A DNA stretch of 64,000 nucleotides from Candidatus Binatia bacterium. GTDB taxonomy: Bacteria; Desulfobacterota; Binatia; Bin18. How positions within the stretch are numbered: position 1 is the stretch's first letter; each line of letters opens with the position of its first letter. The position numbers and the translations under genes were made by a program. Shown here piece after piece: positions 1-64,000 of this stretch. Below the pieces are notes generated by a model that was given only the letters and a program-made list of their open reading frames with translations, had not been told where the DNA came from and made no database searches. The stretch is taken from contig OY729511.1 of the NCBI GenBank assembly GCA_963422435.1, positions 728,103 through 792,102 on the forward strand, read 5' to 3'.

Positions 1-2237
1 ACCGTAAAGCTATCCCCGCCGCGCGGAATGGGACCAACGTCGAGTTGGGCCCGGAGTTCAGCGTTCACCGCATCGCTCAGCATGTGTTTGATGACGATGT
101 GATGATAGGTGGTTTGGCCATAGGTCCAGTTGGCCATGTCCGGGCCAAAGCGGGTGACGAGGGATTGGACGGCGGCCTGAAAACTCTCGCGTATGAACCG
201 GTCCCGTCCGGCGAGCGGGTCAGGACCGTAGCGTGCATCAGGAGCAAGCAGGCTGTTGATGAGCGGGGTGACGACAATACTCGCAAATGATTCCTGCAGA
301 GCGGCCGGGACGTGCCTGTTCCGAAATTGCTCCCACAACTGGCGCTGCCAGGCGGCATAGATCCCGGCGGCAACGGAGTCCTTGTCCAGCCTGAGGTCCC
401 AGGCGTACAGCGTATTGAGCGCCGCCCGGACGAGCGGGTCTGCCGACGCCCAGTCCTTGTCCTGAGCGCGCAGAAACGGCACCAGCAAACGAGCCGGAAT
501 CGAGTATTCATCGCTCTGGAGCTGCATCATCTCGCGGGCCGTCAGGTTTTTACCCGCGGCAAGGACTTCCTCAATCCGGGCAAACCGGTACGGCTCCAGC
601 CAGTAATAACTGATCGGATAGGGGTAGTTGGGCGGCAGGTTCTCCTGGTTTGCGGTGGCGATAAACCCCTCCGAGGGGTTCAGGACGTGCGGCAGCTCGC
701 GAATCGGCAGATAACCGTCCCACTCAAAGCGTCCATCCCCCGGCACGGGCACCAGGCCGTTCCAGTTGGGCCGGAGCGGCACCACGCCGACCGCCTGCCA
801 GCCGATATTGCCCTGCCTGTCCGCCCAGACCATGTTCTCTGACGGAGCGCGGGAATAGGCGCACGCCTCGCGGAACTCCTGCCAGGTCGTGGCCTGGTCC
901 ATCCGCAGGCTGGCCAGATAGGGTACCCCACCGATATCGAGCCAGGCGGCCCGCAGCCCAAAGGCCAGGGGCCGCTCCGGGTCTTCGGCCAGAATGGGAC
1001 CGTGCCGGGTGTATTTCAGTGCGACTTTGGCAGCGTCCTGGCCTTTCACCGGGATCGTCTCGGAGAGAACCCGCATATCTTCCCATTCCCCTTGATACCA
1101 ATACTGATACGGATTGTCCGGGTTGGTCTTATACACATACAGGTCTTCGGAGTCCGTCGGGAAAATCGTCAGCCCCCACGCTCCCTGCTCGTTATGCCCG
1201 ATAGAAACGCCGGGCAGGTGGGGCTCGCCCCCACCAATCACGTTCCAGCCGGGCGCAACCAGATGCACCCAGTAGCGCAGCGACGGCGCGGTAATGGCCC
1301 GGTGCGGGTCGTTGACCATGAGCGGTTTGCGAGAGAGCGTTTTGGTGCCGCTCACCACCCAGTTATTACTGCCCTCGTCTTGTGACACGGGCTTTCCAAT
1401 GAAGGCCGGTGCAACAGCTTGGCCGGCAGACCGAGGAGGTGGGTCAGTGGTTTCCGAGGCGCGATGCTGTGGATCAACGACGTCTTCGGGCGCAAAGGCG
1501 ACCGCTTCACGCGCGGCTTGATAATACTTCAGGGCATCACCGGGAACGGTCGCCACATCGAGCCCTTCGGGGACGGCCAGGTCGGGCGTTCCGGGGTGCA
1601 AATGGAGCATCGTCCGTATCGTCTCGGGTTGCATGGTTTGCAGCGCCTGGGCGATCAGGACCTCGGTTTCCAGGTTCAGAAAAATCCCGCCGAGGCGCGC
1701 CAGCACAATGTCCGGGGTCCAGTCCTGGGGGGTGATACCGAGCAGGTTAAACTCCAGGGACAGCATCTCCGGCTGTTCCTGGGTCTGCCGGATATAGGCG
1801 TTAATACCCTGGACAAAGGCGGTAATGATCTCTTTCCCGTCCGGGTGATAGTACCGGCACTCCTGGTCCAGGTCGCCGCGAAAACGCAGCAGCCGGGCCC
1901 CGATGTCGCGGTCCAGGGCTTTGGGGCCTTGAATCTCGGCCATCGTGCCAGTGACGCGCCGGCGCCAGATCTCAAGCTGAAACAGGCGATCGCGGGCCGC
2001 GTTATACCCCTGGGCAAAAAACAGGTCGTGCTGGTTCTTGGCATAGATATGAGCGATACCCCAGCGGTCGGTCAGGATTTCGACCGACTCGCGGAGCCCG
2101 GAGACGCGCAGTGTTTCCATTCCATCCTCCTGAACGCTTGTCTGAGGCAGGACCGCGGCTCCACCCAGGGGCGGAGAGAGCCAGGGGGCAACACATAAGA
2201 AGAAGAGAATAGATGCCGTTTTTGCACCCGTCGGCAT
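1..2237 (-). CDS. penicillin acylase/amidase family protein (Ntn-hydrolase, S45-like); C-terminus lies beyond window start
   Basis: Reverse-strand translation from ATG at 2235-2237 gives a signal-peptide-like N-terminus (MPTGAKTASILFFLCVAPWLSP), then acylase-like sequence including an SNNW nucleophile-type motif. It runs off the window edge, so it is not in the ORF track as one ORF. Confidence 0.7.
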   Translation of the reverse strand, partial: MPTGAKTASILFFLCVAPWLSPPLGGAAVLPQTSVQEDGMETLRVSGLRESVEILTDRWGIAHIYAKNQHDLFFAQGYNAARDRLFQLEIWRRRVTGTMAEIQGPKALDRDIGARLLRFRGDLDQECRYYHPDGKEIITAFVQGINAYIRQTQEQPEMLSLEFNLLGITPQDWTPDIVLARLGGIFLNLETEVLIAQALQTMQPETIRTMLHLHPGTPDLAVPEGLDVATVPGDALKYYQAAREAVAFAPEDVVDPQHRASETTDPPPRSAGQAVAPAFIGKPVSQDEGSNNWVVSGTKTLSRKPLMVNDPHRAITAPSLRYWVHLVAPGWNVIGGGEPHLPGVSIGHNEQGAWGLTIFPTDSEDLYVYKTNPDNPYQYWYQGEWEDMRVLSETIPVKGQDAAKVALKYTRHGPILAEDPERPLAFGLRAAWLDIGGVPYLASLRMDQATTWQEFREACAYSRAPSENMVWADRQGNIGWQAVGVVPLRPNWNGLVPVPGDGRFEWDGYLPIRELPHVLNPSEGFIATANQENLPPNYPYPISYYWLEPYRFARIEEVLAAGKNLTAREMMQLQSDEYSIPARLLVPFLRAQDKDWASADPLVRAALNTLYAWDLRLDKDSVAAGIYAAWQRQLWEQFRNRHVPAALQESFASIVVTPLINSLLAPDARYGPDPLAGRDRFIRESFQAAVQSLVTRFGPDMANWTYGQTTYHHIVIKHMLSDAVNAELRAQLDVGPIPRGGDSFT

Positions 2238-2264
2238 AGTCGCTCCTGTCGTGCGCAGTCCTGG

Positions 2265-2696
2265 TCACGCCGCATCAACAGGCGGTAGTACGTCCGGCGT
2301 GATCTGATAGCCGTCCGCCAGGGCGTTGGTGCTGTTGAACAACGCCACAATGGCCATCACTTCTCCCAGCGTTTGGGTGTCACCACCAAGCTTGCGCAAG
2401 GCCGCAGTGTGGGAGTTAATACAGTAGGCACAGCCATTGGTGGCCGAAACAGCCAGGGCAATAATCTCGCGCGTCCGAGGGTCAAGGGGCGATTCCCGCC
2501 CGCTGGCTTCGGGGTGCATGAGCGCTTTCAGCCGGGTCCAGATCATCTCCAGATTATCCGGATGACTGGCCAGGGCCCGCCAGAAATTCGGCACCGCCGG
2601 AATACCCTTGGTGGCTTTGATGTCAGCATAGATCTCCGCGACTTTGCCGGTGGCTTCTTCTTCCGCGACCATGCGCACGGTTGCAGTACGGGTCAT
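2265..2696 (-). CDS. carboxymuconolactone decarboxylase / AhpD-like family protein
   Basis: ORF 2265..2747; likely start at MTRTATV (ATG 2694-2696) preceded by a GGGAGGG RBS. CxxH motif (CAYCINSH) typical of the AhpD/CMD fold. Confidence 0.7.
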   Translation of the reverse strand: MTRTATVRMVAEEEATGKVAEIYADIKATKGIPAVPNFWRALASHPDNLEMIWTRLKALMHPEASGRESPLDPRTREIIALAVSATNGCAYCINSHTAALRKLGGDTQTLGEVMAIVALFNSTNALADGYQITPDVLPPVDAA

Positions 2697-2875
2697 AGCA
2701 CTCCCTCCCTTGTGACTGGCGAGACGAGGTCGTTCAACTCGCCTCATTCAGATCGCTACGCTCAGGTTGTCCCAAAAAGAGACAGAAAGAAAGGGCGGAG
2801 GATACGCCGTGTGTAGCGGGAGAGTTGTGGCTTGGTCGGAAATTCCGTACAGCAGTCTCTAAGGAGGCTGTACAT

Positions 2876-3838
2876 ATGGCGATTCTGATTACTGGAGGTA
2901 CTGGGTTTTTGGGCCGGCATTTGACACGACATCTGGTTCGGTCGGGCGAGAATGTCGTTATTCTCGATGCCGTCCCGAACCGACAGGCGGTCGCGGACGT
3001 GGCCGACCAAGTGAAAGTCTTGCAGGGCGATGTCATGGAAGTGACTGCGCTCATAGACGTGATCCAGCGTAATAAAATCGAAGGAGTTATTCACCTCGCC
3101 TACTATCTGGGAACCGGCGGCATCCGCAATCCGCTGCCGTCGATCAACGTGAATTGTATTGGCACCACCAACATCTTTGAGGCCGCCCGGCTGAGCGGCC
3201 TGAAGCGCGTTGTGTATATGAGTTCGGTCGCCGTATTTCCCGAGCGCACGGCCGGCACCGCCCCGGAGCTGCGCGAAGACGACCCGCCGGCTCCATCCAC
3301 CAGCAACCAGGCCGGCCTGTACGGGGCGTGCAAATTATTTAACGAACATACCGCAGACTACTACAACCACGCCTATGGCATGGACTTCATTGCGATCCGA
3401 CCGACCTCGGTGTTTGGCGAGGGACGCGGCCAGCGCCGGGGAGCGGCGGGAGATCATTTTATGGTCGCCCCTGAGCTGGCCCTGCTCGGCAAGCCGGTCG
3501 TCATGCCGCCGGACGAGCAGATTGCCGACTGGCTGTACGTGGCCGACGCCGCGGAGGTCTTTCGCCGGGCGTACCACCTTGAAAACCCGCAATCCCGCGT
3601 GTTCAACATGGCCGGTCCCAGCCGCAAGACGGGCGAGATCACAGCCTATCTGCGCGAGTTGCTGCCCGACGCTGACATCTCGGTTAGTGATAAACCCGTG
3701 GCCATGACTTCGCTAGTCAACACCGACCGCCTGCGGACCGAGCTGAGCTTCACCCCCACGTATACGGTCGAGGACGGCATCCTGGCCTATTTGCACGATG
3801 TGCGGAGGCGCGAAGGCATGCCGCTGGAGCCGCGGTAG
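2876..3838 (+). CDS. NAD-dependent epimerase/dehydratase (extended SDR)
   Basis: AAGGAGG RBS then ATG 2876. N-terminal Rossmann motif ILITGGTGFLGRHL; ~320 aa, typical of the SDR-epimerase family. Confidence 0.8.
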   Translation: MAILITGGTGFLGRHLTRHLVRSGENVVILDAVPNRQAVADVADQVKVLQGDVMEVTALIDVIQRNKIEGVIHLAYYLGTGGIRNPLPSINVNCIGTTNIFEAARLSGLKRVVYMSSVAVFPERTAGTAPELREDDPPAPSTSNQAGLYGACKLFNEHTADYYNHAYGMDFIAIRPTSVFGEGRGQRRGAAGDHFMVAPELALLGKPVVMPPDEQIADWLYVADAAEVFRRAYHLENPQSRVFNMAGPSRKTGEITAYLRELLPDADISVSDKPVAMTSLVNTDRLRTELSFTPTYTVEDGILAYLHDVRRREGMPLEPR

Positions 3839-3930
3839 ATTGCGAAAAGAATAGGAGCCAATCCCCGCTACGCAGTGACCGGCCTCTACAGAAAGAAATA
3901 TCGGCTTTCGGTTGCATTCCGTCGAGTGGC

Positions 3931-4377
3931 TTAGAATGCTGGCGTCCCCGGCGTGGTAGAAATCTTCGTCACCTTCTCTTCGGCGTCGTGGGAGACGGAA
4001 AGCGTAAAGGTTTCACCCGTAAACCCTTCAACCGGGGTACCGATAATCTCCCACGCCCCAAGGGTAAGCACGTCCATGGCGGCATGGCCGATCGCTCGCC
4101 CAGTAGACGGCTGATTCCCGCGTTGCAGATGAAATTCGTCTGTCCGTCCATCTGCGACGGCAAACGTTCTCGCTGGCTGCCCAATATGCAGCAGGACTTC
4201 ATCTCGTGGCTGTCCGATGCGCAACGCCCCCGTGTTTGGATCGGGCCTGCCGGACAGAGCCATGCCGACTGAACACGAGGGCAGGAACAGTAGCAGGATG
4301 CCCCCCATCACGAGCACGGCCAGCGCACCGCTATGGCATCTGAAAGCACAAATATCCTTTATCCAGTCGGGCATATC
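3931..4377 (-). CDS. hypothetical small membrane-anchored protein
   Basis: Only the C-terminal ~149 codons of ORF 3931..4839 look protein-like: MPDWIKDIC... with one hydrophobic helix (LAVLVMGGILLLFL). The upstream part of the ORF is low-complexity and probably non-coding. Confidence 0.35.
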   Translation of the reverse strand, partial: DMPDWIKDICAFRCHSGALAVLVMGGILLLFLPSCSVGMALSGRPDPNTGALRIGQPRDEVLLHIGQPARTFAVADGRTDEFHLQRGNQPSTGRAIGHAAMDVLTLGAWEIIGTPVEGFTGETFTLSVSHDAEEKVTKISTTPGTPAF

Positions 4378-4576
4378 TCTCTCCTGTGTGGCGCTGAGTA
4401 CCCGGCGGGTGCCGGGCCGTGTCCACATCACAACAGGGAGTGGGATGGGGTCCTGCCCATTCACCACGACGTGAACGGCAACGAAGCTGTCAGGTATACG
4501 TGCGGATGTCAACATAGGGCCGTGCCCTGGATTTCGCTCCTTCAATTTGAGACAGTACCCTTCCAGAAGGAGTACT

Positions 4577-5806
4577 ATGAATTCCAGCACGGTCCCAGCC
4601 CGCATTGAGTCCCTGAAGGTGCAGAACTTTCGGGCGCTGCGCAAAGTCGAGTTCAAGAAGCTCGCGCCCCTGACCGTGCTGCTTGGCCCCAATGGTAGTG
4701 GCAAGTCCACGGTCTTTGACGTGTTCGCGTTTCTGGCCGAGTGCTTTGAGTTGGGGTTGCGCCGGGCTTGGGATAAACGCGGGCGAGCCAAGGAACTCAA
4801 GACGCGCGGCGCACAGGGAGCGGTGACCATCGAGATCAAGTATCGGGAACCCGGCTATCCGCTCATCACCTATCATCTGGCCGTTGATGAACGTGACCGC
4901 GCGCCGGTGGTCGTGGAGGAATGGCTGGGTTGGAAGCGGGGGAGTCATGGGCAACCGTTTCGATTCCTAGAATATGCGCACGGCCAGGGACGAGCGGTTA
5001 GTGGCGAGAGGCCGGACCAGCAGGACAAGAGGGTGGATATTCTGCTCAAATCCCCTGACCTGCTGGCAGTCAACGCGCTTGGACAGTTCGCCGGGCATCC
5101 GCGCGTGGTGGCACTCCGCGACTTTGTCACCGGCTGGCATGTATCGTATCTGTCAGCCGACAGCGCGCGCGGGCAGCCCGAGATGGGACCCCAAGAACGG
5201 CTGAGCAAAACGGGCGACAACCTCGCCAACGTCATTCAATACCTGGCTGAACAGCATCCAGAACGGCTGGAGAACGTCTTCACTATCCTGCGCCGACGGG
5301 TACCGCGCATTGAGCGTGTGCTGGCCGAGACCATGCCCGACGGGCGCCTGCTGTTGCAGATCAAGGACGCCCCGTTCAGCCACCCGGTGCTGGCCCGTTT
5401 CGCTTCCGACGGCACGCTGAAGATGCTGGCCTATCTGGTGCTGCTGTACGACCCCGAACCACCGCCCTTCATTGGCATCGAAGAGCCGGAAAACTTCCTG
5501 CACCCACGGCTGCTGGCCGAACTGGCCGAGGAGTGCCGCGCGGCCAGTGAACGCACCCAGTTGCTCGTGACCACCCATTCGCCGTTTTTCCTGAACGCCT
5601 TGCGGCCTCAAGAGGTACGGGTCCTGTGGCGCGACGATCGGGGCTATACACAGTCGCAACACGTGGCTGATTTACCCAAGGTGCGCAATTTCCTGGAGTG
5701 TGGCGGGCTGCTGGGAAACTTATGGATGGAGGGATATTTCAGCGTGGGTGATCCGCTGGTCAATCAAGGCGCGCCGACCGCTCCTCCACAAAGGCCCAAG
5801 CTGTGA
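4577..5806 (+). CDS. AAA_21/AAA_15-type ABC ATPase (OLD / AriA / AbiLi-like)
   Basis: GAAGGAG RBS, ATG 4577. Walker [12 protein letters not shown], Walker B/D-loop [14 protein letters not shown]-loop VTTHSP: an SMC/RecF-like ABC ATPase typical of defence-associated ATPases. Confidence 0.8.
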
Positions 5807-6426
5807 TTGCCAGACATTTGGAATTGCTTGTTGAAGAGCCGTCAATGGAAGCGTTTCTGCGAGAACTCCTGCCGTGTATTTTGCCCGCAGACTGTGGTTT
5901 CGATATCCATACGTTTCAGGGTAAGCCCGACCAGCGAGGCAAGTTACAGAACCGTCTGAGGGGTTACGCGCAGTTGCCCGACGCCTGGCGCATCCTTGTG
6001 GTAGTGGATCGCGATGACGATGACTGCCGGCAGCTCAAGCAGTGGCGAGAAGACGTCGCATCGGGGGCGAATCTGCGCACGAGATCGCAAGCGGTTGGCC
6101 AGTCCTGGCAATTGGTCAACCGTGTGGTCATCGAGGAGTTGGAGGCGTGGTATTTCGGTAACTGGGAGGCTGTACGCAGCGCCTATCCGAGAGTATCGCC
6201 CACCGTTCCGAATCAAAGTCGTTATCGCAATCCCGACTCAGTCCAGGGTGGAACCTGGGAGGCGTTCGAGCGGATACCGAAACGGCGCGGGTATTTCAAG
6301 ACAGGATTACGCAAGATGGAAGCAGCGCGGGCCGTTGCTGCCCACATTGACCCGGCGCGTAACCGTTCACCCAGCTTCTCAAAATTTTACGACGCCGTCG
6401 TCGAAGCGACATCTTATCAGCAGTGA
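5803..6426 (+). CDS. DUF4276-like small Toprim-like protein (partner of upstream ATPase)
   Basis: Start overlaps the upstream stop (ATGA, 4-bp overlap). N-terminal [16 protein letters not shown] and acidic [11 protein letters not shown] resemble the Toprim Glu and DxD motifs and the DUF4276 signature as I recall it. Confidence 0.6.
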
Positions 6427-6467
6427 AACTTGCTCAATAAACGGTGTAACAATTTGAGAGGACGCCT

Positions 6468-7544
6468 ATGGACTTCGGAGTGGGCTTTCAGTCGCATATT
6501 CACAACGGATGGAAACACGCCCTGCTGGCCGAGCAGATGGGGTTTACTCATGCCTGGTTTGTGGACTCACAGTTGATTACCTCGGACGTATATGCCTGCA
6601 TGACCCTGGCCGCCGCGCATACCACAACGATTCGACTCGGCACCGGCGTCACTATTGTTGGGACGCGGATTCCCCCCGTTATTGCGCATTCGATTGCCAC
6701 CATCAATCAGCTTGCGCCCGGTCGGGTGATTCTCGGTCTGGGCACCGGCCATACGGCCTGGCGGACCATGGACATGCCACCGGTTTCGCTCGCAGCGTTC
6801 CGGCACACGGTCGAGGTCTGTCAGGGCCTGCTGCGGGGCGAGACTGTCGCCTATCACGAGCGCGGACGGCAGAGCCGGATTCGGTTCATGGATGTTGAGC
6901 ACGGCTATATTAACGTGCGCGAGCGCATCCCTATCTATCTGGCGGCCTCGCACCCCAAGGCTCAGGCCCTGGCCGGTGAGCTGGGCGACGGCCTGTTGAC
7001 CCTGAGCCTGCTCGCGCCCGAGTCGCTCACCCGCACTCTGGCGGCAGTCGCACAGGGCTGGGAGGGACGGGACGGCGGGAAACCGGCTGACTTCGGTGTG
7101 GTCACGCTCGGCATCTCCTGCGTGCTGCAACCCGGCGAGGCAGTGAACAGTCCGCGCGTGCTGTCACGGGTCGGTCCGCGCATTGCGGTGGCCCTGCACT
7201 ATGCCTATGAAGTCGCCAGACAGGGCAAAACGGTGCCGCCTTTTTTACAACCCTTCCTGACTCCGGAGTACCAGCGCTATCTGGATGAGCGCTGGGAAGA
7301 CGTACACGCCACGCACTCGCGCTTTCTGCATCCGGGCGAAGAAAAATTCATTACCCCCGAGGCTATTCGGGCCATGAGCCTGACCGGCTCGCGCGCTGAC
7401 ATCCTCGAACGTCTCGCTCAGCTTGAAGCCGCCGGACTCACCCAGATGGTGGTCTCACCCCCGTGGGGTCTGGTGGAAGAAAGCATCGTGGAGTTCGCCC
7501 GAGAGATTATTGGGCCATACACACAGCTCACCACTCGTCACTGA
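6468..7544 (+). CDS. LLM-class (luciferase-like) flavin/F420-dependent oxidoreductase
   Basis: 358 aa. N-terminal FGVGFQSH... and a TIM-barrel LLM-like sequence with GLGTGH motifs. Confidence 0.75.
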   Translation: MDFGVGFQSHIHNGWKHALLAEQMGFTHAWFVDSQLITSDVYACMTLAAAHTTTIRLGTGVTIVGTRIPPVIAHSIATINQLAPGRVILGLGTGHTAWRTMDMPPVSLAAFRHTVEVCQGLLRGETVAYHERGRQSRIRFMDVEHGYINVRERIPIYLAASHPKAQALAGELGDGLLTLSLLAPESLTRTLAAVAQGWEGRDGGKPADFGVVTLGISCVLQPGEAVNSPRVLSRVGPRIAVALHYAYEVARQGKTVPPFLQPFLTPEYQRYLDERWEDVHATHSRFLHPGEEKFITPEAIRAMSLTGSRADILERLAQLEAAGLTQMVVSPPWGLVEESIVEFAREIIGPYTQLTTRH

Positions 7545-7624
7545 CCCCTCGCCACTCCCCAAGGGGTTTGGAATCAGCGGCTGAAACCGCTAGGCTGAGA
7601 ACCATTCTCCTGGAAGGACAAAAT

Positions 7625-8473
7625 ATGGATACGACGCAAGACGAAGCAGTACGCTATGAACAGGTCGGACATATCGGCTGGCTGAGACTCAATCGGGCGG
7701 ACAAGCTGAACGCCATGACGCCCCAGATGTGGCAAGCCTTACGGGAACTCGGCCACACGCTTTCCACCGAAGAACACGCCCGTGAGAACCAGCTACGGGC
7801 GCTCGTCGTGATGGGCGAAGGCCGCGCGTTCTCGACCGGGATCGATACCTCGGCCTTTGGTGGCGTGGTCTTTAACGGACATGAACGTGATCCTGTGCCC
7901 GAGGTGGTGGCCGACGATGATCCCATGGTGTCCATTATCCAGGGCTTTCAGGAAGCCTTCACCTGGCTTGAAGAAGCCCCCTATCCGACCATTGCCGCGG
8001 TCCGGGGCTATGCCTTGGGCGCGGGCATGCAGATGGCGCTGGCCTGCGATATCCGGGTGGTCGCCCGCGGCAGCCGGCTGGGCTTGCTGGAACATCGCTA
8101 CGGCCTCATCCCCGACCTGGGCGGCACCCAACGCCTGCCCCGACTGGTCGGTACGGGTAAGGCCAAGGAGCTCATCTTCACCGCGCAGCAGATTGAGGCC
8201 GAAGAAGCCTACCGGATCGGTCTGGCCGAACAACTCGTTGACGACGAGGCATTGGAGGCGACCGTGACGGACCTGGCAGACCAGTTGGCCAGTCAGCCGC
8301 CGCTGGCCGTGCGCTATGCCAAGCAGGCGATTGACGCCAGCCAGTATCTTTCCGTCCGAGACGGACTCCTGCTGGAAGCCAAGAGCCAGGCGGTCTGCGT
8401 TCGCTCCCAGGACGCCAAGGAAGCGGTGCGGGCGTTTATGGAAAAACGGATGCCCCGCTACTCGGGGCAATAG
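7625..8473 (+). CDS. enoyl-CoA hydratase/isomerase (crotonase family)
   Basis: AGGAAGGA RBS then ATG 7625 (MDTTQDEAVRYEQVGHIGWLRLNRADKLNAM). Crotonase motifs (GEGRAFSTGID, oxyanion-hole region). Confidence 0.85.
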   Translation: MDTTQDEAVRYEQVGHIGWLRLNRADKLNAMTPQMWQALRELGHTLSTEEHARENQLRALVVMGEGRAFSTGIDTSAFGGVVFNGHERDPVPEVVADDDPMVSIIQGFQEAFTWLEEAPYPTIAAVRGYALGAGMQMALACDIRVVARGSRLGLLEHRYGLIPDLGGTQRLPRLVGTGKAKELIFTAQQIEAEEAYRIGLAEQLVDDEALEATVTDLADQLASQPPLAVRYAKQAIDASQYLSVRDGLLLEAKSQAVCVRSQDAKEAVRAFMEKRMPRYSGQ

Positions 8474-8503
8474 AAAGAGGCGGGACAGTAAAGGAGGCGG
8501 ACA

Positions 8504-9325
8504 ATGACAGACCACGGCTATGCCCGACCGGACATGCTGGCAGAGACCCAATGGCTCGCGGCGCATCTCCAGGATGACAACCTGCGGCTCGTCGATTGTG
8601 ATAATCGCGAAGCCTACCGCCGTGCCCATATTCCGGGTGCGATTCCCGTTCGCGGCCATCATTATTTCAAGGAAAAAGAAGGTGCGCCGCATATCATGGG
8701 CCCGGACCAGTTTGCTCAGACCATGGGAGAGATGGGCATTGGGGATGACACGCTGGTGGTTGCCTATGATGGCTTCAGCGGGCTGTACGCGGCCCGGCTC
8801 TGGTGGGCGCTGCACTATTACGGCCATACCAATGTCAGAGTGCTGAACGGGGGCTGGGACGCCTGGCTGGCCGAAGGGCGGCCAGTGACCAACGCCTCAT
8901 CCCGTCCGGCCCAGGCGACCTTTACGGCCCAGGCGAATGCAGACCTGATCGCCCGCTGGGAGCGGGTCCAGGCGGCCATTGCCGCGGAGACCGTGCTGCT
9001 CGATGTGCGCTCAGATGCGGAGTGGACCGGCGAAAACAACCGGGGCACCAAGCGGGGTGGGCGGATTCCCGGCGCGGTCCATCTCGAATGGCTCAACTAT
9101 GTGGACCCCCAGACAAAAAAGTTCAAGCCCGCGGACGAACTTCGCCCCATGTTTGAGCAGGCCGGGGTCAAGCCCGAGGGTGAGGTCGTCACCTATTGAC
9201 AGGGTGGCATCCGTGCGGCGCACGGATTGTTCACCCTTCGCTTGCTCGGTTTTGACAAGGTACGGAATTACGATGCCTCCTGGGCCGAATGGGGCAATCG
9301 CGAGGACCTCCCGCTGGAAAAATAG
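8504..9325 (+). CDS. two-domain rhodanese (thiosulfate/3-mercaptopyruvate sulfurtransferase family) with in-frame TGA (9197-9199) at the catalytic Cys position; candidate selenoprotein
   Basis: ORF 8504..9199 ends VVTY-TGA. The same frame continues [41 protein letters not shown] to TAG 9323-9325. This reproduces the TST/MST active-site loop C(R/Q)xGx(R/T) and the C-terminal YDGSWSEWG-like motif, with TGA where Cys is expected. Confidence 0.6.
9203..9235 (+). promoter_or_regulatory. SECIS-like stem-loop immediately downstream of the in-frame UGA
   Basis: GGTG-GC-ATCCGTG-CGGCG-CACGGAT-TGTT-CACC: 7-bp perfect upper stem with a G-rich 5-nt loop, an internal loop, and a 4-bp lower stem, starting 4 nt after UGA. 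Confidence 0.45.
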
Positions 9326-9331
9326 ACTCTG

Positions 9332-9916
9332 GTGACGCTCCCTCCTCATATGGCTGGATACAGACAATCGCTGGGGCTTCTGGCCGTTCTGCTCGCCTGC
9401 TTTCTTTTCCCCAACCGGGTCTGTCTCGCCCAGCCCGCGGTTGAGCCCGAACCCCACGGCAACCTGATCATCCAGACTCCGGGAGAACGGGCTCAGCCGG
9501 TCTTGGTCGATACCAAGGGTGCCGTCCCGCCCCAGAGCCAGTGGTGGCGCGATAGTGAGCTTTTGCGGGGCGGACTCCGGGAATTGACGCTACGCGAGCG
9601 CGGGCGGGGTGAACTCCTGGTCCATCCCCGGCTGGCCGGAAAAGATGTCAGTCCGCTGGCCCAGGTCATCATTTACGCCGCGGGGACGCAAAAAGAGGTT
9701 GCTCGCAGCGAGTCCGGCCAGGAACATCGCTTTGTCCTGGATACCGGCAGCTATGATGTGTTTGTGGCCAATCCAACGGGACGGGGAAAGCCCTTCGTGC
9801 TGGAACGCACGGAACTCCCGGATGAAAAAACTGTCGAAAAGGATGTCCACCTGGATGAACCGGCCGACCAGCCTGCGGCGCAGCCCCCAATCCATTCGGA
9901 ACCGCAGACCCGCTAA
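9332..9916 (+). CDS. secreted hypothetical protein
   Basis: N-terminal hydrophobic signal-like segment (LGLLAVLLACFLFP..AQP); no recognisable domain. Confidence 0.45.
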   Translation: MTLPPHMAGYRQSLGLLAVLLACFLFPNRVCLAQPAVEPEPHGNLIIQTPGERAQPVLVDTKGAVPPQSQWWRDSELLRGGLRELTLRERGRGELLVHPRLAGKDVSPLAQVIIYAAGTQKEVARSESGQEHRFVLDTGSYDVFVANPTGRGKPFVLERTELPDEKTVEKDVHLDEPADQPAAQPPIHSEPQTR

Positions 9917-9931
9917 GCCGGGGGAAATGAG

Positions 9932-10186
9932 TTGAAGTCCGTACACACCGACCAGTACCGCGAGTTCCGGGCCCTGATGGTTGCGGCGAGGAAAGCCGCC
10001 GGCCTGACTCAGACGGAACTCGCCAAGCAGTTGGGCAAATCGCAGTCCTACGTTTCAAAATATGAGCGCGGTGAGCGACGCCTGGATGTCATAGAGTTCC
10101 TGACGCTCGCCGACCTGCTGCATTGCGACCCCCACGCCTGTATCACCAGACTGAGCGCCCTGTCCCTCAAACGCGCGGTGTCATGA
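9932..10186 (+). CDS. XRE-family helix-turn-helix transcriptional regulator (TTG start)
   Basis: [26 protein letters not shown] is a classic HTH_3/XRE motif; 84 aa. Confidence 0.65.
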
Positions 10187-10431
10187 AAACGACCGGCGAT
10201 GTCATTCAATCGGCCAGTGTCCACCTGACTGCACTCACCGGCCATATTTTCGATCTCCTCACCATTGCCAAACCAATCTCTCCAGAAGCCGCTGTCAACT
10301 TGGCGAAAGTTTGGAAACAAATTTCGCCAAGATCAATAGAATCAACCATGCCGAGATCACCGCATTCAAGCACAAGGTGCTCAACGCTGAGCACCACGGA
10401 AGAACAATACGAGAGTGGGCACGGCTACTAG
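10183..10431 (+). CDS. hypothetical small protein (overlaps HTH gene stop by ATGA)
   Basis: ATG 10183 overlaps TGA of the HTH gene. No recognisable domain; competes with ORF 10311..10517 in another frame; possibly one frameshifted gene. Confidence 0.25.
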
Positions 10432-10517
10432 GGCGGGGGAACGAAACCAGGCTTCAAAAAGCACTCGGAGATAACCTGGACATCAGAGAAGCGGATTCTG
10501 AAGACAGCGTTCAATAA
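10311..10517 (+). CDS. hypothetical small protein (alternative frame, TTG start)
   Basis: 68 aa charged sequence with host-like GC3 in its first half; no domain recognised. Confidence 0.25.
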   Translation: METNFAKINRINHAEITAFKHKVLNAEHHGRTIREWARLLGRGNETRLQKALGDNLDIREADSEDSVQ

Positions 10518-11577
10518 CGCGCTTCTGCCCGAAATAGTAGTACGTCGGATCAATCTCGCTGCCAAAGGCAGGTCGCTTAAGGCCATGCGCGGCAATACAG
10601 GTCGTAAATAAACCGCCAAAAGGCTCCCACACAACATCACCAACCTCGGTTGAGGCTTCAATGATTCGTGAAATCAAGTCGAGAGGCTTCTGGTTCAGAT
10701 GCAGGGCCTTGCCGTTTAATCCAGGTGTTGTATACCGCTCCGCACCATGTAAAGCAGGGCGCTCCCATACATTTGTCACACCGTGCGGACAGCTAAATTT
10801 AGAACGGTATCCTTTCCAATCCTGCGCTGTAGCAGGTCTCTTCCCATCTAACGAAAAATACGGTCGGCCTTCCGGTTTGCCATACTTGTTCGCATAGCTT
10901 TGCATTTTCTCGAACATTTCCGGCGGGGGGTAGTACCACAAATGGCTTTGGTCAAGATATTTACGGACAGCAACGTCTTTGACACCACAAGCCTCGTTCG
11001 CCCGCTTCAGGGGTAAGCCGGTTCGTTTCCATTCCCGATACAGCCACTCCTTCAGCACCAGCCCATTCACACGGGGCTCAAAAACGTACTGAATGCAGAC
11101 TTCCGTCACAACGGGAAAGCGTCGTATTTTCTTTGTATTCACATTACCCGCGATATGGCCTTTCCCCTTATTCCACACATTGGCGTTTACATAGCGCCAC
11201 CCGTACTTTTCCAGGGTCGGGTGAACAGCCGCCCAACCGATTTCGGAATTCCAAAACCACAGGGTCGTGTCAGGTTTCGCTTTTCGCGCCCAGGCCGCAA
11301 TGTGCGGCTCATACCACTCTGGCAAACCCAAATGATCGGACGTGTCTCCTTCAAAGCCAAGGACACCATAGCCGCCGTCTGACACAATGGCGGTTGGCGA
11401 CTCCCACGAGTCGGACTGCTCAAGACTGTCGCCTAGCGATATGTGGACGAGTTCATCCGACCACACTGGCGACTCTGGTGTGAAATCCTCTTTCAACGCC
11501 CGCCCTCGCCCTACCGTGCTCGTCGGCGTTGTTTTTTTCTTCCTTTTGGGCGGCAAGGGGATTGTATCAGTTTCCAT
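10483..11577 (-). CDS. beta-class DNA methyltransferase (N6-adenine/N4-cytosine family), orphan, on lower-GC DNA
   Basis: C-terminal motif I region LHLNQKPLDLISRIIEASTEVGDVVWEPFGGLFTTCIAA matches the HPTQKP...DPFxGSGTT class. The N-terminal region has SDGGYG where (D/S)PPY is expected. N-terminal basic tract PKRKKKTT. Local GC is clearly below flanks. Confidence 0.7.
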   Translation of the reverse strand: METDTIPLPPKRKKKTTPTSTVGRGRALKEDFTPESPVWSDELVHISLGDSLEQSDSWESPTAIVSDGGYGVLGFEGDTSDHLGLPEWYEPHIAAWARKAKPDTTLWFWNSEIGWAAVHPTLEKYGWRYVNANVWNKGKGHIAGNVNTKKIRRFPVVTEVCIQYVFEPRVNGLVLKEWLYREWKRTGLPLKRANEACGVKDVAVRKYLDQSHLWYYPPPEMFEKMQSYANKYGKPEGRPYFSLDGKRPATAQDWKGYRSKFSCPHGVTNVWERPALHGAERYTTPGLNGKALHLNQKPLDLISRIIEASTEVGDVVWEPFGGLFTTCIAAHGLKRPAFGSEIDPTYYYFGQKRVIERCLQNPLL

Positions 11578-11673
11578 ATCTTTATTTGAACCTGTTTTAG
11601 GTTGTTATCAATGCCCATCTTTTCCCGGCCCTTTTGAGAGACATACCGTAGGCGTAGTTTGGAGCACGTGTTC

Positions 11674-11919
11674 CTACCACGCCAGGAGCGGAATGGCCGC
11701 GGCGAGGAGCAGCACACTGATGCCAATGATAATGATACCCCAGAAGGTTGGCGGGCGACGGACCTCCAGGGTGGCTCCGCAGTGGACACATTCGGACAGA
11801 AACGAGCCGCCGGTCACATAGACGCGATTCCATTTGTGACACGCGGGGCAGCGGGGGTTGGGCCGTCCGCGAAAAAGTGTGGCAAACTGAGACACGGTGT
11901 TCCTTCCTTCTTTTTTCAC
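11674..11919 (-). CDS. zinc-ribbon membrane protein
   Basis: CPACH...CVHCG Cys pairs followed by one TM helix (GIIIIGISVLLLAAAIPLLAW); 81 aa. Confidence 0.45.
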   Translation of the reverse strand: MKKEGRNTVSQFATLFRGRPNPRCPACHKWNRVYVTGGSFLSECVHCGATLEVRRPPTFWGIIIIGISVLLLAAAIPLLAW

Positions 11920-11948
11920 CCTAGCGGGGGGACAGAGGCCACGTCAAC

Positions 11949-12758
11949 CTATTGGCGATTCTCGGCCTGGTGTCGAGCAGTAAGGCGCGGTTTCACCAGT
12001 TTCAAAAGCTGAGGGTGGAGCTTGCCATTGCTGGCAACCAGGCCCTGCAAGAGGGTCGTTGGCTGATTGAAGCGGACCGGCGTGCCGCTGAGAGTCGTGA
12101 CTCGTCCGCCGGCTTCCTCGACGAGGAGCGTCCCCGCGCAAATATCCCACTCGTTTTTGGGCACCAGCGTAAACGAGGCGTCGGCCTCACCACTCGCAAT
12201 ACACGCCAGCTTGTAGGCAATGCTGCCCATGGGGCGGGCCCGAAAAAGAGCAGCGAAGTCTTTCCACTCCCCCCGTTTGGTCTCCGAGCGGCTTGAGAGA
12301 ATGGTAGCACCTGCCAAGTGCGGCGTTTCGGGTACGCGCAACGGCCGACTGCCACACCACGCCCCTTGGCTGCGGACCGCCCAGAAGAGTTGGTCCAGGC
12401 TGGGATTATAGACCACGCCGAGAAGCGGCCAGCCCGCTTCAATGAGTCCGATGGAGACGGCAAATTCCGGGATTTTTTGAATAAATTCCCTGGTTCCATC
12501 CATAGGATCAACCACCCAGACGCGGTGCGCGGTGAGCCGCGCGGATGAATCGACTGTTTCTTCAGACAGCCAGCCATAGTCAGGAAAAGCCGCCTGGAGC
12601 ATGGCCTGGATCTTCCGGTTGGCCTCCTGGTCTGCCAGCGTGACCGGGCTGTTATCACCCCTTTTGTACTCGACCGTGTAATCGGTCTCGTAGATGGTGC
12701 GGATAATGTCTCCTGCGGCCCGCGCAGCCGCGATGGCAAGGGCTTTCTCTCTTTCCAT
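11949..12758 (-). CDS. inositol monophosphatase / CysQ family phosphatase
   Basis: IMPase-family motifs (WVVDPMDGT, WDICAG). Confidence 0.8.
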   Translation of the reverse strand: MEREKALAIAAARAAGDIIRTIYETDYTVEYKRGDNSPVTLADQEANRKIQAMLQAAFPDYGWLSEETVDSSARLTAHRVWVVDPMDGTREFIQKIPEFAVSIGLIEAGWPLLGVVYNPSLDQLFWAVRSQGAWCGSRPLRVPETPHLAGATILSSRSETKRGEWKDFAALFRARPMGSIAYKLACIASGEADASFTLVPKNEWDICAGTLLVEEAGGRVTTLSGTPVRFNQPTTLLQGLVASNGKLHPQLLKLVKPRLTARHQAENRQ

Positions 12759-13736
12759 TTACTGTCCCAGCACCTGGGCAAAGATGAGCGGCGCCACAAT
12801 GGAGGCGTCCGATTCAATCAGGTACCGCGGCGTGTCTATGCCGAGTTTGCCCCAGGTTATTTTTTCGTTGGGAACCGCCCCGGAATAGGAGCCGTAACTG
12901 GTCGTGGAATCGCTGATCTGACAAAAATAGCCCCACAGCGGGGTGTGGCTGCGTTTCATGTCCTGGAGCAGCATGGGGACTGCACAGATGGCAAAGTCTC
13001 CGGCAATACCCCCGCCAATCTGAAAAAACCCGATAGAGTGATGGTCCGAGACCGTACTATACCAGTCGGCCAGATACGTCATGTATTCAACGCCGTGCCG
13101 CACGGTATGCACGTTTTTGATCAGGCCGGTCATGCAATAGCTGGCGTACACATTCCCGCAGGTTGAATCCTCCCAGCCCGGCGCAACAACCGGCAGGTTT
13201 TTTTCCATGGCGGCATGCACCCAAGAGTCTTTGGGATCAATCTGATAATAGGGTTGCAGCATGCCGGTGCGGAGGATCTCGTAGAAGGTCTCGTGCGGGA
13301 AGGCCCGTTGGCCGGCATGGTCGGCCTGCATCCAGTGTTCCTGGAGGACGCCTTCGACCCGGCGCATGGCCTCAAACTCGGGGATACAGGTATCGGTCAC
13401 GCGGTTCATATGCCGGTCAAGCAGGGCCGTTTCATCCTGGGGAGTCAGGTCCCGATAGTGCGGCACCCGCTCATAGTGCTCATGCGCGACCAGATTAAAG
13501 ATATCTTCTTCCAGATTCGCGCCCGTACAGGAGATGGCATGAATGCAGTCATTGCGGATCATTTCGGCCAGAGAGATGCCGAGTTCGGCCGTACTCATGG
13601 CGCCTGCCATCGCCAGCAGCATCTTACCCCCCCGGTCGAGATGCTGCCGATAGGCGCTGGCCGCCTCAATAACGGTCGCGGCATTGAAATGCCGAAAGTG
13701 GTGGTGCAAAAAGTCGGTGATCGGTTGACGGCCCAT
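12759..13736 (-). CDS. deoxyhypusine synthase family protein
   Basis: 325 aa; family-typical sequence throughout (CTGANLEEDIF, GGGIAGDF). Confidence 0.7.
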   Translation of the reverse strand: MGRQPITDFLHHHFRHFNAATVIEAASAYRQHLDRGGKMLLAMAGAMSTAELGISLAEMIRNDCIHAISCTGANLEEDIFNLVAHEHYERVPHYRDLTPQDETALLDRHMNRVTDTCIPEFEAMRRVEGVLQEHWMQADHAGQRAFPHETFYEILRTGMLQPYYQIDPKDSWVHAAMEKNLPVVAPGWEDSTCGNVYASYCMTGLIKNVHTVRHGVEYMTYLADWYSTVSDHHSIGFFQIGGGIAGDFAICAVPMLLQDMKRSHTPLWGYFCQISDSTTSYGSYSGAVPNEKITWGKLGIDTPRYLIESDASIVAPLIFAQVLGQ

Positions 13737-13757
13737 CCTTTCCTCCTTCTGTACTGG

Positions 13758-14711
13758 TTAGCCTGTTATGAGCGCCCGGAGCGCCTGGCCGGTCGTTGCG
13801 CCACGCAGCGCTCGCCCCCTGGGGTCGGGGGCCAGCGCCTGGATCAGCAACTGCTGGAAATCCACGTGTCGCTCGGCCCAGTCCCGGACCGCGGCCAGGC
13901 GGTCAAAGAGCGCCAGGCGCACGGCGTAGGCCTCAATCTCATCCTGCTGCCCGTCCTCGGGGGCGCTGCCAGGCGCGGCGTATGGCCGGGCTTCAGTCAA
14001 AAATCTCGCCACCTCGGCCGGGACATGAGCCGAGAGGCTCGTTGCCTCGCTCACGGCCTTCCGTATTGCGGTTGAGGAGAGATCGGCGACAGACTCGGGC
14101 AGGGGCAGGAAATGAATCGCGTCCCGGTAGGGTTGATTGTTGGAGCGCTGTAACAATTCGTCAAACGCACGCCGGGCCATATCGCCCCGGTTGGCGACAA
14201 CAAGAGAGGTCAGCGCAAAAAGCTGCTCCAGAGCCGCCTCCCGATCACGGTAGTAGCGCGCGTCCAGAATCTGCACCAGCTTGTCCATGCCCACAATAAG
14301 AAACAGCCCGACCGGCTTGTCAAAGAGGGACTGAAATGCCTGTGCCTGCTCAAAATAGAGCCCGCGGTTGACCAGAGCCACACCCAGGTGTTGCTGCTGC
14401 TCCACGTGCAGGAGGAGCAATAACAGGCGATCTTCCAGACCCATCCCCGTTACCTGTTCCTTATCCACGGTGACCTTTGCCGCCGTATACAAGAGTTGGT
14501 CCAGTTGAAAGGCGCGGCAGGCGTGTTGCGCGAGCACGACGTGCGCCAGGGTGAGGGGGTTGAACGAGCCGCACAAGACGCCCAGCCGTTGCGGTGGCGG
14601 GTGCGGCGGTGCGGACAGCAGCCGGGCTGTGGGAGGCGCGGCACTATCGAGAGACTGAAGACGATCCCGCAGCACAAACAAGCGGGACAGGTCGTAGAAT
14701 TCAGCGGACAT
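13758..14711 (-). CDS. NadD-like nucleotidyltransferase (cytidylyltransferase superfamily) with C-terminal extension
   Basis: LGVLCGSFNPLTLAH resembles the GxFxPxHxxH nucleotidyltransferase motif. Confidence 0.5.
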   Translation of the reverse strand: MSAEFYDLSRLFVLRDRLQSLDSAAPPTARLLSAPPHPPPQRLGVLCGSFNPLTLAHVVLAQHACRAFQLDQLLYTAAKVTVDKEQVTGMGLEDRLLLLLLHVEQQQHLGVALVNRGLYFEQAQAFQSLFDKPVGLFLIVGMDKLVQILDARYYRDREAALEQLFALTSLVVANRGDMARRAFDELLQRSNNQPYRDAIHFLPLPESVADLSSTAIRKAVSEATSLSAHVPAEVARFLTEARPYAAPGSAPEDGQQDEIEAYAVRLALFDRLAAVRDWAERHVDFQQLLIQALAPDPRGRALRGATTGQALRALITG

Positions 14712-14868
14712 GACTCACCCAGCAGCATACACGACTTCGCCACACTGCGCAGGCCGGGCCGGAGGGAGTCCATGGGCGCCCGCTTTTCTGACGGCGCAGC
14801 CCAACCTTTTTGGCCGGCTCGATATCCCAGGATTGACGGTCAATTTCAGCGCGTGCTACCCTCTGCCG

Positions 14869-16671
14869 ATGCGCTCCTCTTCCTCTGTCGTGTGGGCTTT
14901 CCTGCTTTGTTCTCTCATCCCGTTGGCCTCGTGCAGCACGGCTCGCCCCGTCCCAGCCTTAGCGCCCGCGCGTGTCGCCCCACCGGTCACTCCCCTATCC
15001 GTTCAGCCCCTGGCCATCCCGGGCACGCCTGTCGCCCTCGCCCCTGAAGACAAGGCCCTCGGGCATTTCCTCAAAAGCCAGGTGGCGCTGAATGCGGGCG
15101 ACTATGACACCGCGCTCAGCGAGCTTGAACACGCCGTCTCTCACGATCCGCACACGCCGTTCCTGCGCCTGCGGCTGGCCACCCTGGCCTTACGTCAGGG
15201 CAAGCTGGCCGAGGCCCTGGAGCATTGCCAGCAGGTCGTGGCCAGCGAGCCGGACAATATTGCCGCCCAGCGTCTCCTGGCCGGCCTGCTCTCCTCGACC
15301 GGCAAGGAAGACGAAGCCGCTCAGGTGTATGAATCCCTTCTAACCCACGGTTCGGACGACCAGGAACCATATCTCTACCTCAGCGTGCTGTATGCCAAGC
15401 AGAAGCGGTTTCAGGAAGCGATTGGCGTGCTCAAAAGGCTGGTCAGCCGTCATCCCCAGTCGGTCCTGGGCTATTACTATCTCGGTCAAACGCACGCGGC
15501 AGCCCAACAGTTGGAGCAGGCAGAAACCTATTATCACGAGGCGCTCAGCATCAATCCGCAGTCAGAACTGGTGCTACTTGATCTCGCGCTTGTGTATGAA
15601 ATGCAAAAGAAAAATGCCCAAGCCAGAGAGATGTATGAGAAAGCCCTGAGCCTCAATCCGCGCAGTGAGCCGGCGCGGGAACGGCTCGGTCGTTTCTATC
15701 TTGGTCAGCAGAAGCTTGACGATGCGCTGGACCAGTTTCGGGCGCTTGAAAAGATAGAAGCCGACCCGCAGGAGACGCGGCTCAAAATCAGCCTGATCTA
15801 TCGGGAAAAAGGCGATTACGAACAGGCCGCCACCGCCCTCAACCTCATCTTAGCCTCTCAGCCTGAGAATCATCGCGCCCGCTACTTTCTCGGCGTCGTG
15901 TATACAGAGACCAACCAGGACACCAGGGCCGCAGTCGAGCTGCTACACATTCCCCGGCAGGCCGAGTATTTTGCGGACGCGCGCGTCTACCTGAGTTATC
16001 TCTACCAACGCCAGGGCAATATCGCACAAGCCATCACCGCCGTGGAACAGGCTCTCAGCGTGAAAGAGGACGACGCGGACCTCATTGGTTTTCTCGCCTC
16101 CCTCCATCGCGAAAACAATAACCGCGCCAAGGCCATCGTACTCCTTGAGCACCTCATCCAGATTGCCCCAGACAACGACCAGTACCATTTCACGCTAGGA
16201 GCGGTCTATGACGAACTCAAACAAAAGGAGCGCTGTATCCGGCATATGCAGAAAGCCATTGCCCTTAATCCAGAGAATGCCGCAGCGCTGAACTACCTGG
16301 GCTATACGTGGGCGGAGCAGGGCGTGCATTTGGATGAGGCGGAACAACTGATACTCCGGGCGCTGGCCATCGAACCCAATGACGGCTTTTATATTGATAG
16401 TCTGGGTTGGGTGCATTATCAGCGCGGAGAGTATAGGGAAGCCATTCAGCACCTCGAACGGGCGGTAGAACTGGTGGATGCCGACCCCACCTTGATTGAA
16501 CATCTGGGGGATGCGTATTCCAAAATCGGACGCACCGCAGACGCCTCCCGCGTCTACCGGGAAGCCATGAAGAACGCATCCGAAGAAGCGCAACTCGATC
16601 GTTTACGGACAAAGCTGAACGCCCTGTCTCCGGTGGGGATACACAAGACGAGCGGCAGTGATATCCAGTAG
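14869..16671 (+). CDS. TPR-repeat protein with signal peptide / lipobox
   Basis: ATG 14869 (MRSSSSVVWAFLLCSLIPLASCS), then many TPR-like 34-aa repeats. Confidence 0.75.
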   Translation: MRSSSSVVWAFLLCSLIPLASCSTARPVPALAPARVAPPVTPLSVQPLAIPGTPVALAPEDKALGHFLKSQVALNAGDYDTALSELEHAVSHDPHTPFLRLRLATLALRQGKLAEALEHCQQVVASEPDNIAAQRLLAGLLSSTGKEDEAAQVYESLLTHGSDDQEPYLYLSVLYAKQKRFQEAIGVLKRLVSRHPQSVLGYYYLGQTHAAAQQLEQAETYYHEALSINPQSELVLLDLALVYEMQKKNAQAREMYEKALSLNPRSEPARERLGRFYLGQQKLDDALDQFRALEKIEADPQETRLKISLIYREKGDYEQAATALNLILASQPENHRARYFLGVVYTETNQDTRAAVELLHIPRQAEYFADARVYLSYLYQRQGNIAQAITAVEQALSVKEDDADLIGFLASLHRENNNRAKAIVLLEHLIQIAPDNDQYHFTLGAVYDELKQKERCIRHMQKAIALNPENAAALNYLGYTWAEQGVHLDEAEQLILRALAIEPNDGFYIDSLGWVHYQRGEYREAIQHLERAVELVDADPTLIEHLGDAYSKIGRTADASRVYREAMKNASEEAQLDRLRTKLNALSPVGIHKTSGSDIQ

Positions 16672-17524
16672 CAGCGGCGCTTCAGGCCGGCCTCCCCGGC
16701 GCAGGGCTCTCTCGTTATTCTGGCGCTTGGTTCTTGCCGGTCTCATCGTCTGGGGAAGCGGCTGTGCCGCTCGCAAGCCTTCTCCACCTTTGCCTCCGCC
16801 TCCAGCCTCCCTCCCGTCTACCCAAGAGTTGCTGGCCCCGCTTCAGGTCCGTCAGCAGGCCCTCACCGGCCTCCGCGGGCTGGCCAAGGTCTCGTACCGG
16901 GACGCGGTTGAGCGGGGTTCGGCGACCCAAGCCGTTGCCCTGGCCGCTCCTGACCGCTTTCGCCTGGAGCTGTTCACACTCCTGGGTGTGGCTGCCATTC
17001 ACACCTGCGATGGACAACAGCTAGCCGCCTATTTGCCGCGCGATAAGGTCCTCTACCGAGGAGTTGCCAGCCCGTTCAATATCGCCCGTTTGACCCAGGT
17101 ACTGCTCTCGGCGCGCGAGATCACGCGCCTGCTGATGGGCCTTCCGCCCTTTCTGGTGGAAGGGATGGTCGCGCCGGTGCGCCGTGAGCCGGCCGGCCCC
17201 TACCGGCTCGACTTTCGGCGCTCGAATGGGAGCCTGACAACGCTGCGGTTCGACTCAGAAACAAAGCGCCTCACAGGCTGGGCAGTCAGGGATGAGACCG
17301 GTACGCTCCAGGCCCAGGGCGAGTTGGGTGACTATCGGCAGGTGCAGGATATCTTTTTCCCGTTTGCCATCAGCCTGTCCGCTGCGCAAGGAGCCCAGCA
17401 GGTCTCGCTCGCCTATCAGGAAGTCTCGGTCGTTCCTGACCCGTCCGCGGCGCTCTTTCGCTTGGACCTGCCCGCGGGGGTCGAGGAGATCGATATTGAT
17501 GCCTATCGTCTGCACAGCCCGTAG
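16658..17524 (+). CDS. hypothetical lipoprotein
   Basis: Lipoprotein-like N-terminus LAGLIVWGSGC; overlaps end of upstream TPR gene. Confidence 0.5.
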   Translation: MISSSSGASGRPPRRRALSLFWRLVLAGLIVWGSGCAARKPSPPLPPPPASLPSTQELLAPLQVRQQALTGLRGLAKVSYRDAVERGSATQAVALAAPDRFRLELFTLLGVAAIHTCDGQQLAAYLPRDKVLYRGVASPFNIARLTQVLLSAREITRLLMGLPPFLVEGMVAPVRREPAGPYRLDFRRSNGSLTTLRFDSETKRLTGWAVRDETGTLQAQGELGDYRQVQDIFFPFAISLSAAQGAQQVSLAYQEVSVVPDPSAALFRLDLPAGVEEIDIDAYRLHSP

Positions 17525-17543
17525 AGAGAACGGGCGGGTATCA

Positions 17544-17594
17544 AGAGGAAACGTGTCCAGCATCTCCATACTGTTGGAGGACACGTTTCCTCTT
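17544..17594. terminator. 16-bp perfect inverted repeat hairpin between convergent genes
   Basis: AAGAGGAAACGTGTCC-(18 nt loop)-GGACACGTTTCCTCTT, located after the stop of 16658..17524 (+) and after the stop of 17600..18055 (-). Confidence 0.4.
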
Positions 17595-17599
17595 TCGGA

Positions 17600-18055
17600 T
17601 CAGTGCGAGGTCTCGTCTCTTTTGAAGACAACCGCAAAGCCGCGCCGGGCCAATGAAAATTTCCGATCCGCGGATTGGGCGTAACGCCCGAACTGACCCT
17701 GCTTCTGCTGTTGCACCCAATCCGGGAAGGAGTCTTCGATATTCATATGAGCGACTTCTTGGGGGGGCAGTAGGACGACGGCATCGGCTCCCACCTCGCA
17801 GGCTTTATCCCGGATGAGGGCGTTCATGCTTTCCAGCCCGTCAATTTCGTTCCCATAGGAAACAATATGAACGAAGACGGCATACGGCCGTGCCGGGGGA
17901 GAGGTCAGCATAGTCACTGGGCAATCGACAGGACGCGCTTCCGGGTAGATGGGGGCAATGCGTTCCTCAATGGCAACCGGTTTTGCCGGGCGCATAAAAC
18001 AGCCCGTGAGAAAAATCAGCCCAACACCGACCCACCAACAGAATGGTGTACGCAC
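17600..18055 (-). CDS. hypothetical lipoprotein
   Basis: MRTPFCWWVGVGLIFLTGC lipoprotein signal; 151 aa. Confidence 0.5.
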   Translation of the reverse strand: MRTPFCWWVGVGLIFLTGCFMRPAKPVAIEERIAPIYPEARPVDCPVTMLTSPPARPYAVFVHIVSYGNEIDGLESMNALIRDKACEVGADAVVLLPPQEVAHMNIEDSFPDWVQQQKQGQFGRYAQSADRKFSLARRGFAVVFKRDETSH

Positions 18056-18192
18056 GCTGCTCCCCCTTCAATGAGTAAGCGCGCCAACATCTTTGTGTCT
18101 GTTGGAGGGCACGTTTCCTCATTTTGTCGTATCGCCCGCAGACTGGCGAGTAGCATAGAATGCCCCCGGTACGGGCGCAAGTCTCGACCCGG

Positions 18193-19368
18193 CTATCCGG
18201 CCTGGTCCCTGAGCAGCTTCCGGGCAATCACCCAACGGTGTACCTCAGTTGGTCCTTCAAAAATCCGCATGGGCCGCAGGCGCCGATAGATAAACTCAAG
18301 CGGCATCTCTTTGGACATACCCATACCCCCGTGCATCTGCATGGCTCGGTCGGCCACCCGGGTCGCCATTTCCGTGGCAAACACCTTGAGCATGGAGGCC
18401 TCCTGGCGGACATCGTCGCCCTGATCGAATTTCCAGGCTCCGTGATGCACCATCAGCCGCGAGGCGTGAATATCGGTCGCCGAGTCGGCAATAAACCACT
18501 GAATGGCCTGGCGGTCGGCCAGCTTCTGGCCAAAAGTCACGCGCTGTTTGGCATACTCAACCATCATGTCCAGACAGCGCTGCGCCAAGCCCACACACCA
18601 GCTTCCCATTTCCAGGCGGCGGACGGTCAGGCGGAGTTGCATGGGCGCAAAGCCCTGTCCGACTTCGCCCAGGACCTGGGAATCCGGGAGGGTCAGGTCT
18701 TCAAACACCAGCTCCCAGGGCGCATGGCCGCCAATAACCGGAATCTGGCGTTGCAGCACCAGACCGGGAGTCCCCTTATCCACCAGGAAGGCCGTAATCC
18801 CGCCGCGGGCGCCCTTACCCTTCTCCGTCACCGCCATGACAATAATAAAGTCAGCGACGTGGGCACGTGAGATCCAGATTTTCCGCCCGTTGAGTATCCA
18901 CTGGTCCCCTTTTTTCACAGCAGAGGTCTGCATGCCGGCCGGGTCTGAGCCGGCTCCGGGTTCGGAAATGGCAATGGCCGAATGCGCCGTGCCCTGGGCA
19001 TACGGCAGGAGGTATTTCTCCCGCTGCTCGGGTGTACAGGTTTGCATCAACATGTGCAGATTGGGCGCATCGGGCGGAAAGGTAAACGGCGTGATGGTCT
19101 TATACAGTTCCTCGGTCGCCAGACATTTCGGCAACGCCCCCAGGTTCAGTCCGCCAAATTCCTCGGGCACGTCCAGCCCCCACAGACCGGCTTCTCGGGC
19201 GACTGACAGCAAACGTTCTTCAGCCTCGGACGGCACCAGGTCCTCACCGGTCATGCCCTGCGTATCGCGCTCCAGAACCGTGGTCTCCAGCGGCATCAGT
19301 TCCTGACGCACGAAGCGGCGCACCGTCTCCTGCAACATGCGGTATTCTTCGGGCAGTTCAAAATCCAT
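18193..19368 (-). CDS. acyl-CoA dehydrogenase
   Basis: Likely start MDFELPEEYRML (ATG 19366-19368). ACAD family motifs throughout. Confidence 0.85.
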   Translation of the reverse strand: MDFELPEEYRMLQETVRRFVRQELMPLETTVLERDTQGMTGEDLVPSEAEERLLSVAREAGLWGLDVPEEFGGLNLGALPKCLATEELYKTITPFTFPPDAPNLHMLMQTCTPEQREKYLLPYAQGTAHSAIAISEPGAGSDPAGMQTSAVKKGDQWILNGRKIWISRAHVADFIIVMAVTEKGKGARGGITAFLVDKGTPGLVLQRQIPVIGGHAPWELVFEDLTLPDSQVLGEVGQGFAPMQLRLTVRRLEMGSWCVGLAQRCLDMMVEYAKQRVTFGQKLADRQAIQWFIADSATDIHASRLMVHHGAWKFDQGDDVRQEASMLKVFATEMATRVADRAMQMHGGMGMSKEMPLEFIYRRLRPMRIFEGPTEVHRWVIARKLLRDQAG

Positions 19369-19466
19369 ATATCTGTCCTTTCCGCAACAGACTGCCGGAC
19401 AGCCTAGCAGGATCGGACACGGAAATGCAGGGGTGACCGTGGATCGAACTTGCGTTCCTGCCCGAG

Positions 19467-22400
19467 GTGCCCATATGTCATGTCGAAGAGCCAAAAATGA
19501 GAGCCGCCCTGGAGCCACAGATGGAAAAACACTCCCTCATACTGGACAATCGCTTACGCACAGTCGCCGATTATCTTTGCGCGCATCTGCCGGACGCCGA
19601 AGTCTTTCGCCTGGTTTCGGCGTATTTCAGCGTTTACGGCTACGAGGCACTGCAACACGAACTGAGCGGCATCAAAGACGTGCGGTTTCTCTTTGGCGAC
19701 CCCGCGTCAGCGGGCGAATTGGACCCTGGGGGGAAAGCGCCCAAATCCTTTGACCTGAGTGAAAAGGGATTGTTGCCCAACCACGCCTTGCAGCAGAAAT
19801 ACCTCGCACAGCAATGCGCCGCATGGGTACAAAGCCGGCGGGTCAAAATCCGGTCCATCAGCCAAGCCAATTTTCTGCACGGCAAGATGTATCTCACCGA
19901 ATCCGCGGACGCCGTTGGCTCAGTAGTGGTGGGGAGTTCCAACTTCACCCGGCGCGGGCTGGGCTGTGGCGCGGGCGCGAATCTGGAGATCAATCTGGCG
20001 ACTAGCGATAGGGAATCCTACGCTGAGTTACAAAAGTGGTTTGATGCGCTTTGGGCAGACAAGGAGTTGACCAGGGATGTCAAGCAAGCCGTCCTGGACG
20101 CGCTGAATCGCATAGGCCGAGACCACGCGCCTGAACTCGTCTATTACAAAACCCTGTACGCGCTGTTCCGGGATGACATCGAAGCCAGAAGGGACGGCGA
20201 AAGACAACTGGCGGATGCACACCTGTACGACACCGCAATCTGGAACGCGCTGTACGACTTCCAAAAAGACGGTGCCAAAAGCGCCATTGCCCGCCTGTTG
20301 CGGCACAACGGCTGCATCTTGGCCGACAGCGTCGGGCTGGGGAAAACCTATACGGCGTTGGCGGTCATCAGGTTCTTTGAACTGAGAAATGAACGGGTAC
20401 TGGTCTTATGTCCCAAAAAACTGCGCGACAATTGGGCACTCTATCCGGATTACACCGCAAATACGAACAACCCTTTTGACAAGGATCGCTTCGGTTACAC
20501 GCTGTTGTCACACACCGATTTGTCCCGCGACCAAGGCAAAGCCGGGGATGTTGATCTGGCCCAGTTCAACTGGCGCAATTTTGACTTGGTCGTCATTGAC
20601 GAATCGCATAACTTTCGCAATGCCAGCGTAAGCCGTCGGGACGAAGCAGGCAGAATCATCCGCCTCAGCCGCTACGAGCGACTCCTCGAAGAAGTCATCA
20701 GACAAGGGGCCAAAACAAAGGTACTGATGCTTTCGGCCACACCGGTCAACACCTCGCTCATAGACCTGCGCAATCAGGTCTATCTGATGACCGAAAAGCG
20801 TGAGGACGTTTTCCGGGACAGTTTGGGCATCGGCCACATCGGCGCTCTACTCGGGCAGGCGCAAAAGGCGTTTCAGAAGTGGGAAGAGGACGGCCAAAAA
20901 GACAAGACGGCGCTGCTGGAAAAATTGGGTGCCGATTTTTTTCGTTTACTCGGGGGTGTTTCCATTTCCCGCTCGCGGCGGCAGATCAAAAAATTCTACG
21001 CCGAGGAAATGAGCCGTATCGGCGAGTTCCCAACCCGCCAAAAACCGCAAAATTATTATCCGCCAACCGATTTGCAAGGCGTTTTATCCTACACGGATTT
21101 GTCCGAGCAGATAGAGCAATTCGCCCTGTCCATCTACCGGCCCTCCACCTACGTTGCCAGCGAACAGGCAAAGCAGCGCTTGGCCAAAGAAAAGCAAGAG
21201 CAACACTTCAATCAGCTAGACCGCGAACGCTTTTTGATCGGTATGATGCGGGTGAACTTTCTGAAACGGCTGGAGAGCTCGGCCCACTCGCTCACGGAAA
21301 CGCTCAGTCGCGCTATTGGCAAAATAGACGCCCTGCTGAAAAAGATAGAACGGTACGAACAGCAACAGACCCTACAGGACGCCCAAGCCGACATCCTGCC
21401 GGACGACGATGAAGACGACGAGGACTTTCTGATCAATCGGGCGCGGAACCCGTATCACCTCCAGGAATTGGATCTGCCGCGTTGGAAAACGGACTTGCTG
21501 AAAGATAGGGAGACCCTGACAGGAGCGTGGAAAAAGGTTGCAGCCATTGCGCCCGAGCGAGACGGCAAGCTACAGGAGCTTCGGAAGCATATCCGTGAAA
21601 AGACGGAGAACCCGACGACCGACCAAGACGGCAATCCCAATCGCAAGCTGCTGGTATTCACCACCTTCAAGGATACCGCCCGATACCTGTACACACACCT
21701 GTCGGATGTCGCCACGGAATTAGGCCTGAGCATGGTGATGGTCGCCGGGGATACAACGCAAACTACCTTTGGCGACAACAACTTTAACGCAATTCTGACC
21801 AACTTCGCACCGCGGGCACGCGGACGCACCGAGGGCACGAGCGGCGAAATCGATGTGCTGATTGCCACCGACTGCATTTCGGAGGGGCAGAATCTTCAGG
21901 ACTGCGACACGGTCTTGAACTACGACATCCATTGGAATCCGGTGCGTCTCATTCAGCGCTTCGGGCGGGTTGACCGCATCGGCAGCCGTCACAAGTCGAT
22001 ACGGATGCTCAACTACTGGCCGACCAAAGACATGGAGGTGTATTTGCGCCTGCAAAGTCGCGTGGAGGCCCGCATGGCCTTGGCGGACGCGGCGGCCAGC
22101 GGCAACGATGACCCGTTGAACGAGTCCACCTTTGAGCAGGCCCAGATGGAACTGAATTTCCGCGACCAGCAATTGCAACAACTGCGCCAAGAGGTGCTGG
22201 ACTTGGACGATTTGTCCGACGGCGTGGTCATGAGCGATTTTACCTTGGATTACTTCTTTGCCCAACTGCTGCGCTATCTGGAGAAAAACAAGGCGGAATT
22301 GGAAGCGACCCCTAACGGCGCATACGCGGTCACACAAGGCGAGGACAATACTATAAGACCGGGGGTGCTGTTTTTTCTGCGTCAGCGCAACGCGAGTGCG

Positions 22401-22799
22401 GACAAACAAGAAAAAATCGCCAGCCCAATTCATCCGTATTATGCGGTGTATATCCGCAACAGCGGCGACATTCGCTATAGTTGCGCCAACGCCCGACAGG
22501 TGTTGGAGGTATTTGAAGCGTCGGCAATTGGCAAGACCAAACCGCTGCAAAGGCTGTGCGACCAGTTTGACCGCGAAATTCAGAACGGCACTGACATGAG
22601 CCATTATGATAAACTGTTGGACGCAGTGATTACCCACATCAGCAGGGCAAACACCACAACCCAAATAACACATCTGGGGATTGGCGGTCAGCGCGACATC
22701 AAACTGCCCGTGCAATCCGCCAGTCCGAGCAACGGCGATTTCGAGTTGGTCACGTGGCTCGTTGTGCTTGAACCACGGGCTGACCCCAGGGCAAAATAA
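19467..22799 (+). CDS. PLD(HKD)-family nuclease domain fused to SNF2-family helicase
   Basis: N-terminal HKD-like motif FLHGKMYLTE....GSSNFT. SNF2 motifs: I ILADSVGLGKTYTA, II LVVIDESHNFRN, III LMLSATPVNT, V/VI VLIATDCISEGQNLQD...QRFGRVDRIGS. GTG start at 19467; alternative ATG at 19497. Confidence 0.85.
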   Translation: MPICHVEEPKMRAALEPQMEKHSLILDNRLRTVADYLCAHLPDAEVFRLVSAYFSVYGYEALQHELSGIKDVRFLFGDPASAGELDPGGKAPKSFDLSEKGLLPNHALQQKYLAQQCAAWVQSRRVKIRSISQANFLHGKMYLTESADAVGSVVVGSSNFTRRGLGCGAGANLEINLATSDRESYAELQKWFDALWADKELTRDVKQAVLDALNRIGRDHAPELVYYKTLYALFRDDIEARRDGERQLADAHLYDTAIWNALYDFQKDGAKSAIARLLRHNGCILADSVGLGKTYTALAVIRFFELRNERVLVLCPKKLRDNWALYPDYTANTNNPFDKDRFGYTLLSHTDLSRDQGKAGDVDLAQFNWRNFDLVVIDESHNFRNASVSRRDEAGRIIRLSRYERLLEEVIRQGAKTKVLMLSATPVNTSLIDLRNQVYLMTEKREDVFRDSLGIGHIGALLGQAQKAFQKWEEDGQKDKTALLEKLGADFFRLLGGVSISRSRRQIKKFYAEEMSRIGEFPTRQKPQNYYPPTDLQGVLSYTDLSEQIEQFALSIYRPSTYVASEQAKQRLAKEKQEQHFNQLDRERFLIGMMRVNFLKRLESSAHSLTETLSRAIGKIDALLKKIERYEQQQTLQDAQADILPDDDEDDEDFLINRARNPYHLQELDLPRWKTDLLKDRETLTGAWKKVAAIAPERDGKLQELRKHIREKTENPTTDQDGNPNRKLLVFTTFKDTARYLYTHLSDVATELGLSMVMVAGDTTQTTFGDNNFNAILTNFAPRARGRTEGTSGEIDVLIATDCISEGQNLQDCDTVLNYDIHWNPVRLIQRFGRVDRIGSRHKSIRMLNYWPTKDMEVYLRLQSRVEARMALADAAASGNDDPLNESTFEQAQMELNFRDQQLQQLRQEVLDLDDLSDGVVMSDFTLDYFFAQLLRYLEKNKAELEATPNGAYAVTQGEDNTIRPGVLFFLRQRNASADKQEKIASPIHPYYAVYIRNSGDIRYSCANARQVLEVFEASAIGKTKPLQRLCDQFDREIQNGTDMSHYDKLLDAVITHISRANTTTQITHLGIGGQRDIKLPVQSASPSNGDFELVTWLVVLEPRADPRAK

Positions 22800-22813
22800 G
22801 CGGGGTCATCACC

Positions 22814-23095
22814 ATGCTGTATTTTACAGACGAAGAACTGCTGCAAATCATCGCAGCCGGCGAATCCGACCGCGTCGAGTTCAAGGAGTCTTTATCCGGC
22901 GACGCCGCCACCAGAATCAGGGAAGCCATCTGCGCCTTTGCCAACGATTTGGCCGGTCACGACAAACCCGGTTTTGTGTTCGTAGGCGTGAAGGACGACC
23001 GAACAATGGGTGATCTCGTTGCCGCCACCGACGCCCGCAGGGCTTTGGCGACAAAGATAGTGCACAAAATCGGGCTTGGCCCGGGTCTCGAATAA
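22814..23095 (+). pseudogene. AlbA_2 (Schlafen-like DNA-binding) domain fragment
   Basis: ESDRVEFKESL...ICAFANDLAGHDKPGFVFVGVKDD matches the AlbA_2 N-terminal domain. Only 93 aa, and it overlaps the start of the downstream methyltransferase. Confidence 0.45.
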
Positions 23096-23117
23096 CCCGC
23101 CTCACAAAAGAAGCAAC

Positions 23118-26100
23118 ATGGACCGAGCAAAAGGGCATAGACGCACTGACACGCTGGTAGAAGCGGTGAAAGCCGGCCTTGCGACAATGCCAACTGACGA
23201 TGTATTGACAACGGCTCAAAACCTGCTCGGGGTTCTGGGCTACCGGAGCAGCCGCACGCTGCACGGCCAGTCCGGCAATGTTGACGACTTCATCGGGCAG
23301 TTCCCCGCTCCCAAGTCCAACACGGCGACCGAACAGGCGTTCCGCGAAAATGTCCAATCCGTACAGTTCGTCTTTCAACTCACAAGTGATGAAATTGCCT
23401 CAGCCAAGCCGCCAACGCCCGGGCTTGAGACCGCTTCCTTTGACACAGGACACCCGCAGAGTTTTTTCTTTTTCGCCGTTGAGTTGAAGGAAGCCAACTA
23501 CGCCCGGAGCAAATACGCCGAGTTCACGCGCGAGCTGAACAAGCGACTGATTGCGCCAACGGTGGTGCTTTTCACAACACAACAAGGTCGTCTCACGTTG
23601 GCTTTTGTTCACCGCCGGCAACACAAACATGACCCGAGCCGTGATGTATTGGGCAGTGTGTCGCTGGTGCGTGACATCAATCCAACTCAGCCGCACCGCG
23701 CCCACCTGGACATCCTGGCCGAACTGTCGCTGGAACATCTTCTGTCTTGGATGAGCGACCACAACAAGCCCCATGATTTCGATGGCCTGTTAGCGGCCTG
23801 GCTCAACGCCCTGAATACCGAAGCCCTTAACAAACGGTTCTACACCGAGCTGTTCGACTGGTTCGAGTGGACGGTAGGCGAGGCGACCTTCCCGACCCAA
23901 GAACAGAAAGTCTTGCCACCCGAAGAGCATAGTATTCGCCTCATTACTCGCCTGCTGTTTGTCTGGTTCATCAAGGAGAAAAGGCTGATTGCGGAGGATT
24001 TGTTCAACGAGACGAAAATTGCAGACCTGTTAAAAAACTACGACCGCGACACGGGCGATTCGTACTACCGCGCCGTGCTGCAAAACCTGTTTTTCGCCAC
24101 CCTGAACACCGAGATAGACAAGCGCGGCTTCAGCAAAGAGAAAGACTCTACCCACCGCAATTTTTCGCTGTACCGCTACAAGTCGGAGATAAGCGACCCG
24201 GAAAAACTGCTGGCCTTATTCGCCCGAACACCATTCATCAACGGTGGTTTATTCGACTGTCTGGACAGCGAAGAAGGCATCCGGGACGGCGGCTACCGGA
24301 TTGACTGCTTTTCTGACAACGAGCGGCATTACACCAAGTTGAGCCTTCCCAACCGTCTGTTCTTTGGCGAACATGGGCTGATTCCCCTGTTCAACCGCTA
24401 CAAGTTCACGGTGGAGGAGAACACGCCGGTCGAGCAGGAAGTGGCGCTAGACCCGGAGCTTCTGGGCAAGGTGTTCGAGAATCTGCTGGCCGCCTACAAC
24501 CCGGAAACCCGCCAAACCGCCCGCAAGCAGACCGGCTCGTATTACACGCCGCGCCCGGTAGTGGACTACATGGTGGACGAGGCTCTGCTGGCATCGCTCG
24601 CGCAGCAATGCCGGCCAACCGACGGTGCCGCCACGTTCTGGCAGGAGCGGCTGCGGTATCTCTTGAATTATGAGGACGCTTTCAGCGATGCAGACGAACT
24701 GTTTGACAAGGACGAAGCAGCAGGTATCGTGCGCACCATTGCGGGCCTCAAGATACTCGACCCGGCGGTTGGCTCTGGCGCTTTTCCGATGGGTGTCTTG
24801 CACAAGCTGACCTTGGCGTTGAGAAGAATCGACCCCGACAACACCCGCTGGGCAACTCTGCAAAAAGAACGCGCCCGAGAAAAGGCGGACGCAGCGTTCG
24901 AGACCAAAGACCGGCACGAGCGCGATGCTGAACTGCTGGAAATCAGCGAGACCTTTGAAAAGTATGCAGGCGACTTCGGGCGCAAGCTGTACCTGATTCA
25001 AAACAGCATCTTCGGCGTGGACATTCAGCCCATCGCCTGTCAGATTGCCAAGCTGCGCTTTTTCATCTCGCTGGCGATTGAACAGGAAGCCAACAACAAC
25101 CCCAACGACAACTACGGCATCAAGCCTCTGCCCAATCTGGAAACGCGCTTCATCGCCGCGGATACGCTGCTGAAGCTCAGCGGTGAGCGGATGCTGACCA
25201 GCGAAAAAGCGCAGATTTTGGAGCATCAGTTGCTTGAAAACCGCGAGCGGCATTTTCATGCCACCACGCGCCAGAAGAAACTGGCTTACAAAAAAGAAGA
25301 CAAGCGATTGCGCGGAGAATTGGCGCAGGCATTAGAAAGCCTTGGATTTCCCACGGATGACGCCAACAAAATCGCCCACTGGGACCCCTACGATCAGAAT
25401 GCAACGGCGGCTTGGTTCGATGCCGAATATATGTTTGGCGTGACCGGCGGCTTCGACGTGGTGCTGGGCAATCCGCCGTATATCCAGTTGCAGAAGAACG
25501 GCGGCACATTGGGCAGGAAATACGCGGGGCAGGACTTTCAAACCTTTGTTCGCTCCGGGGACATTTACCAGTTGTTCTATGAACGTGCCGGTCAACTGCT
25601 GAGCGACCAAGGGCACCTGTGCTTCATTACGTCCAATAGCTGGTTGAAGGCCAAATACGGCGAGAAGCTGCGCCGCTACTTCACAGACAAGCACACGCCC
25701 ATGAAACTGCTGGAAATGGGTAAGGACATCTTTGAAAACGCCATTGTGGATAACAACATCCTGCTGGTCAGAGCCGGCAAGAGCGATACCGTCGGCAGCG
25801 CCGTTGACGTGGAACGCCTGCCCGACCAAACCTTCCCGCCGGCTGAAAAACTCTGGGGTAAACTCCGGCTCCGAGACAGCGAGCCGTGGATGGCACTGTC
25901 TGCCGTCGAGCGGGGCATCATGGACAAGATGCAGGCCATCGGTACGCCGCTGAAAGAATGGGATATTGCCATTAACTACGGAATAAAAACCGGCTACAAC
26001 GCCGCGTTTATCGTCGATAAAAAGACCAAAAACGCACTGGTTGCCGAAGACCCCAGGTCGGAAGAGCTACTGAAACCGATTCTGCGCGGAAGGGATATCA

Positions 26101-26588
26101 AGCGCTATCGGGTGGAATGGGCGAGACTGTGGGTGATTGATTCACACAACGGTTACGGCGATGTGCCGCCAATCAATGTTGATGATTATATCGCCATCAA
26201 GCGGCATCTGGATCAATTCTATCCTCAGTTGAAAAAGCGGCAAGATAAGGGAATAACGCCGTACAATCTGCGCCATTGTGCTTACCACGAAGAGTTTCTG
26301 CGCGATAAGCTCGTTTGGATGGATCTGTCGCCACAAGGCCGGTTCGCCTACTCCAACGAGGAAGTGTATTGCAACAATAAGGCGTTCCTGATGATAGGTT
26401 TTCCGTTGAAATATCTCTGCGCGGTGTTGAACAGCACCATTGTCACTTGGCTGGTCAATAAAACTGCTCGGACAACCGGAGTCGGATTAACACAATGGGA
26501 AAAATTCACCGTCGAAGCTATCCCTATCCCCAACATCCCTGCCATAGAGCAACACCCGTTCATCCGCTTGATTGACCGTATCCTGTAA
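23118..26588 (+). CDS. MmeI / PglX-like large N6-adenine DNA methyltransferase (Type IIL/IIG-like)
   Basis: Motif X TGSYYTPRPVVDYMV, motif I LKILDPAVGSGAFP, motif IV VVLGNPPYIQ. FINGGLFD as in MmeI. N-terminal D-x12-ELK arrangement (FDTGHPQSFFFFAVELK) resembles the MmeI PD-ExK. ORF ends at TAA 26586-26588, though the conserved C-terminal tail continues in frame. Confidence 0.85.
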   Translation: MDRAKGHRRTDTLVEAVKAGLATMPTDDVLTTAQNLLGVLGYRSSRTLHGQSGNVDDFIGQFPAPKSNTATEQAFRENVQSVQFVFQLTSDEIASAKPPTPGLETASFDTGHPQSFFFFAVELKEANYARSKYAEFTRELNKRLIAPTVVLFTTQQGRLTLAFVHRRQHKHDPSRDVLGSVSLVRDINPTQPHRAHLDILAELSLEHLLSWMSDHNKPHDFDGLLAAWLNALNTEALNKRFYTELFDWFEWTVGEATFPTQEQKVLPPEEHSIRLITRLLFVWFIKEKRLIAEDLFNETKIADLLKNYDRDTGDSYYRAVLQNLFFATLNTEIDKRGFSKEKDSTHRNFSLYRYKSEISDPEKLLALFARTPFINGGLFDCLDSEEGIRDGGYRIDCFSDNERHYTKLSLPNRLFFGEHGLIPLFNRYKFTVEENTPVEQEVALDPELLGKVFENLLAAYNPETRQTARKQTGSYYTPRPVVDYMVDEALLASLAQQCRPTDGAATFWQERLRYLLNYEDAFSDADELFDKDEAAGIVRTIAGLKILDPAVGSGAFPMGVLHKLTLALRRIDPDNTRWATLQKERAREKADAAFETKDRHERDAELLEISETFEKYAGDFGRKLYLIQNSIFGVDIQPIACQIAKLRFFISLAIEQEANNNPNDNYGIKPLPNLETRFIAADTLLKLSGERMLTSEKAQILEHQLLENRERHFHATTRQKKLAYKKEDKRLRGELAQALESLGFPTDDANKIAHWDPYDQNATAAWFDAEYMFGVTGGFDVVLGNPPYIQLQKNGGTLGRKYAGQDFQTFVRSGDIYQLFYERAGQLLSDQGHLCFITSNSWLKAKYGEKLRRYFTDKHTPMKLLEMGKDIFENAIVDNNILLVRAGKSDTVGSAVDVERLPDQTFPPAEKLWGKLRLRDSEPWMALSAVERGIMDKMQAIGTPLKEWDIAINYGIKTGYNAAFIVDKKTKNALVAEDPRSEELLKPILRGRDIKRYRVEWARLWVIDSHNGYGDVPPINVDDYIAIKRHLDQFYPQLKKRQDKGITPYNLRHCAYHEEFLRDKLVWMDLSPQGRFAYSNEEVYCNNKAFLMIGFPLKYLCAVLNSTIVTWLVNKTARTTGVGLTQWEKFTVEAIPIPNIPAIEQHPFIRLIDRIL

Positions 26589-26708
26589 GCCAAAGCCGAC
26601 AACCCATCCGCGGATGCCAGCGAGCAGGAAGCGGAGATCAACCGGCTGGTGTATGGGCTATATGACCTGACGGAGGAAGAGATTAAACTTGTGGAGCAGA
26701 TGAGATAG
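26589..26708 (+). pseudogene. in-frame continuation (conserved methyltransferase C-terminal tail) cut off by the premature TAA
   Basis: AKADNPSADASEQEAEINRLVYGLYDLTEEEIKLVEQMR-TAG matches the ...EAEIDRLVYxLYGLTEEEIxIVE tail typical of Type I/IIG methyltransferases. Confidence 0.55.
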
Positions 26709-26755
26709 GATAAGCCAAGAATATCAGCAAATTAAAGATAAAATTTATTCTTTTA

Positions 26756-27145
26756 CTACTTGCCCTCGTTGCTACCCGAGGTTTTGTACAAGTCATCAAA
26801 ATGCCACAACTTTTCTATTAAATACTTAAGCAAAACACCCAAGGCACTACTAATAATATCCAGTGTAAAACCCAGTCCGGTGCTTGCCTGAAAACTTCCT
26901 GATGCTATTAGCCAAATTGCTACCGCAATTAGAACTATAATTATCAAGCAAAGGAAAGCCGATGCGGCTCTTGAAAACCAGGTTTGCCAAGCGAGATGCT
27001 TGAACCGGGAAATCTCTACGGTATGGCTATGTTCCTGCTGTCGGCTTTCTAATCCTTGCTCATGCTCTTGCTTTGCAGTCCCCCTTGGAGCTTCCTGTTT
27101 CTGCTCATCCAGTCGCGGGTCTTTAATGGGGGGTCTGTCATTCAT
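26756..27145 (-). CDS. small 2-TM membrane protein (candidate toxin partner of Panacea gene)
   Basis: 129 aa. Charged N-terminus then hydrophobic helices FLCLIIIVLIAVAIWLIA and GFTLDIISSALGVLL. Its start codon abuts the stop of the upstream Panacea gene. Confidence 0.5.
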   Translation of the reverse strand: MNDRPPIKDPRLDEQKQEAPRGTAKQEHEQGLESRQQEHSHTVEISRFKHLAWQTWFSRAASAFLCLIIIVLIAVAIWLIASGSFQASTGLGFTLDIISSALGVLLKYLIEKLWHFDDLYKTSGSNEGK

Positions 27146-27608
27146 TTAGTTGCTCATGATCTGTTTGAAATGTTTCTTTATTTCTTCCCGGTTTAATTTG
27201 TTGTTTGCTTTTTGCTTAGCCGATGACCAGGGTGTGTCTGATTCATGTGTCAAATTTGAAAGGTATAAACCAGAGTAAGGAGAATAGAGGTCCCAAACCT
27301 GGCCCAGCACCCAGTGGAAATCAACATCCTCCTCAGGCACTCCCTCTCTATCCACGGGTCCATATAATTCCCAGTTTTCCTTACTGATAGGCAAGCTTCC
27401 AAAAGTTTTGCGCATGATAGATGTCCGGGAATACTGGTCCATAGGGCCAAGCCTCTGGCTCATTCTCGATTGCTGGCTGGTTAAAACACGCCAAGTGCCA
27501 TCCATGAACCAGATATGCCAGTTTTTGTAACTTAAGTGGGCTAATCGGTGTATTTTGCTCAAACGACAGCTTCAACACACTATTGGCAACTTGCAGTGCA
27601 GAATACAT
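27146..27608 (-). pseudogene. Panacea-domain (DUF4065, SocA/GepA-like) protein, frameshifted
   Basis: N-terminal frame (27608->27381) MYSALQVANSVLKL...LKLQKLAYLVHGWHLA...EAWPYGPVFPDIYHA. C-terminal frame (from ~27409 to 27146) KTFGSLPISKENWELYGPV...LSNLTHESDTPW. The two halves join at an A4/T4 homopolymer near 27397-27406. AGGAGG RBS upstream of 27608. Confidence 0.65.
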
Positions 27609-27830
27609 TCTTGATTACCTCCTAGATCGCTTGTAGCTCAGATAGGCATTGAACTCAATTCACCAGTTGAGCTATCACTGCGCGGTAAAGAGCTGATTAT
27701 TATTCCTGTGGTTCCGCCCAGCTTTGACACTGGAGGGAGTGTCGAACCAAGTCAATGCGCGCAACTTGCACGGTGAAGTAGGTATCGTGGCCATATTGTA
27801 TATGTTGACATCTGCCGATTTGAAAAACTA

Positions 27831-28010
27831 CCAATCCCTAAAATTTCCGAATCGGAACGACAATCGTTCATAGCGTTGGTGGATAAAGTAATCGCTGGTA
27901 AAGAAAGCGGGTACAGACACCATCGGATGGAAGCCGAAATCGACGCGCGGATGTATGAGCCTTACAATCTGGCGGATAAGGAGATTGCGGCTGTGGATGA
28001 GTGCAAGTGA
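27831..28010 (+). pseudogene. remnant copy 2 of methyltransferase C-terminal tail
   Basis: IPKISESERQSFIALVDKVIAGK....MEAEIDARMYEPYNLADKEIAAVDECK-TGA parallels IPNIPAIEQHPFIRLIDRIL-AKADNP...EAEINRLVYGLYDLTEEEIKLVE of the full gene. Confidence 0.5.
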
Positions 28011-28110
28011 AATCACACAAAAAGGAGGGGCAGATTGGATTTTTTGAGAAGGGGAAAAACCTTGTTCAATTTGCTGAACGCAACAGACACCCCAAAAGCA
28101 AGGACAATCC

Positions 28111-28518
28111 ATGAATGGCATGGAAAAGGTCGTCAAACACCTTGAGATGACCCAAACCGTAATCAACCGATTGGGTAATAACTCCTTCCAACTCAAAGGT
28201 TGGAGCATGACCCTCATTGTGGCCGCGATGGTACTAATTGGTCGATATGGCTTGCAGAACCCATGCATCATCCTGACGTTTATCCTCCCTATTTTGGGAT
28301 TCTGGATTCTAGATGGGTACTTCCTTTGGCAGGAGAGGTTGTTCCGACAGGTCTATGATGAAATCAGGCAGCAAGATAACACCGACTTCAAGATGGATGT
28401 GATGAAGCACAGGGACAAACCCAAATGCAGTTGGTGGTCTGCCGCATTTTCTGTCACGCTCGTTATTTTTTACGCGGTCGAATTCGTATTTATTCTTGCC
28501 ACTTTCGTCATACTTTAA
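28111..28518 (+). CDS. small 3-TM membrane protein (upstream partner of TIR-like gene)
   Basis: 135 aa. Hydrophobic helices WSMTLIVAAMVLIG, CIILTFILPILGFWIL, WWSAAFSVTLVIFYAVEFVFILATFVIL. AT-rich codon usage; 14-nt gap to next gene. Confidence 0.55.
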   Translation: MNGMEKVVKHLEMTQTVINRLGNNSFQLKGWSMTLIVAAMVLIGRYGLQNPCIILTFILPILGFWILDGYFLWQERLFRQVYDEIRQQDNTDFKMDVMKHRDKPKCSWWSAAFSVTLVIFYAVEFVFILATFVIL

Positions 28519-28532
28519 ATGGAGGCGCCAGC

Positions 28533-28970
28533 ATGAGACACGTATTTTTTAGCTTCAAATATAAAGATGTTTCCAGAGCAATGGTTGTGAGAAATAGCTG
28601 GGTTACTCAAGGTAACGAAGCGGCTGGTTTTATAGATGCTGCGGATTTTGAGAAGATCAAACGGCAGGGTGATGCATCCATCAGACGCTGGATTGATAAC
28701 CAGCTACAAGGCACTTCCGTAACCGTCGTCCTAGTTGGACAACACACATGCAGTAGTCGTTGGGTAAGGTACGAAATAGATAAAAGTATTGAAAGAGGCA
28801 ACGGTCTTCTGGGTATCGACATAAGTAAAATCAACGATTTACAGGGACGCACCAGCGAACTATGTGGACAAATCCCAAAGGGTTCCCCATTCTACTTGTG
28901 GGACAAAGACAATGGTTATGGCAATCTCGGCGACTGGATTGAAAAAGCCGCACAGCAAGCCGGAAGATAG
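28533..28970 (+). CDS. TIR-like domain protein (DUF1863 / ThsB-like)
   Basis: GGAGG RBS, ATG 28533. MRHVFFSFKYKDVSRAMVVRNSWVT...SSRWVRYEIDKSIERGNGLLGI matches the ThsB/DUF1863 TIR-like signature as I recall it. Confidence 0.65.
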   Translation: MRHVFFSFKYKDVSRAMVVRNSWVTQGNEAAGFIDAADFEKIKRQGDASIRRWIDNQLQGTSVTVVLVGQHTCSSRWVRYEIDKSIERGNGLLGIDISKINDLQGRTSELCGQIPKGSPFYLWDKDNGYGNLGDWIEKAAQQAGR

Positions 28971-28971
28971 G

Positions 28972-29069
28972 GACACCACCGAACAGGAAGCCGGGATAGA
29001 TCACAACTGGTCTACGCGCTGTACGGGCTGACGGAGGGGGAATTTGACATTGTGGAGGGGGAAAGATGA
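28972..29069 (+). pseudogene. remnant copy 3 of methyltransferase C-terminal tail (carries an indel)
   Basis: DTTEQEAGID (one frame) + QLVYALYGLTEGEFDIVEGER-TGA (adjacent frame) parallels DASEQEAEINRLVYGLYDLTEEEIKLVE. The TGA overlaps the ATG of the next gene (ATGA). Confidence 0.45.
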
Positions 29070-30295
29070 GTGCGTCCGAACGGCAAGACACAACCTCTAC
29101 AATCTTGGCTTTGATTCAGGAAATCATGGAAAAGTCCGCCGATGGAGACTATATCTATCGCGGTGAACCAGAGTGCTACCCCAAAGTATCCTCAACGCTT
29201 CATCGCGAATACGCAGAGGTGGATGCGGAGAACTTTAAATTGGAGGACGTCCAGAAGGAGATACTGGAACAGGCCAGGAAATACACAGCCGTAACTGACG
29301 CGCTGGAAATCTTGACAGAACTCCAGCACCACGGCGGCAACACCAATCTTATCGATTTTACGAACGACTGCCACATAGCGCTCTTTTTCGCCTGTGACGG
29401 CTCCCCTGACAAAGATGGCAGGGTTATCCTGCTGAAAAAAGCAACGGAACAAGGCCAGATCAGAGAGCCCCGGAACCCTGTCAACCGCGTCATCGCTTAG
29501 AAGAGCATCTTTGTGCAGCCACCGAAAGGCTTTATTAACCCCGACGGAGAAATCATCATCCCGAAAAACCTCAAACAGCCCATACTGAACCATCTGCGAA
29601 AATACAACGGCATATCCACCGAAACCATCTACAACGACCTGCACGGCTTTATCAAACATCGGGGAATCCACCAAAGCGCCTACACGGAGTTTTACAGAGG
29701 TCTGACTTATTCGAGAAAGGGAGTTGAATCGGCAGACAAGGAAGAACAACAGAGATTCTATGAAAAGGCCATTGCACATTACACTGAAGCCTTGAGATTG
29801 AACCCAAATCTTGCCGAGGCATACAACAACCGGGGCACCGCCAAGGTAGAACTTGGACAACACCAGGAAGCGATTGTGGATTTTGATACGGCGATAGGAA
29901 TCAATCCGAACCATGCCGCAGCCCGCAACAACCGGGGAATCGCCAAGGTAGAACTTGGACAACACCAGGAAGCGATTGTGGATTTTGATACGGCAATAAA
30001 CCTCAATCCGCACGATGCCAAAGCCTACAACAACCGGGGCACCGCCAAGAGAGGACTTGGACAACACCAGGAAGCGATTGTGGATTTTGATACGGCAATA
30101 AACCTCAATCCGCACTATGCCGAAGCCTACTACAACCGGGGCACCGCCAAGAGAGGACTTGGTCGGAATCAGGAAGCCCGCGAAGATTTTCAAACATGCC
30201 TCACCCTGGCAAAAGCACAGGGTAATGCCGAGCTTGTCGAGCTTGCCCAAAAGGCGCTGGATACTCTGGGGCTTGGTAGCGGTAGTTCGGATTAG
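29066..30295 (+). pseudogene. FRG-domain protein with C-terminal TPR repeats, interrupted by in-frame TAG (29498-29500)
   Basis: FRG-like motifs YIYRGEPECYPKVSSTLHRE and LQHHGGNTNLIDFTNDCHIALFFA. ORFs 29066..29500 and 29513..30295 are in the same frame, separated only by the TAG. The C-terminal half is four near-identical TPR units. Confidence 0.55.
29806..30180 (+). repeat. four tandem ~102-bp near-identical repeats (each one TPR unit) inside the FRG-TPR gene
   Basis: Repeating GCCTACAACAACCGGGGCACCGCCAAG...CAACACCAGGAAGCGATTGTGGATTTTGATACGGC(G/A)ATA units with a few substitutions. Confidence 0.8.
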
Positions 30296-30415
30296 GTACT
30301 CGTACTTCAGCCATAATAGGCCCCTTTTGCTCTTTAAGAATCATCCCTCCAGGGCTCTTGCCTTCAGCCCTGCCGATATCTCCAAAACTGGCCAAACGTC
30401 AAGTTTAAGATCATA

Positions 30416-31117
30416 ATGTACTCCATGGCCGTTACTGCACGCATAGGACGCCCACCCGGGGCAGATGGCGAAGCGACGCGGGAAACCATTCTGAAGGCCG
30501 CCCTCGAAGCCTTTGCCGAGGCCGGCTACGAGGCCATGTCCGTGCGTGCGCTGGCCCGTCGGCTGGGCGTCAGCCACAACCTGATTCACCATCATTTCGA
30601 GTCCAAACGACAGCTCTGGTATGAGGCCATAGATTTTGGGCTCGGCCGACGGGCGAGTGAAATCCGTCAGTTTCTGGAGATACCCGAGTCCAATCCGCAG
30701 GATGCGATTACCGGATTTTGTGAAGGGGTACGCCGCTTCATTCTGCTCGGCGCTCATCTGCCTGCCATCCCTCGGATTTTGCTCCATGAATTCGCTGAAG
30801 GAGGCGAACGGCTCGACTATATCTACGAGCAGCATCTTCAACCCCTGGTCGAAGGGGCGATTCGATTCCTCAAGCATCTGGGGGATGCCAAGGCGGGCGA
30901 TATTGATGCTCGGAGCTTTATCCTCCTGATTGGCACCAGTACCCTCTCCCTCTTCAATCAGTCTGCGTTTGCCGAGAAGATTGGCGGTCCCGACCCCTTC
31001 TCCGAAGAAACGGTCGAGCGCCATATTCGGACGGTCACGCGTCTCGTGCTCACTGGTGTGTTGGCGGAACCGCTGAACAATCCTTTTACTGCATCCGGTT
31101 CACATCGTCCGGGTTGA
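30416..31117 (+). CDS. TetR-family transcriptional regulator
   Basis: N-terminal [43 protein letters not shown]. Confidence 0.8.
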
Positions 31118-32660
31118 TCAGGTCCGGGGCGGTCCAGCCCTCGATATCGTATTCCGCCATACACTGATCGACAAATGATTTGAGTTGGTCGGCTCGGCCC
31201 ATGGCCACGGCCGCGGGCAGGTTTTCGAGTTTAATGTTCTCGTAGTTACCGGCGTAGTTGCGTTCGTACAGTTCGTGTCGCCCGCCGAATTCGGTCCCGA
31301 CGGCGTCCCACAAAATCTTGAGCAGCTTGACCCGCTCCAGCGCATCGTAATCGTTGGAGCCGCGTAAATACTTCTCAAGATAGGGCCGCAGCTCCGGCGT
31401 TTTGAAGTCTTTGACATGCGAGTTGAGATAGATCAGCCCGCTCGAAATGGTTTGCTCGATAATCTCTTTGATACGAGGGTAGGCGACCGGAGCCAGGACG
31501 CGGTAGGCCAGGCCGTACTCTGTGTTGGGCTGGAGGGCACCGTTGACCCACTGGTCGGGCGTCTTGGTCATGGCCTCGGTCAGGCCCCAGAACATATGCC
31601 GCCAGGCCAGCACCTCACCGACCTGCACCTGGGCGCTGCGCTGCCCCTGGATACCCAGCGCGTCGAGCGCTTTCAGCAGGGCCCCGGCCAGAAAGTCCAG
31701 CTTGACCGCGAAACGCGTGCAGCCGTGCAGGGTAAAACGCGGGATAAAACCCGAGCCGGGGAAAAAGGAGTTCGCCTTCTCCAGGTCACGATAGACAAAC
31801 AGGTTCTCCCAGGGGATGAGGACCTTGTCCAACACCAGGATGGCGTCGTTCTCATCCAGGCGGGAAGACAGCGGATAGTCGAACGGACTGCCCAGGGTGG
31901 CGGCGTGCAATTCATACGACGGGCGACAGAGGAGTTTTACGCCGGCACTCTGCATGGGAATCATGGCGAACAGCGCCATCTCGGGCTTGCCCAAAGGCGT
32001 CGGCCCGTAAAAGCCGATGAAATTATGATGCGTCAGGGCGGAGCCGGTCGCGACGACCTTGGCGCCGCTGACGATGACCCCCGCGTCGGTTTCTTTTTCC
32101 ACCCCCACATAGACGTCCTTTACGTCGTCCGGGGATTTGGCCTTATCGACAGGCGGGTTCACCAGCGCGTGGTTGAGAAACAGGCAGCGCTCCTGGGTGT
32201 GCCGATACCAGCGTAAGGCGTTGTCCTGATACGGCGCATAGAACTCGGCGTTGGCGCCCAGGGTGCCGGTCAGGCTGGCTTTGTAGTCCGGCGAGCGCCC
32301 CATCCAGCCGTAGGAGATACGCGCCCACTCGGCAATGGCGTCCCGGCTGCCGACCAGGTCTTCCGTACTCTTCGGCACCTTGTAGAACTTATGCGTGAAC
32401 CCGCCGTTGCCCGTATCGGTCGGCGTGCTGAGCGTCGGTGCTTTCTGCGGGTCGTACAGGGCATCATACATGCGCGCCAGCATGCGGGCGGAATTCCGAA
32501 AGGCCGGGTGCTGGGTCACGTCTTTGACGCGCTCACCATAGAGCCAGACCTCTCGATCGTCTTGCAGGCTGTCAAGGAATTCTTGACCGGTCAGGGGGCG
32601 TTGTTCGCGCTCGCTATCGGGGTGCGGCCTCGGGTCGGCGGCCGGTGTCTGTTGGCTCAT
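31086..32660 (-). CDS. HpaB-family flavin-dependent monooxygenase / 4-hydroxybutyryl-CoA dehydratase family protein
   Basis: 524 aa; family-typical sequence throughout (acyl-CoA-dehydrogenase-like fold); size fits. Confidence 0.65.
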
Positions 32661-32744
32661 GGTCTGTCCTCCACGCTCACCTGCTTCTGTCTATAGGGTG
32701 GACCGGGTTTCGGCAAGTTCGAGCGAGACGGCCGCCCCCGCCAC

Positions 32745-35700
32745 CTACGGCCGAAACTGCAAGGCCCGGGGCACAAGGCGCGTCGGCTGAGCCACGACTT
32801 GATACGCGGTTTCCACCCACTCACAGATATAGCGGCGGGTATCCCTGGGATCGATCATTTCTTCGATCTGGAACTTGTTTAACGGGCCGAGTGGTCCCCG
32901 CACGCTCTCGATCCGGGCGTTGAGTTCCGCGCGGAAGGCGACTGGATCGTCCGCCTCTGCCAACTGTCGTTTATAGGCCGCTTCGATGCCGCCCTCGGGT
33001 GGAATCCCGCCGACATCCGCAGCCGGCCAAGAGACGCGCATCGAGGGTTCCGCGCGCGGGGTGGCATAATTGTTCCCGGCCACGCCAAAACTGCGCCGCA
33101 TCAGGACGGTAAAGATGGGGACCCGGACCTGGGCAAAGGCAATCATCCATTCCGCCCCTTTGCGAATCGTACCCGTCCGCTCATGCTCCAGACCGACCGC
33201 GAAGCCGGGATTATCAACCAAGTTCAAGAGCGGCAGGTGAAACAGATCGCACAAATCCAGGTGGCGCGTCAGCTTGTCGCAGCCGTCGGCGGTGAGTGCA
33301 CCACCGTTGGCATGCTGGCTGTCAGAAGCAATCACGCCCAGAGGATAGCCGTTGAATCTCACAAACCCGGTCACCTGGTCGGTCCCCCACAGGGGACCGA
33401 TCTCAAAAAAGGAGTCCCGGTCGGCCATCAACCGGATGGCCCTTCGAATATCAAATGTCGTGGTCCGTTTTCTGGCGATGAGGGTCGCGAGTTCCTCTTC
33501 CCGCCGGTCAATCGGATCGCTCGCGTTTGCCGCGTGTACGGGCGGCGCCTCATACACGCTGGCGGGCAGATAGGACAGAAAGGTCCGCGTCATCTGCATG
33601 GCTTCCTCTTCGGACTCGGCCAGGTTGTCTACCGCGCCATTCGTACAGTGAATATGCCAACCGCCGAGTTCCTCCTTGGTGATATCGTAGCCCATGGCAT
33701 GCGAGACAACCGGTGGTCCGGCGACAAAGAGCTGAGCGATATTGCGCACCATGACCGAGAAGTGACCCAGGACGGCTTTGGCCGCGCCAATGCCGACCAC
33801 GCTGCCGAGCAGCAGATTGACCACCGGTATGGTCGAGAGCTGCTCGGTGTACATGCTGCTGCCCAGGTGTCCGGGCAGATACGATCCGCCGCCCCCGGCC
33901 ACCCGGGGCCGACCGGCCTTGATTGCGCCCGCGCTTTCTCTGGCACTGCTCTCGCCCTCTTTTTTCTGGGCCGGCACCATAGCCGCGACACTGCCCCCAC
34001 CGGACGAACCGTCCAGCAGTCGTATCGAGGGCAGACGCATTTCCGTCGCGAGGCGGTCCAGGTAGCTGCTTTTTGCCGCGATCGCCCCATCTGCGTGGCC
34101 CCCCCGAGACGTGAAATCATCGGCGCATACCACGACACTCCGCCGGTCTATTTTCCCCCAGCCTCCAACACTGTTTGCCGGGGTAAACCCCATGATGGTC
34201 CCGTCTTCATCATAGGACGCAAAGCCTGCGACGCTGCCGACCTCCCGGAAGGAGCCTGCGTCCAGCAACAGCTCAATACGCTGGCGGCAGGTCAGCTTGC
34301 CGCGCGAGCGTTGGCGTACTACGCCGGGGTCGTCGGAGCCGGGCGCCAAGCGCTGTTTGGCAAATCGCCGGAGGAGCGCGACCTCTTCCAGCACCGCCTT
34401 CCAGGGCTGTGTACTCTCTTTCGCTTGAGGGGTGACGGCGTGTGACGGAGACACGACCGCCACCACCTGCCCTGCGGCCACGCTATCTCCGGCCTGGAGC
34501 GGTTGCAGTGCCGCTATGACACCCGCGCAGCCCGCCGTGACCAGGGTTTCCATCTTCATGGCACTCACGACCAGCAGCGTGTCACCGGGCGACACGGTGT
34601 CGCCCACACCCACACGGACCTCCACCACCGCACTCTCCAGGGGACAGTGCACGACTTCCTGACCTTCTGTCACCTCCAGGGCAGGCAGGCGTGCCGTTGG
34701 TGCGGCACCCGGTCTCGGAGCCGTCATGCCCAGCCTGGCAGCCTGCTGCTCCAGCAGTGCCAGCGCACTGCCTTCAGACACGGAGAAAGAAACGGTGTTC
34801 AACTCCGGGGTCTCTGCCAATAACGATGTTCTGGCATCGCCGGCCCGAACGGCCGGATGGGCGAGGATGGCGCGCAGTTGGTGCAAATTGGTTCGCAGGC
34901 CACCAAGATGGAACTCATCAAGCGCCTGCCGCATGCGGGCAATTGCGGCTGCGTAAGAACCGGACGTACAAATGAGTTTTGCCAGCAAGGGGTCGAACTG
35001 GGGCGGAGGGGCATAGCCCAGATAGCCACACGCATCCACCCGGATGCCCGCGCCCGAGGGTTCCTTATAGGCCGTAATACTGCCCGTACTCGCGGCAACG
35101 ACCCGGGCCTGCACGGCAAAACTGCGCGGCGGGCCGACGGCGTGCTGGCTATTAAGACCGAGCGCGGCGAGCGTTTCCCCCGCGGCGAGACGAAACTGGG
35201 CCTCGACCAGATCAATGCCAGTGACCTGTTCGGTGACAGTATGCTCAACCTGAATGCGTGGATTACACTCAATAAAAAAATACTCGCCGGTCTCGGGCGA
35301 GACCAGGAACTCGACGGTGCCGGCATTCACATACGCCGCCGCCTGCACCAGGGTAAGCGCAGCGGTGAGCATCTGCTCTCGCAGTACGGGGTCCAGCCCC
35401 GGAGCGGGGGCAATCTCAACGACCTTCTGATGACGCAACTGGACCGAACAGTCGCGTTCGTGCAAATGGACCACATTGCCAGATGCATCCGCTAGAATTT
35501 GGACCTCAACATGCCGCGGCCGAGCGATCAGTCTTTCGAGAAAGACGGCGCCGTCCCCGAATGCGGCCTGGGCTTCGCTGCAACAGCGCTCAAATGCCTC
35601 GGCCATCTGCTCGGCCCGCTCAATGACCCGCATCCCGCGCCCCCCGCCCCCGGCCGCGGCCTTGAGCATCACGGGATACCCAAGCTCACGGGCCAGCTTT

Positions 35701-36137
35701 TCTGCTTCTGGCGCTGACCCTATGGGTTCGGTGCTACCGGGCACAACGGGGATGTCCAGCGACTCGGCAAGCGCCCGCGCTCTGATTTTATCGCCGAATA
35801 AGGCCAGCGTCTCCGGTGACGGACCGATAAACGTGATTCCCTCGGCGGCACATAACGCAGCAAAAGCGGCGTTCTCGGACAAGAAACCATAGCCAGGATG
35901 CAGGCAATCGCAGCCGCGTGATGTGGCGGTCTGGACGAGCATGTCCGCGTTCAAATACGCCGCAACGGAATCTGCCGCCGTGCCGATCTCCTGGCTTTCC
36001 GTCATACAGCGGGTATGCAGCGAAAGCTCATCAAGGGCCGGATACACCCCGACCGATTCCAGGCCCAAGGCCGTGGCTGCTCTGGCAATGCGAAGGGCGA
36101 TTTCGCCCCGGTTAGCGATCAAGACACGAGTATGCAC
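32745..36137 (-). CDS. single-chain acyl-CoA carboxylase (biotin carboxylase + biotinyl domain + carboxyltransferase fused)
   Basis: N-terminal BC domain (MHTRVLIANRGEIALRIARAA..., ATP-grasp motifs). Biotinyl motif SAMKMET. C-terminal carboxyltransferase-like ~500 aa. 1130 aa in total. Confidence 0.8.
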   Translation of the reverse strand: MHTRVLIANRGEIALRIARAATALGLESVGVYPALDELSLHTRCMTESQEIGTAADSVAAYLNADMLVQTATSRGCDCLHPGYGFLSENAAFAALCAAEGITFIGPSPETLALFGDKIRARALAESLDIPVVPGSTEPIGSAPEAEKLARELGYPVMLKAAAGGGGRGMRVIERAEQMAEAFERCCSEAQAAFGDGAVFLERLIARPRHVEVQILADASGNVVHLHERDCSVQLRHQKVVEIAPAPGLDPVLREQMLTAALTLVQAAAYVNAGTVEFLVSPETGEYFFIECNPRIQVEHTVTEQVTGIDLVEAQFRLAAGETLAALGLNSQHAVGPPRSFAVQARVVAASTGSITAYKEPSGAGIRVDACGYLGYAPPPQFDPLLAKLICTSGSYAAAIARMRQALDEFHLGGLRTNLHQLRAILAHPAVRAGDARTSLLAETPELNTVSFSVSEGSALALLEQQAARLGMTAPRPGAAPTARLPALEVTEGQEVVHCPLESAVVEVRVGVGDTVSPGDTLLVVSAMKMETLVTAGCAGVIAALQPLQAGDSVAAGQVVAVVSPSHAVTPQAKESTQPWKAVLEEVALLRRFAKQRLAPGSDDPGVVRQRSRGKLTCRQRIELLLDAGSFREVGSVAGFASYDEDGTIMGFTPANSVGGWGKIDRRSVVVCADDFTSRGGHADGAIAAKSSYLDRLATEMRLPSIRLLDGSSGGGSVAAMVPAQKKEGESSARESAGAIKAGRPRVAGGGGSYLPGHLGSSMYTEQLSTIPVVNLLLGSVVGIGAAKAVLGHFSVMVRNIAQLFVAGPPVVSHAMGYDITKEELGGWHIHCTNGAVDNLAESEEEAMQMTRTFLSYLPASVYEAPPVHAANASDPIDRREEELATLIARKRTTTFDIRRAIRLMADRDSFFEIGPLWGTDQVTGFVRFNGYPLGVIASDSQHANGGALTADGCDKLTRHLDLCDLFHLPLLNLVDNPGFAVGLEHERTGTIRKGAEWMIAFAQVRVPIFTVLMRRSFGVAGNNYATPRAEPSMRVSWPAADVGGIPPEGGIEAAYKRQLAEADDPVAFRAELNARIESVRGPLGPLNKFQIEEMIDPRDTRRYICEWVETAYQVVAQPTRLVPRALQFRP

Positions 36138-36301
36138 TGGCAGTCATCCCCTCTCCAACTCCTTTTCTCCCCCATTCATTGCACGAGCACCTATCATAGG
36201 TGAAGGAGGGTAACGGCAATACATACATCCGCCGTCCGATTCTCACGGGGGAGATCAGCCGAGAACCGGCTTGGTGTGCTGCGGGAGGGAAGGGGAAAAG
36301 T

Positions 36302-36374
<73 letters not shown>

Positions 36375-36461
36375 CAGTGTCAAACGAATGAAAGTTGGGT
36401 CGGGACGTCAGTGCAGAAATACTGCCATGTTCTCCCGTGGGCGTCAACTCACAGACAGCCC

Positions 36462-39005
36462 CTACCGCGGCCCAATGGCAATGGCAAACGGCTTTTTCCC
36501 AACCTCAATCGTTGCAACAACTTGTTGAGCGAGCGTACTGAAGACTTGGACGACCTCACCCTCGTCCTTACGGGAACCAAAAAGTGCGACATAGCCCCGC
36601 AGGCCGTTTGGCGTAATCGCGATGCCGTACGGTTCGTTATTAACCGCATTGAAGCGCGGATTGAATGCCACATTGAGAGCCGGGGTTCCGAGTTCCGGGT
36701 GAATCTCCTCCTCCGTGATGACCGACACGGTGGCGTCAAGAAAGTTGGCGACAAAAGCATCCGCCTTCAGCTCTCGTTTCACCAACTCCAGTGCTGTGTC
36801 AGGTATCACTGCCACCCCGGCGGGCTGCACGCCGACCTGAAGATGCTGTATCCCCTTTGTCTCAGGCTCAGTATCGCTGTCAGGGACGATATCAATGACG
36901 GTGTTCGTTGCGGTATCAATAAAGGAAACCGTGTCCCCGTTGTCCTCGCCCTCATCGGTATCAGTCGCCCCAAAATTCGTCACATAGGCGCGCGCGCCAT
37001 CCGGTGTGACCACCACCCCGAGCGGCCCCTCCCCCACCATAATCGGGTCAGGCAGGGAGGTATGCGTCGTCAGGTCAATCACGGTCACGGTGTCATCGTC
37101 AAAATTCGTCACATAGGCTCGTGGCCCATTCGGCGTGACGGCAGCGGCTATGGACTGCGGACTCCTGCCCACTGCTATGGTGGTTGTCTGGGTCCGTGTG
37201 GCGGCATCAAGGACAGAGACAGTGTTGTCCTTCATATTCGTCACATAGGCGGTGGCTCCATCCGGGGCAAAGGCCATTCCCTGGGGAGCATCGCCAACCG
37301 CGATTGTCGCAACGACTTTCTTTGTGTCAGTGTCGATAACGGAAACAGTATTGTCTCCAGCATTCGCGACGTATGCTTCATTCCCGTCCGGACTGATCGC
37401 GATACCGCGCGGTCGGTCACCAACCGGGATTGTCCGAATCACTTTGTTCGTGCTCGTACTGATGACGGCTACGGTGTCATCATTCACCAGGGTCACATAG
37501 GCCATGGCCCCAGTTTCCTCCTCACATTCCCTTGTGTCGAGCAGACAGAACTCTCTGTTGTTCTCCTCGTCTCTGAAACAACTCAGCTCGCCCTCACCAA
37601 ACCCAAGCGTCTGACAGCTCAGTTCACCAAGCGCCTCTCCATCACACTCCTCTCCAATATCTCGCCCGCCATTGCCACATAGCGGCCAAGGCAGAAAACA
37701 CTGACAACTTTCGTTCCAGATAAATCCGGCATCCACCGTCGTGGTCTCGGTCTCGCCCTTGGCCTTAATCTCAACATCTTGAAGGGTCAATAACGAGCCC
37801 GTCACTGATACACTACTCTCTTCGGTCAGCGTCATATCTTCGAGAAACTCGGCATCTCCCAGCCGGACCACGGAGACGGCGTGCTCGATGATACGTGTTT
37901 CAGCCGGGGTTGAAGTGTCTCGGATTTCGACGCCAATGGTGCGCGCGCCACTGGGAATCCGATTAAAATTGACGAGGCCGCCAAAGCCAGTGTTCAACGG
38001 CACTTCGGGGAATTCGTCCTGAAAATGGTCCCTGACATCGGGCCGGTCCGCGCAGCACGGAATTTCCTCTCCAACCTCGGTCGGTGTATCGCTGTCTATC
38101 CGTAACGAAACGCGATCGATCTCGGCGTCAGGATTTCTGGTAAACGCCCAGCCAGAAACCATCCCGATTCCCCCTGCCGTGACCTGACTCACATTTTGCT
38201 CTTTCAGCGCTTCCGGTGACGGTGGATTTTCAAAGGTCGCAGTGATTTCGCTTTCATTTTCGTCCGGGGTTTCAGCCGCGCCGTTTGCCGCGCCGTCCGA
38301 AGTCTCGTCCTCTTCGTCTGAGGTCTCATCTTCCCCTGGATCAGTCGATAATATCCGTGAGCCGACCACGGCCAGTTGCTGGATGTTGTCCTGCCAGGCT
38401 AACCAGAGTTCGCCTGACGCCGTCGCGGTGCTGTGCTTATCCCTGAAGGTGACGTTCTGGAGCATGATCTCCTGAGCGTCAGTGTCAATCTCGGGACTGG
38501 TGGAGCCGAGCAAATTCGGAAGCTCAAGGAATCTATAGCCAGCCGGGCGGACAACGGTCACGGTGTGCTCGATAACTGTACTCGTGACGTCCGCGGCGGA
38601 TATCGTAATGCGAACTGTATGTTGGCCCTCATCCTGATCCGCTCTCTCCTTTGCGTCTTCTCCGATACCGCCGAGTTCACCGAAGTTAAACACCTGACCA
38701 AAACCGCTCTTGAGCGCGGGCTCGCCATGCACTGCTTGAACGTCTCTCCGCTCGACACAACAGGGAATCTTACCGTAATCCTGGCCGTCAATGGAGAGTT
38801 GAATGGTAATGGGCAGCGCGACCGGATTGTCGGGATCGTCAGAGACCGCGAACGCCCAACCGGAAATGAGTCGAACGCCACTCACAAACTGGTCCTCGCC
38901 CGGACTCTCCAGTGCTGCCTGAATCCCAGCCCAAGCTGTGTGTGTTACCCCTCCAGTCAGGAGAGAAACAATCATGGACAGTATGACGCGGTGTTTGTTC
39001 ATCAT
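36462..39005 (-). CDS. secreted YVTN-family beta-propeller repeat protein with two N-terminal Cys-containing repeat domains
   Basis: Signal peptide MMNKHRVILSMIVSLLTGGVTHTAWA. Two internal copies of a ~110-aa domain (VSGVRLISGWAF...IPCCVERRDV / VSGWAFTRN...IPCCADRPDV). C-terminal repeats of AYVANAGDNTVSVID type. Confidence 0.65.
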   Translation of the reverse strand: MMNKHRVILSMIVSLLTGGVTHTAWAGIQAALESPGEDQFVSGVRLISGWAFAVSDDPDNPVALPITIQLSIDGQDYGKIPCCVERRDVQAVHGEPALKSGFGQVFNFGELGGIGEDAKERADQDEGQHTVRITISAADVTSTVIEHTVTVVRPAGYRFLELPNLLGSTSPEIDTDAQEIMLQNVTFRDKHSTATASGELWLAWQDNIQQLAVVGSRILSTDPGEDETSDEEDETSDGAANGAAETPDENESEITATFENPPSPEALKEQNVSQVTAGGIGMVSGWAFTRNPDAEIDRVSLRIDSDTPTEVGEEIPCCADRPDVRDHFQDEFPEVPLNTGFGGLVNFNRIPSGARTIGVEIRDTSTPAETRIIEHAVSVVRLGDAEFLEDMTLTEESSVSVTGSLLTLQDVEIKAKGETETTTVDAGFIWNESCQCFLPWPLCGNGGRDIGEECDGEALGELSCQTLGFGEGELSCFRDEENNREFCLLDTRECEEETGAMAYVTLVNDDTVAVISTSTNKVIRTIPVGDRPRGIAISPDGNEAYVANAGDNTVSVIDTDTKKVVATIAVGDAPQGMAFAPDGATAYVTNMKDNTVSVLDAATRTQTTTIAVGRSPQSIAAAVTPNGPRAYVTNFDDDTVTVIDLTTHTSLPDPIMVGEGPLGVVVTPDGARAYVTNFGATDTDEGEDNGDTVSFIDTATNTVIDIVPDSDTEPETKGIQHLQVGVQPAGVAVIPDTALELVKRELKADAFVANFLDATVSVITEEEIHPELGTPALNVAFNPRFNAVNNEPYGIAITPNGLRGYVALFGSRKDEGEVVQVFSTLAQQVVATIEVGKKPFAIAIGPR

Positions 39006-39836
39006 TTATTCAGTTGCCTCTTCCGCAGTTTGCGCTCCTACCGCGACCACCCGGACCCCCGCGTCCTGGGCGCGCTCTAGCAGCGTCGAGCGCTCTAGCA
39101 TGAGCGTCTTGCCAGCCTCAATGGCTAAAACGGCAGCCTTGACCTCGTGCATGACCGTGATGGTATCGGGCCCAACGGCCGGGACGTCAAAGCGCAAATC
39201 CTGCTGTGGCTTGCTGACTTTCACCACAATGCCGCCTTCCCCGCCCAAGGTGCCACCGCGCCGAATGGCGGCGTTTGTGCCCTCAGCGCCTTCGACCGCC
39301 AGGACCGTGCCCCGCTTGACGACAACGCTCTGTCCTATATCCCAGCGGCCAATCTCTTTTGCTACTGTAACACCGAGCCGGATATCCTGCCACTGCTGCG
39401 CATCCGGCTCAGCGCGAGTCAATACCCCTTCCCGAGGCACGAGAGACGAGAGGAAGCGGGTGGATTCGACAATCGCAATGCCCTCGTCTTCAAGTTCCTG
39501 GGCCACCCCGCGCAGGATCACATCATCCTTCAGATTGGGCAGTTTACTGATGAAAGCCAGCCCCCGCGCATCGGGCTGGATATGCGTCAGGGCACCCGTC
39601 TTATAGATGCCCCCGGCCATGACGGCTTGGGTCACGCCTGCCTCGTGGAAGGTGGTGATAATTTTTCCGAGTTCTCCGACCCGCACCCAGGTGACGTGGG
39701 AAGTGTGGTCGCTGATGGCCTGAGGCGTTTCCCCCTGGTGCGCAACCGCAATGACCGTGACCCCTTCTGCGCGGGCCGCCGCACAGAAGATAAGGGGGAA
39801 TTGTCCATTCCCTGCAATGAGACCGAGATACGCCAT
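39006..39836 (-). CDS. lpxI: LpxI-family UDP-2,3-diacylglucosamine hydrolase (DUF1009)
   Basis: 276 aa; LpxI-like sequence; sits directly downstream of lpxA. Confidence 0.6.
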   Translation of the reverse strand: MAYLGLIAGNGQFPLIFCAAARAEGVTVIAVAHQGETPQAISDHTSHVTWVRVGELGKIITTFHEAGVTQAVMAGGIYKTGALTHIQPDARGLAFISKLPNLKDDVILRGVAQELEDEGIAIVESTRFLSSLVPREGVLTRAEPDAQQWQDIRLGVTVAKEIGRWDIGQSVVVKRGTVLAVEGAEGTNAAIRRGGTLGGEGGIVVKVSKPQQDLRFDVPAVGPDTITVMHEVKAAVLAIEAGKTLMLERSTLLERAQDAGVRVVAVGAQTAEEATE

Positions 39837-39870
39837 TGGCTCGGACGCTCGCTAGAGGGGCACAACGCAG

Positions 39871-40698
39871 TCAGCCAGGATCATCTTCGCTCTCTTGGCC
39901 GGCATTCCGTCGGGGACGACAAATGCCCCGTTGTGAGCTGGCAATGAATTCCGCCAAATGAACGGCCTCGGGGGATGACGCCTGTTCCTGGCGGGTGCGG
40001 TCGGTCGCCTCTTTGAGCGTCAATCCCTCAACGAAAAGCGTCCGATAGGCTTTTTTGAGCGCGCTCAGTTGTTCCTCGCCAAACCCGCGCCGTTTGAGTC
40101 CGATGAGATTCAGGCCAAACAAACGGGCCCGGTCTCCCTGGGCCACGCAGTACGGCGGCACATCAAGAGAGACCATCGCCCCCCCACCGAGGTAGGCCGA
40201 CTCCCCGACCCGCGTAGACTGATGGATGGCCGCCAGCCCACCCACGCCCACATAATCTTCGAGTATGACGTGGCCGGCAAGGGTCGCACAGTTCGCCAGA
40301 ATCACCTTGTTTCCGATCTGGCAGTCGTGTCCCACATGGGAGTACACCATGAAGAGATTGTCATTGCCGATCCGGGTGACCATCCCGCCGCCGGTGGTCC
40401 CGATATTGAGCGTTGCAAATTCACGGATGGTATTGCGATCACCAATAGTGAGGCTGCTGTCTTCTCCCCGATATTTCTTATCCTGCGGGATGGCCCCGAC
40501 GCTCGCGAACTGAAAAATCTGATTCTCGCGCCCAATCGTCGTGCCCCCCTCAATCACGCTATGCGGCCCGATACTGGAATCCCGGCCAATACGAACCTGT
40601 GGACCAATCACCGCATAGGGTCCGACCCGCACCCCATGATCCAGCTCCGCTCCAGGGGCGATCACTGCCGACGGATGGATAGCAGTCTCGGTGCTCAC
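39871..40698 (-). CDS. lpxA: acyl-ACP--UDP-N-acetylglucosamine O-acyltransferase
   Basis: Left-handed beta-helix hexapeptide repeats; [33 protein letters not shown]; fabZ-lpxA synteny. Confidence 0.85.
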
Positions 40699-41186
40699 GC
40701 CGGCGTCTCGCTTTCCGAGTCTACATCAACAACCGAGAATTCGAGTTCCGCCGCGACCTGTCCGTCAACCCGAGCGGTGCCCTGCATTTTCCAGAACGTC
40801 CCGCGGCGACGCAGGATTTCCACTTCCATCAACAACTGATCACCGGGAACGACCTGGCGTCGAAAGCGAACGTGGTCGAGTCCGGTCAACATCGCGAGCC
40901 GGTGCGACGCCGGGACGGGGGCGGAGGTCTCCTCGGCAAGATCGACGGACGAACGGGCCAGAATGCCGCCCGCCTGTACGACGGCTTCGCAGATGAGCAC
41001 GCCAGGCATGAGCGGGTGAGCGGGGAAGTGTCCGACAAAGAAAGGCTCGTTGATCGTCACGTTTTTGAGCGCGACGATACGTTTCCCGGCAGAGATTTCC
41101 ACCACCCGGTCAACGAGGAGGAACGGGTAGCGATGGGGCAGAACAGAGGCGACAGTGGGATGATCCATGTGGTGGTGAGCACCCAA
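40695..41186 (-). CDS. fabZ: 3-hydroxyacyl-ACP dehydratase
   Basis: [13 protein letters not shown]...GHFP hot-dog motifs. Confidence 0.85.
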
Positions 41187-41193
41187 CCGTCTC

Positions 41194-41736
41194 TTAGTTT
41201 CTAAAAGAGATCTTGGTGCCTTTTTTATTATAGGCTTCGATGACCGACTCAGTCAGGTCAATACTTTTTGAGCCGTACAGCACAACCGTGTTATTACCTT
41301 CGAGAATAACCGAATAGCTACCCTGTTCGCCAAGATCGTTGACGACCTGACGGAGTTCGACCAGGATACGCGCGGTCAGTTCGCGGTCTCTGATCTTGAG
41401 TTCCTCTTGGGAATCCTTATACAGCCGTTCAAAGTCGCGCAGCTCCTGGCGGTAGTCGCGCTGCAACGCGATCCGTTCGTCGTCCCGGAGCAGGAGGGCT
41501 TTTTTCTCAAGCTCCTCCTTGAGTTTTTCGACTTTTTCCCGGCGCTTTTCGAGTCTTCGTTCCATTCGCCCCACTTCGGCCTTGAAACTGTCTTTGGCCT
41601 TTTTTCCGGCGCTCGATGTATTCAGGGCGACCTGGAGGTCCACATAGCCGACCCTGATGTCAGCGCTCTCGCCGCTATAGGGGAAAAGGAGAAAACCAAG
41701 ACTCACGGCAGCACAAGCAATTTTTTTCCAATACAT
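41194..41736 (-). CDS. skp: OmpH/Skp periplasmic chaperone
   Basis: Start [18 protein letters not shown] (ATG 41734-41736, GGAGAG RBS). Signal peptide then a charged coiled-coil-rich ~160 aa; bamA-skp synteny. Confidence 0.7.
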
Positions 41737-41821
41737 CTCTCTCTCCATTGTTAGAGTGCCTGATCCAAACGTCTCTCTGGGCGTAGAGACGGACACACGG
41801 AACTGCGGGCGCACCTTCAGA

Positions 41822-44461
41822 CTAATAAATCCCACCATACCGGCCTCGTCCTCCGCCAATACCACCAGTTGCGCCACCGAACGAAAAGTGGATGTTACTG
41901 GTGCGCTCATTTTTTTTCGCATTGAGCGCTTTGGCGAGATCGATCCGAATGGGTCCAAACGGCGACCTCCAACGGACCCCCGCCCCGACCGAGTAACGCA
42001 GGTCGCCCAGGTCAATGCCTTGTTCAGCCGTAAAGGCATTGCCGATATCGCTAAAGACCGCGCCCTTCAGATTCAGTTGTTTCACAATCGGAAAACGCAA
42101 CTCATTCTGGAACGTCAGCTGTTGGCTGCCGCCAATCGGCCTATGATACGTTTCGGCGCGTATTCCGTTGGGCGACTCCCTATCATTAATCAAAACCGTG
42201 ACGGGTTGACGCGGCCCTAAGCTCCGCTCGCCAAACCCCCGGATAGAGTGCAGTCCACCGGGGAAGTAGCGGTCAAACAGCGGGAGGTCGTCCTCCAGGA
42301 TTTTTTCAGCCTTCCCGCCGACAACAGGTTCGTCGGTAAAATCAATATCACCCACCCCATACCCAAAGAAATTATTCGACATCCAGGTCAATTGTCCGAA
42401 ACGCGGGCTGCGGTAGACTGGGAAGAAAAATTGGGCTTGCAGTTCTGCCTTGCTATACATCGTGTCCCCTCCGAGACCGGCCTGACTAAAAAGAATTTGT
42501 TGATAGGAGCCGGCGGTCGGGTCCATCGGGTGGTTGAGGGTATTGCGCCGAATGGTTGGGGTAATTTTGCTCGTGATTGCGGAGCCCTTTTCGGCCCGTA
42601 CCGCATCAGGCGCAATCGGTTCAAAATTGCTGATCTTGGACTTTTCCCACTGGTGTTGCATCCCAATAGACACATCCTGCAGGGGAAATCCCCACAGGGT
42701 TTCGAGCCCCAACTCATCAATGGGGTAAAAGAGACGTACCCCGCCGCCCGTCCCGGCACGGTCAAAGTCCTCAAATGCAAAGCGCCAGTCAAAGACTTCT
42801 GCCCCAAGGGTCAGATGGGTATCCAGGAAGTAGGGGTCGGTCCAACTGATAGTGGAGTTGCGGTAGCGGCTGCCCAGATTACCGCTGATCACAAACTGAT
42901 GGCCATAGCCAAAGAGATTCGTTTCCTGAATACGGGCAGAACCAATGAGACTCGTCGCGGTATTAAATCCGGCCCCAACACTGAAGGACCCGGTTTGGGC
43001 CTCTTTGACATCAACCAGCACATTGAGCAAATCGCTCCGTGCCCCCCGGCGCGTGGCAATATTGACATCCTGGAAAAACCCGAGTCGCTGCACCCGCGCG
43101 CGGCTGTGCTCTATGCGGGTGGCGTTGAACTTGCTCTGCTCGGCAATGCGCAATTCTCGCCGGACTACTTTGTCGCGCGTTTTGGTATTGCCCGCGATAT
43201 CAATCCGGTCGATATAGACTTCCGGTCCCTGATCAACCCGGTAGGAGATATTGACAACGCTGTCGTCCTGCTCGACTTGGGTTTCTGGCTCGACGTTCAC
43301 AAAAGCAAAGCCGTGGTTGCTGAAATAGCCGGTTAAACGAAAGACATCTTCTCGCAGGTGGCTGGCCTTAAAGACTTCGCCTTCTACCAGGGCGACCGCG
43401 CGCAGGGCCTGGTCTTCACTCCCAGGGAATTCGCCGACAATATGCACCTCGCCGATGGTGTATTGCTCTCCCTCATCGATCCGAATGGTCACATGCATCC
43501 CGTCATCGCGACGTTCGATTTTCGGCTCGTCGACTTTGACGTTGATATAGCCGTTATCGTAGTAATAGGCAGTAATCCGCTCCGTGTCCGTCTTGAGCGC
43601 TTCTCGGTTGAGCGTTCCGACGCTCATGAAGCGCGATAAGAAATTCTTCTTGCGGGTCGCCATAATGGATTGCAGCCGGGCGTCTTCAAACGTCTCATTG
43701 CCCTCAAAATGGATTTGGGCAATGCCGGTCGGCTTCTGTTCCTCAATCGTAAAGGTCACCGCGGTTTCTCCCGGACCGACCCACTCGGCACGATAGGAGA
43801 TATCGGTGTCTAAATAGCCTTTTTCTTCATAGGCTTTTTTGGCGTCTTCTATGCCGCGCCTGATGCGAACCGGGTTGAGGATGGTACGCGGATGAATTTT
43901 CAGCGCTACCTCAAGCGCTTCTTTGTCGAGCTTCTTATTTCCCTCGAAGTGGACTTCGCGGATGAGCGGCCGCTCGCTGACCCAATAGGTCAAGACATTA
44001 CGGCCATTTTCTCGCTCAAAACGCGCCTCTACATTATGGAAGAAGCCCATGTCATAAATGGACCGAATATCGGCATCAACCGTATCCCGACTCAACGCGG
44101 TGCCAGGTAGAGCAGAGGTCCGAATGCGAATCGCCTCCTCTTCAACCCGGTCGTTGCCGCCAATCACAATCGTATCGACAATGTTGGACGGCGTATCGGG
44201 CTGAGCTGATTCGAATGCGTTACCTTCCGGTTCATCTGCTTCGACCATTTCTGCGTCAGATTCGTCTCTGTCCTCGATTCCCGCTTCTTCAAGAAGCAAC
44301 TCCTCGGCTTCGTCCATTTCAAAAACATCGTCAGGGAGGGCGTCAGGAATATGCTCCTCCGAGAGTTCTGCGTCGTCAGCCTGGGCCGAGGTTATAATCC
44401 CCAGGAACCCAGAGCAGATGAACAGACATATGCTGGTAATGACGAGAAATGTGCGAGCCAT
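41822..44461 (-). CDS. bamA: outer membrane protein assembly factor BamA
   Basis: Start MARTFLVITSICLFICSGF. POTRA repeats and a C-terminal Omp85 barrel ending ...FSFGGATGG; ~880 aa. Confidence 0.85.
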   Translation of the reverse strand: MARTFLVITSICLFICSGFLGIITSAQADDAELSEEHIPDALPDDVFEMDEAEELLLEEAGIEDRDESDAEMVEADEPEGNAFESAQPDTPSNIVDTIVIGGNDRVEEEAIRIRTSALPGTALSRDTVDADIRSIYDMGFFHNVEARFERENGRNVLTYWVSERPLIREVHFEGNKKLDKEALEVALKIHPRTILNPVRIRRGIEDAKKAYEEKGYLDTDISYRAEWVGPGETAVTFTIEEQKPTGIAQIHFEGNETFEDARLQSIMATRKKNFLSRFMSVGTLNREALKTDTERITAYYYDNGYINVKVDEPKIERRDDGMHVTIRIDEGEQYTIGEVHIVGEFPGSEDQALRAVALVEGEVFKASHLREDVFRLTGYFSNHGFAFVNVEPETQVEQDDSVVNISYRVDQGPEVYIDRIDIAGNTKTRDKVVRRELRIAEQSKFNATRIEHSRARVQRLGFFQDVNIATRRGARSDLLNVLVDVKEAQTGSFSVGAGFNTATSLIGSARIQETNLFGYGHQFVISGNLGSRYRNSTISWTDPYFLDTHLTLGAEVFDWRFAFEDFDRAGTGGGVRLFYPIDELGLETLWGFPLQDVSIGMQHQWEKSKISNFEPIAPDAVRAEKGSAITSKITPTIRRNTLNHPMDPTAGSYQQILFSQAGLGGDTMYSKAELQAQFFFPVYRSPRFGQLTWMSNNFFGYGVGDIDFTDEPVVGGKAEKILEDDLPLFDRYFPGGLHSIRGFGERSLGPRQPVTVLINDRESPNGIRAETYHRPIGGSQQLTFQNELRFPIVKQLNLKGAVFSDIGNAFTAEQGIDLGDLRYSVGAGVRWRSPFGPIRIDLAKALNAKKNERTSNIHFSFGGATGGIGGGRGRYGGIY

Positions 44462-44653
44462 GCGTGTTGCATCTGCCTTTGAAGCCGCTCTCCCCCTACC
44501 AAAATCGCCTCTCATTGTAAAGGCAGCACCCCCCTTCGAGCCCTCCCTGAAAGAAGCCGGGGAAGTGACAGACCCGAGAACTTTCGCATAAAAAGCGCCT
44601 CGACCATAGCCCTCCACCTCTCCCTCACAAAGACATCTCTGCCATAGCTCCGG

Positions 44654-45370
44654 TCAGGCTGTCCCATCTCCTCGGTTTACCTCAGTGAGTATTCCATGTT
44701 TGAGTCGCAGGGTCCGATCCATTGCCGCGGCAAGTTTTTCGCTATGCGTGACAACAACCATGGCCACGCCCATGGCCTGATTCAGCGCAAGCAGCAACCG
44801 CAGCACCCCCTCGCCGGTCTCGGGGTCTAGATTGCCGGTCGGCTCATCCGCCAGCACCAGACGGGGCTCCAGGACCAAGGCCCGCGCAACCGCTACCCGT
44901 TGCTGTTCTCCCCCGGACAATTCTCCCGGTCGGTGGCTCAGACGGGTAGACAGGCCAACCCGCTCCAATATCTCAGCGGCACGGGTCCGGACTTCCTCCT
45001 GGCTGTGCCCAGCAATCTGGCTGTGCCCAGCAATCAGTCCCGGCATCATCACATTCTCCAGGGCGCTAAAATCCGGCAGGAGATGATGGAGCTGAAAGAT
45101 AAATCCAATCTCTCGGTTGCGGAGGGCGGCCAGCTCTCCTTCGGGCAGGCCAAACAGGTCCTGGCCGTCAAGCCTGATGTGTCCTGAGGTGGGGCGGTCG
45201 AGCGTGCCCAGAATATGCAGCAGCGTACTCTTCCCCACCCCGGATTCTCCAATGATGGCCGTCCGCTCAGCCGGCTGAAGGACGAAGTCCAGGTTTTCAA
45301 GCACGCGCACCGCGTGCTCGCCCTCTCCGTACTGTTTGCTGAGCTGAGTTGCCTGAAGAAGATACGACAT
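44654..45370 (-). CDS. lolD: lipoprotein-releasing ABC transporter ATP-binding protein
   Basis: Walker [10 protein letters not shown], signature [15 protein letters not shown], Walker B LVLADEPT; adjacent to the lolC/E permease. Confidence 0.8.
45001..45036 (-). repeat. perfect 18-bp tandem duplication inside lolD (encodes [12 protein letters not shown])
   Basis: GGCTGTGCCCAGCAATCT followed by GGCTGTGCCCAGCAATCA. Confidence 0.7.
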
Positions 45371-45388
45371 TGCTCGGCGGTCCATCCC

Positions 45389-46654
45389 TTACTCGTAGCG
45401 AATGACCTCAACTGGCGACAATCGCGCCGCCTGACGCGCAGGGTAAATAGTGGCGAGCAAACAGATCATCACAGATGCGACCCCAACAATGAAAAAATTC
45501 TCCGCATACATTTTCACCGGCAGGGTCGAAACATAGAAAACATCCTTCGGAAGTTCGATGAACTCATAGCGGTCCAACAGCCAGCAGCCGACCCAACCCA
45601 ACAGCGTGCCCATCAGCGTCCCGACAACGCCGATGATGAGCCCTTTATAAATAAAGACTCGACTTATGGCCCTGCCGGTTGCCCCCATGGACTTCAACAC
45701 CGCAATATCCTTGCGTTTTTCCATAACCACCATGATCAGCGTGGCAATGATATTGAACGCGGCAACCAGGACGATGAGCAGCAGCACGATAAAGTACACC
45801 ACCTTCTCAAGTTTCAGCGCGGCGAAGAGATTACTGTTCACCTCGGTCCAGTCTCGGGTTGTATAGGGGAAGCCCAACACGCTTTCCAACTCGCGGGCGA
45901 CCGTTTGGGCCTGATACACATCGCGAATCTTCACCTCAACACCAGTCACCTGTTCACCAAGGGTAAAAAACTGCTGCGCGTCGGCGAGCGACATATAGAT
46001 CAGGGCACTGTCGTATTCAAACATGCCCGAGTCAAACACACCGACAATCACAAAGCGCTTGACCCTGGGAACAACCCCGAGGGGGCCGGGGGTAGTGCTC
46101 AGCGGGGAAATAATATTGATCGGGTCGCCCACAAAGACGCCAAGTTGACGAGCCAACTCATGCCCGACGAGCACGCCGGAGAGTTGAACCGTTTGGACGG
46201 TTTCCTCGGTCTGAAACGTCAACTCCTGTTTTTGACCGAGCTGGTCGACTTCACCAAAAGACAGATGGGCGCCAATATCGACCACCGCACTGGCCAACGA
46301 GGGGTCGACTCCACGCACGAGCGAGCCAGACACGCTCTGACCGGCACTGACCATCACCTGACCGTAGACAAACGGTGCCACGGCAACCACCTCGGGCGCC
46401 TGTCTCACCGCGCCAACCACCTCCGCATATCCGTCCACAAAGCCCTGCAAGCTGGAAATCACGATATGCGGATTAAAGCCCAGAACGCGGTCGCGTAAAT
46501 CTTCTTCAAATCCCGTCATCACCGCCAAGACGATATTCAGCGTCATCACGCCAATCATGACTCCAATCATGGAAATCATGGTGATTAACGAGATAAAGAC
46601 CTCACGCCGTCTGGCTCGCAGATAACGCAGACTCAGAAAAAGTTCGTATCGCAC
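45389..46654 (-). CDS. lipoprotein-releasing system permease (LolC/LolE, FtsX-like)
   Basis: 421 aa; N-terminal TM, large periplasmic loop, C-terminal three TM helices; MRYELFLSLRYLRARRRE typical start. Confidence 0.8.
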   Translation of the reverse strand: MRYELFLSLRYLRARRREVFISLITMISMIGVMIGVMTLNIVLAVMTGFEEDLRDRVLGFNPHIVISSLQGFVDGYAEVVGAVRQAPEVVAVAPFVYGQVMVSAGQSVSGSLVRGVDPSLASAVVDIGAHLSFGEVDQLGQKQELTFQTEETVQTVQLSGVLVGHELARQLGVFVGDPINIISPLSTTPGPLGVVPRVKRFVIVGVFDSGMFEYDSALIYMSLADAQQFFTLGEQVTGVEVKIRDVYQAQTVARELESVLGFPYTTRDWTEVNSNLFAALKLEKVVYFIVLLLIVLVAAFNIIATLIMVVMEKRKDIAVLKSMGATGRAISRVFIYKGLIIGVVGTLMGTLLGWVGCWLLDRYEFIELPKDVFYVSTLPVKMYAENFFIVGVASVMICLLATIYPARQAARLSPVEVIRYE

Positions 46655-46890
46655 AAACTACCGGATTATTGATTACCACACCCGCTGCTCTGACCCTTTG
46701 TCCTCGCCCCAGCAGGTCCTATATCATAAAGGAATATCTATTTTTCTTTTTTTGCAGTCGGTTAGAATGAAAATCTCATCCAGAGCTTGAAATATGACTC
46801 CAGTTCGTTTATCCTAAGATCATGTGGTGGTGGTTGTGGTGGATAGGCCCTGATTGGGGCACGGGCTCTTGAGTGAGCCTTCTTGCTTAC

Positions 46891-46932
46891 CGGAATGCCA
46901 TGACGGTAGAGGAGTTTACGGTCATGGCATTC
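46891..46932. terminator. 13-bp perfect inverted repeat hairpin downstream of selB
   Basis: GGAATGCCATGAC-(16 nt)-GTCATGGCATTCC; no T-tract, so not a classic intrinsic terminator. Confidence 0.35.
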
Positions 46933-46988
46933 CCCCTCCCACCTGAGCACTCTACCTTCAAGAACACCTCCGTTCCATAGGACATCTC

Positions 46989-48896
46989 CTAGGTTTTCCG
47001 CAGCCGACGCACGTCGCCGACCCGGACCGTGAGGCCACTTCGGTCAAAGTATTCCAGCAGAGGAATAGCCGTTTTTCGACTAATGCCGAGCAGGTCACGG
47101 AATATGGCCGCAGTAATTTCCCCGTGAGTCGCCACATAGTCCGTCAGTGCCGCCTGCGCTTGACCCAGCACTCTTCCGCTTATGTAGAAATCCGGCGTAA
47201 TTTTGACCAACGCCCCTCGTGACTCAAGCACCGCCAGGAAATCGTTCAGCCGTTTGCGAGGAAGTTGCAGCAATTCCTCCAGCCCCTTCGTGTCCGGTGG
47301 GGTGAATTGTCCGTCTTGGACGAGACGTTCGAGTCGAGCGGCGATGGCCTGCTCTTCCTGGCTGAGCGAGACAGCGTGGGCCGGCAGACGCAGCAGGCTC
47401 TCGTGGCGAGCGACAACCCCTTCCTTAATGAGCCGCTCGGCCACAACCCGAAAAATCTTGGGCGTCAGGTTAAACGGCAGTTGGCTCCGCACCGACTCCA
47501 TTTCCATCCCCTGAGCCAGCGGGGTCTGGGCGTGAAAAACGGTCAGCAGCTTTTCAACGGCAGCGACCAGCCGCCGCCATTTTGTTGCACTGGAATAGGC
47601 TTCGGGATGCCGGGCATCGGGGAAAGGCAGAATCGCGTCGTCGTTTGCAAGCAGGGCAGTAATCTCCTCTTCCCGCGCGTTCACCCCGTGATACATTTCG
47701 TCCAGCCGGACGGCAAACTGCGGGCAGACTTCCAGATAGGCATAGCAGGCCTGACGGAGGTCTGTTGTTTGCAGGGCCTGTAAGCGTACCGTGACCTGGG
47801 TTTCGGCCCTGCGGTGGCGTTGGGCAAAAGGATTCACCACCACCCCACCGCCCAACGTTCCTTGCGCGGCTTGATTGCGCAGCACGAAGTGGTCCCCGCG
47901 CAGGGCAACCAAGGGATCCTGGGTGACAATTTGACACAGGGCTGTCGATTTCGGCGGCAAGACCTCAAGGCCGCCAAGCAAGATGATTTTCCCAATCACT
48001 TCGGCGGTCCCCAGATGAATGCGCACCCGCTCGTGGTTCACAACCTCGCGTCCCGTGCTCGGCCGGATTTCGACCCTGGCATCAAAACGGGTGGTGGTCA
48101 TGCGGACTTGGGGATGACACACGACATGGCCACGAGCCATATCCGCCTTATCCAGTCCGACCAGATTCAGCGCAACCCGCTGTCCCCAATGCGCTTCGGA
48201 CATAGCCTCCCCGTGGACTTGGAGCGAACGCACCCGCGCTTCTTTCCGGGTTGGGAGTACGCGGACGGTCTCACCTGCGCGCACGGTTCCGGCCAGCGCA
48301 GTCCCGGTCACAACAACCCCGTGCCCTTTGAGCGTAAAGACCCGATCGACCGGCAACCGAAAGTATCCGGGCTGGGAAGGACGGGTATAGGCTTCAAGCT
48401 GCTGCGCAATTTCATGTTGCAGTCCATCCAGGCCCTGGCCGGTAATAGAGGAGACCGGCAGGATGGGCGCACCTTCAAAAACGGTTTCAATCGTCAGAAT
48501 CTCGATTTCCTCCCGCACCTCTTCAATTCGCTCGGGACCGACCATATCGGCTTTGGTAATAACGAAGATTCCCTTCTGCACGCCCAGCAGGTGGAGGAAA
48601 TCGAAATGTTCCTCGGACTGAGGCATAACGCCATCGTCCGCGGCAACGGTAAACAGCACCAGGTCTATGCCTTGGGCGCCGGCCAGCATATTGCGGATAA
48701 AGCGCTCGTGACCGGGCACATCGACGATCCCGGCCCGCTCGCCATTAGGCAAATCCAGATAGGCAAAGCCGAGATCAATGGAGATGCCCCGCTCCTTTTC
48801 CTCTTTGAGCCGGTCAGTATCGTGCCCGGTCAGGGCCTTGAGTAATGAGGTTTTGCCGTGGTCAATATGTCCGGCAGTGCCAATAATATGCGGCAT
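46989..48896 (-). CDS. selB: selenocysteine-specific translation elongation factor SelB
   Basis: [24 protein letters not shown]...[15 protein letters not shown] GTPase start diagnostic of SelB. 635 aa with a C-terminal winged-helix region ending ...[28 protein letters not shown], which matches the E. coli SelB C-terminus pattern. Confidence 0.9.
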
Positions 48897-49027
48897 AGCG
48901 TGTCCCTGAGACAGGATCGCATTGTGTCAAAAAGGAGGGCGGAAAGAAATCCCTCACAAGCCGGCCGTAGTCCAGACGACCAAGACAGGACGCGGAGACC
49001 TGTGCTACCAAGAATACTCGATCCAGT

Positions 49028-49672
49028 ATGAAACAATTCGCACTTCTGAGCCCCGAAGAAGTCAGGCAGACCGCTCGCACGACCCTCGCCTTTTATGACC
49101 GGTTTGCGGAAGCGTTCTGGCACGGGACGCAGGACCACGATGTCAGTCAGAACCGGGCCGCCCTGCTCAATCATGCAGCGGGAGACGGTCCGTATTCCAT
49201 CCTCGACTTTGGCTGCGGCCCGGGCCGTGACCTTGCCGCCTTTCGTAACCTGGGCCACGAGGCGGTTGGACTGGATGGGGCGGAACGCTTCGTTGAAATG
49301 GCCAGACACCAGACGGGCTGCGAGGTCTGGCATCAGGATTTTCTCGACCTGAGATTACCGTCTGAGCGCTTTGACGGCATTTTTGCCAACGCCTCCCTCT
49401 TTCATATTCCGAGCCAGGAGTTGCCGCGAGTCCTCGGACAGCTTTGGGACACGCTCAGACCGAACGGTATTCTGTTCAGCTCAAATCCGCGTGGTCATGA
49501 CCAAGAAGGCTGGCAAGACCATCGCTACGGCAGCTTCTACACGTTTGAGACTTGGCGGCAGCTCCTCACGCGGGCACAATTTCAGGCAGTCACACATTAC
49601 TATCGTCCGCCCGGAAAACCGCGCCCGCAGCAGCCCTGGCTGGCAACCGTGTGGCGTAAGGCTATCGCCTGA
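49028..49672 (+). CDS. class I SAM-dependent methyltransferase
   Basis: Motif I ILDFGCGPGRD. Confidence 0.65.
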   Translation: MKQFALLSPEEVRQTARTTLAFYDRFAEAFWHGTQDHDVSQNRAALLNHAAGDGPYSILDFGCGPGRDLAAFRNLGHEAVGLDGAERFVEMARHQTGCEVWHQDFLDLRLPSERFDGIFANASLFHIPSQELPRVLGQLWDTLRPNGILFSSNPRGHDQEGWQDHRYGSFYTFETWRQLLTRAQFQAVTHYYRPPGKPRPQQPWLATVWRKAIA

Positions 49673-50046
49673 CTGTGCGCGGACAATAATTTGGGACAAA
49701 AAGAGTGAGAAGAGTGATTGGCAATAGGAAATACGCGATTATCCGGGATTACATGGGACGTGAACGGACTAAATGTCCGCCTGTTGACAGAACCCCGGTA
49801 CACCCTGCCGTCCTCTATCTCCCTGAAAAATCGCCGATTTTCCCCCATTCTGGCCCAACCCTGCCCCCACCGCGCCGCCCCTGGTCCCGCGTCCACACGC
49901 CCCCGGCGCCTGGCGTACTTCCGGGCCAAATGCTGAAAATTCCGACTCGTTGGTGTCCTCACTTTTTTGTTGAGAGTACACAGGCATTTAGCCCAAGAAT
50001 AGGCAGCGTTCTGAAATGCATAGCACCATCAATTATTTGTCCCCAA

Positions 50047-50538
50047 CTACTCAAACCCGACAACTCGAACGTTCTCCAGGCGAAACTCGCCATCACGCTG
50101 CGCGTACCAGCCAGTGAGTTCGAGCGGGGTACCGGGCTGGGCCTGGGCAATTTTTGTGAGCATGTCTCGCGGGCCGGTCACATCGAGGTCGGCTTTGCGC
50201 TTGCCGGCCCGGTGGAGAAAAATCTGCCGCGGGGTGAGCCGGGGCGAGTTGGGCGCGGTGACATGCGTGACCTCGAGTTGGAAGTCGCCCCGATAGCCGG
50301 TCACTCCCAGTTGGATGACCGCCAAGGCATCCGAGGCCGGGTCCGTATTGAGAAAGCCGGTCACCACGACCTTGAAAGGAAAACGGCGGGTCTTGGCCGA
50401 GGGACGGTCGCCGCCCACGCCGACGCCGCCCTGTGCCCAAACTGAAGAGAGTACCAGGACCGAGGGAGCGGGCAGCAGACTCAGGCAACAGACAAGGAAG
50501 AGTGCGGTTTTCAGTGCTTCGCGAATACGACACGACAT
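50047..50538 (-). CDS. secreted hypothetical protein
   Basis: Signal-peptide-like LFLVCCLSLLPAPSVLVLSSVWAQG. Confidence 0.4.
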   Translation of the reverse strand: MSCRIREALKTALFLVCCLSLLPAPSVLVLSSVWAQGGVGVGGDRPSAKTRRFPFKVVVTGFLNTDPASDALAVIQLGVTGYRGDFQLEVTHVTAPNSPRLTPRQIFLHRAGKRKADLDVTGPRDMLTKIAQAQPGTPLELTGWYAQRDGEFRLENVRVVGFE

Positions 50539-50548
50539 GCAAATCTCC

Positions 50549-51040
50549 CTACGCGATGCTTTTTTGAAGAGACCGGGCTAACAAATCAAGGGCGGTTTGA
50601 GTGAATGTCCACATGTTTGCTTCCCGGTCCGGGCTGCCGGTCTCTAAGGTCAATGTTTCTTCAACCGGTCCGGTGACAGCAAAACAGGCATGTCCGGCTG
50701 CGTCGCCATAGGCGTTGCCGGTCGGTCCGGTCGCGCCGGTTTCGCTCAGCCCCCAGGTCGTCTCAGAACGCTCCCGCACCTGCCGGGCGAGACGCAGCGC
50801 ATATTCCTCGGTGCTCGCTCGAATACCCTCAAGCGCTTCGTCCGGCATGGCCAGCAGCGACCGACGCGCCGCATGGGTATAGATCACCCCACCGCCCAGA
50901 AAATACGCCGACGCTCCCGGCACGGTCAGGAGGGCCGCCGAAATCAAACCGCCGGCTGAAGACTCGGCTACCGCAATCGTGTGGCCATGCGTCTTGAGCA
51001 GTTCGCCCACTGTGCGTCCCAAGAGTGTTAAATTTTTCAT
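50549..51040 (-). CDS. CinA C-terminal domain / PncC-like nicotinamide-nucleotide amidohydrolase
   Basis: TIAVAESSAGGLISAALLTVPGAS...ETGATGP conserved CinA_C motifs. Confidence 0.75.
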   Translation of the reverse strand: MKNLTLLGRTVGELLKTHGHTIAVAESSAGGLISAALLTVPGASAYFLGGGVIYTHAARRSLLAMPDEALEGIRASTEEYALRLARQVRERSETTWGLSETGATGPTGNAYGDAAGHACFAVTGPVEETLTLETGSPDREANMWTFTQTALDLLARSLQKSIA

Positions 51041-51093
51041 GGTTCTCTTTTACTGTGAGCGGCGAGGAAGAAAAAGCCCCGGAGGGAGACAGT

Positions 51094-52062
51094 CTATTCA
51101 GGCAGGGGCGCGGCGTGTGGAGGCCTTGTCGTTCTTCCACTTTTCGCGAACGCTCGATCCAGCCACGTCAGGGCCGCCTCAATAAACTGCGGCAGGTTTT
51201 TATACAGCCGCATAGATGGCGGCAAGGCACGCAGGGCGGCGGCAAGCTGGGCAGCACGGTCTGGCCGGCTGGCAAGGTGAGCGAGTGGTCTGACGTAGAC
51301 GCGGATGGTGAACAGGATATCGTGGGTGTGGGGCAGACGGCGCAGGGTCTGGCGTTCCATGCGCAGCCAGAGGGTGTGGCCGGCATTCTCTGGCGTGATG
51401 TCGGCCCGTTTTCGACCGCTTCGGGTCGGCTGAAACAGGGCCGGATCGTCCATAAGGCTCCAATTGAGCCGCCAGACGGGCTTCTCGACTTTCAGCCGGT
51501 CAAAGAACTTGTCCATTGTTGGGGCGAGCTGTTCTGCATAGCCGGGAATCGGGGCGTGAATCTCATTGAGCGGCCGGCCAATTTTGTCCGCCAAGCGCCA
51601 GCGCGTCGGAAAGCATAATGACGCTCCGACCAGATGGTAGACCTGGGTGTGCGCCTGCCACTGCATGAGACACAGATCTTCCTGGATAAGCCGGCCGGCC
51701 AGATCGAGTGGATGCAAGGGCGTGTTGTGAACCTCCCACTGCTGGCCGGTGGCAAGAGTGTCGAGCTGCTCTCCGCTTCTCCGGTACAACTCTGGAAACC
51801 GGCTCGGGAGATGCTCAACAAGGAGTGCCAAGGTTTCAGCCGCACCCGGGCCCGCTTCAGGCAGGACGGCAAAGACCTCATCGCGCCGTTCGGTGAGGAG
51901 GCGTTCTTTTTCTTTGAGCTCGACGGCGCACTGGGCATCGGGTTCGATCCAGTCTTTGAGCTCGAGCGGCACGAGCCCCATTGAGAGCCGAAACGGTCCG
52001 GCCTTGAACGGCGTGGAGTCAGGCGGAGACGGAACCGGCACATCTGAGGATGAGGTGGTCAT
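51094..52062 (-). CDS. DUF3445-like (heme-dependent oxidative N-demethylase alpha-subunit-like) hypothetical protein
   Basis: ASLCFPTRWRLADKIGRPLNEIHAPIPGY resembles the DUF3445 core as I recall it; weak. Confidence 0.4.
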   Translation of the reverse strand: MTTSSSDVPVPSPPDSTPFKAGPFRLSMGLVPLELKDWIEPDAQCAVELKEKERLLTERRDEVFAVLPEAGPGAAETLALLVEHLPSRFPELYRRSGEQLDTLATGQQWEVHNTPLHPLDLAGRLIQEDLCLMQWQAHTQVYHLVGASLCFPTRWRLADKIGRPLNEIHAPIPGYAEQLAPTMDKFFDRLKVEKPVWRLNWSLMDDPALFQPTRSGRKRADITPENAGHTLWLRMERQTLRRLPHTHDILFTIRVYVRPLAHLASRPDRAAQLAAALRALPPSMRLYKNLPQFIEAALTWLDRAFAKSGRTTRPPHAAPLPE

Positions 52063-53459
52063 CAGTCTGCGACCTGCACGGAAGCGGCTGTCGGTTCTCT
52101 CCTCTTACGCCGCGTAGCGAAAATATCAATCTCCCGCCAGCGGCCTCGGGAGAAGCGCCACCATAAACCAAAGCCAAATAGCGAGACGTTGATGGTGCCG
52201 GCCAGCCACGGGCCGAGGGATTCGAGATTGGTCAAGAGCACCGAACCCAGGCTGAGCGGCGTAAAGACGCACACTAAAAGCGTAATCGTCAAACCGGCAA
52301 TCCAGCGCGTATCTCCCGCCCCGCGCAGGGCTCCGGCAAAGGTAATTCCCATACTATCAAAAACTTGCAGCAGGGCCGCGCAGATCAGCAGGCGACTGCC
52401 GACCTGGATGACGGTCGGGTCCTGGCTGAAGAAACTCAGGAAAGAGAACCGAAACAGGACATAGCTCATGCCCATCAGAGCCATATACGACATGGCCAGA
52501 AAGAACGCTTCATACACGCGTTGAGCGGCAAGGTCGGGCTTGCCCTCTCCGATATAGCGTCCGACCAGCGCGGTCAGTGCCTGGCCAAGCCCCAGCGCGG
52601 GCATGAATGAGACCGTCATGTATTGAATGGCGATATTACTGGCGGCCAGTTGCTGCTTGCCAAACTGACCGACCATTAAAATAATCAAGACGCCCCAGCC
52701 CAAGACATCGATGGCCATCTGCGTCCCGGCCGGCAAGCCGATGTGCAGCAGCCGGCGGGCCGCTGCCCAGTCCGGCTTCCAGACCGTCCGGGTGGCAAAC
52801 CGGGTGGCGTACGGCTGGGAGAGGAACACCCGAAAGAGCACCGCGAATTGGACGACAAAGCTGAACACCATCGCCAGGGCCGCCCCCTTAAGTCCCAGGG
52901 CTGGCGCGCCACATTTCCCAAAGATCAAGGTGTAGGCGAAAAAGACGTTCACGATATTGGCCACCACCGCGGCGACCAGCGGAACCTTGGGCCTATGCAG
53001 CCCGTAGAAGAATCCGCTCAGCGCGCCGATGGCAACCGAAAAGCCGATCCCCCACAGCCGGACGCGGAAGTAGACGACCTCCAGCGCGATAATGTCTGGC
53101 TCGTGTCCGAACAGGGAAAAGAAGGAGGGCGCGGCTGGCCACAAGGCGAAGAACATCAGGCCAACCAGGCCACTCAAATATAGCCCCTGCCAGGCGACCA
53201 GCGAACCTTCGTCAGGCGTCCCCCGCCCCAGGGCCTGAGCGGCGAACGTACTCACGCACTGCGTAATGCCCAGCGGCAGGGCGGTGAGCGTATAGGCAAT
53301 GATGCCGGCCGGCATGGCCGCGGCCACTTCAGCCGTGCCGACCTGGGCCACCATCCAGGTGTCGACAAAGCCGATCACCGTGTATGAGGCCATCGACAGA
53401 ATAATCGGGAAAGCAAAGCGCAGAATTTCGTTGAGCCCGGTGCGGGTGGGAATAACCAT
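52062..53459 (-). CDS. MATE-family efflux transporter
   Basis: 465 aa, ~12 TM helices, MATE-type N-terminus (LNEILRFAFPIILSMASYTVIGFVDTWMV). Confidence 0.8.
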   Translation of the reverse strand: MVIPTRTGLNEILRFAFPIILSMASYTVIGFVDTWMVAQVGTAEVAAAMPAGIIAYTLTALPLGITQCVSTFAAQALGRGTPDEGSLVAWQGLYLSGLVGLMFFALWPAAPSFFSLFGHEPDIIALEVVYFRVRLWGIGFSVAIGALSGFFYGLHRPKVPLVAAVVANIVNVFFAYTLIFGKCGAPALGLKGAALAMVFSFVVQFAVLFRVFLSQPYATRFATRTVWKPDWAAARRLLHIGLPAGTQMAIDVLGWGVLIILMVGQFGKQQLAASNIAIQYMTVSFMPALGLGQALTALVGRYIGEGKPDLAAQRVYEAFFLAMSYMALMGMSYVLFRFSFLSFFSQDPTVIQVGSRLLICAALLQVFDSMGITFAGALRGAGDTRWIAGLTITLLVCVFTPLSLGSVLLTNLESLGPWLAGTINVSLFGFGLWWRFSRGRWREIDIFATRRKRREPTAASVQVAD

Positions 53460-53533
53460 GGGTATGGTTTGCAGTCAGCGCGTGTTTTGTATAGGCAGAT
53501 GAAAGAGAATTTCTTTCCTGGGTGAACGTCGGC

Positions 53534-54748
53534 ATGACAGACCAATCTGACCTTATCATCATTGGCGGCGGAATACTTGGACTGGCCACCGCCCTGACCG
53601 TGAGCCGCCAATACCCAAGAATCAAACTGGGAGTTCTCGAAAAGGAGCCCCGTCTGGCCGGGCATCAAACCGGTCATAACAGCGGGGTTATTCACTCCGG
53701 TATGTACTATAAACCCGGCTCGCTCAAGGCCCGGACCTGTGTGAGTGGTGGCACGCTGCTGACCGAATTTTGCGACCGACACGATATCCCCTATGAACGG
53801 TGTGGGAAAGTCGTTGTGGCAACGTCAGCGGGCGAACTCCCCCGGCTTGAGGAACTCCACCGGCGCGGCACGGCCAACGGGGTTGCGGGGCTGGAAATGA
53901 TCGGCCCTGAGCGACTGCGGGAAATTGAACCGCACGCTGCCGGCATCCGTGCTCTATATGCCCCCCAAACAGGGATTATTGACTATGTGCGGGTGGCTGA
54001 GCAGTATGCCGCCCTGGTTCAAGAAGCCGGGGGTGAGATTCGGTGCGCGCAGCAGGTGCAAAAAATTGTCTCGACTGACGGTCAGTTGGTTGTGGAGACT
54101 GCCACCGATACGATCCGGACGCGGGCGGTCATTAACTGTGGCGGCCTCCAGTGTGACCGGATTGCGCGCCTGGCAGGGGCTGAGCCGGCATTGCAGATTG
54201 TTCCGTTCCGAGGCGAGTATTATACCCTTGCCCCGCCCAAGCGCGCCCTGGTGAATAATCTCATCTATCCGGTTCCAGACCCGGCCTTTCCCTTTCTTGG
54301 CGTCCATTTCACCCGGACCATGACCGGGGAGCGGGAAGCTGGGCCAAATGCGGTATTGGCCTTTGCCCGAGAGGGCTATCAGTGGGCGGATCTGATCCCT
54401 CAAGATATATGGGAAACCCTGCGCTTCTCGGGGTTTCGGGCAATAGCGCGTCAATACTGGCAGACCGGCCTTGGGGAGATATACCGTTCTTTGAGCAAAT
54501 CGGCGTTCCTGCGTGCGCTCCAGCGCCTGCTCCCCGAGCTTCAGGCCGCAGACTTACTGCCAGGCGGCAGCGGCGTGCGCGCCCAAGCGATTTCGGCTGA
54601 CGGCACTTTGGTGGACGATTTTGTCATTACCAGCTCGCCGCACGCCATCCATGTGCTGAACGCGCCCTCGCCGGGTGCAACCGCTTCACTCGCCATCGGG
54701 CAGCAGATTGTGAGGCAGGCCGCACAGGCGTTCTCGTGGGGGACGTAA
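53534..54748 (+). CDS. L-2-hydroxyglutarate oxidase-like FAD-dependent oxidoreductase
   Basis: DLIIIGGGILGLATA FAD-binding motif; LhgO/YgaF-like length and sequence. Confidence 0.7.
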   Translation: MTDQSDLIIIGGGILGLATALTVSRQYPRIKLGVLEKEPRLAGHQTGHNSGVIHSGMYYKPGSLKARTCVSGGTLLTEFCDRHDIPYERCGKVVVATSAGELPRLEELHRRGTANGVAGLEMIGPERLREIEPHAAGIRALYAPQTGIIDYVRVAEQYAALVQEAGGEIRCAQQVQKIVSTDGQLVVETATDTIRTRAVINCGGLQCDRIARLAGAEPALQIVPFRGEYYTLAPPKRALVNNLIYPVPDPAFPFLGVHFTRTMTGEREAGPNAVLAFAREGYQWADLIPQDIWETLRFSGFRAIARQYWQTGLGEIYRSLSKSAFLRALQRLLPELQAADLLPGGSGVRAQAISADGTLVDDFVITSSPHAIHVLNAPSPGATASLAIGQQIVRQAAQAFSWGT

Positions 54749-54762
54749 CCGGGGAGGGGGCG

Positions 54763-55266
54763 ATGGGTCGCCAAGCCTTCATTGGCGTCGGGTCAAATCT
54801 TGGCAACCGCCGGGCGTATTATCAAAAGGCGCTCAACCTGATGGCTGACCTTTCCCGGACATCCCTTATACGCTGTTCTACATTGTATGAGACTGAGCCG
54901 ATTGGGGAGGCGAAGAACTGGTACGTCAATGGTGTGGTTGAACTGGAGACCGCGTTGAGCCCGCGACAGCTCCTGAGTCACCTGCAAAAAATCGAGTCGG
55001 CACTCGGGCGTAAGCGGACCGCTCTGACAAAAAAATGGGCGGCCCGCACGATTGATCTCGATATCGTCCTGTTTGACACACAGATTGTGAATGAGGAGCA
55101 GTTGCAGATCCCGCACCCTGAAATGCACCGGCGTCGGTTTGTTCTTTTACCGCTCTCCGAACTGGCCCCACAGTTTGTCCATCCCCTCCTCGGTTCGACG
55201 GTGACCGAACTCCTGGTCGGTCTTGCGGATGACAAGCGGGTCCTGCGCTTCCCTCCACACGGCTGA
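54763..55266 (+). CDS. folK: 2-amino-4-hydroxy-6-hydroxymethyldihydropteridine pyrophosphokinase (HPPK)
   Basis: AFIGVGSNLGNR...TLYETEPIG...RTIDLDIVLF HPPK motifs. Confidence 0.85.
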   Translation: MGRQAFIGVGSNLGNRRAYYQKALNLMADLSRTSLIRCSTLYETEPIGEAKNWYVNGVVELETALSPRQLLSHLQKIESALGRKRTALTKKWAARTIDLDIVLFDTQIVNEEQLQIPHPEMHRRRFVLLPLSELAPQFVHPLLGSTVTELLVGLADDKRVLRFPPHG

Positions 55267-55308
55267 GCGAGAAAGAGCGCCGGATTGCTGGCAGAGGCCG
55301 GAGCCTTC

Positions 55309-55908
55309 TTATTCGGAAGCCAAGAGCGTCTCGACCCGCGTTGCCTGGTCTCGGACCGCCTGGGTCTGGGCCCGGAAATGATCGAGGCTGCCAGAAGGAG
55401 GAAACGTATCCTCCGATACATGCCGAGATGTTGATACGTTTCCTCCTTGTTGAACGCGGAGTCGGTCAGCTTCCGTGACGAGGCTTTGATACCGATCGAG
55501 GAGCTGGTTAAAAGCGGCCAGCGAGGCCCGGTCGGCGGAGCGCTGGGCCACAATGCGGGAAAAGTCCCGCGCCCGTTCGAGCGGATACAGAAACTCATTC
55601 ATCATGGCCGGGGTCAGCGGGTCGTTGTCTTCCAGGAGGCGGTTCATCTTGTCGGTCATCGCGAGCATGAGTTGGACATGGGTGTGCATGAGTTTTTCGT
55701 ACTTGAGCCAGTAGCACCCTCCCAGACTGCACTGCAGCACCAGACCCAGCAGAATGCTGGCTCGAACCAGAGGGTAGAGGAAGGGAGGCCGGGCTTGACG
55801 ATTAGGAAACCAGCGGCCTAACATAGTATAAAAAGAATACCTCCGAGCACCGTTCTCCGAATGAAGCCGAGCGATTGGTGCAGAGTGAATAAGCAAGTGG
55901 TCTTCCAT
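55309..55908 (-). CDS. hypothetical protein (possible lipoprotein)
   Basis: No domain recognised; possible start at MLGRWFP with an LGGC lipobox-like site. Confidence 0.3.
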   Translation of the reverse strand: MEDHLLIHSAPIARLHSENGARRYSFYTMLGRWFPNRQARPPFLYPLVRASILLGLVLQCSLGGCYWLKYEKLMHTHVQLMLAMTDKMNRLLEDNDPLTPAMMNEFLYPLERARDFSRIVAQRSADRASLAAFNQLLDRYQSLVTEADRLRVQQGGNVSTSRHVSEDTFPPSGSLDHFRAQTQAVRDQATRVETLLASE

Positions 55909-57391
55909 GTTCCACCTTTCCTCCGTTTATTTTGAACGGCTCCTTGAAAGTTCTCTCGACATTGTCATTGCCGTCGATCATCGAGGGCAAATCATCTTCT
56001 ACAACGACGGGGCGAGCAAGACCCTGGGCTATACCCGAGAGGAAGTCCAGGGGAAACGGGTCAGGCTCTATCCCAGTATCGAAGAAGCCCGGCGGGTGCT
56101 GGGGGCGATGCGTAGCGAGGATATTGGGGAAAAGGGCAAGGTGAAGAATTTTGAAACGGCCCTGGTCGCAAAGGGCGGCGAGCAGATTCCCATCTCTTTC
56201 TCAGGCTCGATTATTTACGACGAAAACGGGGCAGAAATCGGTTCGATCGGTTTTCACCGAGACCTGCGTGATATCCGTTTACCGCCGGGATATTTTGAGC
56301 GGTTGCTTGAGAGTTCCCTCGACATCGTTATTGCGCTTGACCATGAGGGCCAGATTATCTTTTATAACGACGGAGCGCATCAGACGCTCGGCTATACCTC
56401 ACAGGAGATCCACGGCAAGCGGGTCTGGGCCTCTGTCTACCCGAACATCGATGAGGCGCGCCGCGTCATGGAAGCCATGCGGGGCGAAGAGGTCGGCGAG
56501 AAGGGTAAAGTGAAGAATTTTGAGACCACGCTCGTGACAAAGAGTGGCGAGCATATCCCCGCCGCCATTTCCGGCTCCATTATTTATGATGAGGCGGAAA
56601 ACGAGGCTGGCTCAGTTGGCTTTTTGAAGGATCTGCGGGAGATTCGCCGGCGCGATCAATTAGCGACGCTGGGCGAACTCGCTGTCGGTCTCGGCCATCG
56701 GATCAATAACCCGCTAGAGGTCATCTTTAATAATCTGGATATTCTGACCAAGCATATGGCGCAGAGCTTTCCGGACGAAGAATACGTTGTCCAGGAAGAA
56801 CGGGTGGAATCCATCCAGCGCGAGCTGGAGAAGATCAGGGGGATAGTCGCGCGGATTGACGATATGGCCCACGGCGAGCGCTATGACACGACCGAGTACC
56901 TGCACGGTTCTCGGATGGCGGACCTGGGGCGGGATGAAGTGGTTGCTCCACAGCATACGAGTGTCCGGCCAGCAACCCAGGCCCTGGCCGGACTGCGTCT
57001 CTTGGTGGTCGATGACGATCTTGGCGTGTGTTGCTCGTTACGTGACTTGTTAGTCGAAGACGGCTGTAGTGTTGAGGTCGCGACCAACGGCATTGAGGCG
57101 CTGAAGATCCTTGATCGGAACTTTCTCGACCAGCACCCCTTCCACATGATGTTGAGTGATGTGGTGATGCCTGACTTGGACGGATACGATCTCTACATGG
57201 AGGCAAAGGAGCGTTACCCGCAACTGCCCGTTGTCCTGATGACGGCCTATTTTTACGACAAGGACCATGTGATCAAACGGAGCCGTCTGGAAGGATTAGA
57301 GGACGTCTTATTCAAGAAGCCGGTTGATCCGGACCGGCTGAAAGAGATGATCCTCAAACTGTGCAAACCTGAAGAAGCGCCCCAAGCCTAG
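55907..57391 (+). CDS. PAS-PAS-(HisKA-like dimerisation)-REC hybrid signalling protein lacking an obvious HATPase domain
   Basis: Two paralogous PAS modules (~121 aa each, ~65% identical); LATLGELAVGLGHRINNPL dimerisation-type helix; C-terminal receiver LRLLVVDDDLGV...MLSDVVMPDLDGYDL. Confidence 0.7.
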   Translation: MFHLSSVYFERLLESSLDIVIAVDHRGQIIFYNDGASKTLGYTREEVQGKRVRLYPSIEEARRVLGAMRSEDIGEKGKVKNFETALVAKGGEQIPISFSGSIIYDENGAEIGSIGFHRDLRDIRLPPGYFERLLESSLDIVIALDHEGQIIFYNDGAHQTLGYTSQEIHGKRVWASVYPNIDEARRVMEAMRGEEVGEKGKVKNFETTLVTKSGEHIPAAISGSIIYDEAENEAGSVGFLKDLREIRRRDQLATLGELAVGLGHRINNPLEVIFNNLDILTKHMAQSFPDEEYVVQEERVESIQRELEKIRGIVARIDDMAHGERYDTTEYLHGSRMADLGRDEVVAPQHTSVRPATQALAGLRLLVVDDDLGVCCSLRDLLVEDGCSVEVATNGIEALKILDRNFLDQHPFHMMLSDVVMPDLDGYDLYMEAKERYPQLPVVLMTAYFYDKDHVIKRSRLEGLEDVLFKKPVDPDRLKEMILKLCKPEEAPQA

Positions 57392-57598
57392 CGTCTTGAG
57401 GCGCTAGGCCGCCGAGTGGAAAGCCCCCTCCGGGGCTGGAATTCCACCCTCCCAATACTGGACGGAACTCCCCGAAAAGTCTATTCTCAAGCCAGAAACA
57501 TCATTGACGCTCCCCCTGGGGCGGGATATAAAAAAAACTTATCATTCCTTGTTCTCAGCATTAGGATTCACTCTCATTCAGAGGAGACCATTCCGACT

Positions 57599-59344
57599 AT
57601 GTCAACCCCACTCGAACAATGGGTCGAAGAAACTGCCCAGCTCACGCGACCAAAGAATATTCACTGGTGTGACGGCTCGGAAGAAGAAAACCAACGCTTG
57701 ACTGAGGGGATGCTTGATGACGGGACCCTGACGGCGTTAAATCAGGAGAAATATCCGAACTGTTATTTACATCGGAGTGACCCCAAAGATGTGGCGCGTA
57801 CCGAGCACCTGACCTTTGTGTGCACGCGGGAGAAAGAAGACGCCGGGCCGAATAATAACTGGATGGCCCCAGCGGAGGCCAAGGAAAAAGTCGGTGGACT
57901 CTTTCGAGGAGCAATGAAGGGCCGCACGCTCTACGTCGTGCCGTATATCATGGGGCCCGTCACGTCGCCCTACAGTCAGGTTGGCGTAGAGATCACGGAC
58001 AGCCCCTACGTCGCAGCCAGTATGCGCATCATGACCCGCATGGGCAGGGCTGCACTTGAGCGGCTGGGCTCGTCAGAGCATTATGTCCAGGGTCTTCATT
58101 CGCTTGGAGACCTCAGCCCCGACCGCCGTTTCATCATGCACTACCCCGAAGACCGCGCGATCTGGTCCATTGGTTCCGGCTACGGTGGGAACGCGCTGCT
58201 TGGGAAAAAATGCTTCGCTCTGCGTCTGGGGAGCTATATGGCGCGTGAAGAGGGCTGGCTGGCCGAGCATATGCTGATCATCGGTATTGAGGAGCCGGAC
58301 GGACGCACGACGTATATCGCCGCCGCGTTCCCCAGCGCCTGCGGGAAAACGAATCTAGCCATGCTGATCCCGCCGAAGAGCCAAAAGGGCTATAAAGTCT
58401 GGACGGTAGGAGATGATATTGCCTGGATGCACCCCGGTCCGGACGGGCGGCTGTGGGCGATTAACCCCGAAGCCGGGTTTTTTGGCGTTGCGCCGGGAAC
58501 AAACTCGCACACCAATCCGAATGTCATGGCCACTGTTACGAAAAATTCCATTTTTACGAACGTCGCCCTCACCCCGGACGGCACCCCCTACTGGGAAGGC
58601 CTGGACGGAGGCCCGCCGGCCGAGGCGATCGACTGGCAGGGCAAACCCTGGACCCCCCAGTCCGAAGGCAAAGCCGCCCACCCCAACTCCCGTTTCACCA
58701 CGCCGGCCCGCCAGTGTCCGGTCATGTCTTCAGAGTGGGAATCCCCCCAAGGGGTCCCCATCTCGGCCTTTCTCTTTGGCGGCCGCCGCGCCGGTTTGAT
58801 CCCGCTCGTCTGTCAGTCTTTCAACTGGCAGCACGGGGTGTCGCTGGGCACGACGATGGCCTCTGAAACCACGGCCGCGGCGACCGGAAAAGTCGGGAAG
58901 ATCCGGCGCGATCCCATGGCCATGCTGCCCTTCTGTGGCTACAACATGGGCGACTATTTCGGCCATTGGCTCAATATGGGCAAAAAGCTCGCCGATCCGC
59001 CAAAAATTTTCCGGGTGAACTGGTTCCGGACAAATCAAGAGGGCAAATTTCTCTGGCCCGGCTTTGGAGAAAACCTGCGGGCGCTGCGCTGGGTTATTGC
59101 CCGGGTGCACGGTGAGGCTGAAGCTCGCGAGACCGAAATCGGCTATCTGCCGCATCCCAACGATATTGATACGACAGGGATTGATGTCTCGCCGGCGGTG
59201 CTCGACGAACTCCTCAGCCTGGATCGTCCGGGCTGGGTCAAAGCCGCAGAGAGTCAGCGCGAGTTCTTTCAGCAGTTTGGCGATCGACTCCCGCAGGCGC
59301 TCTGGCAAGAAAACGCGGCGCTGGATAAACGTCTGCAAGCCTGA
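57599..59344 (+). CDS. pckG: phosphoenolpyruvate carboxykinase (GTP)
   Basis: MSTPLEQWVEETAQLTRP...; AFPSACGKTNLAML kinase-1a motif; length ~580 aa. Confidence 0.9.
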   Translation: MSTPLEQWVEETAQLTRPKNIHWCDGSEEENQRLTEGMLDDGTLTALNQEKYPNCYLHRSDPKDVARTEHLTFVCTREKEDAGPNNNWMAPAEAKEKVGGLFRGAMKGRTLYVVPYIMGPVTSPYSQVGVEITDSPYVAASMRIMTRMGRAALERLGSSEHYVQGLHSLGDLSPDRRFIMHYPEDRAIWSIGSGYGGNALLGKKCFALRLGSYMAREEGWLAEHMLIIGIEEPDGRTTYIAAAFPSACGKTNLAMLIPPKSQKGYKVWTVGDDIAWMHPGPDGRLWAINPEAGFFGVAPGTNSHTNPNVMATVTKNSIFTNVALTPDGTPYWEGLDGGPPAEAIDWQGKPWTPQSEGKAAHPNSRFTTPARQCPVMSSEWESPQGVPISAFLFGGRRAGLIPLVCQSFNWQHGVSLGTTMASETTAAATGKVGKIRRDPMAMLPFCGYNMGDYFGHWLNMGKKLADPPKIFRVNWFRTNQEGKFLWPGFGENLRALRWVIARVHGEAEARETEIGYLPHPNDIDTTGIDVSPAVLDELLSLDRPGWVKAAESQREFFQQFGDRLPQALWQENAALDKRLQA

Positions 59345-59389
59345 CGAGGGATACGGTTGCAGCCCTGAGTCTCTCAGCCCCACGTCGTA

Positions 59390-60037
59390 ATGGTCCGCAT
59401 TACAAAAGTCTACACTCGGACGGGTGATAAGGGCTCGACTCGGCTCGTCGGGGGCAAAGAGATCGCCAAGGATGCAGCCCGCATCGAGGCATATGGGACG
59501 CTGGACGAACTGAACTCCGTTGTGGGTCTGGCCCGAGTATTCAATGACGAATTGAAGCCAGAGTTGCCGGCCGCCCAACATCTGGACGATATTCTCCGCC
59601 AACTCCAGAATGAACTATTCGACCTGGGGAGTGAACTGGCCACCCCCGCCGACTTCTCCTACGAGGGCATGTTTCGAGTCGGCGAGCCGGAGGTCAAGGG
59701 TCTCGAACGTCTCATCGATTCCTGCCAGAAAGACCTGGAACCCCTCAACTCTTTTATCTTGCCCGGCGGCGGCAAAGTGGGCGGCTTCCTGCATCAGGCC
59801 CGAACCGTCTGTCGGCGGGCTGAACGCGATATCCTGCGCCTCTCGCGCGAAGAAGAGCTGAGCCCCTGGCCGCTCAGGTATGTGAATCGACTCAGCGATC
59901 TGCTGTTCGTATTATCCCGCTGGGTGAGCCACAAGCTGGGAGAGCCGGAATATCTCTGGGAGCGTGGCCTGCGGAATAGTGAGCGGAAAGCTGCCCAGTC
60001 CGGCAGCGCGAAAAAACGCTCACCAAAGGAGACCTGA
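59390..60037 (+). CDS. cob(I)yrinic acid a,c-diamide adenosyltransferase, PduO-type
   Basis: MVRITKVYTRTGDKGSTRL N-terminus diagnostic of PduO/MMAB-type ATR. Confidence 0.8.
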   Translation: MVRITKVYTRTGDKGSTRLVGGKEIAKDAARIEAYGTLDELNSVVGLARVFNDELKPELPAAQHLDDILRQLQNELFDLGSELATPADFSYEGMFRVGEPEVKGLERLIDSCQKDLEPLNSFILPGGGKVGGFLHQARTVCRRAERDILRLSREEELSPWPLRYVNRLSDLLFVLSRWVSHKLGEPEYLWERGLRNSERKAAQSGSAKKRSPKET

Positions 60038-60720
60038 TGGTCGAGTCTTCCCTGTATTTCAAACAGATTGAAATTGGCCCCATGCAGAATTTCGCCTACC
60101 TGATTGGGGACACCGCCGCGCGTGAAGCGGTTGTGATCGACGCCGCCTGGGACATTCCGGCCATCATCCAGGCCGCGGAACACGACGGTTTCACCATTAC
60201 CCAAGCGCTGGTGACCCACTATCACCAGGATCATCTCGGCGGCGATTTGTTCGGCACCCACATCCAGGGCGTGGTTGAACTGCTCGAACAGGTGAAAGCC
60301 AAGGTGTATATCCACAAGGCCGAGTCCGAATTTCTGAGTCGTCTGGTCGGCTTGTCCGATTCCGACATCGTTCAGGTCGAGGGTGGTGATACGACCGACG
60401 TGGGTGCGATGACTATCAAGTTCATTCATACCCCCGGACATACGCCCGGCTCCCAATGTTTTCTGATCGGGAATCGTCTGGTGGCCGGTGATACGCTGTT
60501 TATCAACTCGTGCGGCCGGGTGGACCTGCCGGGCAGCAGTCCGGCAGACATGTACGCGAGTCTGCAAACGCTCTCCCAACTGGCGGACGAGACCGTTCTG
60601 TATCCCGGCCATAACTATGCTTCTCAACCCTGGGATACCCTGGGTGCCCAAAAACGTCATAATATGTATCTGCATCTCAGCGCCAGGGGGCGCCAGGAAT
60701 TTCTCGCGGCCCTGCGCTAA
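60037..60720 (+). CDS. MBL-fold metallo-hydrolase
   Basis: THYHQDHLGG metal-binding motif. Confidence 0.75.
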   Translation: MVESSLYFKQIEIGPMQNFAYLIGDTAAREAVVIDAAWDIPAIIQAAEHDGFTITQALVTHYHQDHLGGDLFGTHIQGVVELLEQVKAKVYIHKAESEFLSRLVGLSDSDIVQVEGGDTTDVGAMTIKFIHTPGHTPGSQCFLIGNRLVAGDTLFINSCGRVDLPGSSPADMYASLQTLSQLADETVLYPGHNYASQPWDTLGAQKRHNMYLHLSARGRQEFLAALR

Positions 60721-60740
60721 ACGGACACAAAGGAGCACGG

Positions 60741-61799
60741 GTGCGTATCCGGAAAAAGCGCGGCAATTTTCTCGAAGACTTCACGGTTGGTCAGTTGTTT
60801 CGGCATAAGGTCGGGAAAACCGTGACCGAAGGCTTGTTGAACGCCTTTACGGAATTCGGCATGACCACCAACCCGCTGTCGAAAAACCTGCGCTATGCCG
60901 AACAGTACGGTTTCCGCGGTCTGGTGGCCCCGCCCGGTCTGGTGATGAATATCGTCTTCAGCCAGAGCGTTGAAGATATTTCGGAAAATGCGCGGGCCAA
61001 TCTCGAATACCGCGACATGCGTTTTGGCGCTCCGGTGTATATCGGCGATACGATTGAGGTTGAGACGACCATCCTCGGCATCAAGCCTTCCTCACGGGAC
61101 CAGGACCGGGGCGTTGTCCACGTCCAGACGACCGGCCGGAACCAGCAGGGCGAAATCGTGCTGACCCTGCAACGTAAAGTCCAAATCTGGAAGGATAATA
61201 TGGACGCTCGGGTCGAAGAGGCGGCCCTGGATGATATTCCCCCTATCGCCTGCGACCTCGTTGTGCCGGAGTACGACAAGAGTCGGCGTTACGGAAACCT
61301 GGCTCACCTGGCCAATGCCGACACCTATTTCGAGGACTTTCAGCCTGGAGATACGCTCGAACATTCCCGTGGACGGACGGTGACCACGGCGCATATGGAA
61401 TGGACCGCTCTCTTGGATAACACCTCGCAGGTCCACTCCAATCAGTATCTGATAGACCAGAATCCCGCGCGCTATATTGGCGGTCAGTTGATAGTCTACG
61501 GCGGGATTCCGTTTAATCTCTGCCTGGGCCTATCCTGTCCTGACGTTGGCGATAATGCCGTCGGGGACGTCCGCTATGTGACCGGCCGACACACGGGCCC
61601 GGTTTTTGTTGGGGATACCGTCTTCGCCTCGACCGAAATAACCGGCAGCCGTGACTATCCCGGTCGGCCCGACCTGGGTCTTGTCGAGACCATCCTGCGC
61701 GGTCATAAATTTAGCCCAAAGGACGGGGCTGGGGAAAAGGTGGAGATTTTCTCTCTCGAACGTGAACTGGCCGTAAAACGACGCAGCCATTATACCTGA
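60741..61799 (+). CDS. MaoC-family double hot-dog dehydratase/hydratase (GTG start)
   Basis: Two hot-dog halves (VGKTVTEGLLNAFTEFG..., second half DTLEHSRGRTVTTAHMEW). Confidence 0.6.
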   Translation: MRIRKKRGNFLEDFTVGQLFRHKVGKTVTEGLLNAFTEFGMTTNPLSKNLRYAEQYGFRGLVAPPGLVMNIVFSQSVEDISENARANLEYRDMRFGAPVYIGDTIEVETTILGIKPSSRDQDRGVVHVQTTGRNQQGEIVLTLQRKVQIWKDNMDARVEEAALDDIPPIACDLVVPEYDKSRRYGNLAHLANADTYFEDFQPGDTLEHSRGRTVTTAHMEWTALLDNTSQVHSNQYLIDQNPARYIGGQLIVYGGIPFNLCLGLSCPDVGDNAVGDVRYVTGRHTGPVFVGDTVFASTEITGSRDYPGRPDLGLVETILRGHKFSPKDGAGEKVEIFSLERELAVKRRSHYT

Positions 61800-62118
61800 C
61801 CACCCCATCAAAGAGCGGCCCGCCGTGGTATAGTTCTCTGAACGTCCTTCTTGAGAATGAGCCGCGATGAAGAAGTATTACAAAAAGAAAAGCCCGCCTG
61901 CGCGTCAGTGGAATGAGCATCGTTGCTCTATTCCGTCAGCAAGAACAGCATCTCCTCAAGGGCGATTGCAACGTCTTCTATTCCTTCGGGTGTCACGTCT
62001 TCTTCCGCTTCCCTTGCTTCTTCGACTTCGAGGCTGAACGCCTGAGAGGCGGATTGACTCGTGCGCCTCCCTGTTGTTGGGTATAGACCCAATGCGAGAT
62101 CTACTGCTATGGAATTAA

Positions 62119-63546
62119 TTACTGAAGATGAACTGCAGGCACCAAATCCGTAGCCGTAATATCCGCGTACCGTGTTTCCGGTCGGTTCAGACAGAGCGTA
62201 CATACGGCATATACTACTGCCCCGGTGGAAAAGAGTGTATGGATTCCTGCGACGACCCCGCCTGCACCGAGGGAAACGCGCTGTGTATCGTCATACACGC
62301 ATTGGAGAGAAGCATCCCCCCGACAGACTTCCACACGGGGCAACCGATAGGTTTGCGTGGTGTGGCTATTGGTGAAGCGCCACGTCCCCAGGAATTGACC
62401 GACCCCACTGGTCGGCGGAGCGGTTCCGCCCCCTGGGGCCGTATACGCCGTCGCCACAAAGGACTGCGTTTCCTGCGACCACTGGAGGGTGGCCCGCTGG
62501 CCATTACTGAGAGTGGCGGTTCCCGAACCCGTCACCCCGCGTAAGAAATCCACGCCGGTTGTCACCACCCTGAACGTCGCTCGGTCGAACTCTACCCCAT
62601 TGTCGTACACCACCGCGGTATGCGTCCCATCATCTAGGCTGCTCCAATTCATGATGGCCACAAAGCCGTTGTTGGCATCGCCACACACGCCCCGGGTGTC
62701 GCCGCGTTCGCTCCCATACACAAGCGGCACCGCGCGGCCGCCATCAAAGCGGACGGTCAGACGGCCAGTGGCCTGGCATTTCCAGCCGGAAACCACGCCA
62801 ATGCCGGATTGCGTGCTGCTGGAACCCGGAATCCCCAATCTGCCCCTGCTCGCAGACCCCGTGGCGGCGTTGTCTGTGCTGCCATAGATAGTGCGCACCC
62901 CACTGATATCGTCCGTCTGGAGCCGGTCCACATCGCCAGACTTGGAGTTCATGATCGAATTCACGGACTGTCCATGCTCGTCCGGATGGTCGAGACCCAG
63001 CACATGGCCGAACTCATGGAGCGCCACGCGGTGGAAATCAACCTCGCCAAAGCGCTGTGGACCCGAGTAGGTAGTCCAGTCTTGGTTGGCATTAAAAAGT
63101 ACATCAGTGTCGACGAGTTTGCCCGAACTGAGGCCCCAGTTGATCGTGACGGCCAGCACGCTGTTGCCAAAGGCCACGCCGCAGTTTGTATCCGCCCAGA
63201 CGACGGTGGTGAGGCTATCCACCTGGCTGCTGGTACACGCCACGCTGGCCGGCCTGCTGGGCGACTGGATGCGAAACGTGAACGCGCTCCCGGCGGCATC
63301 CCACCGCGCGGCCGCATCCTTTGCGGCATCATCCCAGCACGGTCCCCAGTGGGTCAGCGGCCGGGTCGGACAGCCCAGACGCAGATTCAGGGTGGCCTGG
63401 GAGTGAGACCAGAATACGTCCGATCCGCTCGGGGTGGTGGCGCGAACATGGGCCCGGCTGTCATGCAGCGGCCAGGTCAGGGTCAGCAGGAAGGCGACAA
63501 GAAGGAACAGCATTCTCTTACTGCCCATGACGCACCTCCTGCTCAA
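62119..63546 (-). CDS. secreted metzincin-type zinc metalloprotease with C-terminal Cys-containing domain
   Basis: HEFGHVLGLDHPDE (HExxHxxGxxH) then a Met-turn region; signal peptide MLFLLVAFLLTLTWP; C-terminal VSGWKCQATG...GVCGD domain related to the N-terminal repeats of the 36462..39005 protein. Confidence 0.7.
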   Translation of the reverse strand: MSRRCVMGSKRMLFLLVAFLLTLTWPLHDSRAHVRATTPSGSDVFWSHSQATLNLRLGCPTRPLTHWGPCWDDAAKDAAARWDAAGSAFTFRIQSPSRPASVACTSSQVDSLTTVVWADTNCGVAFGNSVLAVTINWGLSSGKLVDTDVLFNANQDWTTYSGPQRFGEVDFHRVALHEFGHVLGLDHPDEHGQSVNSIMNSKSGDVDRLQTDDISGVRTIYGSTDNAATGSASRGRLGIPGSSSTQSGIGVVSGWKCQATGRLTVRFDGGRAVPLVYGSERGDTRGVCGDANNGFVAIMNWSSLDDGTHTAVVYDNGVEFDRATFRVVTTGVDFLRGVTGSGTATLSNGQRATLQWSQETQSFVATAYTAPGGGTAPPTSGVGQFLGTWRFTNSHTTQTYRLPRVEVCRGDASLQCVYDDTQRVSLGAGGVVAGIHTLFSTGAVVYAVCTLCLNRPETRYADITATDLVPAVHLQ

Positions 63547-64000
63547 TCAGTTGCAGAAATGTCTCCAGCGGCATGGCCACGTCCCCCGTCTCTTTCTGGG
63601 CGTGGGTGCTGAGCGATTCGTCATGGACGATGCCCCCCTGGGTCTGGACCATTGGCAACGTCGTGAGCGGCTGGCCCGCATGAGTGGCGATCGTCTCAAT
63701 CTCTCGCTCGGGATCAAACACGACCCGATACACCCCCTGCCACATCCCCACCAGCGGCACAGCGTTGGTCTCGTTGCCGGTCACGAATACGACCGCCCGT
63801 TCTCCCAACTGGAACTGCGGCGTCCCGGCAATCTGCATGATGAGACCGTCAGGCGTCGGGCCACCTAAAAAATGCAGGGTCAGTTCGCTCCGGCTCGTGT
63901 CTCCTTTTGAGACTTCGAGAGCGGAGAAGGTCACGAGGGTGAAGGGCGCTTCTTTCTCTGCGTCCCACTCCGTCTCAATGGCAGAGACAGTGCCGACGGC
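63518..64000 (-). CDS. hypothetical protein, N-terminus beyond window end
   Basis: The open frame continues to the window edge upstream of the GTG at 63932-63934; no domain recognised. Confidence 0.3.
   Translation of the reverse strand, partial: AVGTVSAIETEWDAEKEAPFTLVTFSALEVSKGDTSRSELTLHFLGGPTPDGLIMQIAGTPQFQLGERAVVFVTGNETNAVPLVGMWQGVYRVVFDPEREIETIATHAGQPLTTLPMVQTQGGIVHDESLSTHAQKETGDVAMPLETFLQLIEQEVRHGQ

Follow-up and report, generated by a model that had tools for sequence, protein, structure and literature searches.

The two overlapping genes at positions 4577 to 6426 of the window, by which we mean the whole 64,000-nucleotide stretch of Candidatus Binatia DNA that was analysed, probably constitute an intact and autonomous two-gene module of PADLOC type HEC-01, in which an ABC-type ATPase (A) is coupled to a small Toprim nuclease (B) in an OLD-like system directed against phages or other mobile elements. 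At the level of sequence, every feature that defines HEC-01, the Toprim superfamily and the ABC ATPase superfamily is present in the pair. The locus itself is an ordinary defence islet of an already catalogued kind. It is also a clean, minimal and intact example of HEC-01, with defined catalytic residues and a natural comparison of occupied and empty sites. The natural empty site, a recurrent mis-annotation of the start of the Toprim gene, and a higher conservation of the ATPase than of the nuclease from phylum to phylum are the new observations.

Gene starts, motifs and domain identities

The features of the locus are listed below by window coordinates, strand and description.

3839..6456, no strand: accessory segment of 2,618 bp carrying the pair; replaced by 47 bp in a related contig, L082 (blastn)
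3931..4374, minus: 147-aa ORF of the accessory segment, with a lipoprotein-like signal
4566..4572, plus: Shine-Dalgarno-like GAAGGAG upstream of the ATG at 4577, read from the sequence
4577..5806, plus: ORF A, HEC-01A, ABC-type (AAA_21) ATPase of 409 aa; ATG start, TGA at 5804-5806 (Pfam and PADLOC)
4685..4711, plus: Walker A (P-loop) GPNGSGKST of A, residues 37-45; G37 to K43 invariant in 77 orthologues
5405..5428, plus: ABC signature-like SDGTLKML of A, residues 277-284; S277 to K282 invariant in 77 orthologues
5468..5506, plus: Walker B (FIGIEE) and D-loop (PENFLHP) of A, residues 298-310; read from the protein
5567..5584, plus: H-loop VTTHSP of A, residues 331-336; T332 to P336 invariant in 77 orthologues
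5803..5806, plus: GTGA start/stop overlap; GTG of B at 5803, TGA of A at 5804-5806
5803..6426, plus: ORF B, HEC-01B, stand-alone DUF4276 Toprim-fold predicted nuclease of 207 aa; GTG start, TGA at 6424-6426
5833..5850, plus: Toprim acidic cluster E11-E12-P-S-M-E16 of B, end of strand 1 and start of helix 1; E11, E12, S14 and E16 invariant
6007..6015, plus: Toprim DxD of B, D69-R70-D71, end of strand 3; D69 and D71 invariant
6133..6159, plus: EELEAWYFG of B, residues 111-119, invariant; E112 and E114 are candidate second-metal ligands
6313..6315, plus: K171 of B, invariant; candidate counterpart, by spacing only, of the catalytic Lys K562 of B. pseudomallei OLD

The original prediction described a 409-aa ATPase and a 207-aa partner by a set of short motifs, all of which are present in the two proteins. 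The genes are two separate ORFs on the same strand in different frames. An alternative TTG start at 4547 would lengthen A to 419 aa. The ATG at 4577 was preferred because the GAAGGAG at 4566-4572 precedes it and because it agrees with an independent public gene prediction, of 409 aa, for an identical contig. The translated protein carries the full set of ABC ATPase motifs, namely Walker A, a signature-like motif, Walker B with its catalytic Glu, the D-loop and the H-loop. One stretch had earlier been called a D-loop; it does include the D-loop, but it also takes in Walker B (IGIEE) and is therefore not the D-loop alone. Across the 77 orthologues, G300, E302, E303, P304, E305, N306, L308, H309 and P310 of this stretch are invariant.

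The assignment of A to the AAA_21 ATPases was borne out by the Pfam scan (9e-31, residues 32-340), in which AAA_15, SMC_N and AAA_23 matched more weakly. Against PADLOC-DB, A matched HEC-01A (PDLC04182) at 2e-158, with residues 8-392 aligned to profile positions 2-404 of 406, and the other profiles were far weaker (AriA, 2e-30; AbiLi, 1e-24; mad3, 9e-24; NsnB, 8e-19; PtuA, about 1e-17). The top NCBIfam match was MAD3 at 116.5 bits, where the curated cut-off is 420. The labels MAD3, PtuA, RecF and SMC were dropped for A, as their scores were far under curated cut-offs or their coverage was restricted to the P-loop. Three ATPase homologues of 596 aa were considered as A-B fusions and rejected, their additional length being N-terminal extensions without a Pfam domain; an extension of this type was not found in the A protein of the window or of any fetched locus. 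The structure model of A was only moderate (pLDDT 66.5) and was therefore used solely to name the nearest solved relatives and not for detailed inference. These relatives are Thermus OLD, PtuA (from Septu and from a retron) and GajA, all of them defence ABC ATPases.

The start of B was placed at the GTG at 5803 because homologues of about 205-208 aa begin at the same position, their Met start being in register with this codon. The public call for the identical protein (P0001) is 193 aa long and begins at Met15, so that both strand 1 and the Toprim Glu are lost. Late starts of this kind recur in many database entries of the DUF4276 family. Automated annotation thus often places the start of the Toprim gene 14 codons late and loses the catalytic Glu, which matters for cloning from database records. 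The overlap between the two genes had been given as ATGA; it is indeed a stop/start overlap of 4 nt, but its bases are GTGA, as B starts with GTG. Such an overlap would fit translational coupling between the two genes.

As had been expected for the smaller protein, DUF4276 was the Pfam match of B (3e-31), and it was the sole one. In PADLOC-DB only HEC-01 profiles matched, with HEC-01B (PDLC04202) at 4e-78 and residues 5-202 aligned to profile positions 2-200 of 204; no match was obtained in NCBIfam. The Pfam and PADLOC scores of A and B are well outside the reach of chance. A profile of the B family returned nothing meaningful from the PDB sequences (best E 0.4), so a fold comparison was needed. 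An AlphaFold2 model built from 59 homologues was confident (pLDDT 87.5, pTM 0.86), and the comparison identified it as a Toprim fold closest to the OLD nucleases and AriB. Strand 1 spans residues 5-10, a helix residues 13-26 and strand 3 residues 62-69, and E11/E12 directly after strand 1 and D69-x-D71 at the end of strand 3 occupy the canonical Toprim positions.

The Toprim Glu and DxD had been read from the motifs LLVEEPS (residues 8-14) and VVVDRDDDD (residues 66-74). The Glu and the two Asp residues, D69 and D71, are invariant, but the DxD is specifically D69-R70-D71 and the DDD run that follows it is not invariant among homologues. Residues invariant in both the 59 database homologues and the 80 genomic orthologues include E11, E12, S14, E16, D69, D71, C75, E112, E114, W116, F118, G119 and K171. 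Between Q57 and L58, at least 90% of homologues have a Trp that B of the window lacks. In B. pseudomallei OLD, the two-metal site consists of E400, E404, D455, D457, T506, E508 and K562 (PMC6755086). From spacing and invariance, we infer that E12, E16, D69, D71, E112, E114 and K171 of B are the counterparts of this site, the candidate equivalence of E112/E114 with T506/E508 being drawn by spacing only. B keeps a full nuclease-type acidic site.

Conserved pairing and occupied and empty sites

A scan with one genome per species yielded 266 relatives, and the best 80 of these were examined. In all 80 loci, the gene immediately preceding B, in the same orientation, was an orthologue of A, so that pairing is obligatory in this sample. 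Overlaps of 4 nt were seen in 35 loci and of 1 nt in 13, and gaps of 0-6 nt in another 29; the two genes thus overlapped or lay within 6 nt of each other in 77 of the 80. It had been recognized beforehand that the ATPase might be a conserved housekeeping ABC component with other neighbours in related genomes; its constant association with B in these loci rules this out. The hosts of the 80 loci include Binatia, Latescibacterota, Alpha-, Beta- and Gammaproteobacteria, Chloroflexota, Acidobacteriota, Gemmatimonadota, Spirochaetia and others, with one archaeal carrier, Methanosarcina sp. DH2. More than 5,000 relatives of B were present in a set of 5.8 billion proteins, and 1,893 representative clusters were matched in a library at 50% identity (329 of them at E ≤ 1e-30). 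The best 150 family representatives were all short (123-342 aa), none being long enough for an ATPase-Toprim fusion.

Mean pairwise identity was 73% for A and 61% for B, and A was more conserved than B in 96% of locus pairs. Identity to A of the window is 76% for the Methanosarcina protein and 79% for one from Burkholderia. This order of conservation, with the putative sensor above the putative effector, is the opposite of what would be expected from a simple scheme with a fast-evolving sensor and a conserved effector.

The flanks of the pair are unrelated between phyla, save for lineage-specific syntenic groups. The scatter of the pair over phyla at 60-90% identity indicates horizontal transfer. 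Only 9 plasmid records carried a relative. No relative was found in IMG/VR viral contigs scanned with the B alignment (two peptide patterns), and a tblastn search of GenBank phages returned one weak partial match. Carriage by phages or satellites is therefore unsupported.

Within the Binatia, the closest relatives of the window are two Candidatus Binatia MAGs, L002 and L003. L003 DNA aligns with window positions 1-3831 at 90.4% identity and with 4594-9500 at 88.8% identity. The pair itself, at about 89% nucleotide identity, resembles its flanks in this respect and has therefore diverged in step with them, indicating stable chromosomal inheritance within the Binatia. In the window, the pair is followed downstream by a gene for a luciferase-like oxidoreductase and preceded by a small ORF and then an epimerase gene. 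The same two metabolic genes, with proteins 84-95% identical to those of the window, also occur on two metagenome contigs, L082 and L083. There they are direct neighbours without A and B, 58 nt apart in L082 and about 30 nt apart in L083. L082, at about 89-90% identity, matches L003 in its closeness to the window. By blastn, window positions 1-3838 align with L082 4129-7942 and positions 6457-9496 with L082 7990-11029. Since the same flanks occur with and without the pair, the module is accessory, being polymorphic in its presence at one fixed position among metabolic genes. The proposal of a small defence islet between metabolic genes is thus upheld: among close relatives, the module appears as an indel flanked by those same genes.

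The insert in L003 consists of A and B alone. The 147-aa ORF of the window had no Pfam or PADLOC match and is missing from both L002 and L003, in which A and B are present; it is variable cargo outside the conserved pair. At the indel borders (3839 and 6456) there were no terminal direct or inverted repeats, only short matches at chance level, and no integrase was found among the scanned ORFs that flank the pair. The sole tRNA gene of the window is about 30 kb away. A promoter and terminator scan of positions 3700-6600 detected no promoter-like site and one terminator-like match, at background level.

Restriction-modification context, alternatives and proposed mechanism

The pair was frequently embedded in type I restriction-modification (R-M) loci. 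HsdS was encoded immediately upstream of the pair in 15 of the 80 loci and HsdR immediately downstream in 15 of the 80, and HsdM was found further upstream in at least 7 loci, all confirmed by Pfam. On the Meiothermus taiwanensis plasmid pMtWR-220, the annotated gene order is hsdM, DUF262, hsdS, DUF4433 (DarT-like), macro domain (DarG-like), AAA ATPase, DUF4276 and hsdR, a gene set that forms a compact defence operon. This slot between hsdS and hsdR mirrors that of prrC and of rloAB-type genes. PrrC senses the inhibition of restriction in the prr locus. By analogy, the sensing of an anti-restriction factor would be a reasonable hypothesis for the trigger of the pair.

The same context raises the alternative that the pair is not autonomous but serves a methylation-based system, such as a type I R-M or a MADS-like one, as its accessory effector or guard. 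It would then function only with a methyltransferase or restriction partner, for example by sensing restriction inhibition in the manner of PrrC. Along with the pairs that lie between hsdS and hsdR (about 15 of 80 loci), this would fit the presence of a type IIG restriction enzyme-methyltransferase and an extra methyltransferase elsewhere in the window, as well as the first finding of HEC-01 embedded in Hma systems (10.1101/2024.01.29.577857). It would also fit the behaviour of the related Mad3 and Mad4, which act inside the eight-gene MADS operon: deletion of mad3 or mad4 lowers resistance, and loss of mad5 is lethal except when mad2 or mad3 is deleted as well (10.1101/2023.03.30.534895). However, no R-M gene adjoins the pair in most loci, the window included, and the MAD3 score of A is far below its cut-off. 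The L003 insert likewise argues against dependence on such a system, as an indel unit made up of the pair alone indicates that the pair moves and persists by itself. We therefore regard a non-autonomous role as unlikely.

A second alternative is a selfish addiction module of the toxin-antitoxin type, in which the Toprim protein would be the toxin and the ATPase the antidote, and the pair would be kept by post-segregational killing rather than by a benefit against phages. The Pfam name of AAA_21 is "putative AbiEii toxin, Type IV TA system", A and B are tightly coupled, and the patchy distribution through horizontal transfer, with some copies on plasmids, could be explained in this way. However, the divergence of the Binatia pair in step with its flanks points to stable chromosomal inheritance, plasmid records are few, and embedding in R-M operons points to defence, which together make this explanation very unlikely. 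Addiction and abortive-infection functions are compatible with each other.

A housekeeping DNA-repair pair comparable to RecF (an ABC/SMC-like ATPase) with RecR (Toprim), or to SbcCD, is scarcely credible: the pairing of an ABC ATPase with a Toprim protein formally resembles RecF-RecR and A has weak N-terminal matches to RecF, RecN, Rad50 and SMC, but these stay within about 60 N-terminal residues surrounding the P-loop, the pair is missing from the same site in close relatives and is scattered over phyla by horizontal transfer, and B has a full nuclease-type acidic site and is structurally closest to the OLD nucleases.

For the autonomous HEC-01 module that we consider probable, a mechanism can be proposed by analogy with PARIS, OLD, Gabija and Septu. 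An oligomer of the ATPase would bind the nuclease and hold it inactive. The ATPase would then be switched by a cue from the infection, which might be an anti-restriction protein of the phage or a nucleic-acid structure foreign to the cell, and the Toprim nuclease would be released or activated to cut nucleic acid. OLD and GajA cut DNA and AriB cuts tRNA, and the target of B could be either of these. Infection would be halted, possibly at the cost of the cell, so that the action may be abortive or direct. It is conceivable, though not likely, that this unusually conserved clade differs from PARIS, OLD and Gabija and is a guard that senses R-M inhibition or another conserved cue; the ATPase would then be the constrained part, and the DUF4276 nuclease may have a substrate novel among Toprim effectors.

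Comparison with known systems

The original prediction named a split OLD, PARIS, AbiL or RloA/RloB-like system. The description as an OLD-like split pair holds, but assignment to PARIS, AbiL or RloA/RloB proper does not, as there is no match to DUF4435, RloB, AriB or AbiLii. The modules embedded in type I R-M loci (RloA/RloB, AbiLi/AbiLii and PrrC) share with the pair the slot between hsdS and hsdR in about one-fifth of loci, and A matches AbiLi weakly (1e-24). However, B matches neither RloB nor AbiLii, and there is no adjacent hsd gene in the window. Menshen is a three-gene system (NsnA-NsnB-NsnC), whereas A of the window is only a weak match to NsnB (8e-19) and has no adjacent NsnA or NsnC. 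In work on Menshen from 2025, DUF4276 was assigned to the Toprim superfamily and its homologue Mad4 in MADS was pointed out (PMC12065111).

PARIS differs from the pair in its effector, AriB being a DUF4435 protein and B a DUF4276 protein with no DUF4435 or AriB match at E values up to 1. The AriB chain in 8v46 has 305 residues, and B is smaller at 207 aa. The AriA profile does match A (2e-30), about 130 orders of magnitude more weakly than HEC-01A. PARIS is often carried by phages or satellites, whereas no phage- or satellite-borne copies of the window-type pair were found in IMG/VR or GenBank phages. In the PARIS study, DUF4276-associated ATPases fell in the same AAA15/21 defence tree (PMC11464382).

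MADS contains the same pair of domains in Mad3 and Mad4, an AAA_21-type ATPase and a DUF4276 protein. However, the 116.5 bits of A fall well short of the MAD3 cut-off of 420. The MADS operon comprises eight genes, of which MAD6-8 were defined as mandatory (10.1101/2023.03.30.534895). No MAD6-8 was detected among the neighbour ORFs tested, and the flanks in the window are metabolic.

The closest solved structures to A and B are those of the OLD proteins of class 1 (P2 Old and Thermus OLD) and class 2 (B. pseudomallei OLD and Gabija GajA), in which an ATPase head is combined with a Toprim domain. The invariant acidic and Lys residues of B appear to share the spacing of the OLD two-metal site. 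In OLD, however, both domains lie in one chain, whereas the pair in the window is encoded by two genes, and the UvrD-like helicase partner of class 2 OLD and Gabija has no counterpart at the window pair.

HEC-01 (Hma-embedded candidate 01) was described from Hma systems, in which it lay embedded, as an ABC ATPase with a TOPRIM protein; alignment to B. pseudomallei OLD showed the metal site to be conserved (Payne et al. 2024, 10.1101/2024.01.29.577857). It is among the most abundant candidate defence types in environmental genomes (PMC12881386). Phage tests of HEC-01 have been contradictory. The representative tested by Payne et al. did not protect E. coli against BASEL and classic coliphages (10.1101/2024.01.29.577857), whereas in a cold-seep study a randomly chosen HEC-01 gave E. 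coli B protection from one or more of T4, T5 and T7 (PMC12881386). The active cold-seep system is a different representative, for which only an AAA_21 domain was described (PMC12881386). In the literature searched there was no biochemical or structural study of HEC-01 and no mechanism for it, and neither that literature nor a PDB sequence search gave a structure or biochemistry for DUF4276. The pair in the window differs from the HEC-01 of Payne et al. in being solitary between metabolic genes rather than embedded in Hma. It resembles HEC-01 in that both proteins match the HEC-01 profiles end to end, the metal site is conserved, and the two genes are adjacent and co-oriented.

Sequence features of the ATPase and the DUF4276 nuclease

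Pairwise comparison of the window pair with its relatives at 80 loci (the best 80 of 266) showed that, in 96% of locus pairs, the two ATPases resemble each other more closely than the two nucleases do, with mean identities of 73% and 61%, respectively. The window ATPase and its counterpart in Methanosarcina sp. DH2 share 76% identity, which is uncommonly high for a defence gene shared across domains. Three ATPase homologues from outside the window (P0124, P0127, and P0128; 86 to 88% identical) carry an additional N-terminal region of ~185 aa, which had no Pfam match and is conserved in the two sequences compared (P0124 and P0127). The extension was found neither in the window nor in any fetched locus.

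The window nuclease (5803-6426) lacks a Trp between Q57 and L58 that is kept in at least 90% of homologues, reading YAQ-LPD rather than YAQWLPD, and residue 120 is N where at least 90% of homologues have D. Automated start calls for the DUF4276 gene (window 5803-5844, the identical public protein P0001, and many database entries) often begin at the internal Met15, so that the predicted protein lacks its first strand and the catalytic Glu residues. P0001 is accordingly annotated at 193 aa, and the alignment of many DUF4276 family representatives begins at profile position 15.

In PADLOC-DB, the ATPase matched PDLC04144, labelled HEC-01B (1.6e-118), and the DUF4276 protein matched PDLC04143, labelled HEC-01A (7e-26). 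The A/B naming of these two profiles therefore appears to be swapped relative to the other HEC-01 profiles.

Other defence and inserted genes in the window

A second defence locus, bigger than the pair and ~13 kb away, consists of two genes.

Within 19467-26585, + strand: PLD/HKD plus SNF2 helicase, 1110 aa (PADLOC C3a139, 5e-112)
Within 19467-26585, 3' of the helicase, + strand: type IIG restriction-methyltransferase, 1170 aa (PDLC03601, 1.5e-139; Pfam Eco57I and TaqI_C)

The helicase gave further PADLOC matches to DrmD-like (3e-34) and HmaA (7e-27) profiles. Beyond this locus, GC3 falls to 0.42 to 0.61 across 26759-28967, compared to ~0.7 for most other ORFs. This stretch holds the following small genes.

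26759-27562, - strand: two small ORFs of no assigned family
28111-28967, + strand: two small overlapping genes matching PADLOC candidate profiles, one PDC-M50A (1.5e-38) and the other ThsB-like TIR (2e-55) / PDC-M50B (5e-46)

Two further genes form a 1.75-kb block (9926-11670) with a GC content of ~0.50 to 0.54, compared to ~0.60 across most of the surrounding region.

9932-10186: XRE-type HTH gene
10483-11577, - strand: N6/N4 DNA methyltransferase (MTase_II, 8e-21)

No restriction enzyme was identified adjacent to this block. The block is missing from the syntenic loci, namely the two closest pair-bearing Candidatus Binatia MAGs (L002 and L003) and the pair-free metagenome contig L082, and it is therefore a second lineage-specific insertion in the window.

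A related pair within a type I restriction-modification operon

A relative of the pair lies on Meiothermus taiwanensis plasmid pMtWR-220, where one type I restriction-modification operon in the region 47824-59681 (L084) has three modules embedded between hsdM and hsdR.

Module 1: DUF262 protein
Module 2: DarT/DarG-like pair (DUF4433 plus macro domain)
Module 3: ATPase-DUF4276 pair

Follow-up and report, generated by a model that had tools for sequence, protein, structure and literature searches.

Rhodanese-related sulfurtransferases that carry selenocysteine (Sec) were described in 2005 from metagenomic sequences of the Sargasso Sea, as three COG2897 sequences with a predicted SECIS (PMC1088965), and again from GOS in 2008, as eight sequences of cd01449 and one of COG2897 (PMC2398784). 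A 2026 review distinguishes five rhodanese selenoprotein forms, among which form 4 is the rhodanese-related sulfurtransferase with a UxxG motif; the others include form 1 (UxxS, Geobacter WP_010941598.1), form 2 (single-domain COG0607), form 3 (LYCAU, NF041203) and TsoB (NF045694) (PMC13188914). The literature therefore agrees with the preliminary description of the locus treated here, which had stated that Sec sulfurtransferases of the rhodanese type had been reported (PMC1088965, PMC2398784, PMC13188914). With regard to the recoding signal, a distance of 11 nt separates the UGA from the essential upper stem-loop in the SECIS of Escherichia coli fdhF (PMC8659212, citing Liu et al., 1998).

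This report describes a rhodanese gene with an in-frame UGA in a 64-kb stretch of DNA from Candidatus Binatia (hereafter the window, meaning the whole stretch that was analysed). The gene is very probably a genuine selenoprotein gene, predicted to encode a 273-residue two-domain rhodanese, with a sulfurtransferase fold of the thiosulfate/3-mercaptopyruvate type, in which the catalytic Cys is replaced by Sec through a recoded UGA. Placed by domain class and UxxG motif alone, it would belong to form 4 (COG2897/cd01449). Both the family and the SelB/SECIS mechanism are already established and the knowledge of recoding is unchanged; a literature search found no paper linking Binatia to selenoproteins. 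The features of the locus are collected in Table 1.

Table 1. Positions of the rhodanese gene, its recoding elements, neighboring genes and selB in the window
Feature	Position	Strand	Remarks
Luciferase-like monooxygenase gene	6468-7544	+	Similar gene at 33 related loci
Enoyl-CoA hydratase gene	7625-8473	+	PF00378, E 6e-46; directly upstream of the rhodanese ORF, 31-nt gap
Shine-Dalgarno GGAGG	8493-8497	+	Read from the sequence; ATG 6 nt downstream
Rhodanese CDS	8504-9325	+	231 codons, UGA = Sec232 (predicted), 41 codons, TAG; predicted 273-residue tandem-rhodanese selenoprotein
In-frame UGA, predicted Sec232	9197-9199	+	Opens the active-site loop U-Q-G-G-I-R-A
Full hairpin	9201-9237	+	Includes variable lower stem 9201-9210/9226-9237; minimum-energy fold
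Invariant core of the putative SECIS, ATCCGTGCGGCGCACGGA	9209-9226	+	Codons I236-G241, synonymous sites fixed
Upper hairpin of the putative SECIS	9211-9225	+	6-bp stem 9211-9216/9220-9225, loop GGC 9217-9219, 11 nt past the UGA
Hypothetical gene, signal-peptide-like N-terminus	9332-9916	+	6-nt gap after the rhodanese stop; no Pfam match
selB	46989-48896	-	Selenocysteine-specific elongation factor, 635 residues

The rhodanese gene and its relatives

The rhodanese ORF (8504-9199, plus strand) begins with an ATG whose Met coincides with the start Met of the homologues in the protein alignment, and it ends at TGA 9197-9199 with GEVVTY as its last residues; the translation thus bears out the preliminary description, which had placed the stop there, after VVTY. 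It had also been claimed that the same frame goes on as the rhodanese active-site loop and C-terminus, and this continuation was found: past the UGA the frame stays open for 41 codons, up to a TAG at 9323-9325, and the full-length product has 273 residues. Two stretches of this read-through product match the Pfam family PF00581 (Rhodanese; E 1.5e-38). Reassignment of the codon was considered and rejected; the window has 15 other genes with Pfam support, 7 of which stop at TGA, and the standard genetic code therefore applies.

The read-through product aligns from end to end with tandem rhodaneses of solved structure (1UAR, 4e-47; 3HZU, 2e-43; 1E0C, 2e-37), and the UGA falls on the Cys that opens their active-site loop, which reads CRIAER, CRIGER and CQTHHR, respectively. 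The loop Cys of 1E0C is the catalytic Cys230 of Azotobacter RhdA. Together with the 46 full-length homologues that have Cys at this position, these alignments agree with the earlier claim that the stop lies at the site of the catalytic Cys. The protein has the two attributes of the tandem type, namely two rhodanese domains of which the C-terminal one is catalytic, and U232-Q-G-G corresponds to the UxxG motif.

Active-site loops of rhodaneses read CRxGx[R/T] in the thiosulfate type and CG[S/T]GVT in the mercaptopyruvate type; the Binatia loop, UQGGIR, is neither of these. The best NCBIfam match of the protein is the SseA model, and JGI names its homologues thiosulfate/3-mercaptopyruvate sulfurtransferase. 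Assignment as an SseA equivalog was nevertheless rejected, and the protein is regarded only as a relative of SseA, because it scores 150.9 bits on NF008557 against a cut-off of 250 and has UQGGIR in place of CG[S/T]GVT.

Homologues numbered in the thousands in a protein search, and the best 120 cluster representatives were examined. Seventy of these 120 clusters end at ..TY, that is, at the UGA site (231-232 residues, 62-91% identity), and they are gene calls truncated at the UGA codon; another 46 are full length and have Cys at this site. A genome scan with one genome per species yielded 80 loci, nearly all from Candidatus Binatia or Chloroflexota/Dehalococcoidia, the nearest of which is on the Candidatus Binatia chromosome OZ243979.1 (L001, 96% identity). 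The codon at the UGA site could be located in 79 of these species-level genomes and reads TGA in 68 of them and TGC in the other 11, with no other codon represented, while the downstream peptide QGGIRAAH... is in frame in all 79 loci, down to 51% protein identity. The alignment with Cys orthologues proposed in the preliminary description has thereby been provided (TGC in 11/79 genomes, Cys in 46 of the best 120 clusters). That description had also named, as an outcome contrary to recoding, orthologues that all end at the UGA; what was found is a downstream frame kept across the 79 related loci.

In 69 distinct genes of the Sec form, the tail encoded past the UGA was compared with the preceding part of the gene. 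Mean entropy at the first, second, and third codon position is 0.50, 0.47, and 1.32 bits in codons 242-273, and the major residue has a mean frequency of 0.84; in the 231 codons that precede the UGA the entropies are 0.69, 0.53, and 1.40 bits and the frequency is 0.74. These entropies and the conservation of the residues indicate that the tail is translated and under selection; judged from the codon patterns, purifying selection at the protein level is at least as strong on the tail as on the rest of the gene.

In Binatia the rhodanese gene is part of a conserved same-strand run composed of the monooxygenase, enoyl-CoA hydratase, rhodanese and hypothetical genes. The enoyl-CoA hydratase gene precedes the rhodanese gene at 25 related loci and also in L082 (one of the Cys-form loci discussed below), and the product of the hypothetical gene was matched by tblastn downstream of the rhodanese gene at 34 related loci. 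Synteny of the Binatia type was not seen at the Chloroflexota loci, and the gene neighborhood points to no specific substrate. For further selenoprotein candidates in the window, same-frame ORF pairs interrupted by TGA were listed and the two longest chains were read. Both were set aside as candidates: chain 291-2198 (plus strand) looks like a non-coding frame of GC-rich sequence, and chain 29192-31099 (minus strand) runs antisense to a gene coding for TPR repeats, which contains a tandem repeat of 102 nt.

The downstream hairpin and the selenocysteine machinery

A stem-loop at 9203-9235, starting 4 nt past the UGA, had been noted in the preliminary description. These positions do lie inside the predicted hairpin, but the conserved core is confined to 9211-9225 and starts 11 nt past the UGA. 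In the minimum-energy fold of 9194-9260 a long hairpin extends from about 9197 to 9239 with GGC 9217-9219 as its apical loop, at -27.7 kcal/mol (z = -2.9 versus dinucleotide shuffles; 3/200 shuffles equally stable). In a genome of 60% G+C, fold energy by itself is only suggestive, and it is the comparative data that decide.

For this comparison codons were threaded on the protein alignment and synonymous codon entropy was calculated for the 122 columns in which one degenerate residue occurs in at least 80% of the Sec forms. Among the 69 Sec-form genes, 116 of these 122 conserved columns have a synonymous entropy of at least 0.57 bits, and the only six codons that lack synonymous variation are adjacent to one another. 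They encode I236 (ATC), R237 (CGT), A238 (GCG), A239 (GCG), and H240 (CAC), each with the same codon in 69/69 genes and an entropy of zero, followed by G241 (GGA in 64/65; 0.11 bits). The 11 Cys forms keep I-R-A-A-H, yet their codons 236-240 vary (0.95-1.79 bits), with ATC/ATT/ATA for Ile, CGC/CGG for Arg, GCG/GCC/GCA for Ala, etc. Constraint on the hairpin at the RNA level is found only in the UGA forms.

At the nucleotide level, alignment columns 13-28 are invariant across 63 distinct sequences. The upper stem consists of the pairs C9211-G9225, C-G, G-C, U-A, G-C, and C9216-G9220, closed by the loop G9217-G-C9219, and in the RNAalifold consensus five of the stem pairs are formed in 63/63 and the sixth (C-G) in 59/63 distinct sequences. 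In the lower stem 84.5% of the cells are paired, compared with 31-54% when the partners are slid (63 sequences), and its covariation is weak: for three measures the observed value was reached by 14-22 of 500 shuffles, and two counts of pairs and pair types were not above the shuffles (211/500 and 305/500 reached the observed value). The upper stem, being invariant across the 63 sequences, shows no compensatory changes. Since the upper stem never varies and the lower stem covaries only weakly, the case for the hairpin is built on the invariance of synonymous sites and on the difference between the Sec and the Cys forms. In addition, the 48 nt that start at the UGA fold with a mean of -19.1 kcal/mol in the Sec forms vs. 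-16.0 kcal/mol in the Cys forms (one-sided Mann-Whitney p = 0.025).

Within the window there is a single copy of the 17-nt core, and the only other close match is the core's own palindrome on the opposite strand. The element has what is expected of a SECIS, i.e., a hairpin directly past the UGA and a small apical loop with a G, and the invariance is the basis of this assignment. Rfam gave no match to 9150-9300 at E values up to 10 and, in a scan of the whole window, none at the gathering score at the hairpin. Rfam covers bacterial SECIS elements poorly, given how short and varied they are.

The preliminary description had also reported selB in the window. Its coordinates and identity were confirmed by the domain content and by the TIGR00475 model (385.9 bits; cut-off 242), and the strand, unstated earlier, is minus. 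The ORF is complete and comprises, according to Pfam, GTP_EFTU (the EF-Tu GTPase), domain 2, Beta-barrel_SelB, SelB-wing_2, and SelB-wing_3. None of selA, selD or tRNA-Sec was found within the 64-kb window by ARAGORN, Rfam or Pfam searches (the last on 39 ORFs), where the sole tRNA is a tRNA-Ala at 36300-36373.

Explanations of the in-frame UGA

The gene had initially been put forward as a candidate selenocysteine sulfurtransferase, a proposal now supported by the UGA at the catalytic site, the conserved tail, the hairpin constraint restricted to UGA forms and the intact selB. In a pseudogene, or after a recent nonsense mutation, the UGA would terminate translation and leave a 231-residue fragment without the catalytic loop, in keeping with the fact that gene callers stop the ORF at 9199 and that all 70 related Sec-form entries among the best 120 end there. 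The TGA is, however, shared by 68 genomes from two phyla, and the 41 codons downstream are in frame, more conserved than the N-terminal part and variable mainly at third positions, a conservation at odds with the decaying tail of a pseudogene; this explanation is highly improbable. An error of sequencing or assembly, by which TGC or TGT was misread as TGA, would require a single-base difference, and Cys forms with TGC do exist. Such an error is hardly credible for a TGA present in 68 independently assembled genomes, many of them closed long-read chromosomes, which share a hairpin constraint not present in the TGC forms. The recurrence of both the TGA and the in-frame tail down to 51% identity rules out error and recent nonsense mutation alike.

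The UGA might also be read through without Sec, either by a near-cognate Trp or Cys tRNA or by suppression stimulated by the hairpin, which would then be a generic stimulator or a regulator. The failure to see selA, selD and selC in the 64-kb window is compatible with such a reading, as is the lack of a match between the hairpin and any Rfam SECIS model. On the other hand, Cys is the sole alternative codon in the homologues, which is the hallmark of a Sec/Cys pair, the hairpin resembles a bacterial SECIS in its position (11 nt) and its small G-containing loop (PMC8659212, PMC1088965), an intact SelB has been kept including its SECIS-binding winged-helix domain, and Trp at the catalytic position of a rhodanese would inactivate the enzyme. 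Read-through of this kind is accordingly considered very unlikely, and insertion of Sec remains the preferred explanation.

If Sec is inserted according to the E. coli paradigm, SelB would attach through its C-terminal winged-helix domain to the hairpin at 9211-9225, 11 nt 3' of the UGA, during translation of the mRNA, and SelB-GTP would bring Sec-tRNA(Sec) to the UGA (9197-9199). The ribosome would then translate 41 further codons, which encode the C-terminal helices and what remains of the active-site loop (U-Q-G-G-I-R-A). Sulfur (or selenium) in transit would presumably be bound to Sec232 of the enzyme as a Se-S (or Se-Se) adduct, where ordinary rhodaneses form a persulfide on Cys. Hairpin binding by SelB, insertion of selenium, the nature of the intermediate and the substrate used in the cell are all inferred.

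Sec/Cys evolution and comparison with known systems

In a rough neighbor-joining tree Sec forms occur in both the Binatia and the Chloroflexota clades, whereas the Cys forms make up one sister clade plus single members nested inside Sec clades. The nearest Cys forms are P0003 (L081) and P0006 (L082), both with TGC and each 74% identical to the Binatia protein; the hairpin core of the former differs by one change (CAC to CAT) and that of the latter by GGA to AGC. These cores look like fossil SECIS elements, which suggests a recent replacement of Sec by Cys. The two phyla have an identical hairpin core, which points to one common origin. A wider scenario, in which Sec would be both ancestral to and dominant in a separate subfamily of tandem rhodaneses, with a single origin of the UGA and the 16-18-nt SECIS core, transfer between Binatia and Chloroflexota and several reversions to Cys, or in which the enzyme would serve selenium trafficking, is possible but doubtful. 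Were Sec ancestral, selenium would provide a strong and lasting advantage in an active site devoted to persulfide transfer, i.e., a non-oxidoreductase one. As an alternative to such an advantage, the enzyme might serve to traffic selenium specifically, by way of a Se-Se or Se-S carrier state, as opposed to generic sulfur transfer.

The significance of the locus lies in part in annotation. Public annotation ends the genes of a large clade from soil and groundwater at the UGA, and this Binatia/Chloroflexota enzyme clade is mis-called, as 70 of the best 120 clusters are recorded as sulfurtransferases of 231-232 residues that lack the catalytic residue. Recognition of the putative Sec codon would mend these widespread truncated annotations and make available a large Sec/Cys series for enzymology. 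The 69 natural Sec variants and the nested Cys forms, probable revertants, would amount to a natural experiment on selenium in sulfur-transfer chemistry, and the unusually clean, sequence-invariant putative SECIS lends itself to the study of SelB recognition outside Proteobacteria and Firmicutes.

With respect to known systems, the Cys-type tandem rhodaneses, represented by 1UAR (Thermus thermophilus), 3HZU (M. tuberculosis SseA), 1E0C (Azotobacter vinelandii RhdA), and 1URH (E. coli SseA), match the Binatia protein over its full length (E 4e-47 to 2e-31) and have the same domain order and the same catalytic position, which opens a six-residue loop; they have Cys where the Binatia protein is predicted to have Sec. 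Forms 1-3 and TsoB share with it a rhodanese fold with Sec, but they are single-domain or fusion proteins and have other motifs. In this regard NF041203 matches the Binatia rhodanese with 33.4 bits (cut-off 115) and not over the active site.

The likeness of the hairpin to the E. coli fdhF SECIS comprises its location inside the CDS, the 11-nt spacing, the guanosine of the apical loop and the need for SelB, which is predicted in the Binatia case (PMC8659212, PMC1794560). The fdhF element has 17 nt, a bulged U and a GGUC loop, whereas the Binatia element is a perfect hairpin of 15 nt with a GGC loop, and there is no sequence similarity between them. The Binatia apical loop can be read as a GGC triloop, or as CGGCG if the closing pair is open, and it has neither the bulged U nor the GU loop motif of fdhF.

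The closest counterpart is form 4, which has in common with the Binatia gene a two-domain rhodanese of the SseA/COG2897 class, Sec (predicted here) in place of the catalytic Cys, the UxxG motif (here UQGG), a SECIS-like hairpin directly past the UGA with a G in its small apical loop, and widespread Cys homologues. The described examples of form 4 (exemplars MCY3690685.1 and AACY01016424) are a handful of marine metagenome reads; unlike them, the Binatia gene belongs to a large clade of Candidatus Binatia and Chloroflexota MAGs in which the predicted Sec form is in the majority (68/79 genomes).

Genes flanking the rhodanese operon

Most of the features discussed here are listed in the table below. 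The hypothetical gene downstream of the Sec-rhodanese (the tandem rhodanese with an in-frame UGA read as selenocysteine) begins 6 nt past the rhodanese stop, and its synteny with the rhodanese is kept in 34 Binatia loci (within L001-L045 and L082 of the related rhodanese loci; L082 is one of the two closest Cys-form loci). In relatives the encoded protein seems to extend some 100 residues further at its N-terminal end, the L082 version comprising 291 residues. The small ORF that follows, whose sequence looks like that of an HTH regulator, lies together with the DNA methyltransferase gene after the operon and within a G+C dip (0.54, 9932-11577); since this ORF is present in just 3 related loci, the conserved synteny seems to end there.

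Six of the related loci (L020, L025, L026, L028, L039, and L045) come from MAG records whose title reads "uncultured Enterobacteriaceae bacterium (binchicken...)". Their Sec-rhodanese genes are of the Binatia type (69-81% identity), and in some of these loci the neighbor genes match those of the window; the organism labels look wrong or like placeholders.

Features in the neighborhood of the rhodanese and selB genes
Feature	Position	Strand	Match
AAA_21 ATPase (419 residues) and DUF4276 protein (207 residues)	4547-6426	+	PADLOC match
Hypothetical protein, signal-peptide-like N-terminus	9332-9916	+	No Pfam match
Small ORF, 84 residues	9932-10186		
DNA methyltransferase	10483-11577	-	PF01555
HKD(PLD)+Snf2 helicase (1110 residues), then type IIG restriction-methyltransferase (1170 residues)	19467-26588	+	
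ThsB-like TIR protein	28425-28970	+	PADLOC ThsB, E 2e-55; Pfam ThsB_TIR
167-residue ORF	48830-49333	-	No Pfam match

Candidate defense genes

Immediately 5' of the monooxygenase, enoyl-CoA hydratase and rhodanese genes are the ATPase and DUF4276 genes, which overlap by 4 nt and match the candidate defense pair HEC-01A (E 2e-158) and HEC-01B (E 4e-78) of PADLOC. Further downstream, the helicase matches PADLOC C3a139 (E 5e-112) and the type IIG enzyme gives a match with E 1.5e-139; G+C is reduced to 0.55 across these two genes and to 0.47 at 26-30 kb, and their region looks like a horizontally acquired defense island. No match to a ThsA partner was found in the four ORFs scanned next to the ThsB-like TIR gene: three of them, small ORFs at 26756-28271 (minus strand), had zero matches in the scan, and the fourth, ORF 29513-30295 (plus strand), gave a weak TPR match and nothing else.

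Other TGA-interrupted frames

This TPR ORF contains a tandem repeat (29812-30162; unit of 102 nt, 3.4 copies, 89% matches) that corresponds to 34-residue TPR repeats. Two long minus-strand ORFs (29192-30250 and 30341-31024), forming one frame interrupted by TGA, cover the same region and were rejected as a selenoprotein, being antisense artefacts of the TPR-repeat gene. Near the window start, three long plus-strand ORFs (291-2198) share one frame split only by TGA at 840-842 and 1383-1385; none has a Pfam match, and the translation looks like that of a non-coding frame in GC-rich DNA.

The selB neighborhood

Directly 5' of selB, which encodes the selenocysteine-specific elongation factor, the 167-residue ORF overlaps the annotated selB start by 67 nt. 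Neither selA nor selC adjoins selB in the window, in contrast to the selA-selB-selC operons described from Proteobacteria (PMC1794560).

Follow-up and report, generated by a model that had tools for sequence, protein, structure and literature searches.

The question raised by this locus was why a defence island should carry the end of a DNA methyltransferase (MTase) gene three times over, each time ahead of different genes. The earlier note had described three decaying copies of one tail, set around defence cargo by an attachment site or by homology. A nucleotide profile was built from 30 MTase tails of other loci, excluding the window (the whole 64-kb stretch analysed), and was run with nhmmer on both strands of the 64 kb. 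The matches lay at 26568-26697, 27874-28000 and 28971-29059 (copies 1, 2 and 3; E-values of 4.4e-26, 2.2e-9 and 5.6e-14 respectively), and no fourth tail site was found on either strand of the window at E<=10. With a protein profile the E-values were 6e-14, 1.7e-17 and 2e-4. All three plus-strand segments were at or within about 30 nt of the coordinates noted earlier; for copy 2, noted at 27831-28010, the end stood and the start moved to 27804. Nucleotide alignment indicated that the tails are related, with identities over the 3' ~85 nt common to the copies of 65% (1 and 2), 79% (1 and 3) and 64% (2 and 3), values (64-79%) too low for efficient RecA recombination between these copies. The features of the locus are listed below; L numbers denote the loci and contigs compared.

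14043-19479, no strand: left flank with CTP-transferase-like, TPR protein, DUF4292 and acyl-CoA dehydrogenase genes (Pfam, orthology)
19467-22799, plus: HKD/PLD-SNF2 helicase, the MTase's conserved partner gene (Pfam PLDc_2, SNF2-rel_dom, Helicase_C)
22814-23095, plus: AlbA_2/Schlafen-type domain gene fragment between helicase and MTase (Pfam PF04326, 1.2e-8)
23076-26588, plus: Eco57I/TaqI_C-type N6-adenine MTase, type IIG-like (Pfam Eco57I 2e-34, TaqI_C 3e-14)
25467-25488, no strand: recurrent recombination breakpoint just past the NPPY motif, where the core meets the target-recognition domain (TRD) module (ends of L003 and L050 homology)
26589-26708, plus: tail copy 1, C-terminal tail belonging to the resident MTase itself (translation, nhmmer)
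26756-27145, minus: cargo 1a, 129-aa ORF, putative toxin partner of the Panacea gene (ORF)
27146-27608, minus: cargo 1b, Panacea (SocA/PanA-type antitoxin) gene (Pfam PF13274 8.8e-10, N-terminal ORF 27381-27608)
27626-27784, plus: truncated mazE antitoxin remnant (159-nt match with L015 9427-9584, 70% identical, E 9e-13)
27804-28010, plus: tail copy 2, orphan 3' end from another MTase allele (protein profile, nhmmer, codon-position divergence)
28111-28518, plus: cargo 2a, membrane protein PDC-M50A (PADLOC PDLC04686, 1.5e-38)
28533-28970, plus: cargo 2b, ThsB-like TIR protein PDC-M50B (Pfam ThsB_TIR 3e-25)
28972-29069, plus: tail copy 3, orphan 3' end with a frameshift, from a third MTase allele (translations, nhmmer)
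29066-30295, plus: FRG-TPR gene, PDC-S15-like (Pfam FRG 6e-14, TPR; PADLOC PDC-S15, both halves)

The helicase (PADLOC C3a139 'HKD+Snf2', 5e-112) was 93% identical to that of L003 at the nucleotide level, and in most related loci it lies directly upstream of the MTase. The PF04326 match between the two covered profile positions 1-48 of 118 only, and homologous AlbA_2/Schlafen-type fragments were found in L003, L017, L032 and L042. The MTase (PADLOC REase_MTase_IIG, 1.5e-139) is an ORF of 1170 aa, ended early by an in-frame TAA at 26586-26588 where homologues have IL-x-AK; copy 1 (AKADNPSADASEQEAEINRLVYGLYDLTEEEIKLVEQMR*) follows right behind in frame, and its translation agreed with the earlier reading. 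In this family the MTase gene is a mosaic, in which the conserved core is followed by a swappable TRD module (beginning just behind NPPY and stopping about 45 codons short of the gene end) and then by a conserved tail. Window positions 19538-25488 were 90-93% identical to L003 and unrelated to it beyond 25488, and a 5'-truncated MTase remnant in L050 begins at the position corresponding to 25467. The swapping of TRDs between restriction-modification genes of Type IIG and Type I appears as 'allelic diversity of the TRD' and 'domain movement' in PMC2853133, PMC3077401 and PMC3467074. The MTase resembles these cases in that conserved flanks surround a recognition module exchanged by recombination, with window/L003 homology ending immediately behind NPPY and conservation returning in the tail, past the variable part. 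However, classical TRD swapping neither duplicates gene ends nor brings in additional genes, whereas the exchanged segment here can include downstream cargo and an orphan tail remains. The family's tail consensus is ...EIDxLVYxLYGLTEEEIxIVEG, and its VEG codons (GTGGAGGG) would form a Shine-Dalgarno-like sequence. Accessory defence or toxin-antitoxin (TA) genes are found directly behind the tail in this family, and often they appear to be translationally coupled to the MTase by a stop/start overlap as ATGA.

Copies 2 and 3 read as orphan ends of other MTase alleles. Copy 2 (VDICRFEKLPIPKISESERQSFIALVDKVIAGKESGYRHHRMEAEIDARMYEPYNLADKEIAAVDECK*) has an open frame of about 68 codons, and its protein-profile match at 27804-28001 (E 1.7e-17) covered profile positions 31-98 of 100. 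Copy 3 (GTGGAGGGGGAAAGATGAGTG) reads DTTEQEAGID, a frameshift, and then QLVYALYGLTEGEFDIVEGER*; GGAGG stands at its end, and its TGA overlaps the FRG ATG at 29066 (ATGA), in line with the indel and overlap described before. Copies 1 and 2 were 51% identical over 64 aligned codons (pS 0.66, pN 0.43), with identities at the three codon positions of 0.52, 0.61 and 0.41, second positions being the most conserved and third the least. Since pS exceeded pN and third positions were least conserved, copies 1 and 2 diverged as long-separated coding alleles and not as local duplicates, and the description of decaying copies of one tail was not supported. The segments are scars of heterologous alleles.

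A family survey of 47 related loci and the window was carried out with an orphan-tail threshold of E<1e-3. Orphan tails were present in 10 of the 48 loci (L003, L008, L010, L017, L019, L026, L029, L031, L042 and the window), and one rule covered them all: each was on the MTase strand, downstream, and reached the 3' end of the profile. The 5' ends of the remnants varied continuously. As a control, the MTase was cut into 19 consecutive 60-aa blocks and extra copies of each were counted across the 48 loci. The last block had 13 extra copies, with 14 in segments <150 aa, compared to 1-5 extra copies for each of the other 18 blocks and 0-1 in short segments. The scars were therefore specific to the tail, and the reading of the tails as scars at a hotspot, confined to the last 60-aa block, held. 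Orphan tails also travel together with the gene that follows them. The L003 orphan with its DUF3644 gene matched the intact MTase tail and same gene of L012, both with the ATGA overlap; an orphan with an 82/111-aa gene pair was common to L010 and L008; the L049 orphans precede its DUF5677 and TIR_2 genes; and the orphan in L053, a locus without MTase, precedes a TIR gene. FRG-TPR was also downstream of the MTase in L008, L017, L027 and L041. Among Poribacteria alleles, nucleotide identity was 0.8-0.93 in the tail, 0.5-0.7 in the core in many pairs and 0.35-0.46 in the TRD, so that tail identity was often above core and always above TRD, a conservation which could partly reflect an adjoining dispersed repeat instead of recombination. 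In a metagenome sample, about one third of the classifiable intact tail motifs were orphans, many with no MTase within 5-12 kb upstream.

The cargo order in the window was as first described from its letters, with Panacea and TM genes on the minus strand behind copy 1 and TM and TIR genes behind copy 2 (Pfam, PADLOC, ORFs). GC content was 0.39-0.48 in the cargo, 0.52-0.59 in helicase and MTase and 0.60-0.66 in the core, and the cargo is thus AT-rich relative to its flanks. Cargo 1a had no significant family match in Pfam and PADLOC searches and is a predicted membrane protein. Three observations are additions to the earlier note: a frameshift near 27400 breaks the Panacea gene in two; FRG-TPR is one frame broken into FRG (29066-29500) and TPR (29513-30295) parts by an in-frame TAG at 29498-29500, where L017 has Q; and the mazE remnant at 27626-27784, without its 5' end and without mazF, lies between Panacea and copy 2, the matching L015 ORFs being MazE (PF04014) and MazF/PemK (PF02452). 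With two nonsense codons (MTase, FRG-TPR) and the Panacea frameshift, the window's island is now decaying.

Cargo varied at orthologous as well as paralogous loci. L048 and L053 have an orthologous counterpart of the window's left flank (88% identical nucleotides against L048 8-5342, up to 19479), and the island adjoins the acyl-CoA dehydrogenase gene. On this same core flank the defence content differed between the window, L048 and L053, the latter two carrying TM+TIR with different neighbours and no MTase; at such a related-genome locus orthologous to the window, TM+TIR was present and the helicase-MTase module was absent. Between L048 and L053, TM+TIR was 91.4% identical and the next 3 kb were 100% identical, suggesting replacement of a cassette allele. 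The TIR gene (PADLOC ThsB 1e-55, PDC-M50B 2.7e-46) was 85-92% identical at the nucleotide level to six other contexts, identity stopping at 28971, and homology of the cassette began exactly at the cargo 2a ATG, giving TM+TIR sharp borders of its own (28111-28971) in six unrelated contexts. Since these borders fall at its own start and stop codons and not in tails, not every island junction used a tail, and the view of cargo bounded by tails was not supported for this block. Together with the allelic divergence of the copies and the occurrence of TM+TIR at the MTase-less locus, this does not allow the order of events to be taken for plain serial insertion into one resident tail.

Clean insertions at the MTase end were found in other genomes. 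L017 equals L030 plus a 956-nt insert between 130-nt repeats that are 90% identical. In five metagenome contigs (L075, L078, L087, L101 and L123), direct repeats of 97-220 nt, 80-99% identical, surround a small insert, and in four of the five the insert has a called gene (HTH_3, NYN, membrane protein, HepT), some of these genes being toxin-antitoxin-like. In L123 the repeats were 137 nt and 99.3% identical around an 807-nt insert, whose 159-aa ORF had no family match. Repeat spacing in the clean-insertion contigs was 857-970 nt, left junctions fell between about -6 and +20 nt relative to the stop codon of the MTase, and cargo genes were co-oriented with the MTase. These repeats and the block control speak for the hotspot, and the Poribacteria identities support a homology arm at the level of the family.

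In our judgement there is an even chance that the tails are scars left by the 3' ends of three distinct Eco57I/TaqI_C-type MTase alleles, with the tail acting as portable homology. Recombination at the MTase gene end would repeatedly replace or add DNA, anchored on the left in the core and on the right either in the tail or in a conserved cassette like TM+TIR. With every event the previous tail would stay behind, 5'-truncated and 3'-complete, ahead of the block formerly behind it, so that blocks stack behind one intact MTase. We infer that the crossovers were RecA-type homologous or homeologous recombination, possibly involving circular [tail+cargo] intermediates, and a ribosome-binding-site role, read from the Shine-Dalgarno-like sequence, may help keep the tail end. 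No near-identical genome pair with the window locus before and after an event was present among the compared loci.

It is possible, with a lower probability, that the locus began as two or three complete tandem helicase-MTase-accessory systems, from which deletions removed helicase and MTase bodies that were redundant or costly. On this view the tail is what survived and not a recombination site, deletions halting there because the last codons hold the retained gene's ribosome-binding site and stop/start overlap, and the tail end does contain ATGA overlaps and GGAGG. L006 has two tandem MTase genes, the 5'-truncated MTase of L050 (407 aa) has no MTase body ahead of it, and many metagenome orphans have no MTase within 5-12 kb upstream. 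Moreover, copy 2 abuts the mazE remnant, mazEF in L015 sits between helicase and MTase, and a single internal deletion running from mazE into the end of the MTase would produce the exact mazE/copy 2 junction; this remnant and the truncated MTase of L050 are explained no less well by stepwise loss of whole tandem systems. However, the 48 loci yielded no remnants of intermediate size from any other block of the MTase, the ribosome-binding-site role accounts for ~15 nt kept and not 60-200 nt, and the L017/L030 and L123 inserts (956 nt with a 130-nt repeat; 807 nt between 99.3%-identical 137-nt repeats) are clean insertions.

Rather unlikely is a local origin, in which each cargo entered this locus's resident tail and duplicated it, the copies being once identical and since diverged. 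There are documented cases in which restriction-modification genes inserted with long target duplication (Nobusato et al. 2000; Furuta, Abe and Kobayashi 2010, PMC2853133): inserts of <20 kb without transposase or integrase lie between direct, variable repeats of tens to hundreds of bp, single-copy in the empty-site genome, that often span a gene stop or start, by an unknown mechanism (PMC2853133). L017 versus L030 (130 nt, 90%) and the five metagenome contigs (97-220 nt, 80-99%) show this pattern directly and fit that description, and the window spacing of 1302 and 1059 nt resembles theirs. Long target duplication, however, inserts the restriction-modification system itself at unrelated sites, whereas here the conserved tail of the MTase was the target every time and the insert was a small module of TA, Abi or defence genes; the window's repeats are heterologous alleles instead of a fresh duplication. 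The 51% identity and codon-position pattern of copies 1 and 2 and the open frame of copy 2 point to divergence under protein selection and not to a duplicate in neutral decay, TM+TIR also occurs at the orthologous MTase-less locus, and both cargo 1 genes run against the MTase, in contrast to the co-oriented cargo of the clean cases.

Site-specific recombination at an att-like or dif-like site in the tail, by an integrase, Xer-type or integron-like enzyme encoded elsewhere that mobilises integrase-less cassettes in trans, is very improbable. The narrow range of left junctions and the shared orientation of cargo and MTase in the clean cases would suit it. Integrative elements that target gene 3' ends and bring a replacement end are a precedent (tRNA/tmRNA islands; e14 and phage 21 in icd), and as in these elements a second 3' end keeps the target gene intact while the displaced end forms an imperfect direct repeat on the far side. 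Such elements, however, bring their own integrase gene and have an identical crossover core in common, and neither was found here. No integrase was found among ORFs scanned at 10.4-19.5 kb and 30.4-32.7 kb, as the note had said, and no integrase or transposase near the window's island or in L048-L053. An identical core common to the three copies, an inverted-repeat site and a fixed breakpoint were likewise not found, and repeat lengths and 5' ends varied continuously, leaving the idea of an attachment site unsupported. Similar to integron cassettes, the cargo is small, promoterless, co-oriented, stacked behind one fixed point and read from upstream, but no IntI, attI or attC-like imperfect inverted repeats were found, and what is repeated here is part of the neighbouring gene's coding sequence. 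Nothing except the shortness of copy 3 speaks for chance similarity or an artefact of assembly, and both can be dismissed: profile statistics (E of 4e-26 to 2e-9, no further window match at E<=10) refute this reading, independent assemblies show the same pattern, and a TIR protein of identical sequence has been recorded from a 3.9-Mb contig.

The window can also be compared with known defence islands and core-gene-flanked integration hotspots, with which it shares a core flank of differing content, AT-richness versus the core and PADLOC candidate systems. Usual hotspots are defined by core-gene flanks and mobile-element integrases, whereas here an internal landmark, the MTase tail, is met repeatedly within the island and marks block borders. 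Since tail-only leftovers recur in related genomes and in unrelated metagenomes, the MTase gene end looks like a general recombination hotspot.

A nucleotide profile of the MTase tail was built from 30 tails of other loci and run against both strands of the 64-kb window. Exactly three matches were found (E values of 4.4e-26, 2.2e-9, and 5.6e-14), with no further match up to E=10, and a protein profile of the tail agreed on the window tails. The claim of the earlier note that three tail copies lie on the plus strand was thereby borne out, with minor corrections to coordinates and gene states. The island was laid out as follows.

19467-22799, plus strand: HKD/PLD-SNF2 helicase
22814-23095, plus strand: fragment of an AlbA_2 domain gene, 93 aa
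23076-26588, plus strand: Eco57I/TaqI_C-type N6-adenine MTase, the ORF stopping at TAA 26586-26588
to 26708, plus strand: tail copy 1, where the MTase frame beyond the TAA reads AKADNPSADASEQEAEINRLVYGLYDLTEEEIKLVEQMR and then a stop
26756-27145, minus strand: membrane-protein ORF, 129 aa
27146-27608, minus strand: Panacea-domain gene, split by a frameshift
27626-27784: truncated mazE remnant
27804-28010, plus strand: tail copy 2, a remnant with an open frame of 68 codons that extends back as far as the ...LPIP... motif in the TaqI_C domain
28111-28518 and 28533-28970: pair of membrane protein and ThsB-type TIR protein, matching PADLOC candidate system PDC-M50
28972-29069, plus strand: tail copy 3, starting 1 base past the TIR stop codon, frameshifted, its TGA overlapping the ATG of the FRG-TPR gene
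29066-30295: FRG-TPR gene, with an in-frame TAG where one relative has glutamine

Since the MTase frame runs on past the TAA and homologues read IL-x-AK at the nonsense position, copy 1 is the MTase's own tail behind a nonsense codon. This TAA, 39 codons short of the gene end, is one of three inactivating lesions within 3 kb, the others being the Panacea frameshift (~27400) and the TAG at 29498-29500 that replaces a glutamine codon in FRG-TPR. Reading frames were still open in the helicase, the TIR gene, and the two membrane-protein ORFs. The island in the window is a decaying mosaic. As had been noticed from the sequence, the cargo was AT-rich relative to its flanks, with a GC content of 0.39-0.48 versus 0.60-0.66 in the core genome and 0.52-0.59 in the helicase and MTase. 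Neighboring ORFs between copies 2 and 3 matched PDC-M50A (1.5e-38) and PDC-M50B (2.7e-46) in PADLOC, and this cargo is a candidate PDC-M50 defense pair, with M50A a membrane protein and M50B a TIR-like protein. The Panacea match covered only profile positions 1-40 of 113, on a 75-aa ORF, with the remainder in another frame, and the adjoining membrane-protein ORF matched no family. The helicase and MTase gave partial matches to DrmD and DrmMI, their best PADLOC matches being 'HKD+Snf2' (C3a139) and REase_MTase_IIG, and the island held no DrmA or DrmB (DUF1998) gene of a class 1 DISARM system. With Rfam, no structured RNA was detected at E<=1 in the 26000-30500 interval or in any of five related loci, and the C-terminal 200 aa of the MTase matched no solved structure. 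A second variable spot was the gap between helicase and MTase, which held the AlbA_2 fragment in the window; the related locus L003 had longer AlbA_2 fragments there, and another (L015, 9330-9900) had an intact mazEF pair. The island was preceded, at a distance of about 8 kb, by a separate N6_N4-type DNA methylase gene (10483-11577, minus strand).

The MTase was compared with one genome per species, which yielded 47 related loci, nearly all in metagenome-assembled genomes of Latescibacterota, Poribacteria, Caldilineaceae and similar groups. These groups are typical sponge symbionts. In most of the loci a helicase was directly upstream of the MTase. Window positions 19538-25488 were 90-93% identical at the DNA level to L003, from a Latescibacteria genome, and the homology ended just past the NPPY motif; beyond 25488, and in their flanks, the two loci were unrelated. 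The alternative C-terminal module of L003 was common to L019, L020, and L021, and a 5'-truncated MTase in L050, a contig with the TM+TIR cassette, started at the same point just after NPPY. Thus the recognition modules of the window and L003 are non-homologous and lie between a core and a C-terminal segment that are both conserved. Among Poribacteria alleles, DNA identity was 0.8-0.93 over the last 45 codons, 0.35-0.46 in the target-recognition domain (TRD), and in many pairs 0.5-0.7 in the catalytic core. Taken together, the identity pattern and the breakpoints indicated a three-part MTase gene, in which the core and the tail are conserved and the part between them is swappable. It is a mosaic gene, and its module is mobile. 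Among the metagenome contigs of a motif scan (L054-L173), the terminal ~20 residues (IDxLVYxLYGLTEEEIxIVEG) closed at least four C-terminal regions that were not otherwise related, with types such as ...HDRMVALVERML...RQIDATDRQID..., ...LRKNK.HLGVSLSD...RTDRLID..., and ...KKKVKLTL.EE.EWE.YF.... Because unlike C-terminal regions carry the same terminal residues, the tail looks like a module shared across MTase families.

The left flank of the window locus (14043-19479) was 88% identical to L048 and L053, two further contigs with the cassette, and the right flank was not shared. Beside the same acyl-CoA dehydrogenase gene, L048 carried TM+TIR alone and L053 carried DUF5677, an orphan tail (a remnant without its own MTase body), TIR, and TM+TIR; neither had the helicase or the MTase. 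The variable cargo that had been predicted for related genomes was therefore found, with one core flank and differing accessory content, as in a defense-island hotspot. The TM+TIR cassette of the window occurred in six unrelated contexts at 85-92% identity, and the homology covered exactly 28111-28971, from the TM start codon to one base past the TIR stop, which defines a discrete cassette. A TIR protein identical to that of the window was also on database record. Between L048 and L053 the cassette was 91.4% identical and the following 3 kb 100% identical, indicating that a recombination tract ended at the cassette border. Conserved cassettes can thus also act as recombination anchors. A second TM copy, 76% identical, was present in L049 and L050. 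Ahead of the TM gene, a ~45-nt conserved element (GGAAATGGACTCTGTCCACTCTCCGAGTGATGTGTAAACGG) stood behind differing upstream genes in L049 (~5500-5578 and 8880-8955), L050, L051, and L052; it may be another carried-along gene-end remnant or a regulatory site.

Orphan tails were detected at E<1e-3 in 10 of 48 loci (the 47 related loci and the window). All were on the MTase strand, downstream of the MTase, 3'-complete, and 5'-truncated, with 5' ends ranging from profile position 5 to 99. As a control, the MTase was divided into 19 blocks of 60 aa. The last block had 13 extra copies and 14 in segments shorter than 150 aa; in each other block the corresponding counts were 1-5 and 0-1. Tail-only remnants are therefore a specific feature and not general gene debris. 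A strongly decayed tail (...VCGLYGGLTAEKIKIAEES...) was observed behind the alternative-type MTase of L020 (~13520-13640); as the profiles missed it, the orphan counts are lower bounds. In the cases examined, a gene on the same strand began no more than about 200 nt downstream of the orphan, and the clearest cases showed the orphan stop overlapping the start of that gene. The orphan of L003 overlapped the start of a DUF3644 gene, and the intact MTase tail of L012 overlapped a homologous gene likewise. L010 and L008 had in common an orphan with a pair of 82- and 111-aa genes, at differing distances from the MTase. An AAA_15 ATPase followed the orphan of L019, and the order in L049 was MTase, AAA_15, orphan, DUF5677, orphan, TIR_2, TM+TIR. 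The L053 orphan, ahead of its TIR gene, was weak and stood in a locus without any MTase. FRG-TPR itself followed the MTase in L008, L017, L027, and L041. The tail end ...VEG is encoded by GTGGAGGG, which is Shine-Dalgarno-like and stands a few bases ahead of the ATG of the next gene; judged from the sequence, this might be one reason why the extreme 3' end moves with the downstream gene.

Clean insertions were found at the same gene end. L017 equaled L030/L028 plus a 956-nt insert, flanked by 130-nt direct repeats that were 90% identical to each other and 86-92% identical to the single copy in L030/L028; the 223-aa gene carried by the insert contained an RHSIIH motif and matched no family. Metagenomes were scanned with a degenerate IUPAC pattern for YxLYGLTEEEI, which selects intact motifs only, and at least 120 contigs matched. 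Five of the contigs listed carried two same-strand tails 857-970 nt apart, which form direct repeats 97-220 nt long and 80-99% identical (99.3% over 137 nt in L123). A single cargo family was considered for this ~0.9-kb spacing and rejected, as the inserts held unrelated co-oriented small ORFs (HTH_3, an NYN-domain protein, a membrane protein, a HepT-like ribonuclease, and a 159-aa ORF without a family match). The left junction of the clean insertions fell about -6 to +20 nt from the MTase stop codon. The 125 motif hits listed were classified as follows.

Classes of the motif hits listed
In a long ORF: 53 of 125
Orphan, with 1.2 kb upstream lacking MTase-body homology: 30 of 125
MTase-body homology upstream: 8 of 125
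Not classifiable, the motif lying at a contig edge or having too short an upstream sequence: 34 of 125

Roughly a third of the classifiable motifs were therefore orphans, a rough figure that refers to intact motifs among the matches listed and was taken without a control motif. The tail-orphan pattern looks general across genomes. The main rival explanation is that complete tandem systems were deleted stepwise down to the tail. The mazE remnant beside copy 2 and the 5'-truncated MTase fragment of L050 favor such deletion; the 60-aa block control and the clean insertions elsewhere argue against it as the only process.

Alignment of the three window tails at the nucleotide level, which had been proposed as a check, indicated that they are related, with pairwise identities of 64-79% over the shared 3' part. 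Over the 64 codons common to copies 1 and 2, identity at the three codon positions was 0.52, 0.61, and 0.41, with pS 0.66 and pN 0.43, and the frame of copy 2 is open. This is the pattern of two long-separated functional alleles, unlike that of a neutrally decaying duplicate. The window copies are heterologous alleles and not recent duplicates of one tail, so that the description of them as three decaying copies of a single tail did not hold. Duplication of the tail in situ does occur elsewhere, but for the window this level of identity and the coding-type divergence make it unlikely. Two resemblances near copy 2 were discarded. A 21-nt repeat (26405-26425 versus 27666-27686, 86%) had been read as copy 2 reaching upstream into the TaqI_C region, and the stretch is the mazE remnant; GCAGATTGGATTTTTTGAG after copy 2 had been taken for a 'CGGATTA' remnant of a dispersed repeat, and the profile of that repeat matched nothing in the window. 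A further stretch after copy 2, ATGAGTGCAAGTGAA ('MSASE'), resembles the FRG start behind copy 3, although it is very short and the FRG N-terminus varies between loci.

The dispersed repeat (...TGTCTGAATC(G/A)CGGATTA..., then CGGATTA units and inverted copies) was absent from the window and was located directly at gene ends in L001, L008, L013, L014, L017 (e.g., at 3660, 6222, 9738, 13523, 14609, and 19545), L018, L021, L027, L028, L030, L032, and L041, often providing the stop codon (...ENV and stop). It occurred in both Poribacteria- and Latescibacterota-labelled loci, which is unusual for a REP-like element. Behind three different MTase genes of one Poribacteria genome (OZ244042.1) there were gene-free arrays in which units of 46-153 nt, derived from the last 18 tail codons plus the dispersed repeat, were present in up to ten copies (L031 13384-15130, L026 13578-14802, and L029 13628-13836). 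The opposite-strand ORF after the L031 array encodes a putative IS1595-type transposase.

A site-specific recombination system at the tail, with the tail as the attachment site suggested earlier, found no support, since a recombinase and a fixed core were lacking (at most 6 consecutive alignment columns were identical across the three tails) and repeat lengths varied. No integrase, recombinase, or transposase was present among the scanned ORFs of the island and its flanks or in the gene tables of L048-L053, in agreement with the initial impression of the locus. Nor did the locus show the IntI integrase, attI, or the attC imperfect inverted repeats at cassette ends that mark an integron; an inverted-repeat search of 26000-30400 gave only weak pairs of 14-27 nt.

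In our reading, the three tails derive from three MTase alleles and are scars of recurrent recombination at the gene end. This gene end combines conserved DNA common to many alleles, an adjoining swappable module, and coupled accessory genes behind; crossovers may have been homologous or homeologous, perhaps via circles bearing one tail, and a ribosome-binding-site role of the tail end could aid its retention. The observation in the earlier note was thus confirmed and its interpretation, serial insertion of cargo, partly supported. The tails stand as scars. The orthologous loci indicate that the local order of events is not deducible from the tails alone.

Among described phenomena, the closest is insertion with long target duplication of restriction-modification genes, the mechanism of which is unknown (PMC2853133). 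It is recognized by direct repeats >30 bp that match a single copy in an empty-site genome, an insert <20 kb that holds R and M homologues, and no transposase or integrase in or beside the insert (Furuta 2010; PMC2853133). The L017 repeats likewise align to a single copy in L030/L028, and the window inserts (~1.1 kb and 0.96 kb) are below 20 kb and free of mobility genes; no empty-site genome was found for the window locus. In contrast to that phenomenon, the target here is constant (the MTase tail) and the inserts are other defense or toxin-antitoxin (TA) genes, with Panacea/TM and TM/TIR in the window and NYN, HepT, HTH_3, and membrane proteins in other contigs, none of them R or M genes. 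Two other known frames both apply, TRD swapping in Type IIG genes and core-flanked defense hotspots. A literature search for the tail motif and the hotspot returned no earlier description of the motif or of orphans.

A broader and distinctly tentative proposal, which we regard as possible but rather improbable, is that the tail of Eco57I/TaqI_C-type and related MTases is a general landing pad for integrase-less TA/Abi/defense cassettes in a RecA-driven, integron-like building of islands. A cassette would insert at the MTase stop codon itself, duplicating 100-200 nt of the tail, and would be co-transcribed with the MTase; it could pop out as a one-tail circle and could re-enter any MTase with a similar tail. 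Orphan tails would be the footprints of this traffic. For the window alone the message is smaller, that of a decaying mosaic island. The idea bears on how defense islands expand when no mobile-element machinery is evident: if the conserved end of a widespread MTase family serves as shared homology for capture and stacking, this would explain why small modules cluster behind restriction-modification genes. Orphan tails would then be a simple sequence marker for cassette borders and new defense genes, and insertion with long target duplication would widen from restriction-modification genes to their cargo.

Follow-up and report, generated by a model that had tools for sequence, protein, structure and literature searches.

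The locus considered here occupies nt 26756–27608 of the window (the whole 64,000 nt stretch of contig OY729511.1 that was analysed, from a Candidatus Binatia bacterium), where two overlapping minus-strand reading frames with similarity to Panacea proteins lie directly upstream of a small gene for a predicted membrane protein. The arrangement recalls the PanA/PanT type of toxin-antitoxin (TA) pair, and the question it raises is whether this copy is a live module, with an antitoxin that has been misread, is made by recoding or works in two pieces, or whether it is the remains of one. The features referred to below are collected in Table 1.

Table 1. Coordinates of features of the panAT locus, its surroundings in the window, and the panT genes of related loci.
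Feature	Position (nt)	Strand	Length	Remarks
panT candidate (P0121)	26756–27145	-	129 aa	ATG abuts panA stop
panT codon 96, GAT (Asp)	26858–26860	-		Gly (GGT/GGC/GGG) in 8/8 other family members
panA N-terminal fragment ORF	27381–27608	-	75 aa	66 native codons, 9 out-of-frame codons, TAA
Overlapping ORF	27146–27562	-	138 aa	last ~88 codons homologous to Panacea relatives
panA C-terminal reading frame	27146–27415	-		codons 68–154 plus TAA
Net 2-nt deletion in panA (GCG/C AAA)	27410–27411	-	2 nt	putting TA back gives Tyr67 and a 154-aa ORF
HKD(PLD)-Snf2 helicase gene	19467–22799	+		PADLOC C3a139, E=5e-112
Type IIG RM/Eco57I-like gene	23076–26588, continuing to 26708	+	1170 aa	convergent to panT
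Putative cassette boundary 1, last RM codons (AKADNPSADASEQEAEINRLVYGLYDLTEEEIKLVEQMR)	26589–26708	+	39 codons	match the normal C-terminus
Putative cassette boundary 2, type IIG RM C-terminus remnant	27822–28010	+	62 aa	upstream of panA; tblastn E=8e-6
PDC-M50A membrane protein	28111–28518	+		PADLOC E=1.5e-38
PDC-M50B/ThsB-like TIR protein	28530–28970	+		PADLOC E=9e-56; Pfam ThsB_TIR E=3e-25
FRG (PDC-S15)-TPR gene	29066–30295	+		in-frame TAG at 29498–29500
L001/L002 panT			126 aa	1-nt overlap (TAATG at L001)
L003 panT	6466–6852		128 aa	GTG start abuts TAA (TAAGTG, 0 nt)
L004–L007 panT			137 aa	TAATG, 1-nt overlap (L004)
L008 panT			140 aa	TAATG, 1-nt overlap
L009 panT			112 aa	
L014 panT			142 aa	TAATG, 1-nt overlap; panA at 4537–5001

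Two reading frames, one Panacea gene

A preliminary description of this DNA had read the two frames as parts of a single Panacea protein of about 154 aa, and had staked that assignment on a match of the merged protein to DUF4065. Both points were borne out. The merged protein, with the 154-aa ORF restored, matches PF13274 (SocA_Panacea, formerly DUF4065) over positions 1–112 of 113 (E=2.8e-14; 54.4 bits, the cut-off being 25.7 bits), while the N-terminal ORF alone covers positions 1–40 (E=8.8e-10) and the C-terminal ORF alone only positions 83–112, weakly. It also matches phrog_1281 (E=2e-39). The NCBIfam model SocA_antitoxin (NF047745) is hit with E=1.6e-24 and 86.5 bits, under the equivalog cut-off of 190; judged by these scores, the window PanA shares a domain with SocA but is no SocA orthologue.

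The nearest database relatives are intact 154-aa proteins (P0001, P0002, P0004 and P0007, with 79, 74, 60 and 53% identity), and the aligned homologues are single-chain without exception (40/40). An AF2 model of P0001, the closest of them, forms one compact domain with a pLDDT of 96.4. Searches of the PDB with the PanA model (Foldseek) and of PDB sequences (phmmer) gave no meaningful match. The native part of the N-terminal fragment comprises helices 1–2, a beta hairpin and half of helix 3, and its ORF is preceded by a GGAGG Shine-Dalgarno sequence (nt 27622–27618). For the C-terminal part, a 98-aa product starting at nt 27442 (P0006) is present in the public collection.

Nature and reality of the frameshift

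In a DNA alignment with five intact loci, window panA is a net 2 nt short. The window reads CAT GCG C AAA ACT TTT GGA, where the homologues have CAT-GCT/GAG/GAT-TAC-AAA (encoding H-A/E/D-Y-K-I-F-G-S). Insertion of TA at 27411/27410 gives HAYKTFGS, to be compared with HAYKIFGS or HEYKIFGS in the homologues, so that most simply the missing bases would be the TA of a tyrosine codon. To explain the sequence by a +1 insertion, a whole residue would have to be lost as well, which is less parsimonious given that the spacing Y64-K68-G71 is nearly invariant among the 40 PanA homologues.

The shift had initially been placed within an A4/T4 homopolymer run and suspected of being an indel error in the reads, and neither view could be upheld. 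The A4 run occupies nt 27409–27406 and the T4 run nt 27404–27401; the deletion adjoins the A4 run and lies outside it, and the alignment rules out a homopolymer slip of ±1. That the frameshift is an artefact of sequencing or assembly, and that the true genome carries an intact, active panAT, is very improbable. The closeness of the deletion to the A4/T4 runs and the otherwise perfect conservation of PanA would speak for such an error, but a net change of 2 nt, located beyond the homopolymer, does not, and Logan contig L020 (run ERR11641160, 1332 nt) is 100% identical to nt 27077–28408 of the window, including the junction. This contig is a separate read-level assembly, built from reads that are possibly the same as those behind the genome assembly. 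Because it is identical across the junction, the frameshift is considered real and an assembly artefact largely ruled out. P0006, a product that depends on the frameshift, is recorded for both the 3.92-Mb source contig and the Logan contig. Moreover, indel errors do not appear to be frequent in the assembly, as long ORFs of 650–1170 aa elsewhere in the window are intact, and the lesions in neighbouring genes (described below) are substitutions.

Programmed ribosomal frameshifting (+1 or -2), by which full-length PanA would be produced at a regulated level, is scarcely credible. It would draw on the overlap of the frames and the A/T-rich shift site, but the intact homologues need no shift at that site, a slippery or stall motif is not recognisable, and the other broken copy of the gene (locus L015, see below) is disrupted at different places.

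The membrane protein gene

The panA/panT junction reads AAC TAA ATG, with the stop at nt 27148–27146 and the panT start codon at nt 27145–27143 (gap of 0 nt), exactly as the abutting start and stop had been described. A Shine-Dalgarno sequence belonging to panT itself is absent in the window and in all homologues, and therefore translation of panT probably depended on coupling to panA.

The window PanT has a charged N-terminal region of about 60 aa, a first transmembrane segment at about residues 60–82 (TM1), a short loop, a glycine-rich second helix that reads G90-L-G92-F-T-L-D96, and the tail KLWHFDDL. Kyte-Doolittle analysis predicts transmembrane helices in the C-terminal half. TM1 is strongly hydrophobic (3.27 in the window, 2.6–3.3 across the family) and the second helix moderately so (1.55, or 1.72 with D96 changed to glycine, and 1.4–1.8 in homologues), its hydrophobicity being marginal throughout the family. 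An AF2 model shows helices at residues 21–81 and 89–118 with low confidence (pLDDT 59.7, too low for a fold search).

Members of the PanT family align end to end. They share a Q/H/E/K-rich N-terminal region with a conserved motif of about AKQEHEQ..LESR.QEH, a second helix with the sequence GLGFTLGIIS, and a conserved tail, KIWDFDDLHK. The family is very small, with about eight clusters among 5.8e9 and 1.8e9 proteins, six of which were found by a profile search of 5.8 billion proteins and two more via exhaustive phmmer or the loci themselves. One apparent match, P0127 (760 aa, 12 matched stretches), was rejected as the translation of a tandem repeat. Only sub-threshold matches were obtained in Pfam, NCBIfam, PADLOC and PHROGs (COX15-CtaA, TIGR01620, phrog_3996). 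JGI metagenome contigs contained no further family members and no representative of the same species, IMG/VR viral contigs and PLSDB plasmids contained no family members, and no encoding contig is listed for the window PanT itself (P0121).

The gene pair in other genomes

The TA proposal had hinged on Panacea genes being paired with membrane protein genes in other genomes, and such a pair recurred at all other loci examined: a small ORF lies directly 3' of panA at every other fetched locus with a close PanA relative. At loci L010/L011 and L012/L013, PanA proteins of about 44% identity are followed by proteins of 117–123 aa that have a PanT-like build (with a TAATG junction at L012); compared with the core PanT family by hhalign, the L010 and L012 partners gave a probability of 29% and nil, respectively, by which homology is not demonstrable. 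Carriers of the pair are MAGs labelled Nitrospirales and one labelled Arenicellales. Together, PanA and the PanT family occur in at least four GTDB species representatives as well as in metagenomic contigs, in differing neighbourhoods; the flanking genes differ, may be convergent or divergent, and no operon of more than three genes is conserved. Upstream of panA, homology between the window and other panAT loci reaches back no further than 14 nt from the ATG. Gene callers overlooked panT at L003, where it starts with GTG, as well as the panA of L014, and protein-database searches consequently under-count the pair.

Kurata et al. (2022) recognised PanAT pairs by genes lying no more than 100 nt apart, occurrence in at least two species, and the absence of a longer operon (PMC8832971). 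The gap of 0 nt, the presence in at least four species and the lack of an operon exceeding three genes place the window locus within all three of these in silico limits.

Comparison with known systems

The antitoxin gene comes first in the window, which is the commoner PanAT order (PMC8832971), and the same order is seen in the Bartonella and E. coli systems, whose genes are separated by, or overlap by, a few nucleotides. The systems of Bartonella apis/choladocola (T12/D11) and E. coli STEC O31 (T3) also share with the window a stand-alone Panacea protein that lacks an N-terminal accessory domain. In the Bartonella pair the stand-alone Panacea neutralises its toxin directly, touching the N-terminal region of the toxin and a short helix ahead of the transmembrane segment, and the PanA substitutions Y56A and H120E abolish neutralisation, in what was classed as recognition of a conformational epitope (PMC10440598). 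The tyrosine before strand beta-2 and the histidine after the late helix of Bartonella PanA are kept here as Y56 and H122. In the P0001 model, Y56 lies just ahead of strand 57–59 and H122, which is invariant, ends helix 114–121. On this structural correspondence, Y56 and H122 of the window PanA are probably the equivalents of Bartonella Y56 and H120.

The window PanT resembles T3 (WP_000019185.1) and T12 (WP_077993242.1) by architecture only, i.e. a charged N-terminus and a hydrophobic C-terminus. It belongs to an apparently distinct, very small family (GLGFTLGIIS ... KIWDFDDL) for which there is no Pfam, PADLOC or PHROG model. Three PanTs with predicted transmembrane helices depolarise the membrane (PMC8832971), and HokB served as comparator in that study. 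The action presumed to be shared with HokB, of a type I TA system, is that of a small helical membrane protein collapsing the membrane potential; Hok, however, has about 50 aa, one transmembrane helix and control by antisense RNA, whereas PanT, of about 130 aa, begins with a long soluble region and has a protein as its antitoxin. SocAB of Caulobacter crescentus, with SocA as the founding DUF4065 antitoxin, has the same Panacea domain, but SocA is a ClpXP adaptor for SocB, a toxin that binds DnaN, while the partner in the window is a membrane protein. A final difference sets the window copy apart from the Bartonella and E. coli PanAT pairs: its antitoxin is frameshifted and its toxin carries the substitution G96D.

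A low-GC island of defence genes

The G+C content is 46–50% at nt 26000–30000 of the window compared with about 56–63% in the flanks, as would be expected if the cassettes were acquired horizontally. The genes of this region and those preceding it include a helicase gene and, immediately after it, a type IIG RM gene, and the order helicase-RM-panT-panA is also kept at L001/L002. In the window, the RM gene is interrupted by an in-frame TAA (nt 26586–26588) at a codon that specifies serine in the L002 homologue, and by this comparison the TAA arose by a nonsense mutation and cuts off the predicted tail. L001 and L002 are near-identical and come from one sample (ERZ19489113); in L001 (nt 7204–10628) the Eco57I-like gene is split into ORFs of 417 and 741 aa, and in L002 (nt 7213–10800) it is intact with 1195 aa, a difference that may reflect strain-level inactivation or phase variation. 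Divergent from panA are the PDC-M50A and PDC-M50B genes, which together form a candidate defence system of two genes and appear to be intact. Beyond these, the FRG and TPR ORFs share one frame and are parted only by the TAG (...NRVIA*KSIFVQ...), the second still matching the C-terminal part of PDC-S15, so that they probably represent a single defence gene with a nonsense interruption.

Three diverged direct copies of the type IIG RM 3' tail, 65–73% identical in DNA, are found on the plus strand: the first two are those given in Table 1 as putative boundaries and the third lies at nt 29001–29066. These copies bound the panAT and PDC-M50 cassettes. At L003/L016 the order of cassettes differs, and the junction there (L016, nt 8400–8600) joins the left flank of the third window tail to the right flank of the first. 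The tails may be recombination boundaries for the shuffling of cassettes, or scars of deleted RM genes. Promoter and terminator scans returned sites that were no more numerous than in shuffled sequence, and Rfam had no match in the panAT region; the sole RNA gene in the window, a tRNA-Ala(GGC) at nt 36300–36373 (minus strand), is away from the island.

Such surroundings raise the possibility that the pair serves in phage defence (abortive infection), or is some other membrane system, in which Panacea would do the sensing and the membrane protein would be the effector, perhaps in connection with the adjacent RM or helicase genes. Besides its place in an island with HKD-Snf2, type IIG RM, PDC-M50/ThsB-like and PDC-S15 genes, the pair is linked to an Eco57I-like RM gene in the window, at L001/L002, at L003 and, as a remnant, at L015, and a sensor role for Panacea has been proposed by Ernits et al. 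(2023; PMC10440598). As PADLOC models match neither panA nor panT, and no RM gene accompanies the pair at L004–L014, this is regarded as unlikely to be its principal identity; a role in defence or abortive infection would be compatible with a TA cassette, and overlaps that explanation rather than excluding it.

Probable decay of the window copy

The change at PanT position 96 converts the motif G92xxxG96 to G92xxxD96. Glycine is present at this position even in a pseudogene copy, and G96D is the only private departure of the window PanT from otherwise invariant columns; comparably close family members have none. The substitution is non-conservative, and it may disarm the toxin.

The break in panA comes after residue 66, inside the helix formed by residues 61–70 (helix 3) of the single-domain fold in the P0001 model, so the intact single-chain Panacea fold is not encoded in the window, and Y56 and H122 are separated onto opposite fragments. 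Ribosomes translating panA now stop at nt 27383–27381. Since this is 235 nt ahead of the panT start, the presumed translational coupling of PanT has been lost. The decay appears to be recent, because all of the invariant PanA residues (17/17) are kept, both half-frames remain open, and dN/dS values between the window and L003 (0.19 for PanA, 0.53 for PanT) are like those between intact pairs (0.17 and 0.56).

A second decayed panAT was found in a Nitrospirales MAG, the sister genome OY729426, where nt 6001–6850 of L015 correspond to nt 7530–8530 of L017. Here panA has at least two frameshifts and panT is interrupted by a stop codon in frame near codon 32; of the neighbouring RM gene, which lies beside an integrase-like gene, only the ~30 C-terminal codons are left.

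The good preservation of panA can also be taken to mean that the module still functions, with both PanA fragments made and reassembling, or one of them sufficing, against an active PanT. The fragments would be residues 1–66 plus nine others, and a C-terminal part starting at ATG 27415 or 27442. The half-ORFs overlap by 35–180 nt, an in-frame ATG (nt 27415–27413) sits exactly at the junction, no other conserved residue is lost, and dN/dS is not raised. Against this, the break falls within a core helix of a single compact domain, the residues required for neutralisation in Bartonella, where the epitope is conformational, would be carried by different fragments (PMC10440598), the internal ATGs have no Shine-Dalgarno sequences, and none of the 40 aligned homologues is split. 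A functioning split antitoxin is thus distinctly improbable, and a toxin that is still live and restrained by a two-piece Panacea protein is less likely than a relic.

Taken together, the frameshift, the unique G96D, the decayed sister copy and the nonsense mutations in neighbouring genes indicate a recently inactivated relic. The preferred interpretation, to which a probability of roughly 0.65 is given, is that the locus is a type II TA cassette of the PanAT kind, present here as a recent relic marked by the 2-nt deletion, G96D and lost coupling. Of the original proposal of a PanA/PanT-like TA candidate, the kinship with PanAT stands, on the in silico limits described above, the conservation of the pair and its architecture; the implication of a live module does not, as this copy looks inactivated. 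The window cassette is most likely recently dead rather than a live TA candidate.

Proposed mechanism and implications

In its intact form the cassette would be one operon, producing a 154-aa PanA from a strong Shine-Dalgarno sequence and then a membrane PanT of about 130 aa, the latter translationally coupled to PanA through a stop and start that abut or overlap by a single nucleotide. If it acts like the validated systems of Bartonella and E. coli, PanT would enter the inner membrane via its C-terminal helices, where it may self-associate through G92xxxG96 and cause depolarisation. The folded Panacea domain of PanA would attach directly to the charged N-terminal part of PanT and thereby neutralise it. 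Both the toxicity of PanT and this mode of neutralisation are extrapolated from the related systems.

As to the order of events in the window, it is plausible that the toxin was disarmed first, leaving the antitoxin free to break. A fuller version of this account is put forward tentatively, namely that the membrane partner represents an undescribed PanT family, known from a few MAGs that are mostly Nitrospirales, and that the window has caught a TA system in the course of a death that spared its host, the toxin having been disarmed by the change from GxxxG to GxxxD and the antitoxin having frameshifted afterwards.

The panAT of the window does not overturn current understanding. For annotation, the locus is better given as a frameshifted panA pseudogene with panT than as two hypothetical ORFs. 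The intact loci L003, L001 and L004, the window copy with G96D and a frameshift, and the decayed L015 form a set of natural variants for the study of toxin determinants and the order of decay. With its charged N-terminus and glycine-motif helix, this rare, unannotated partner family joins the long list of toxins associated with the hyperpromiscuous Panacea domain.
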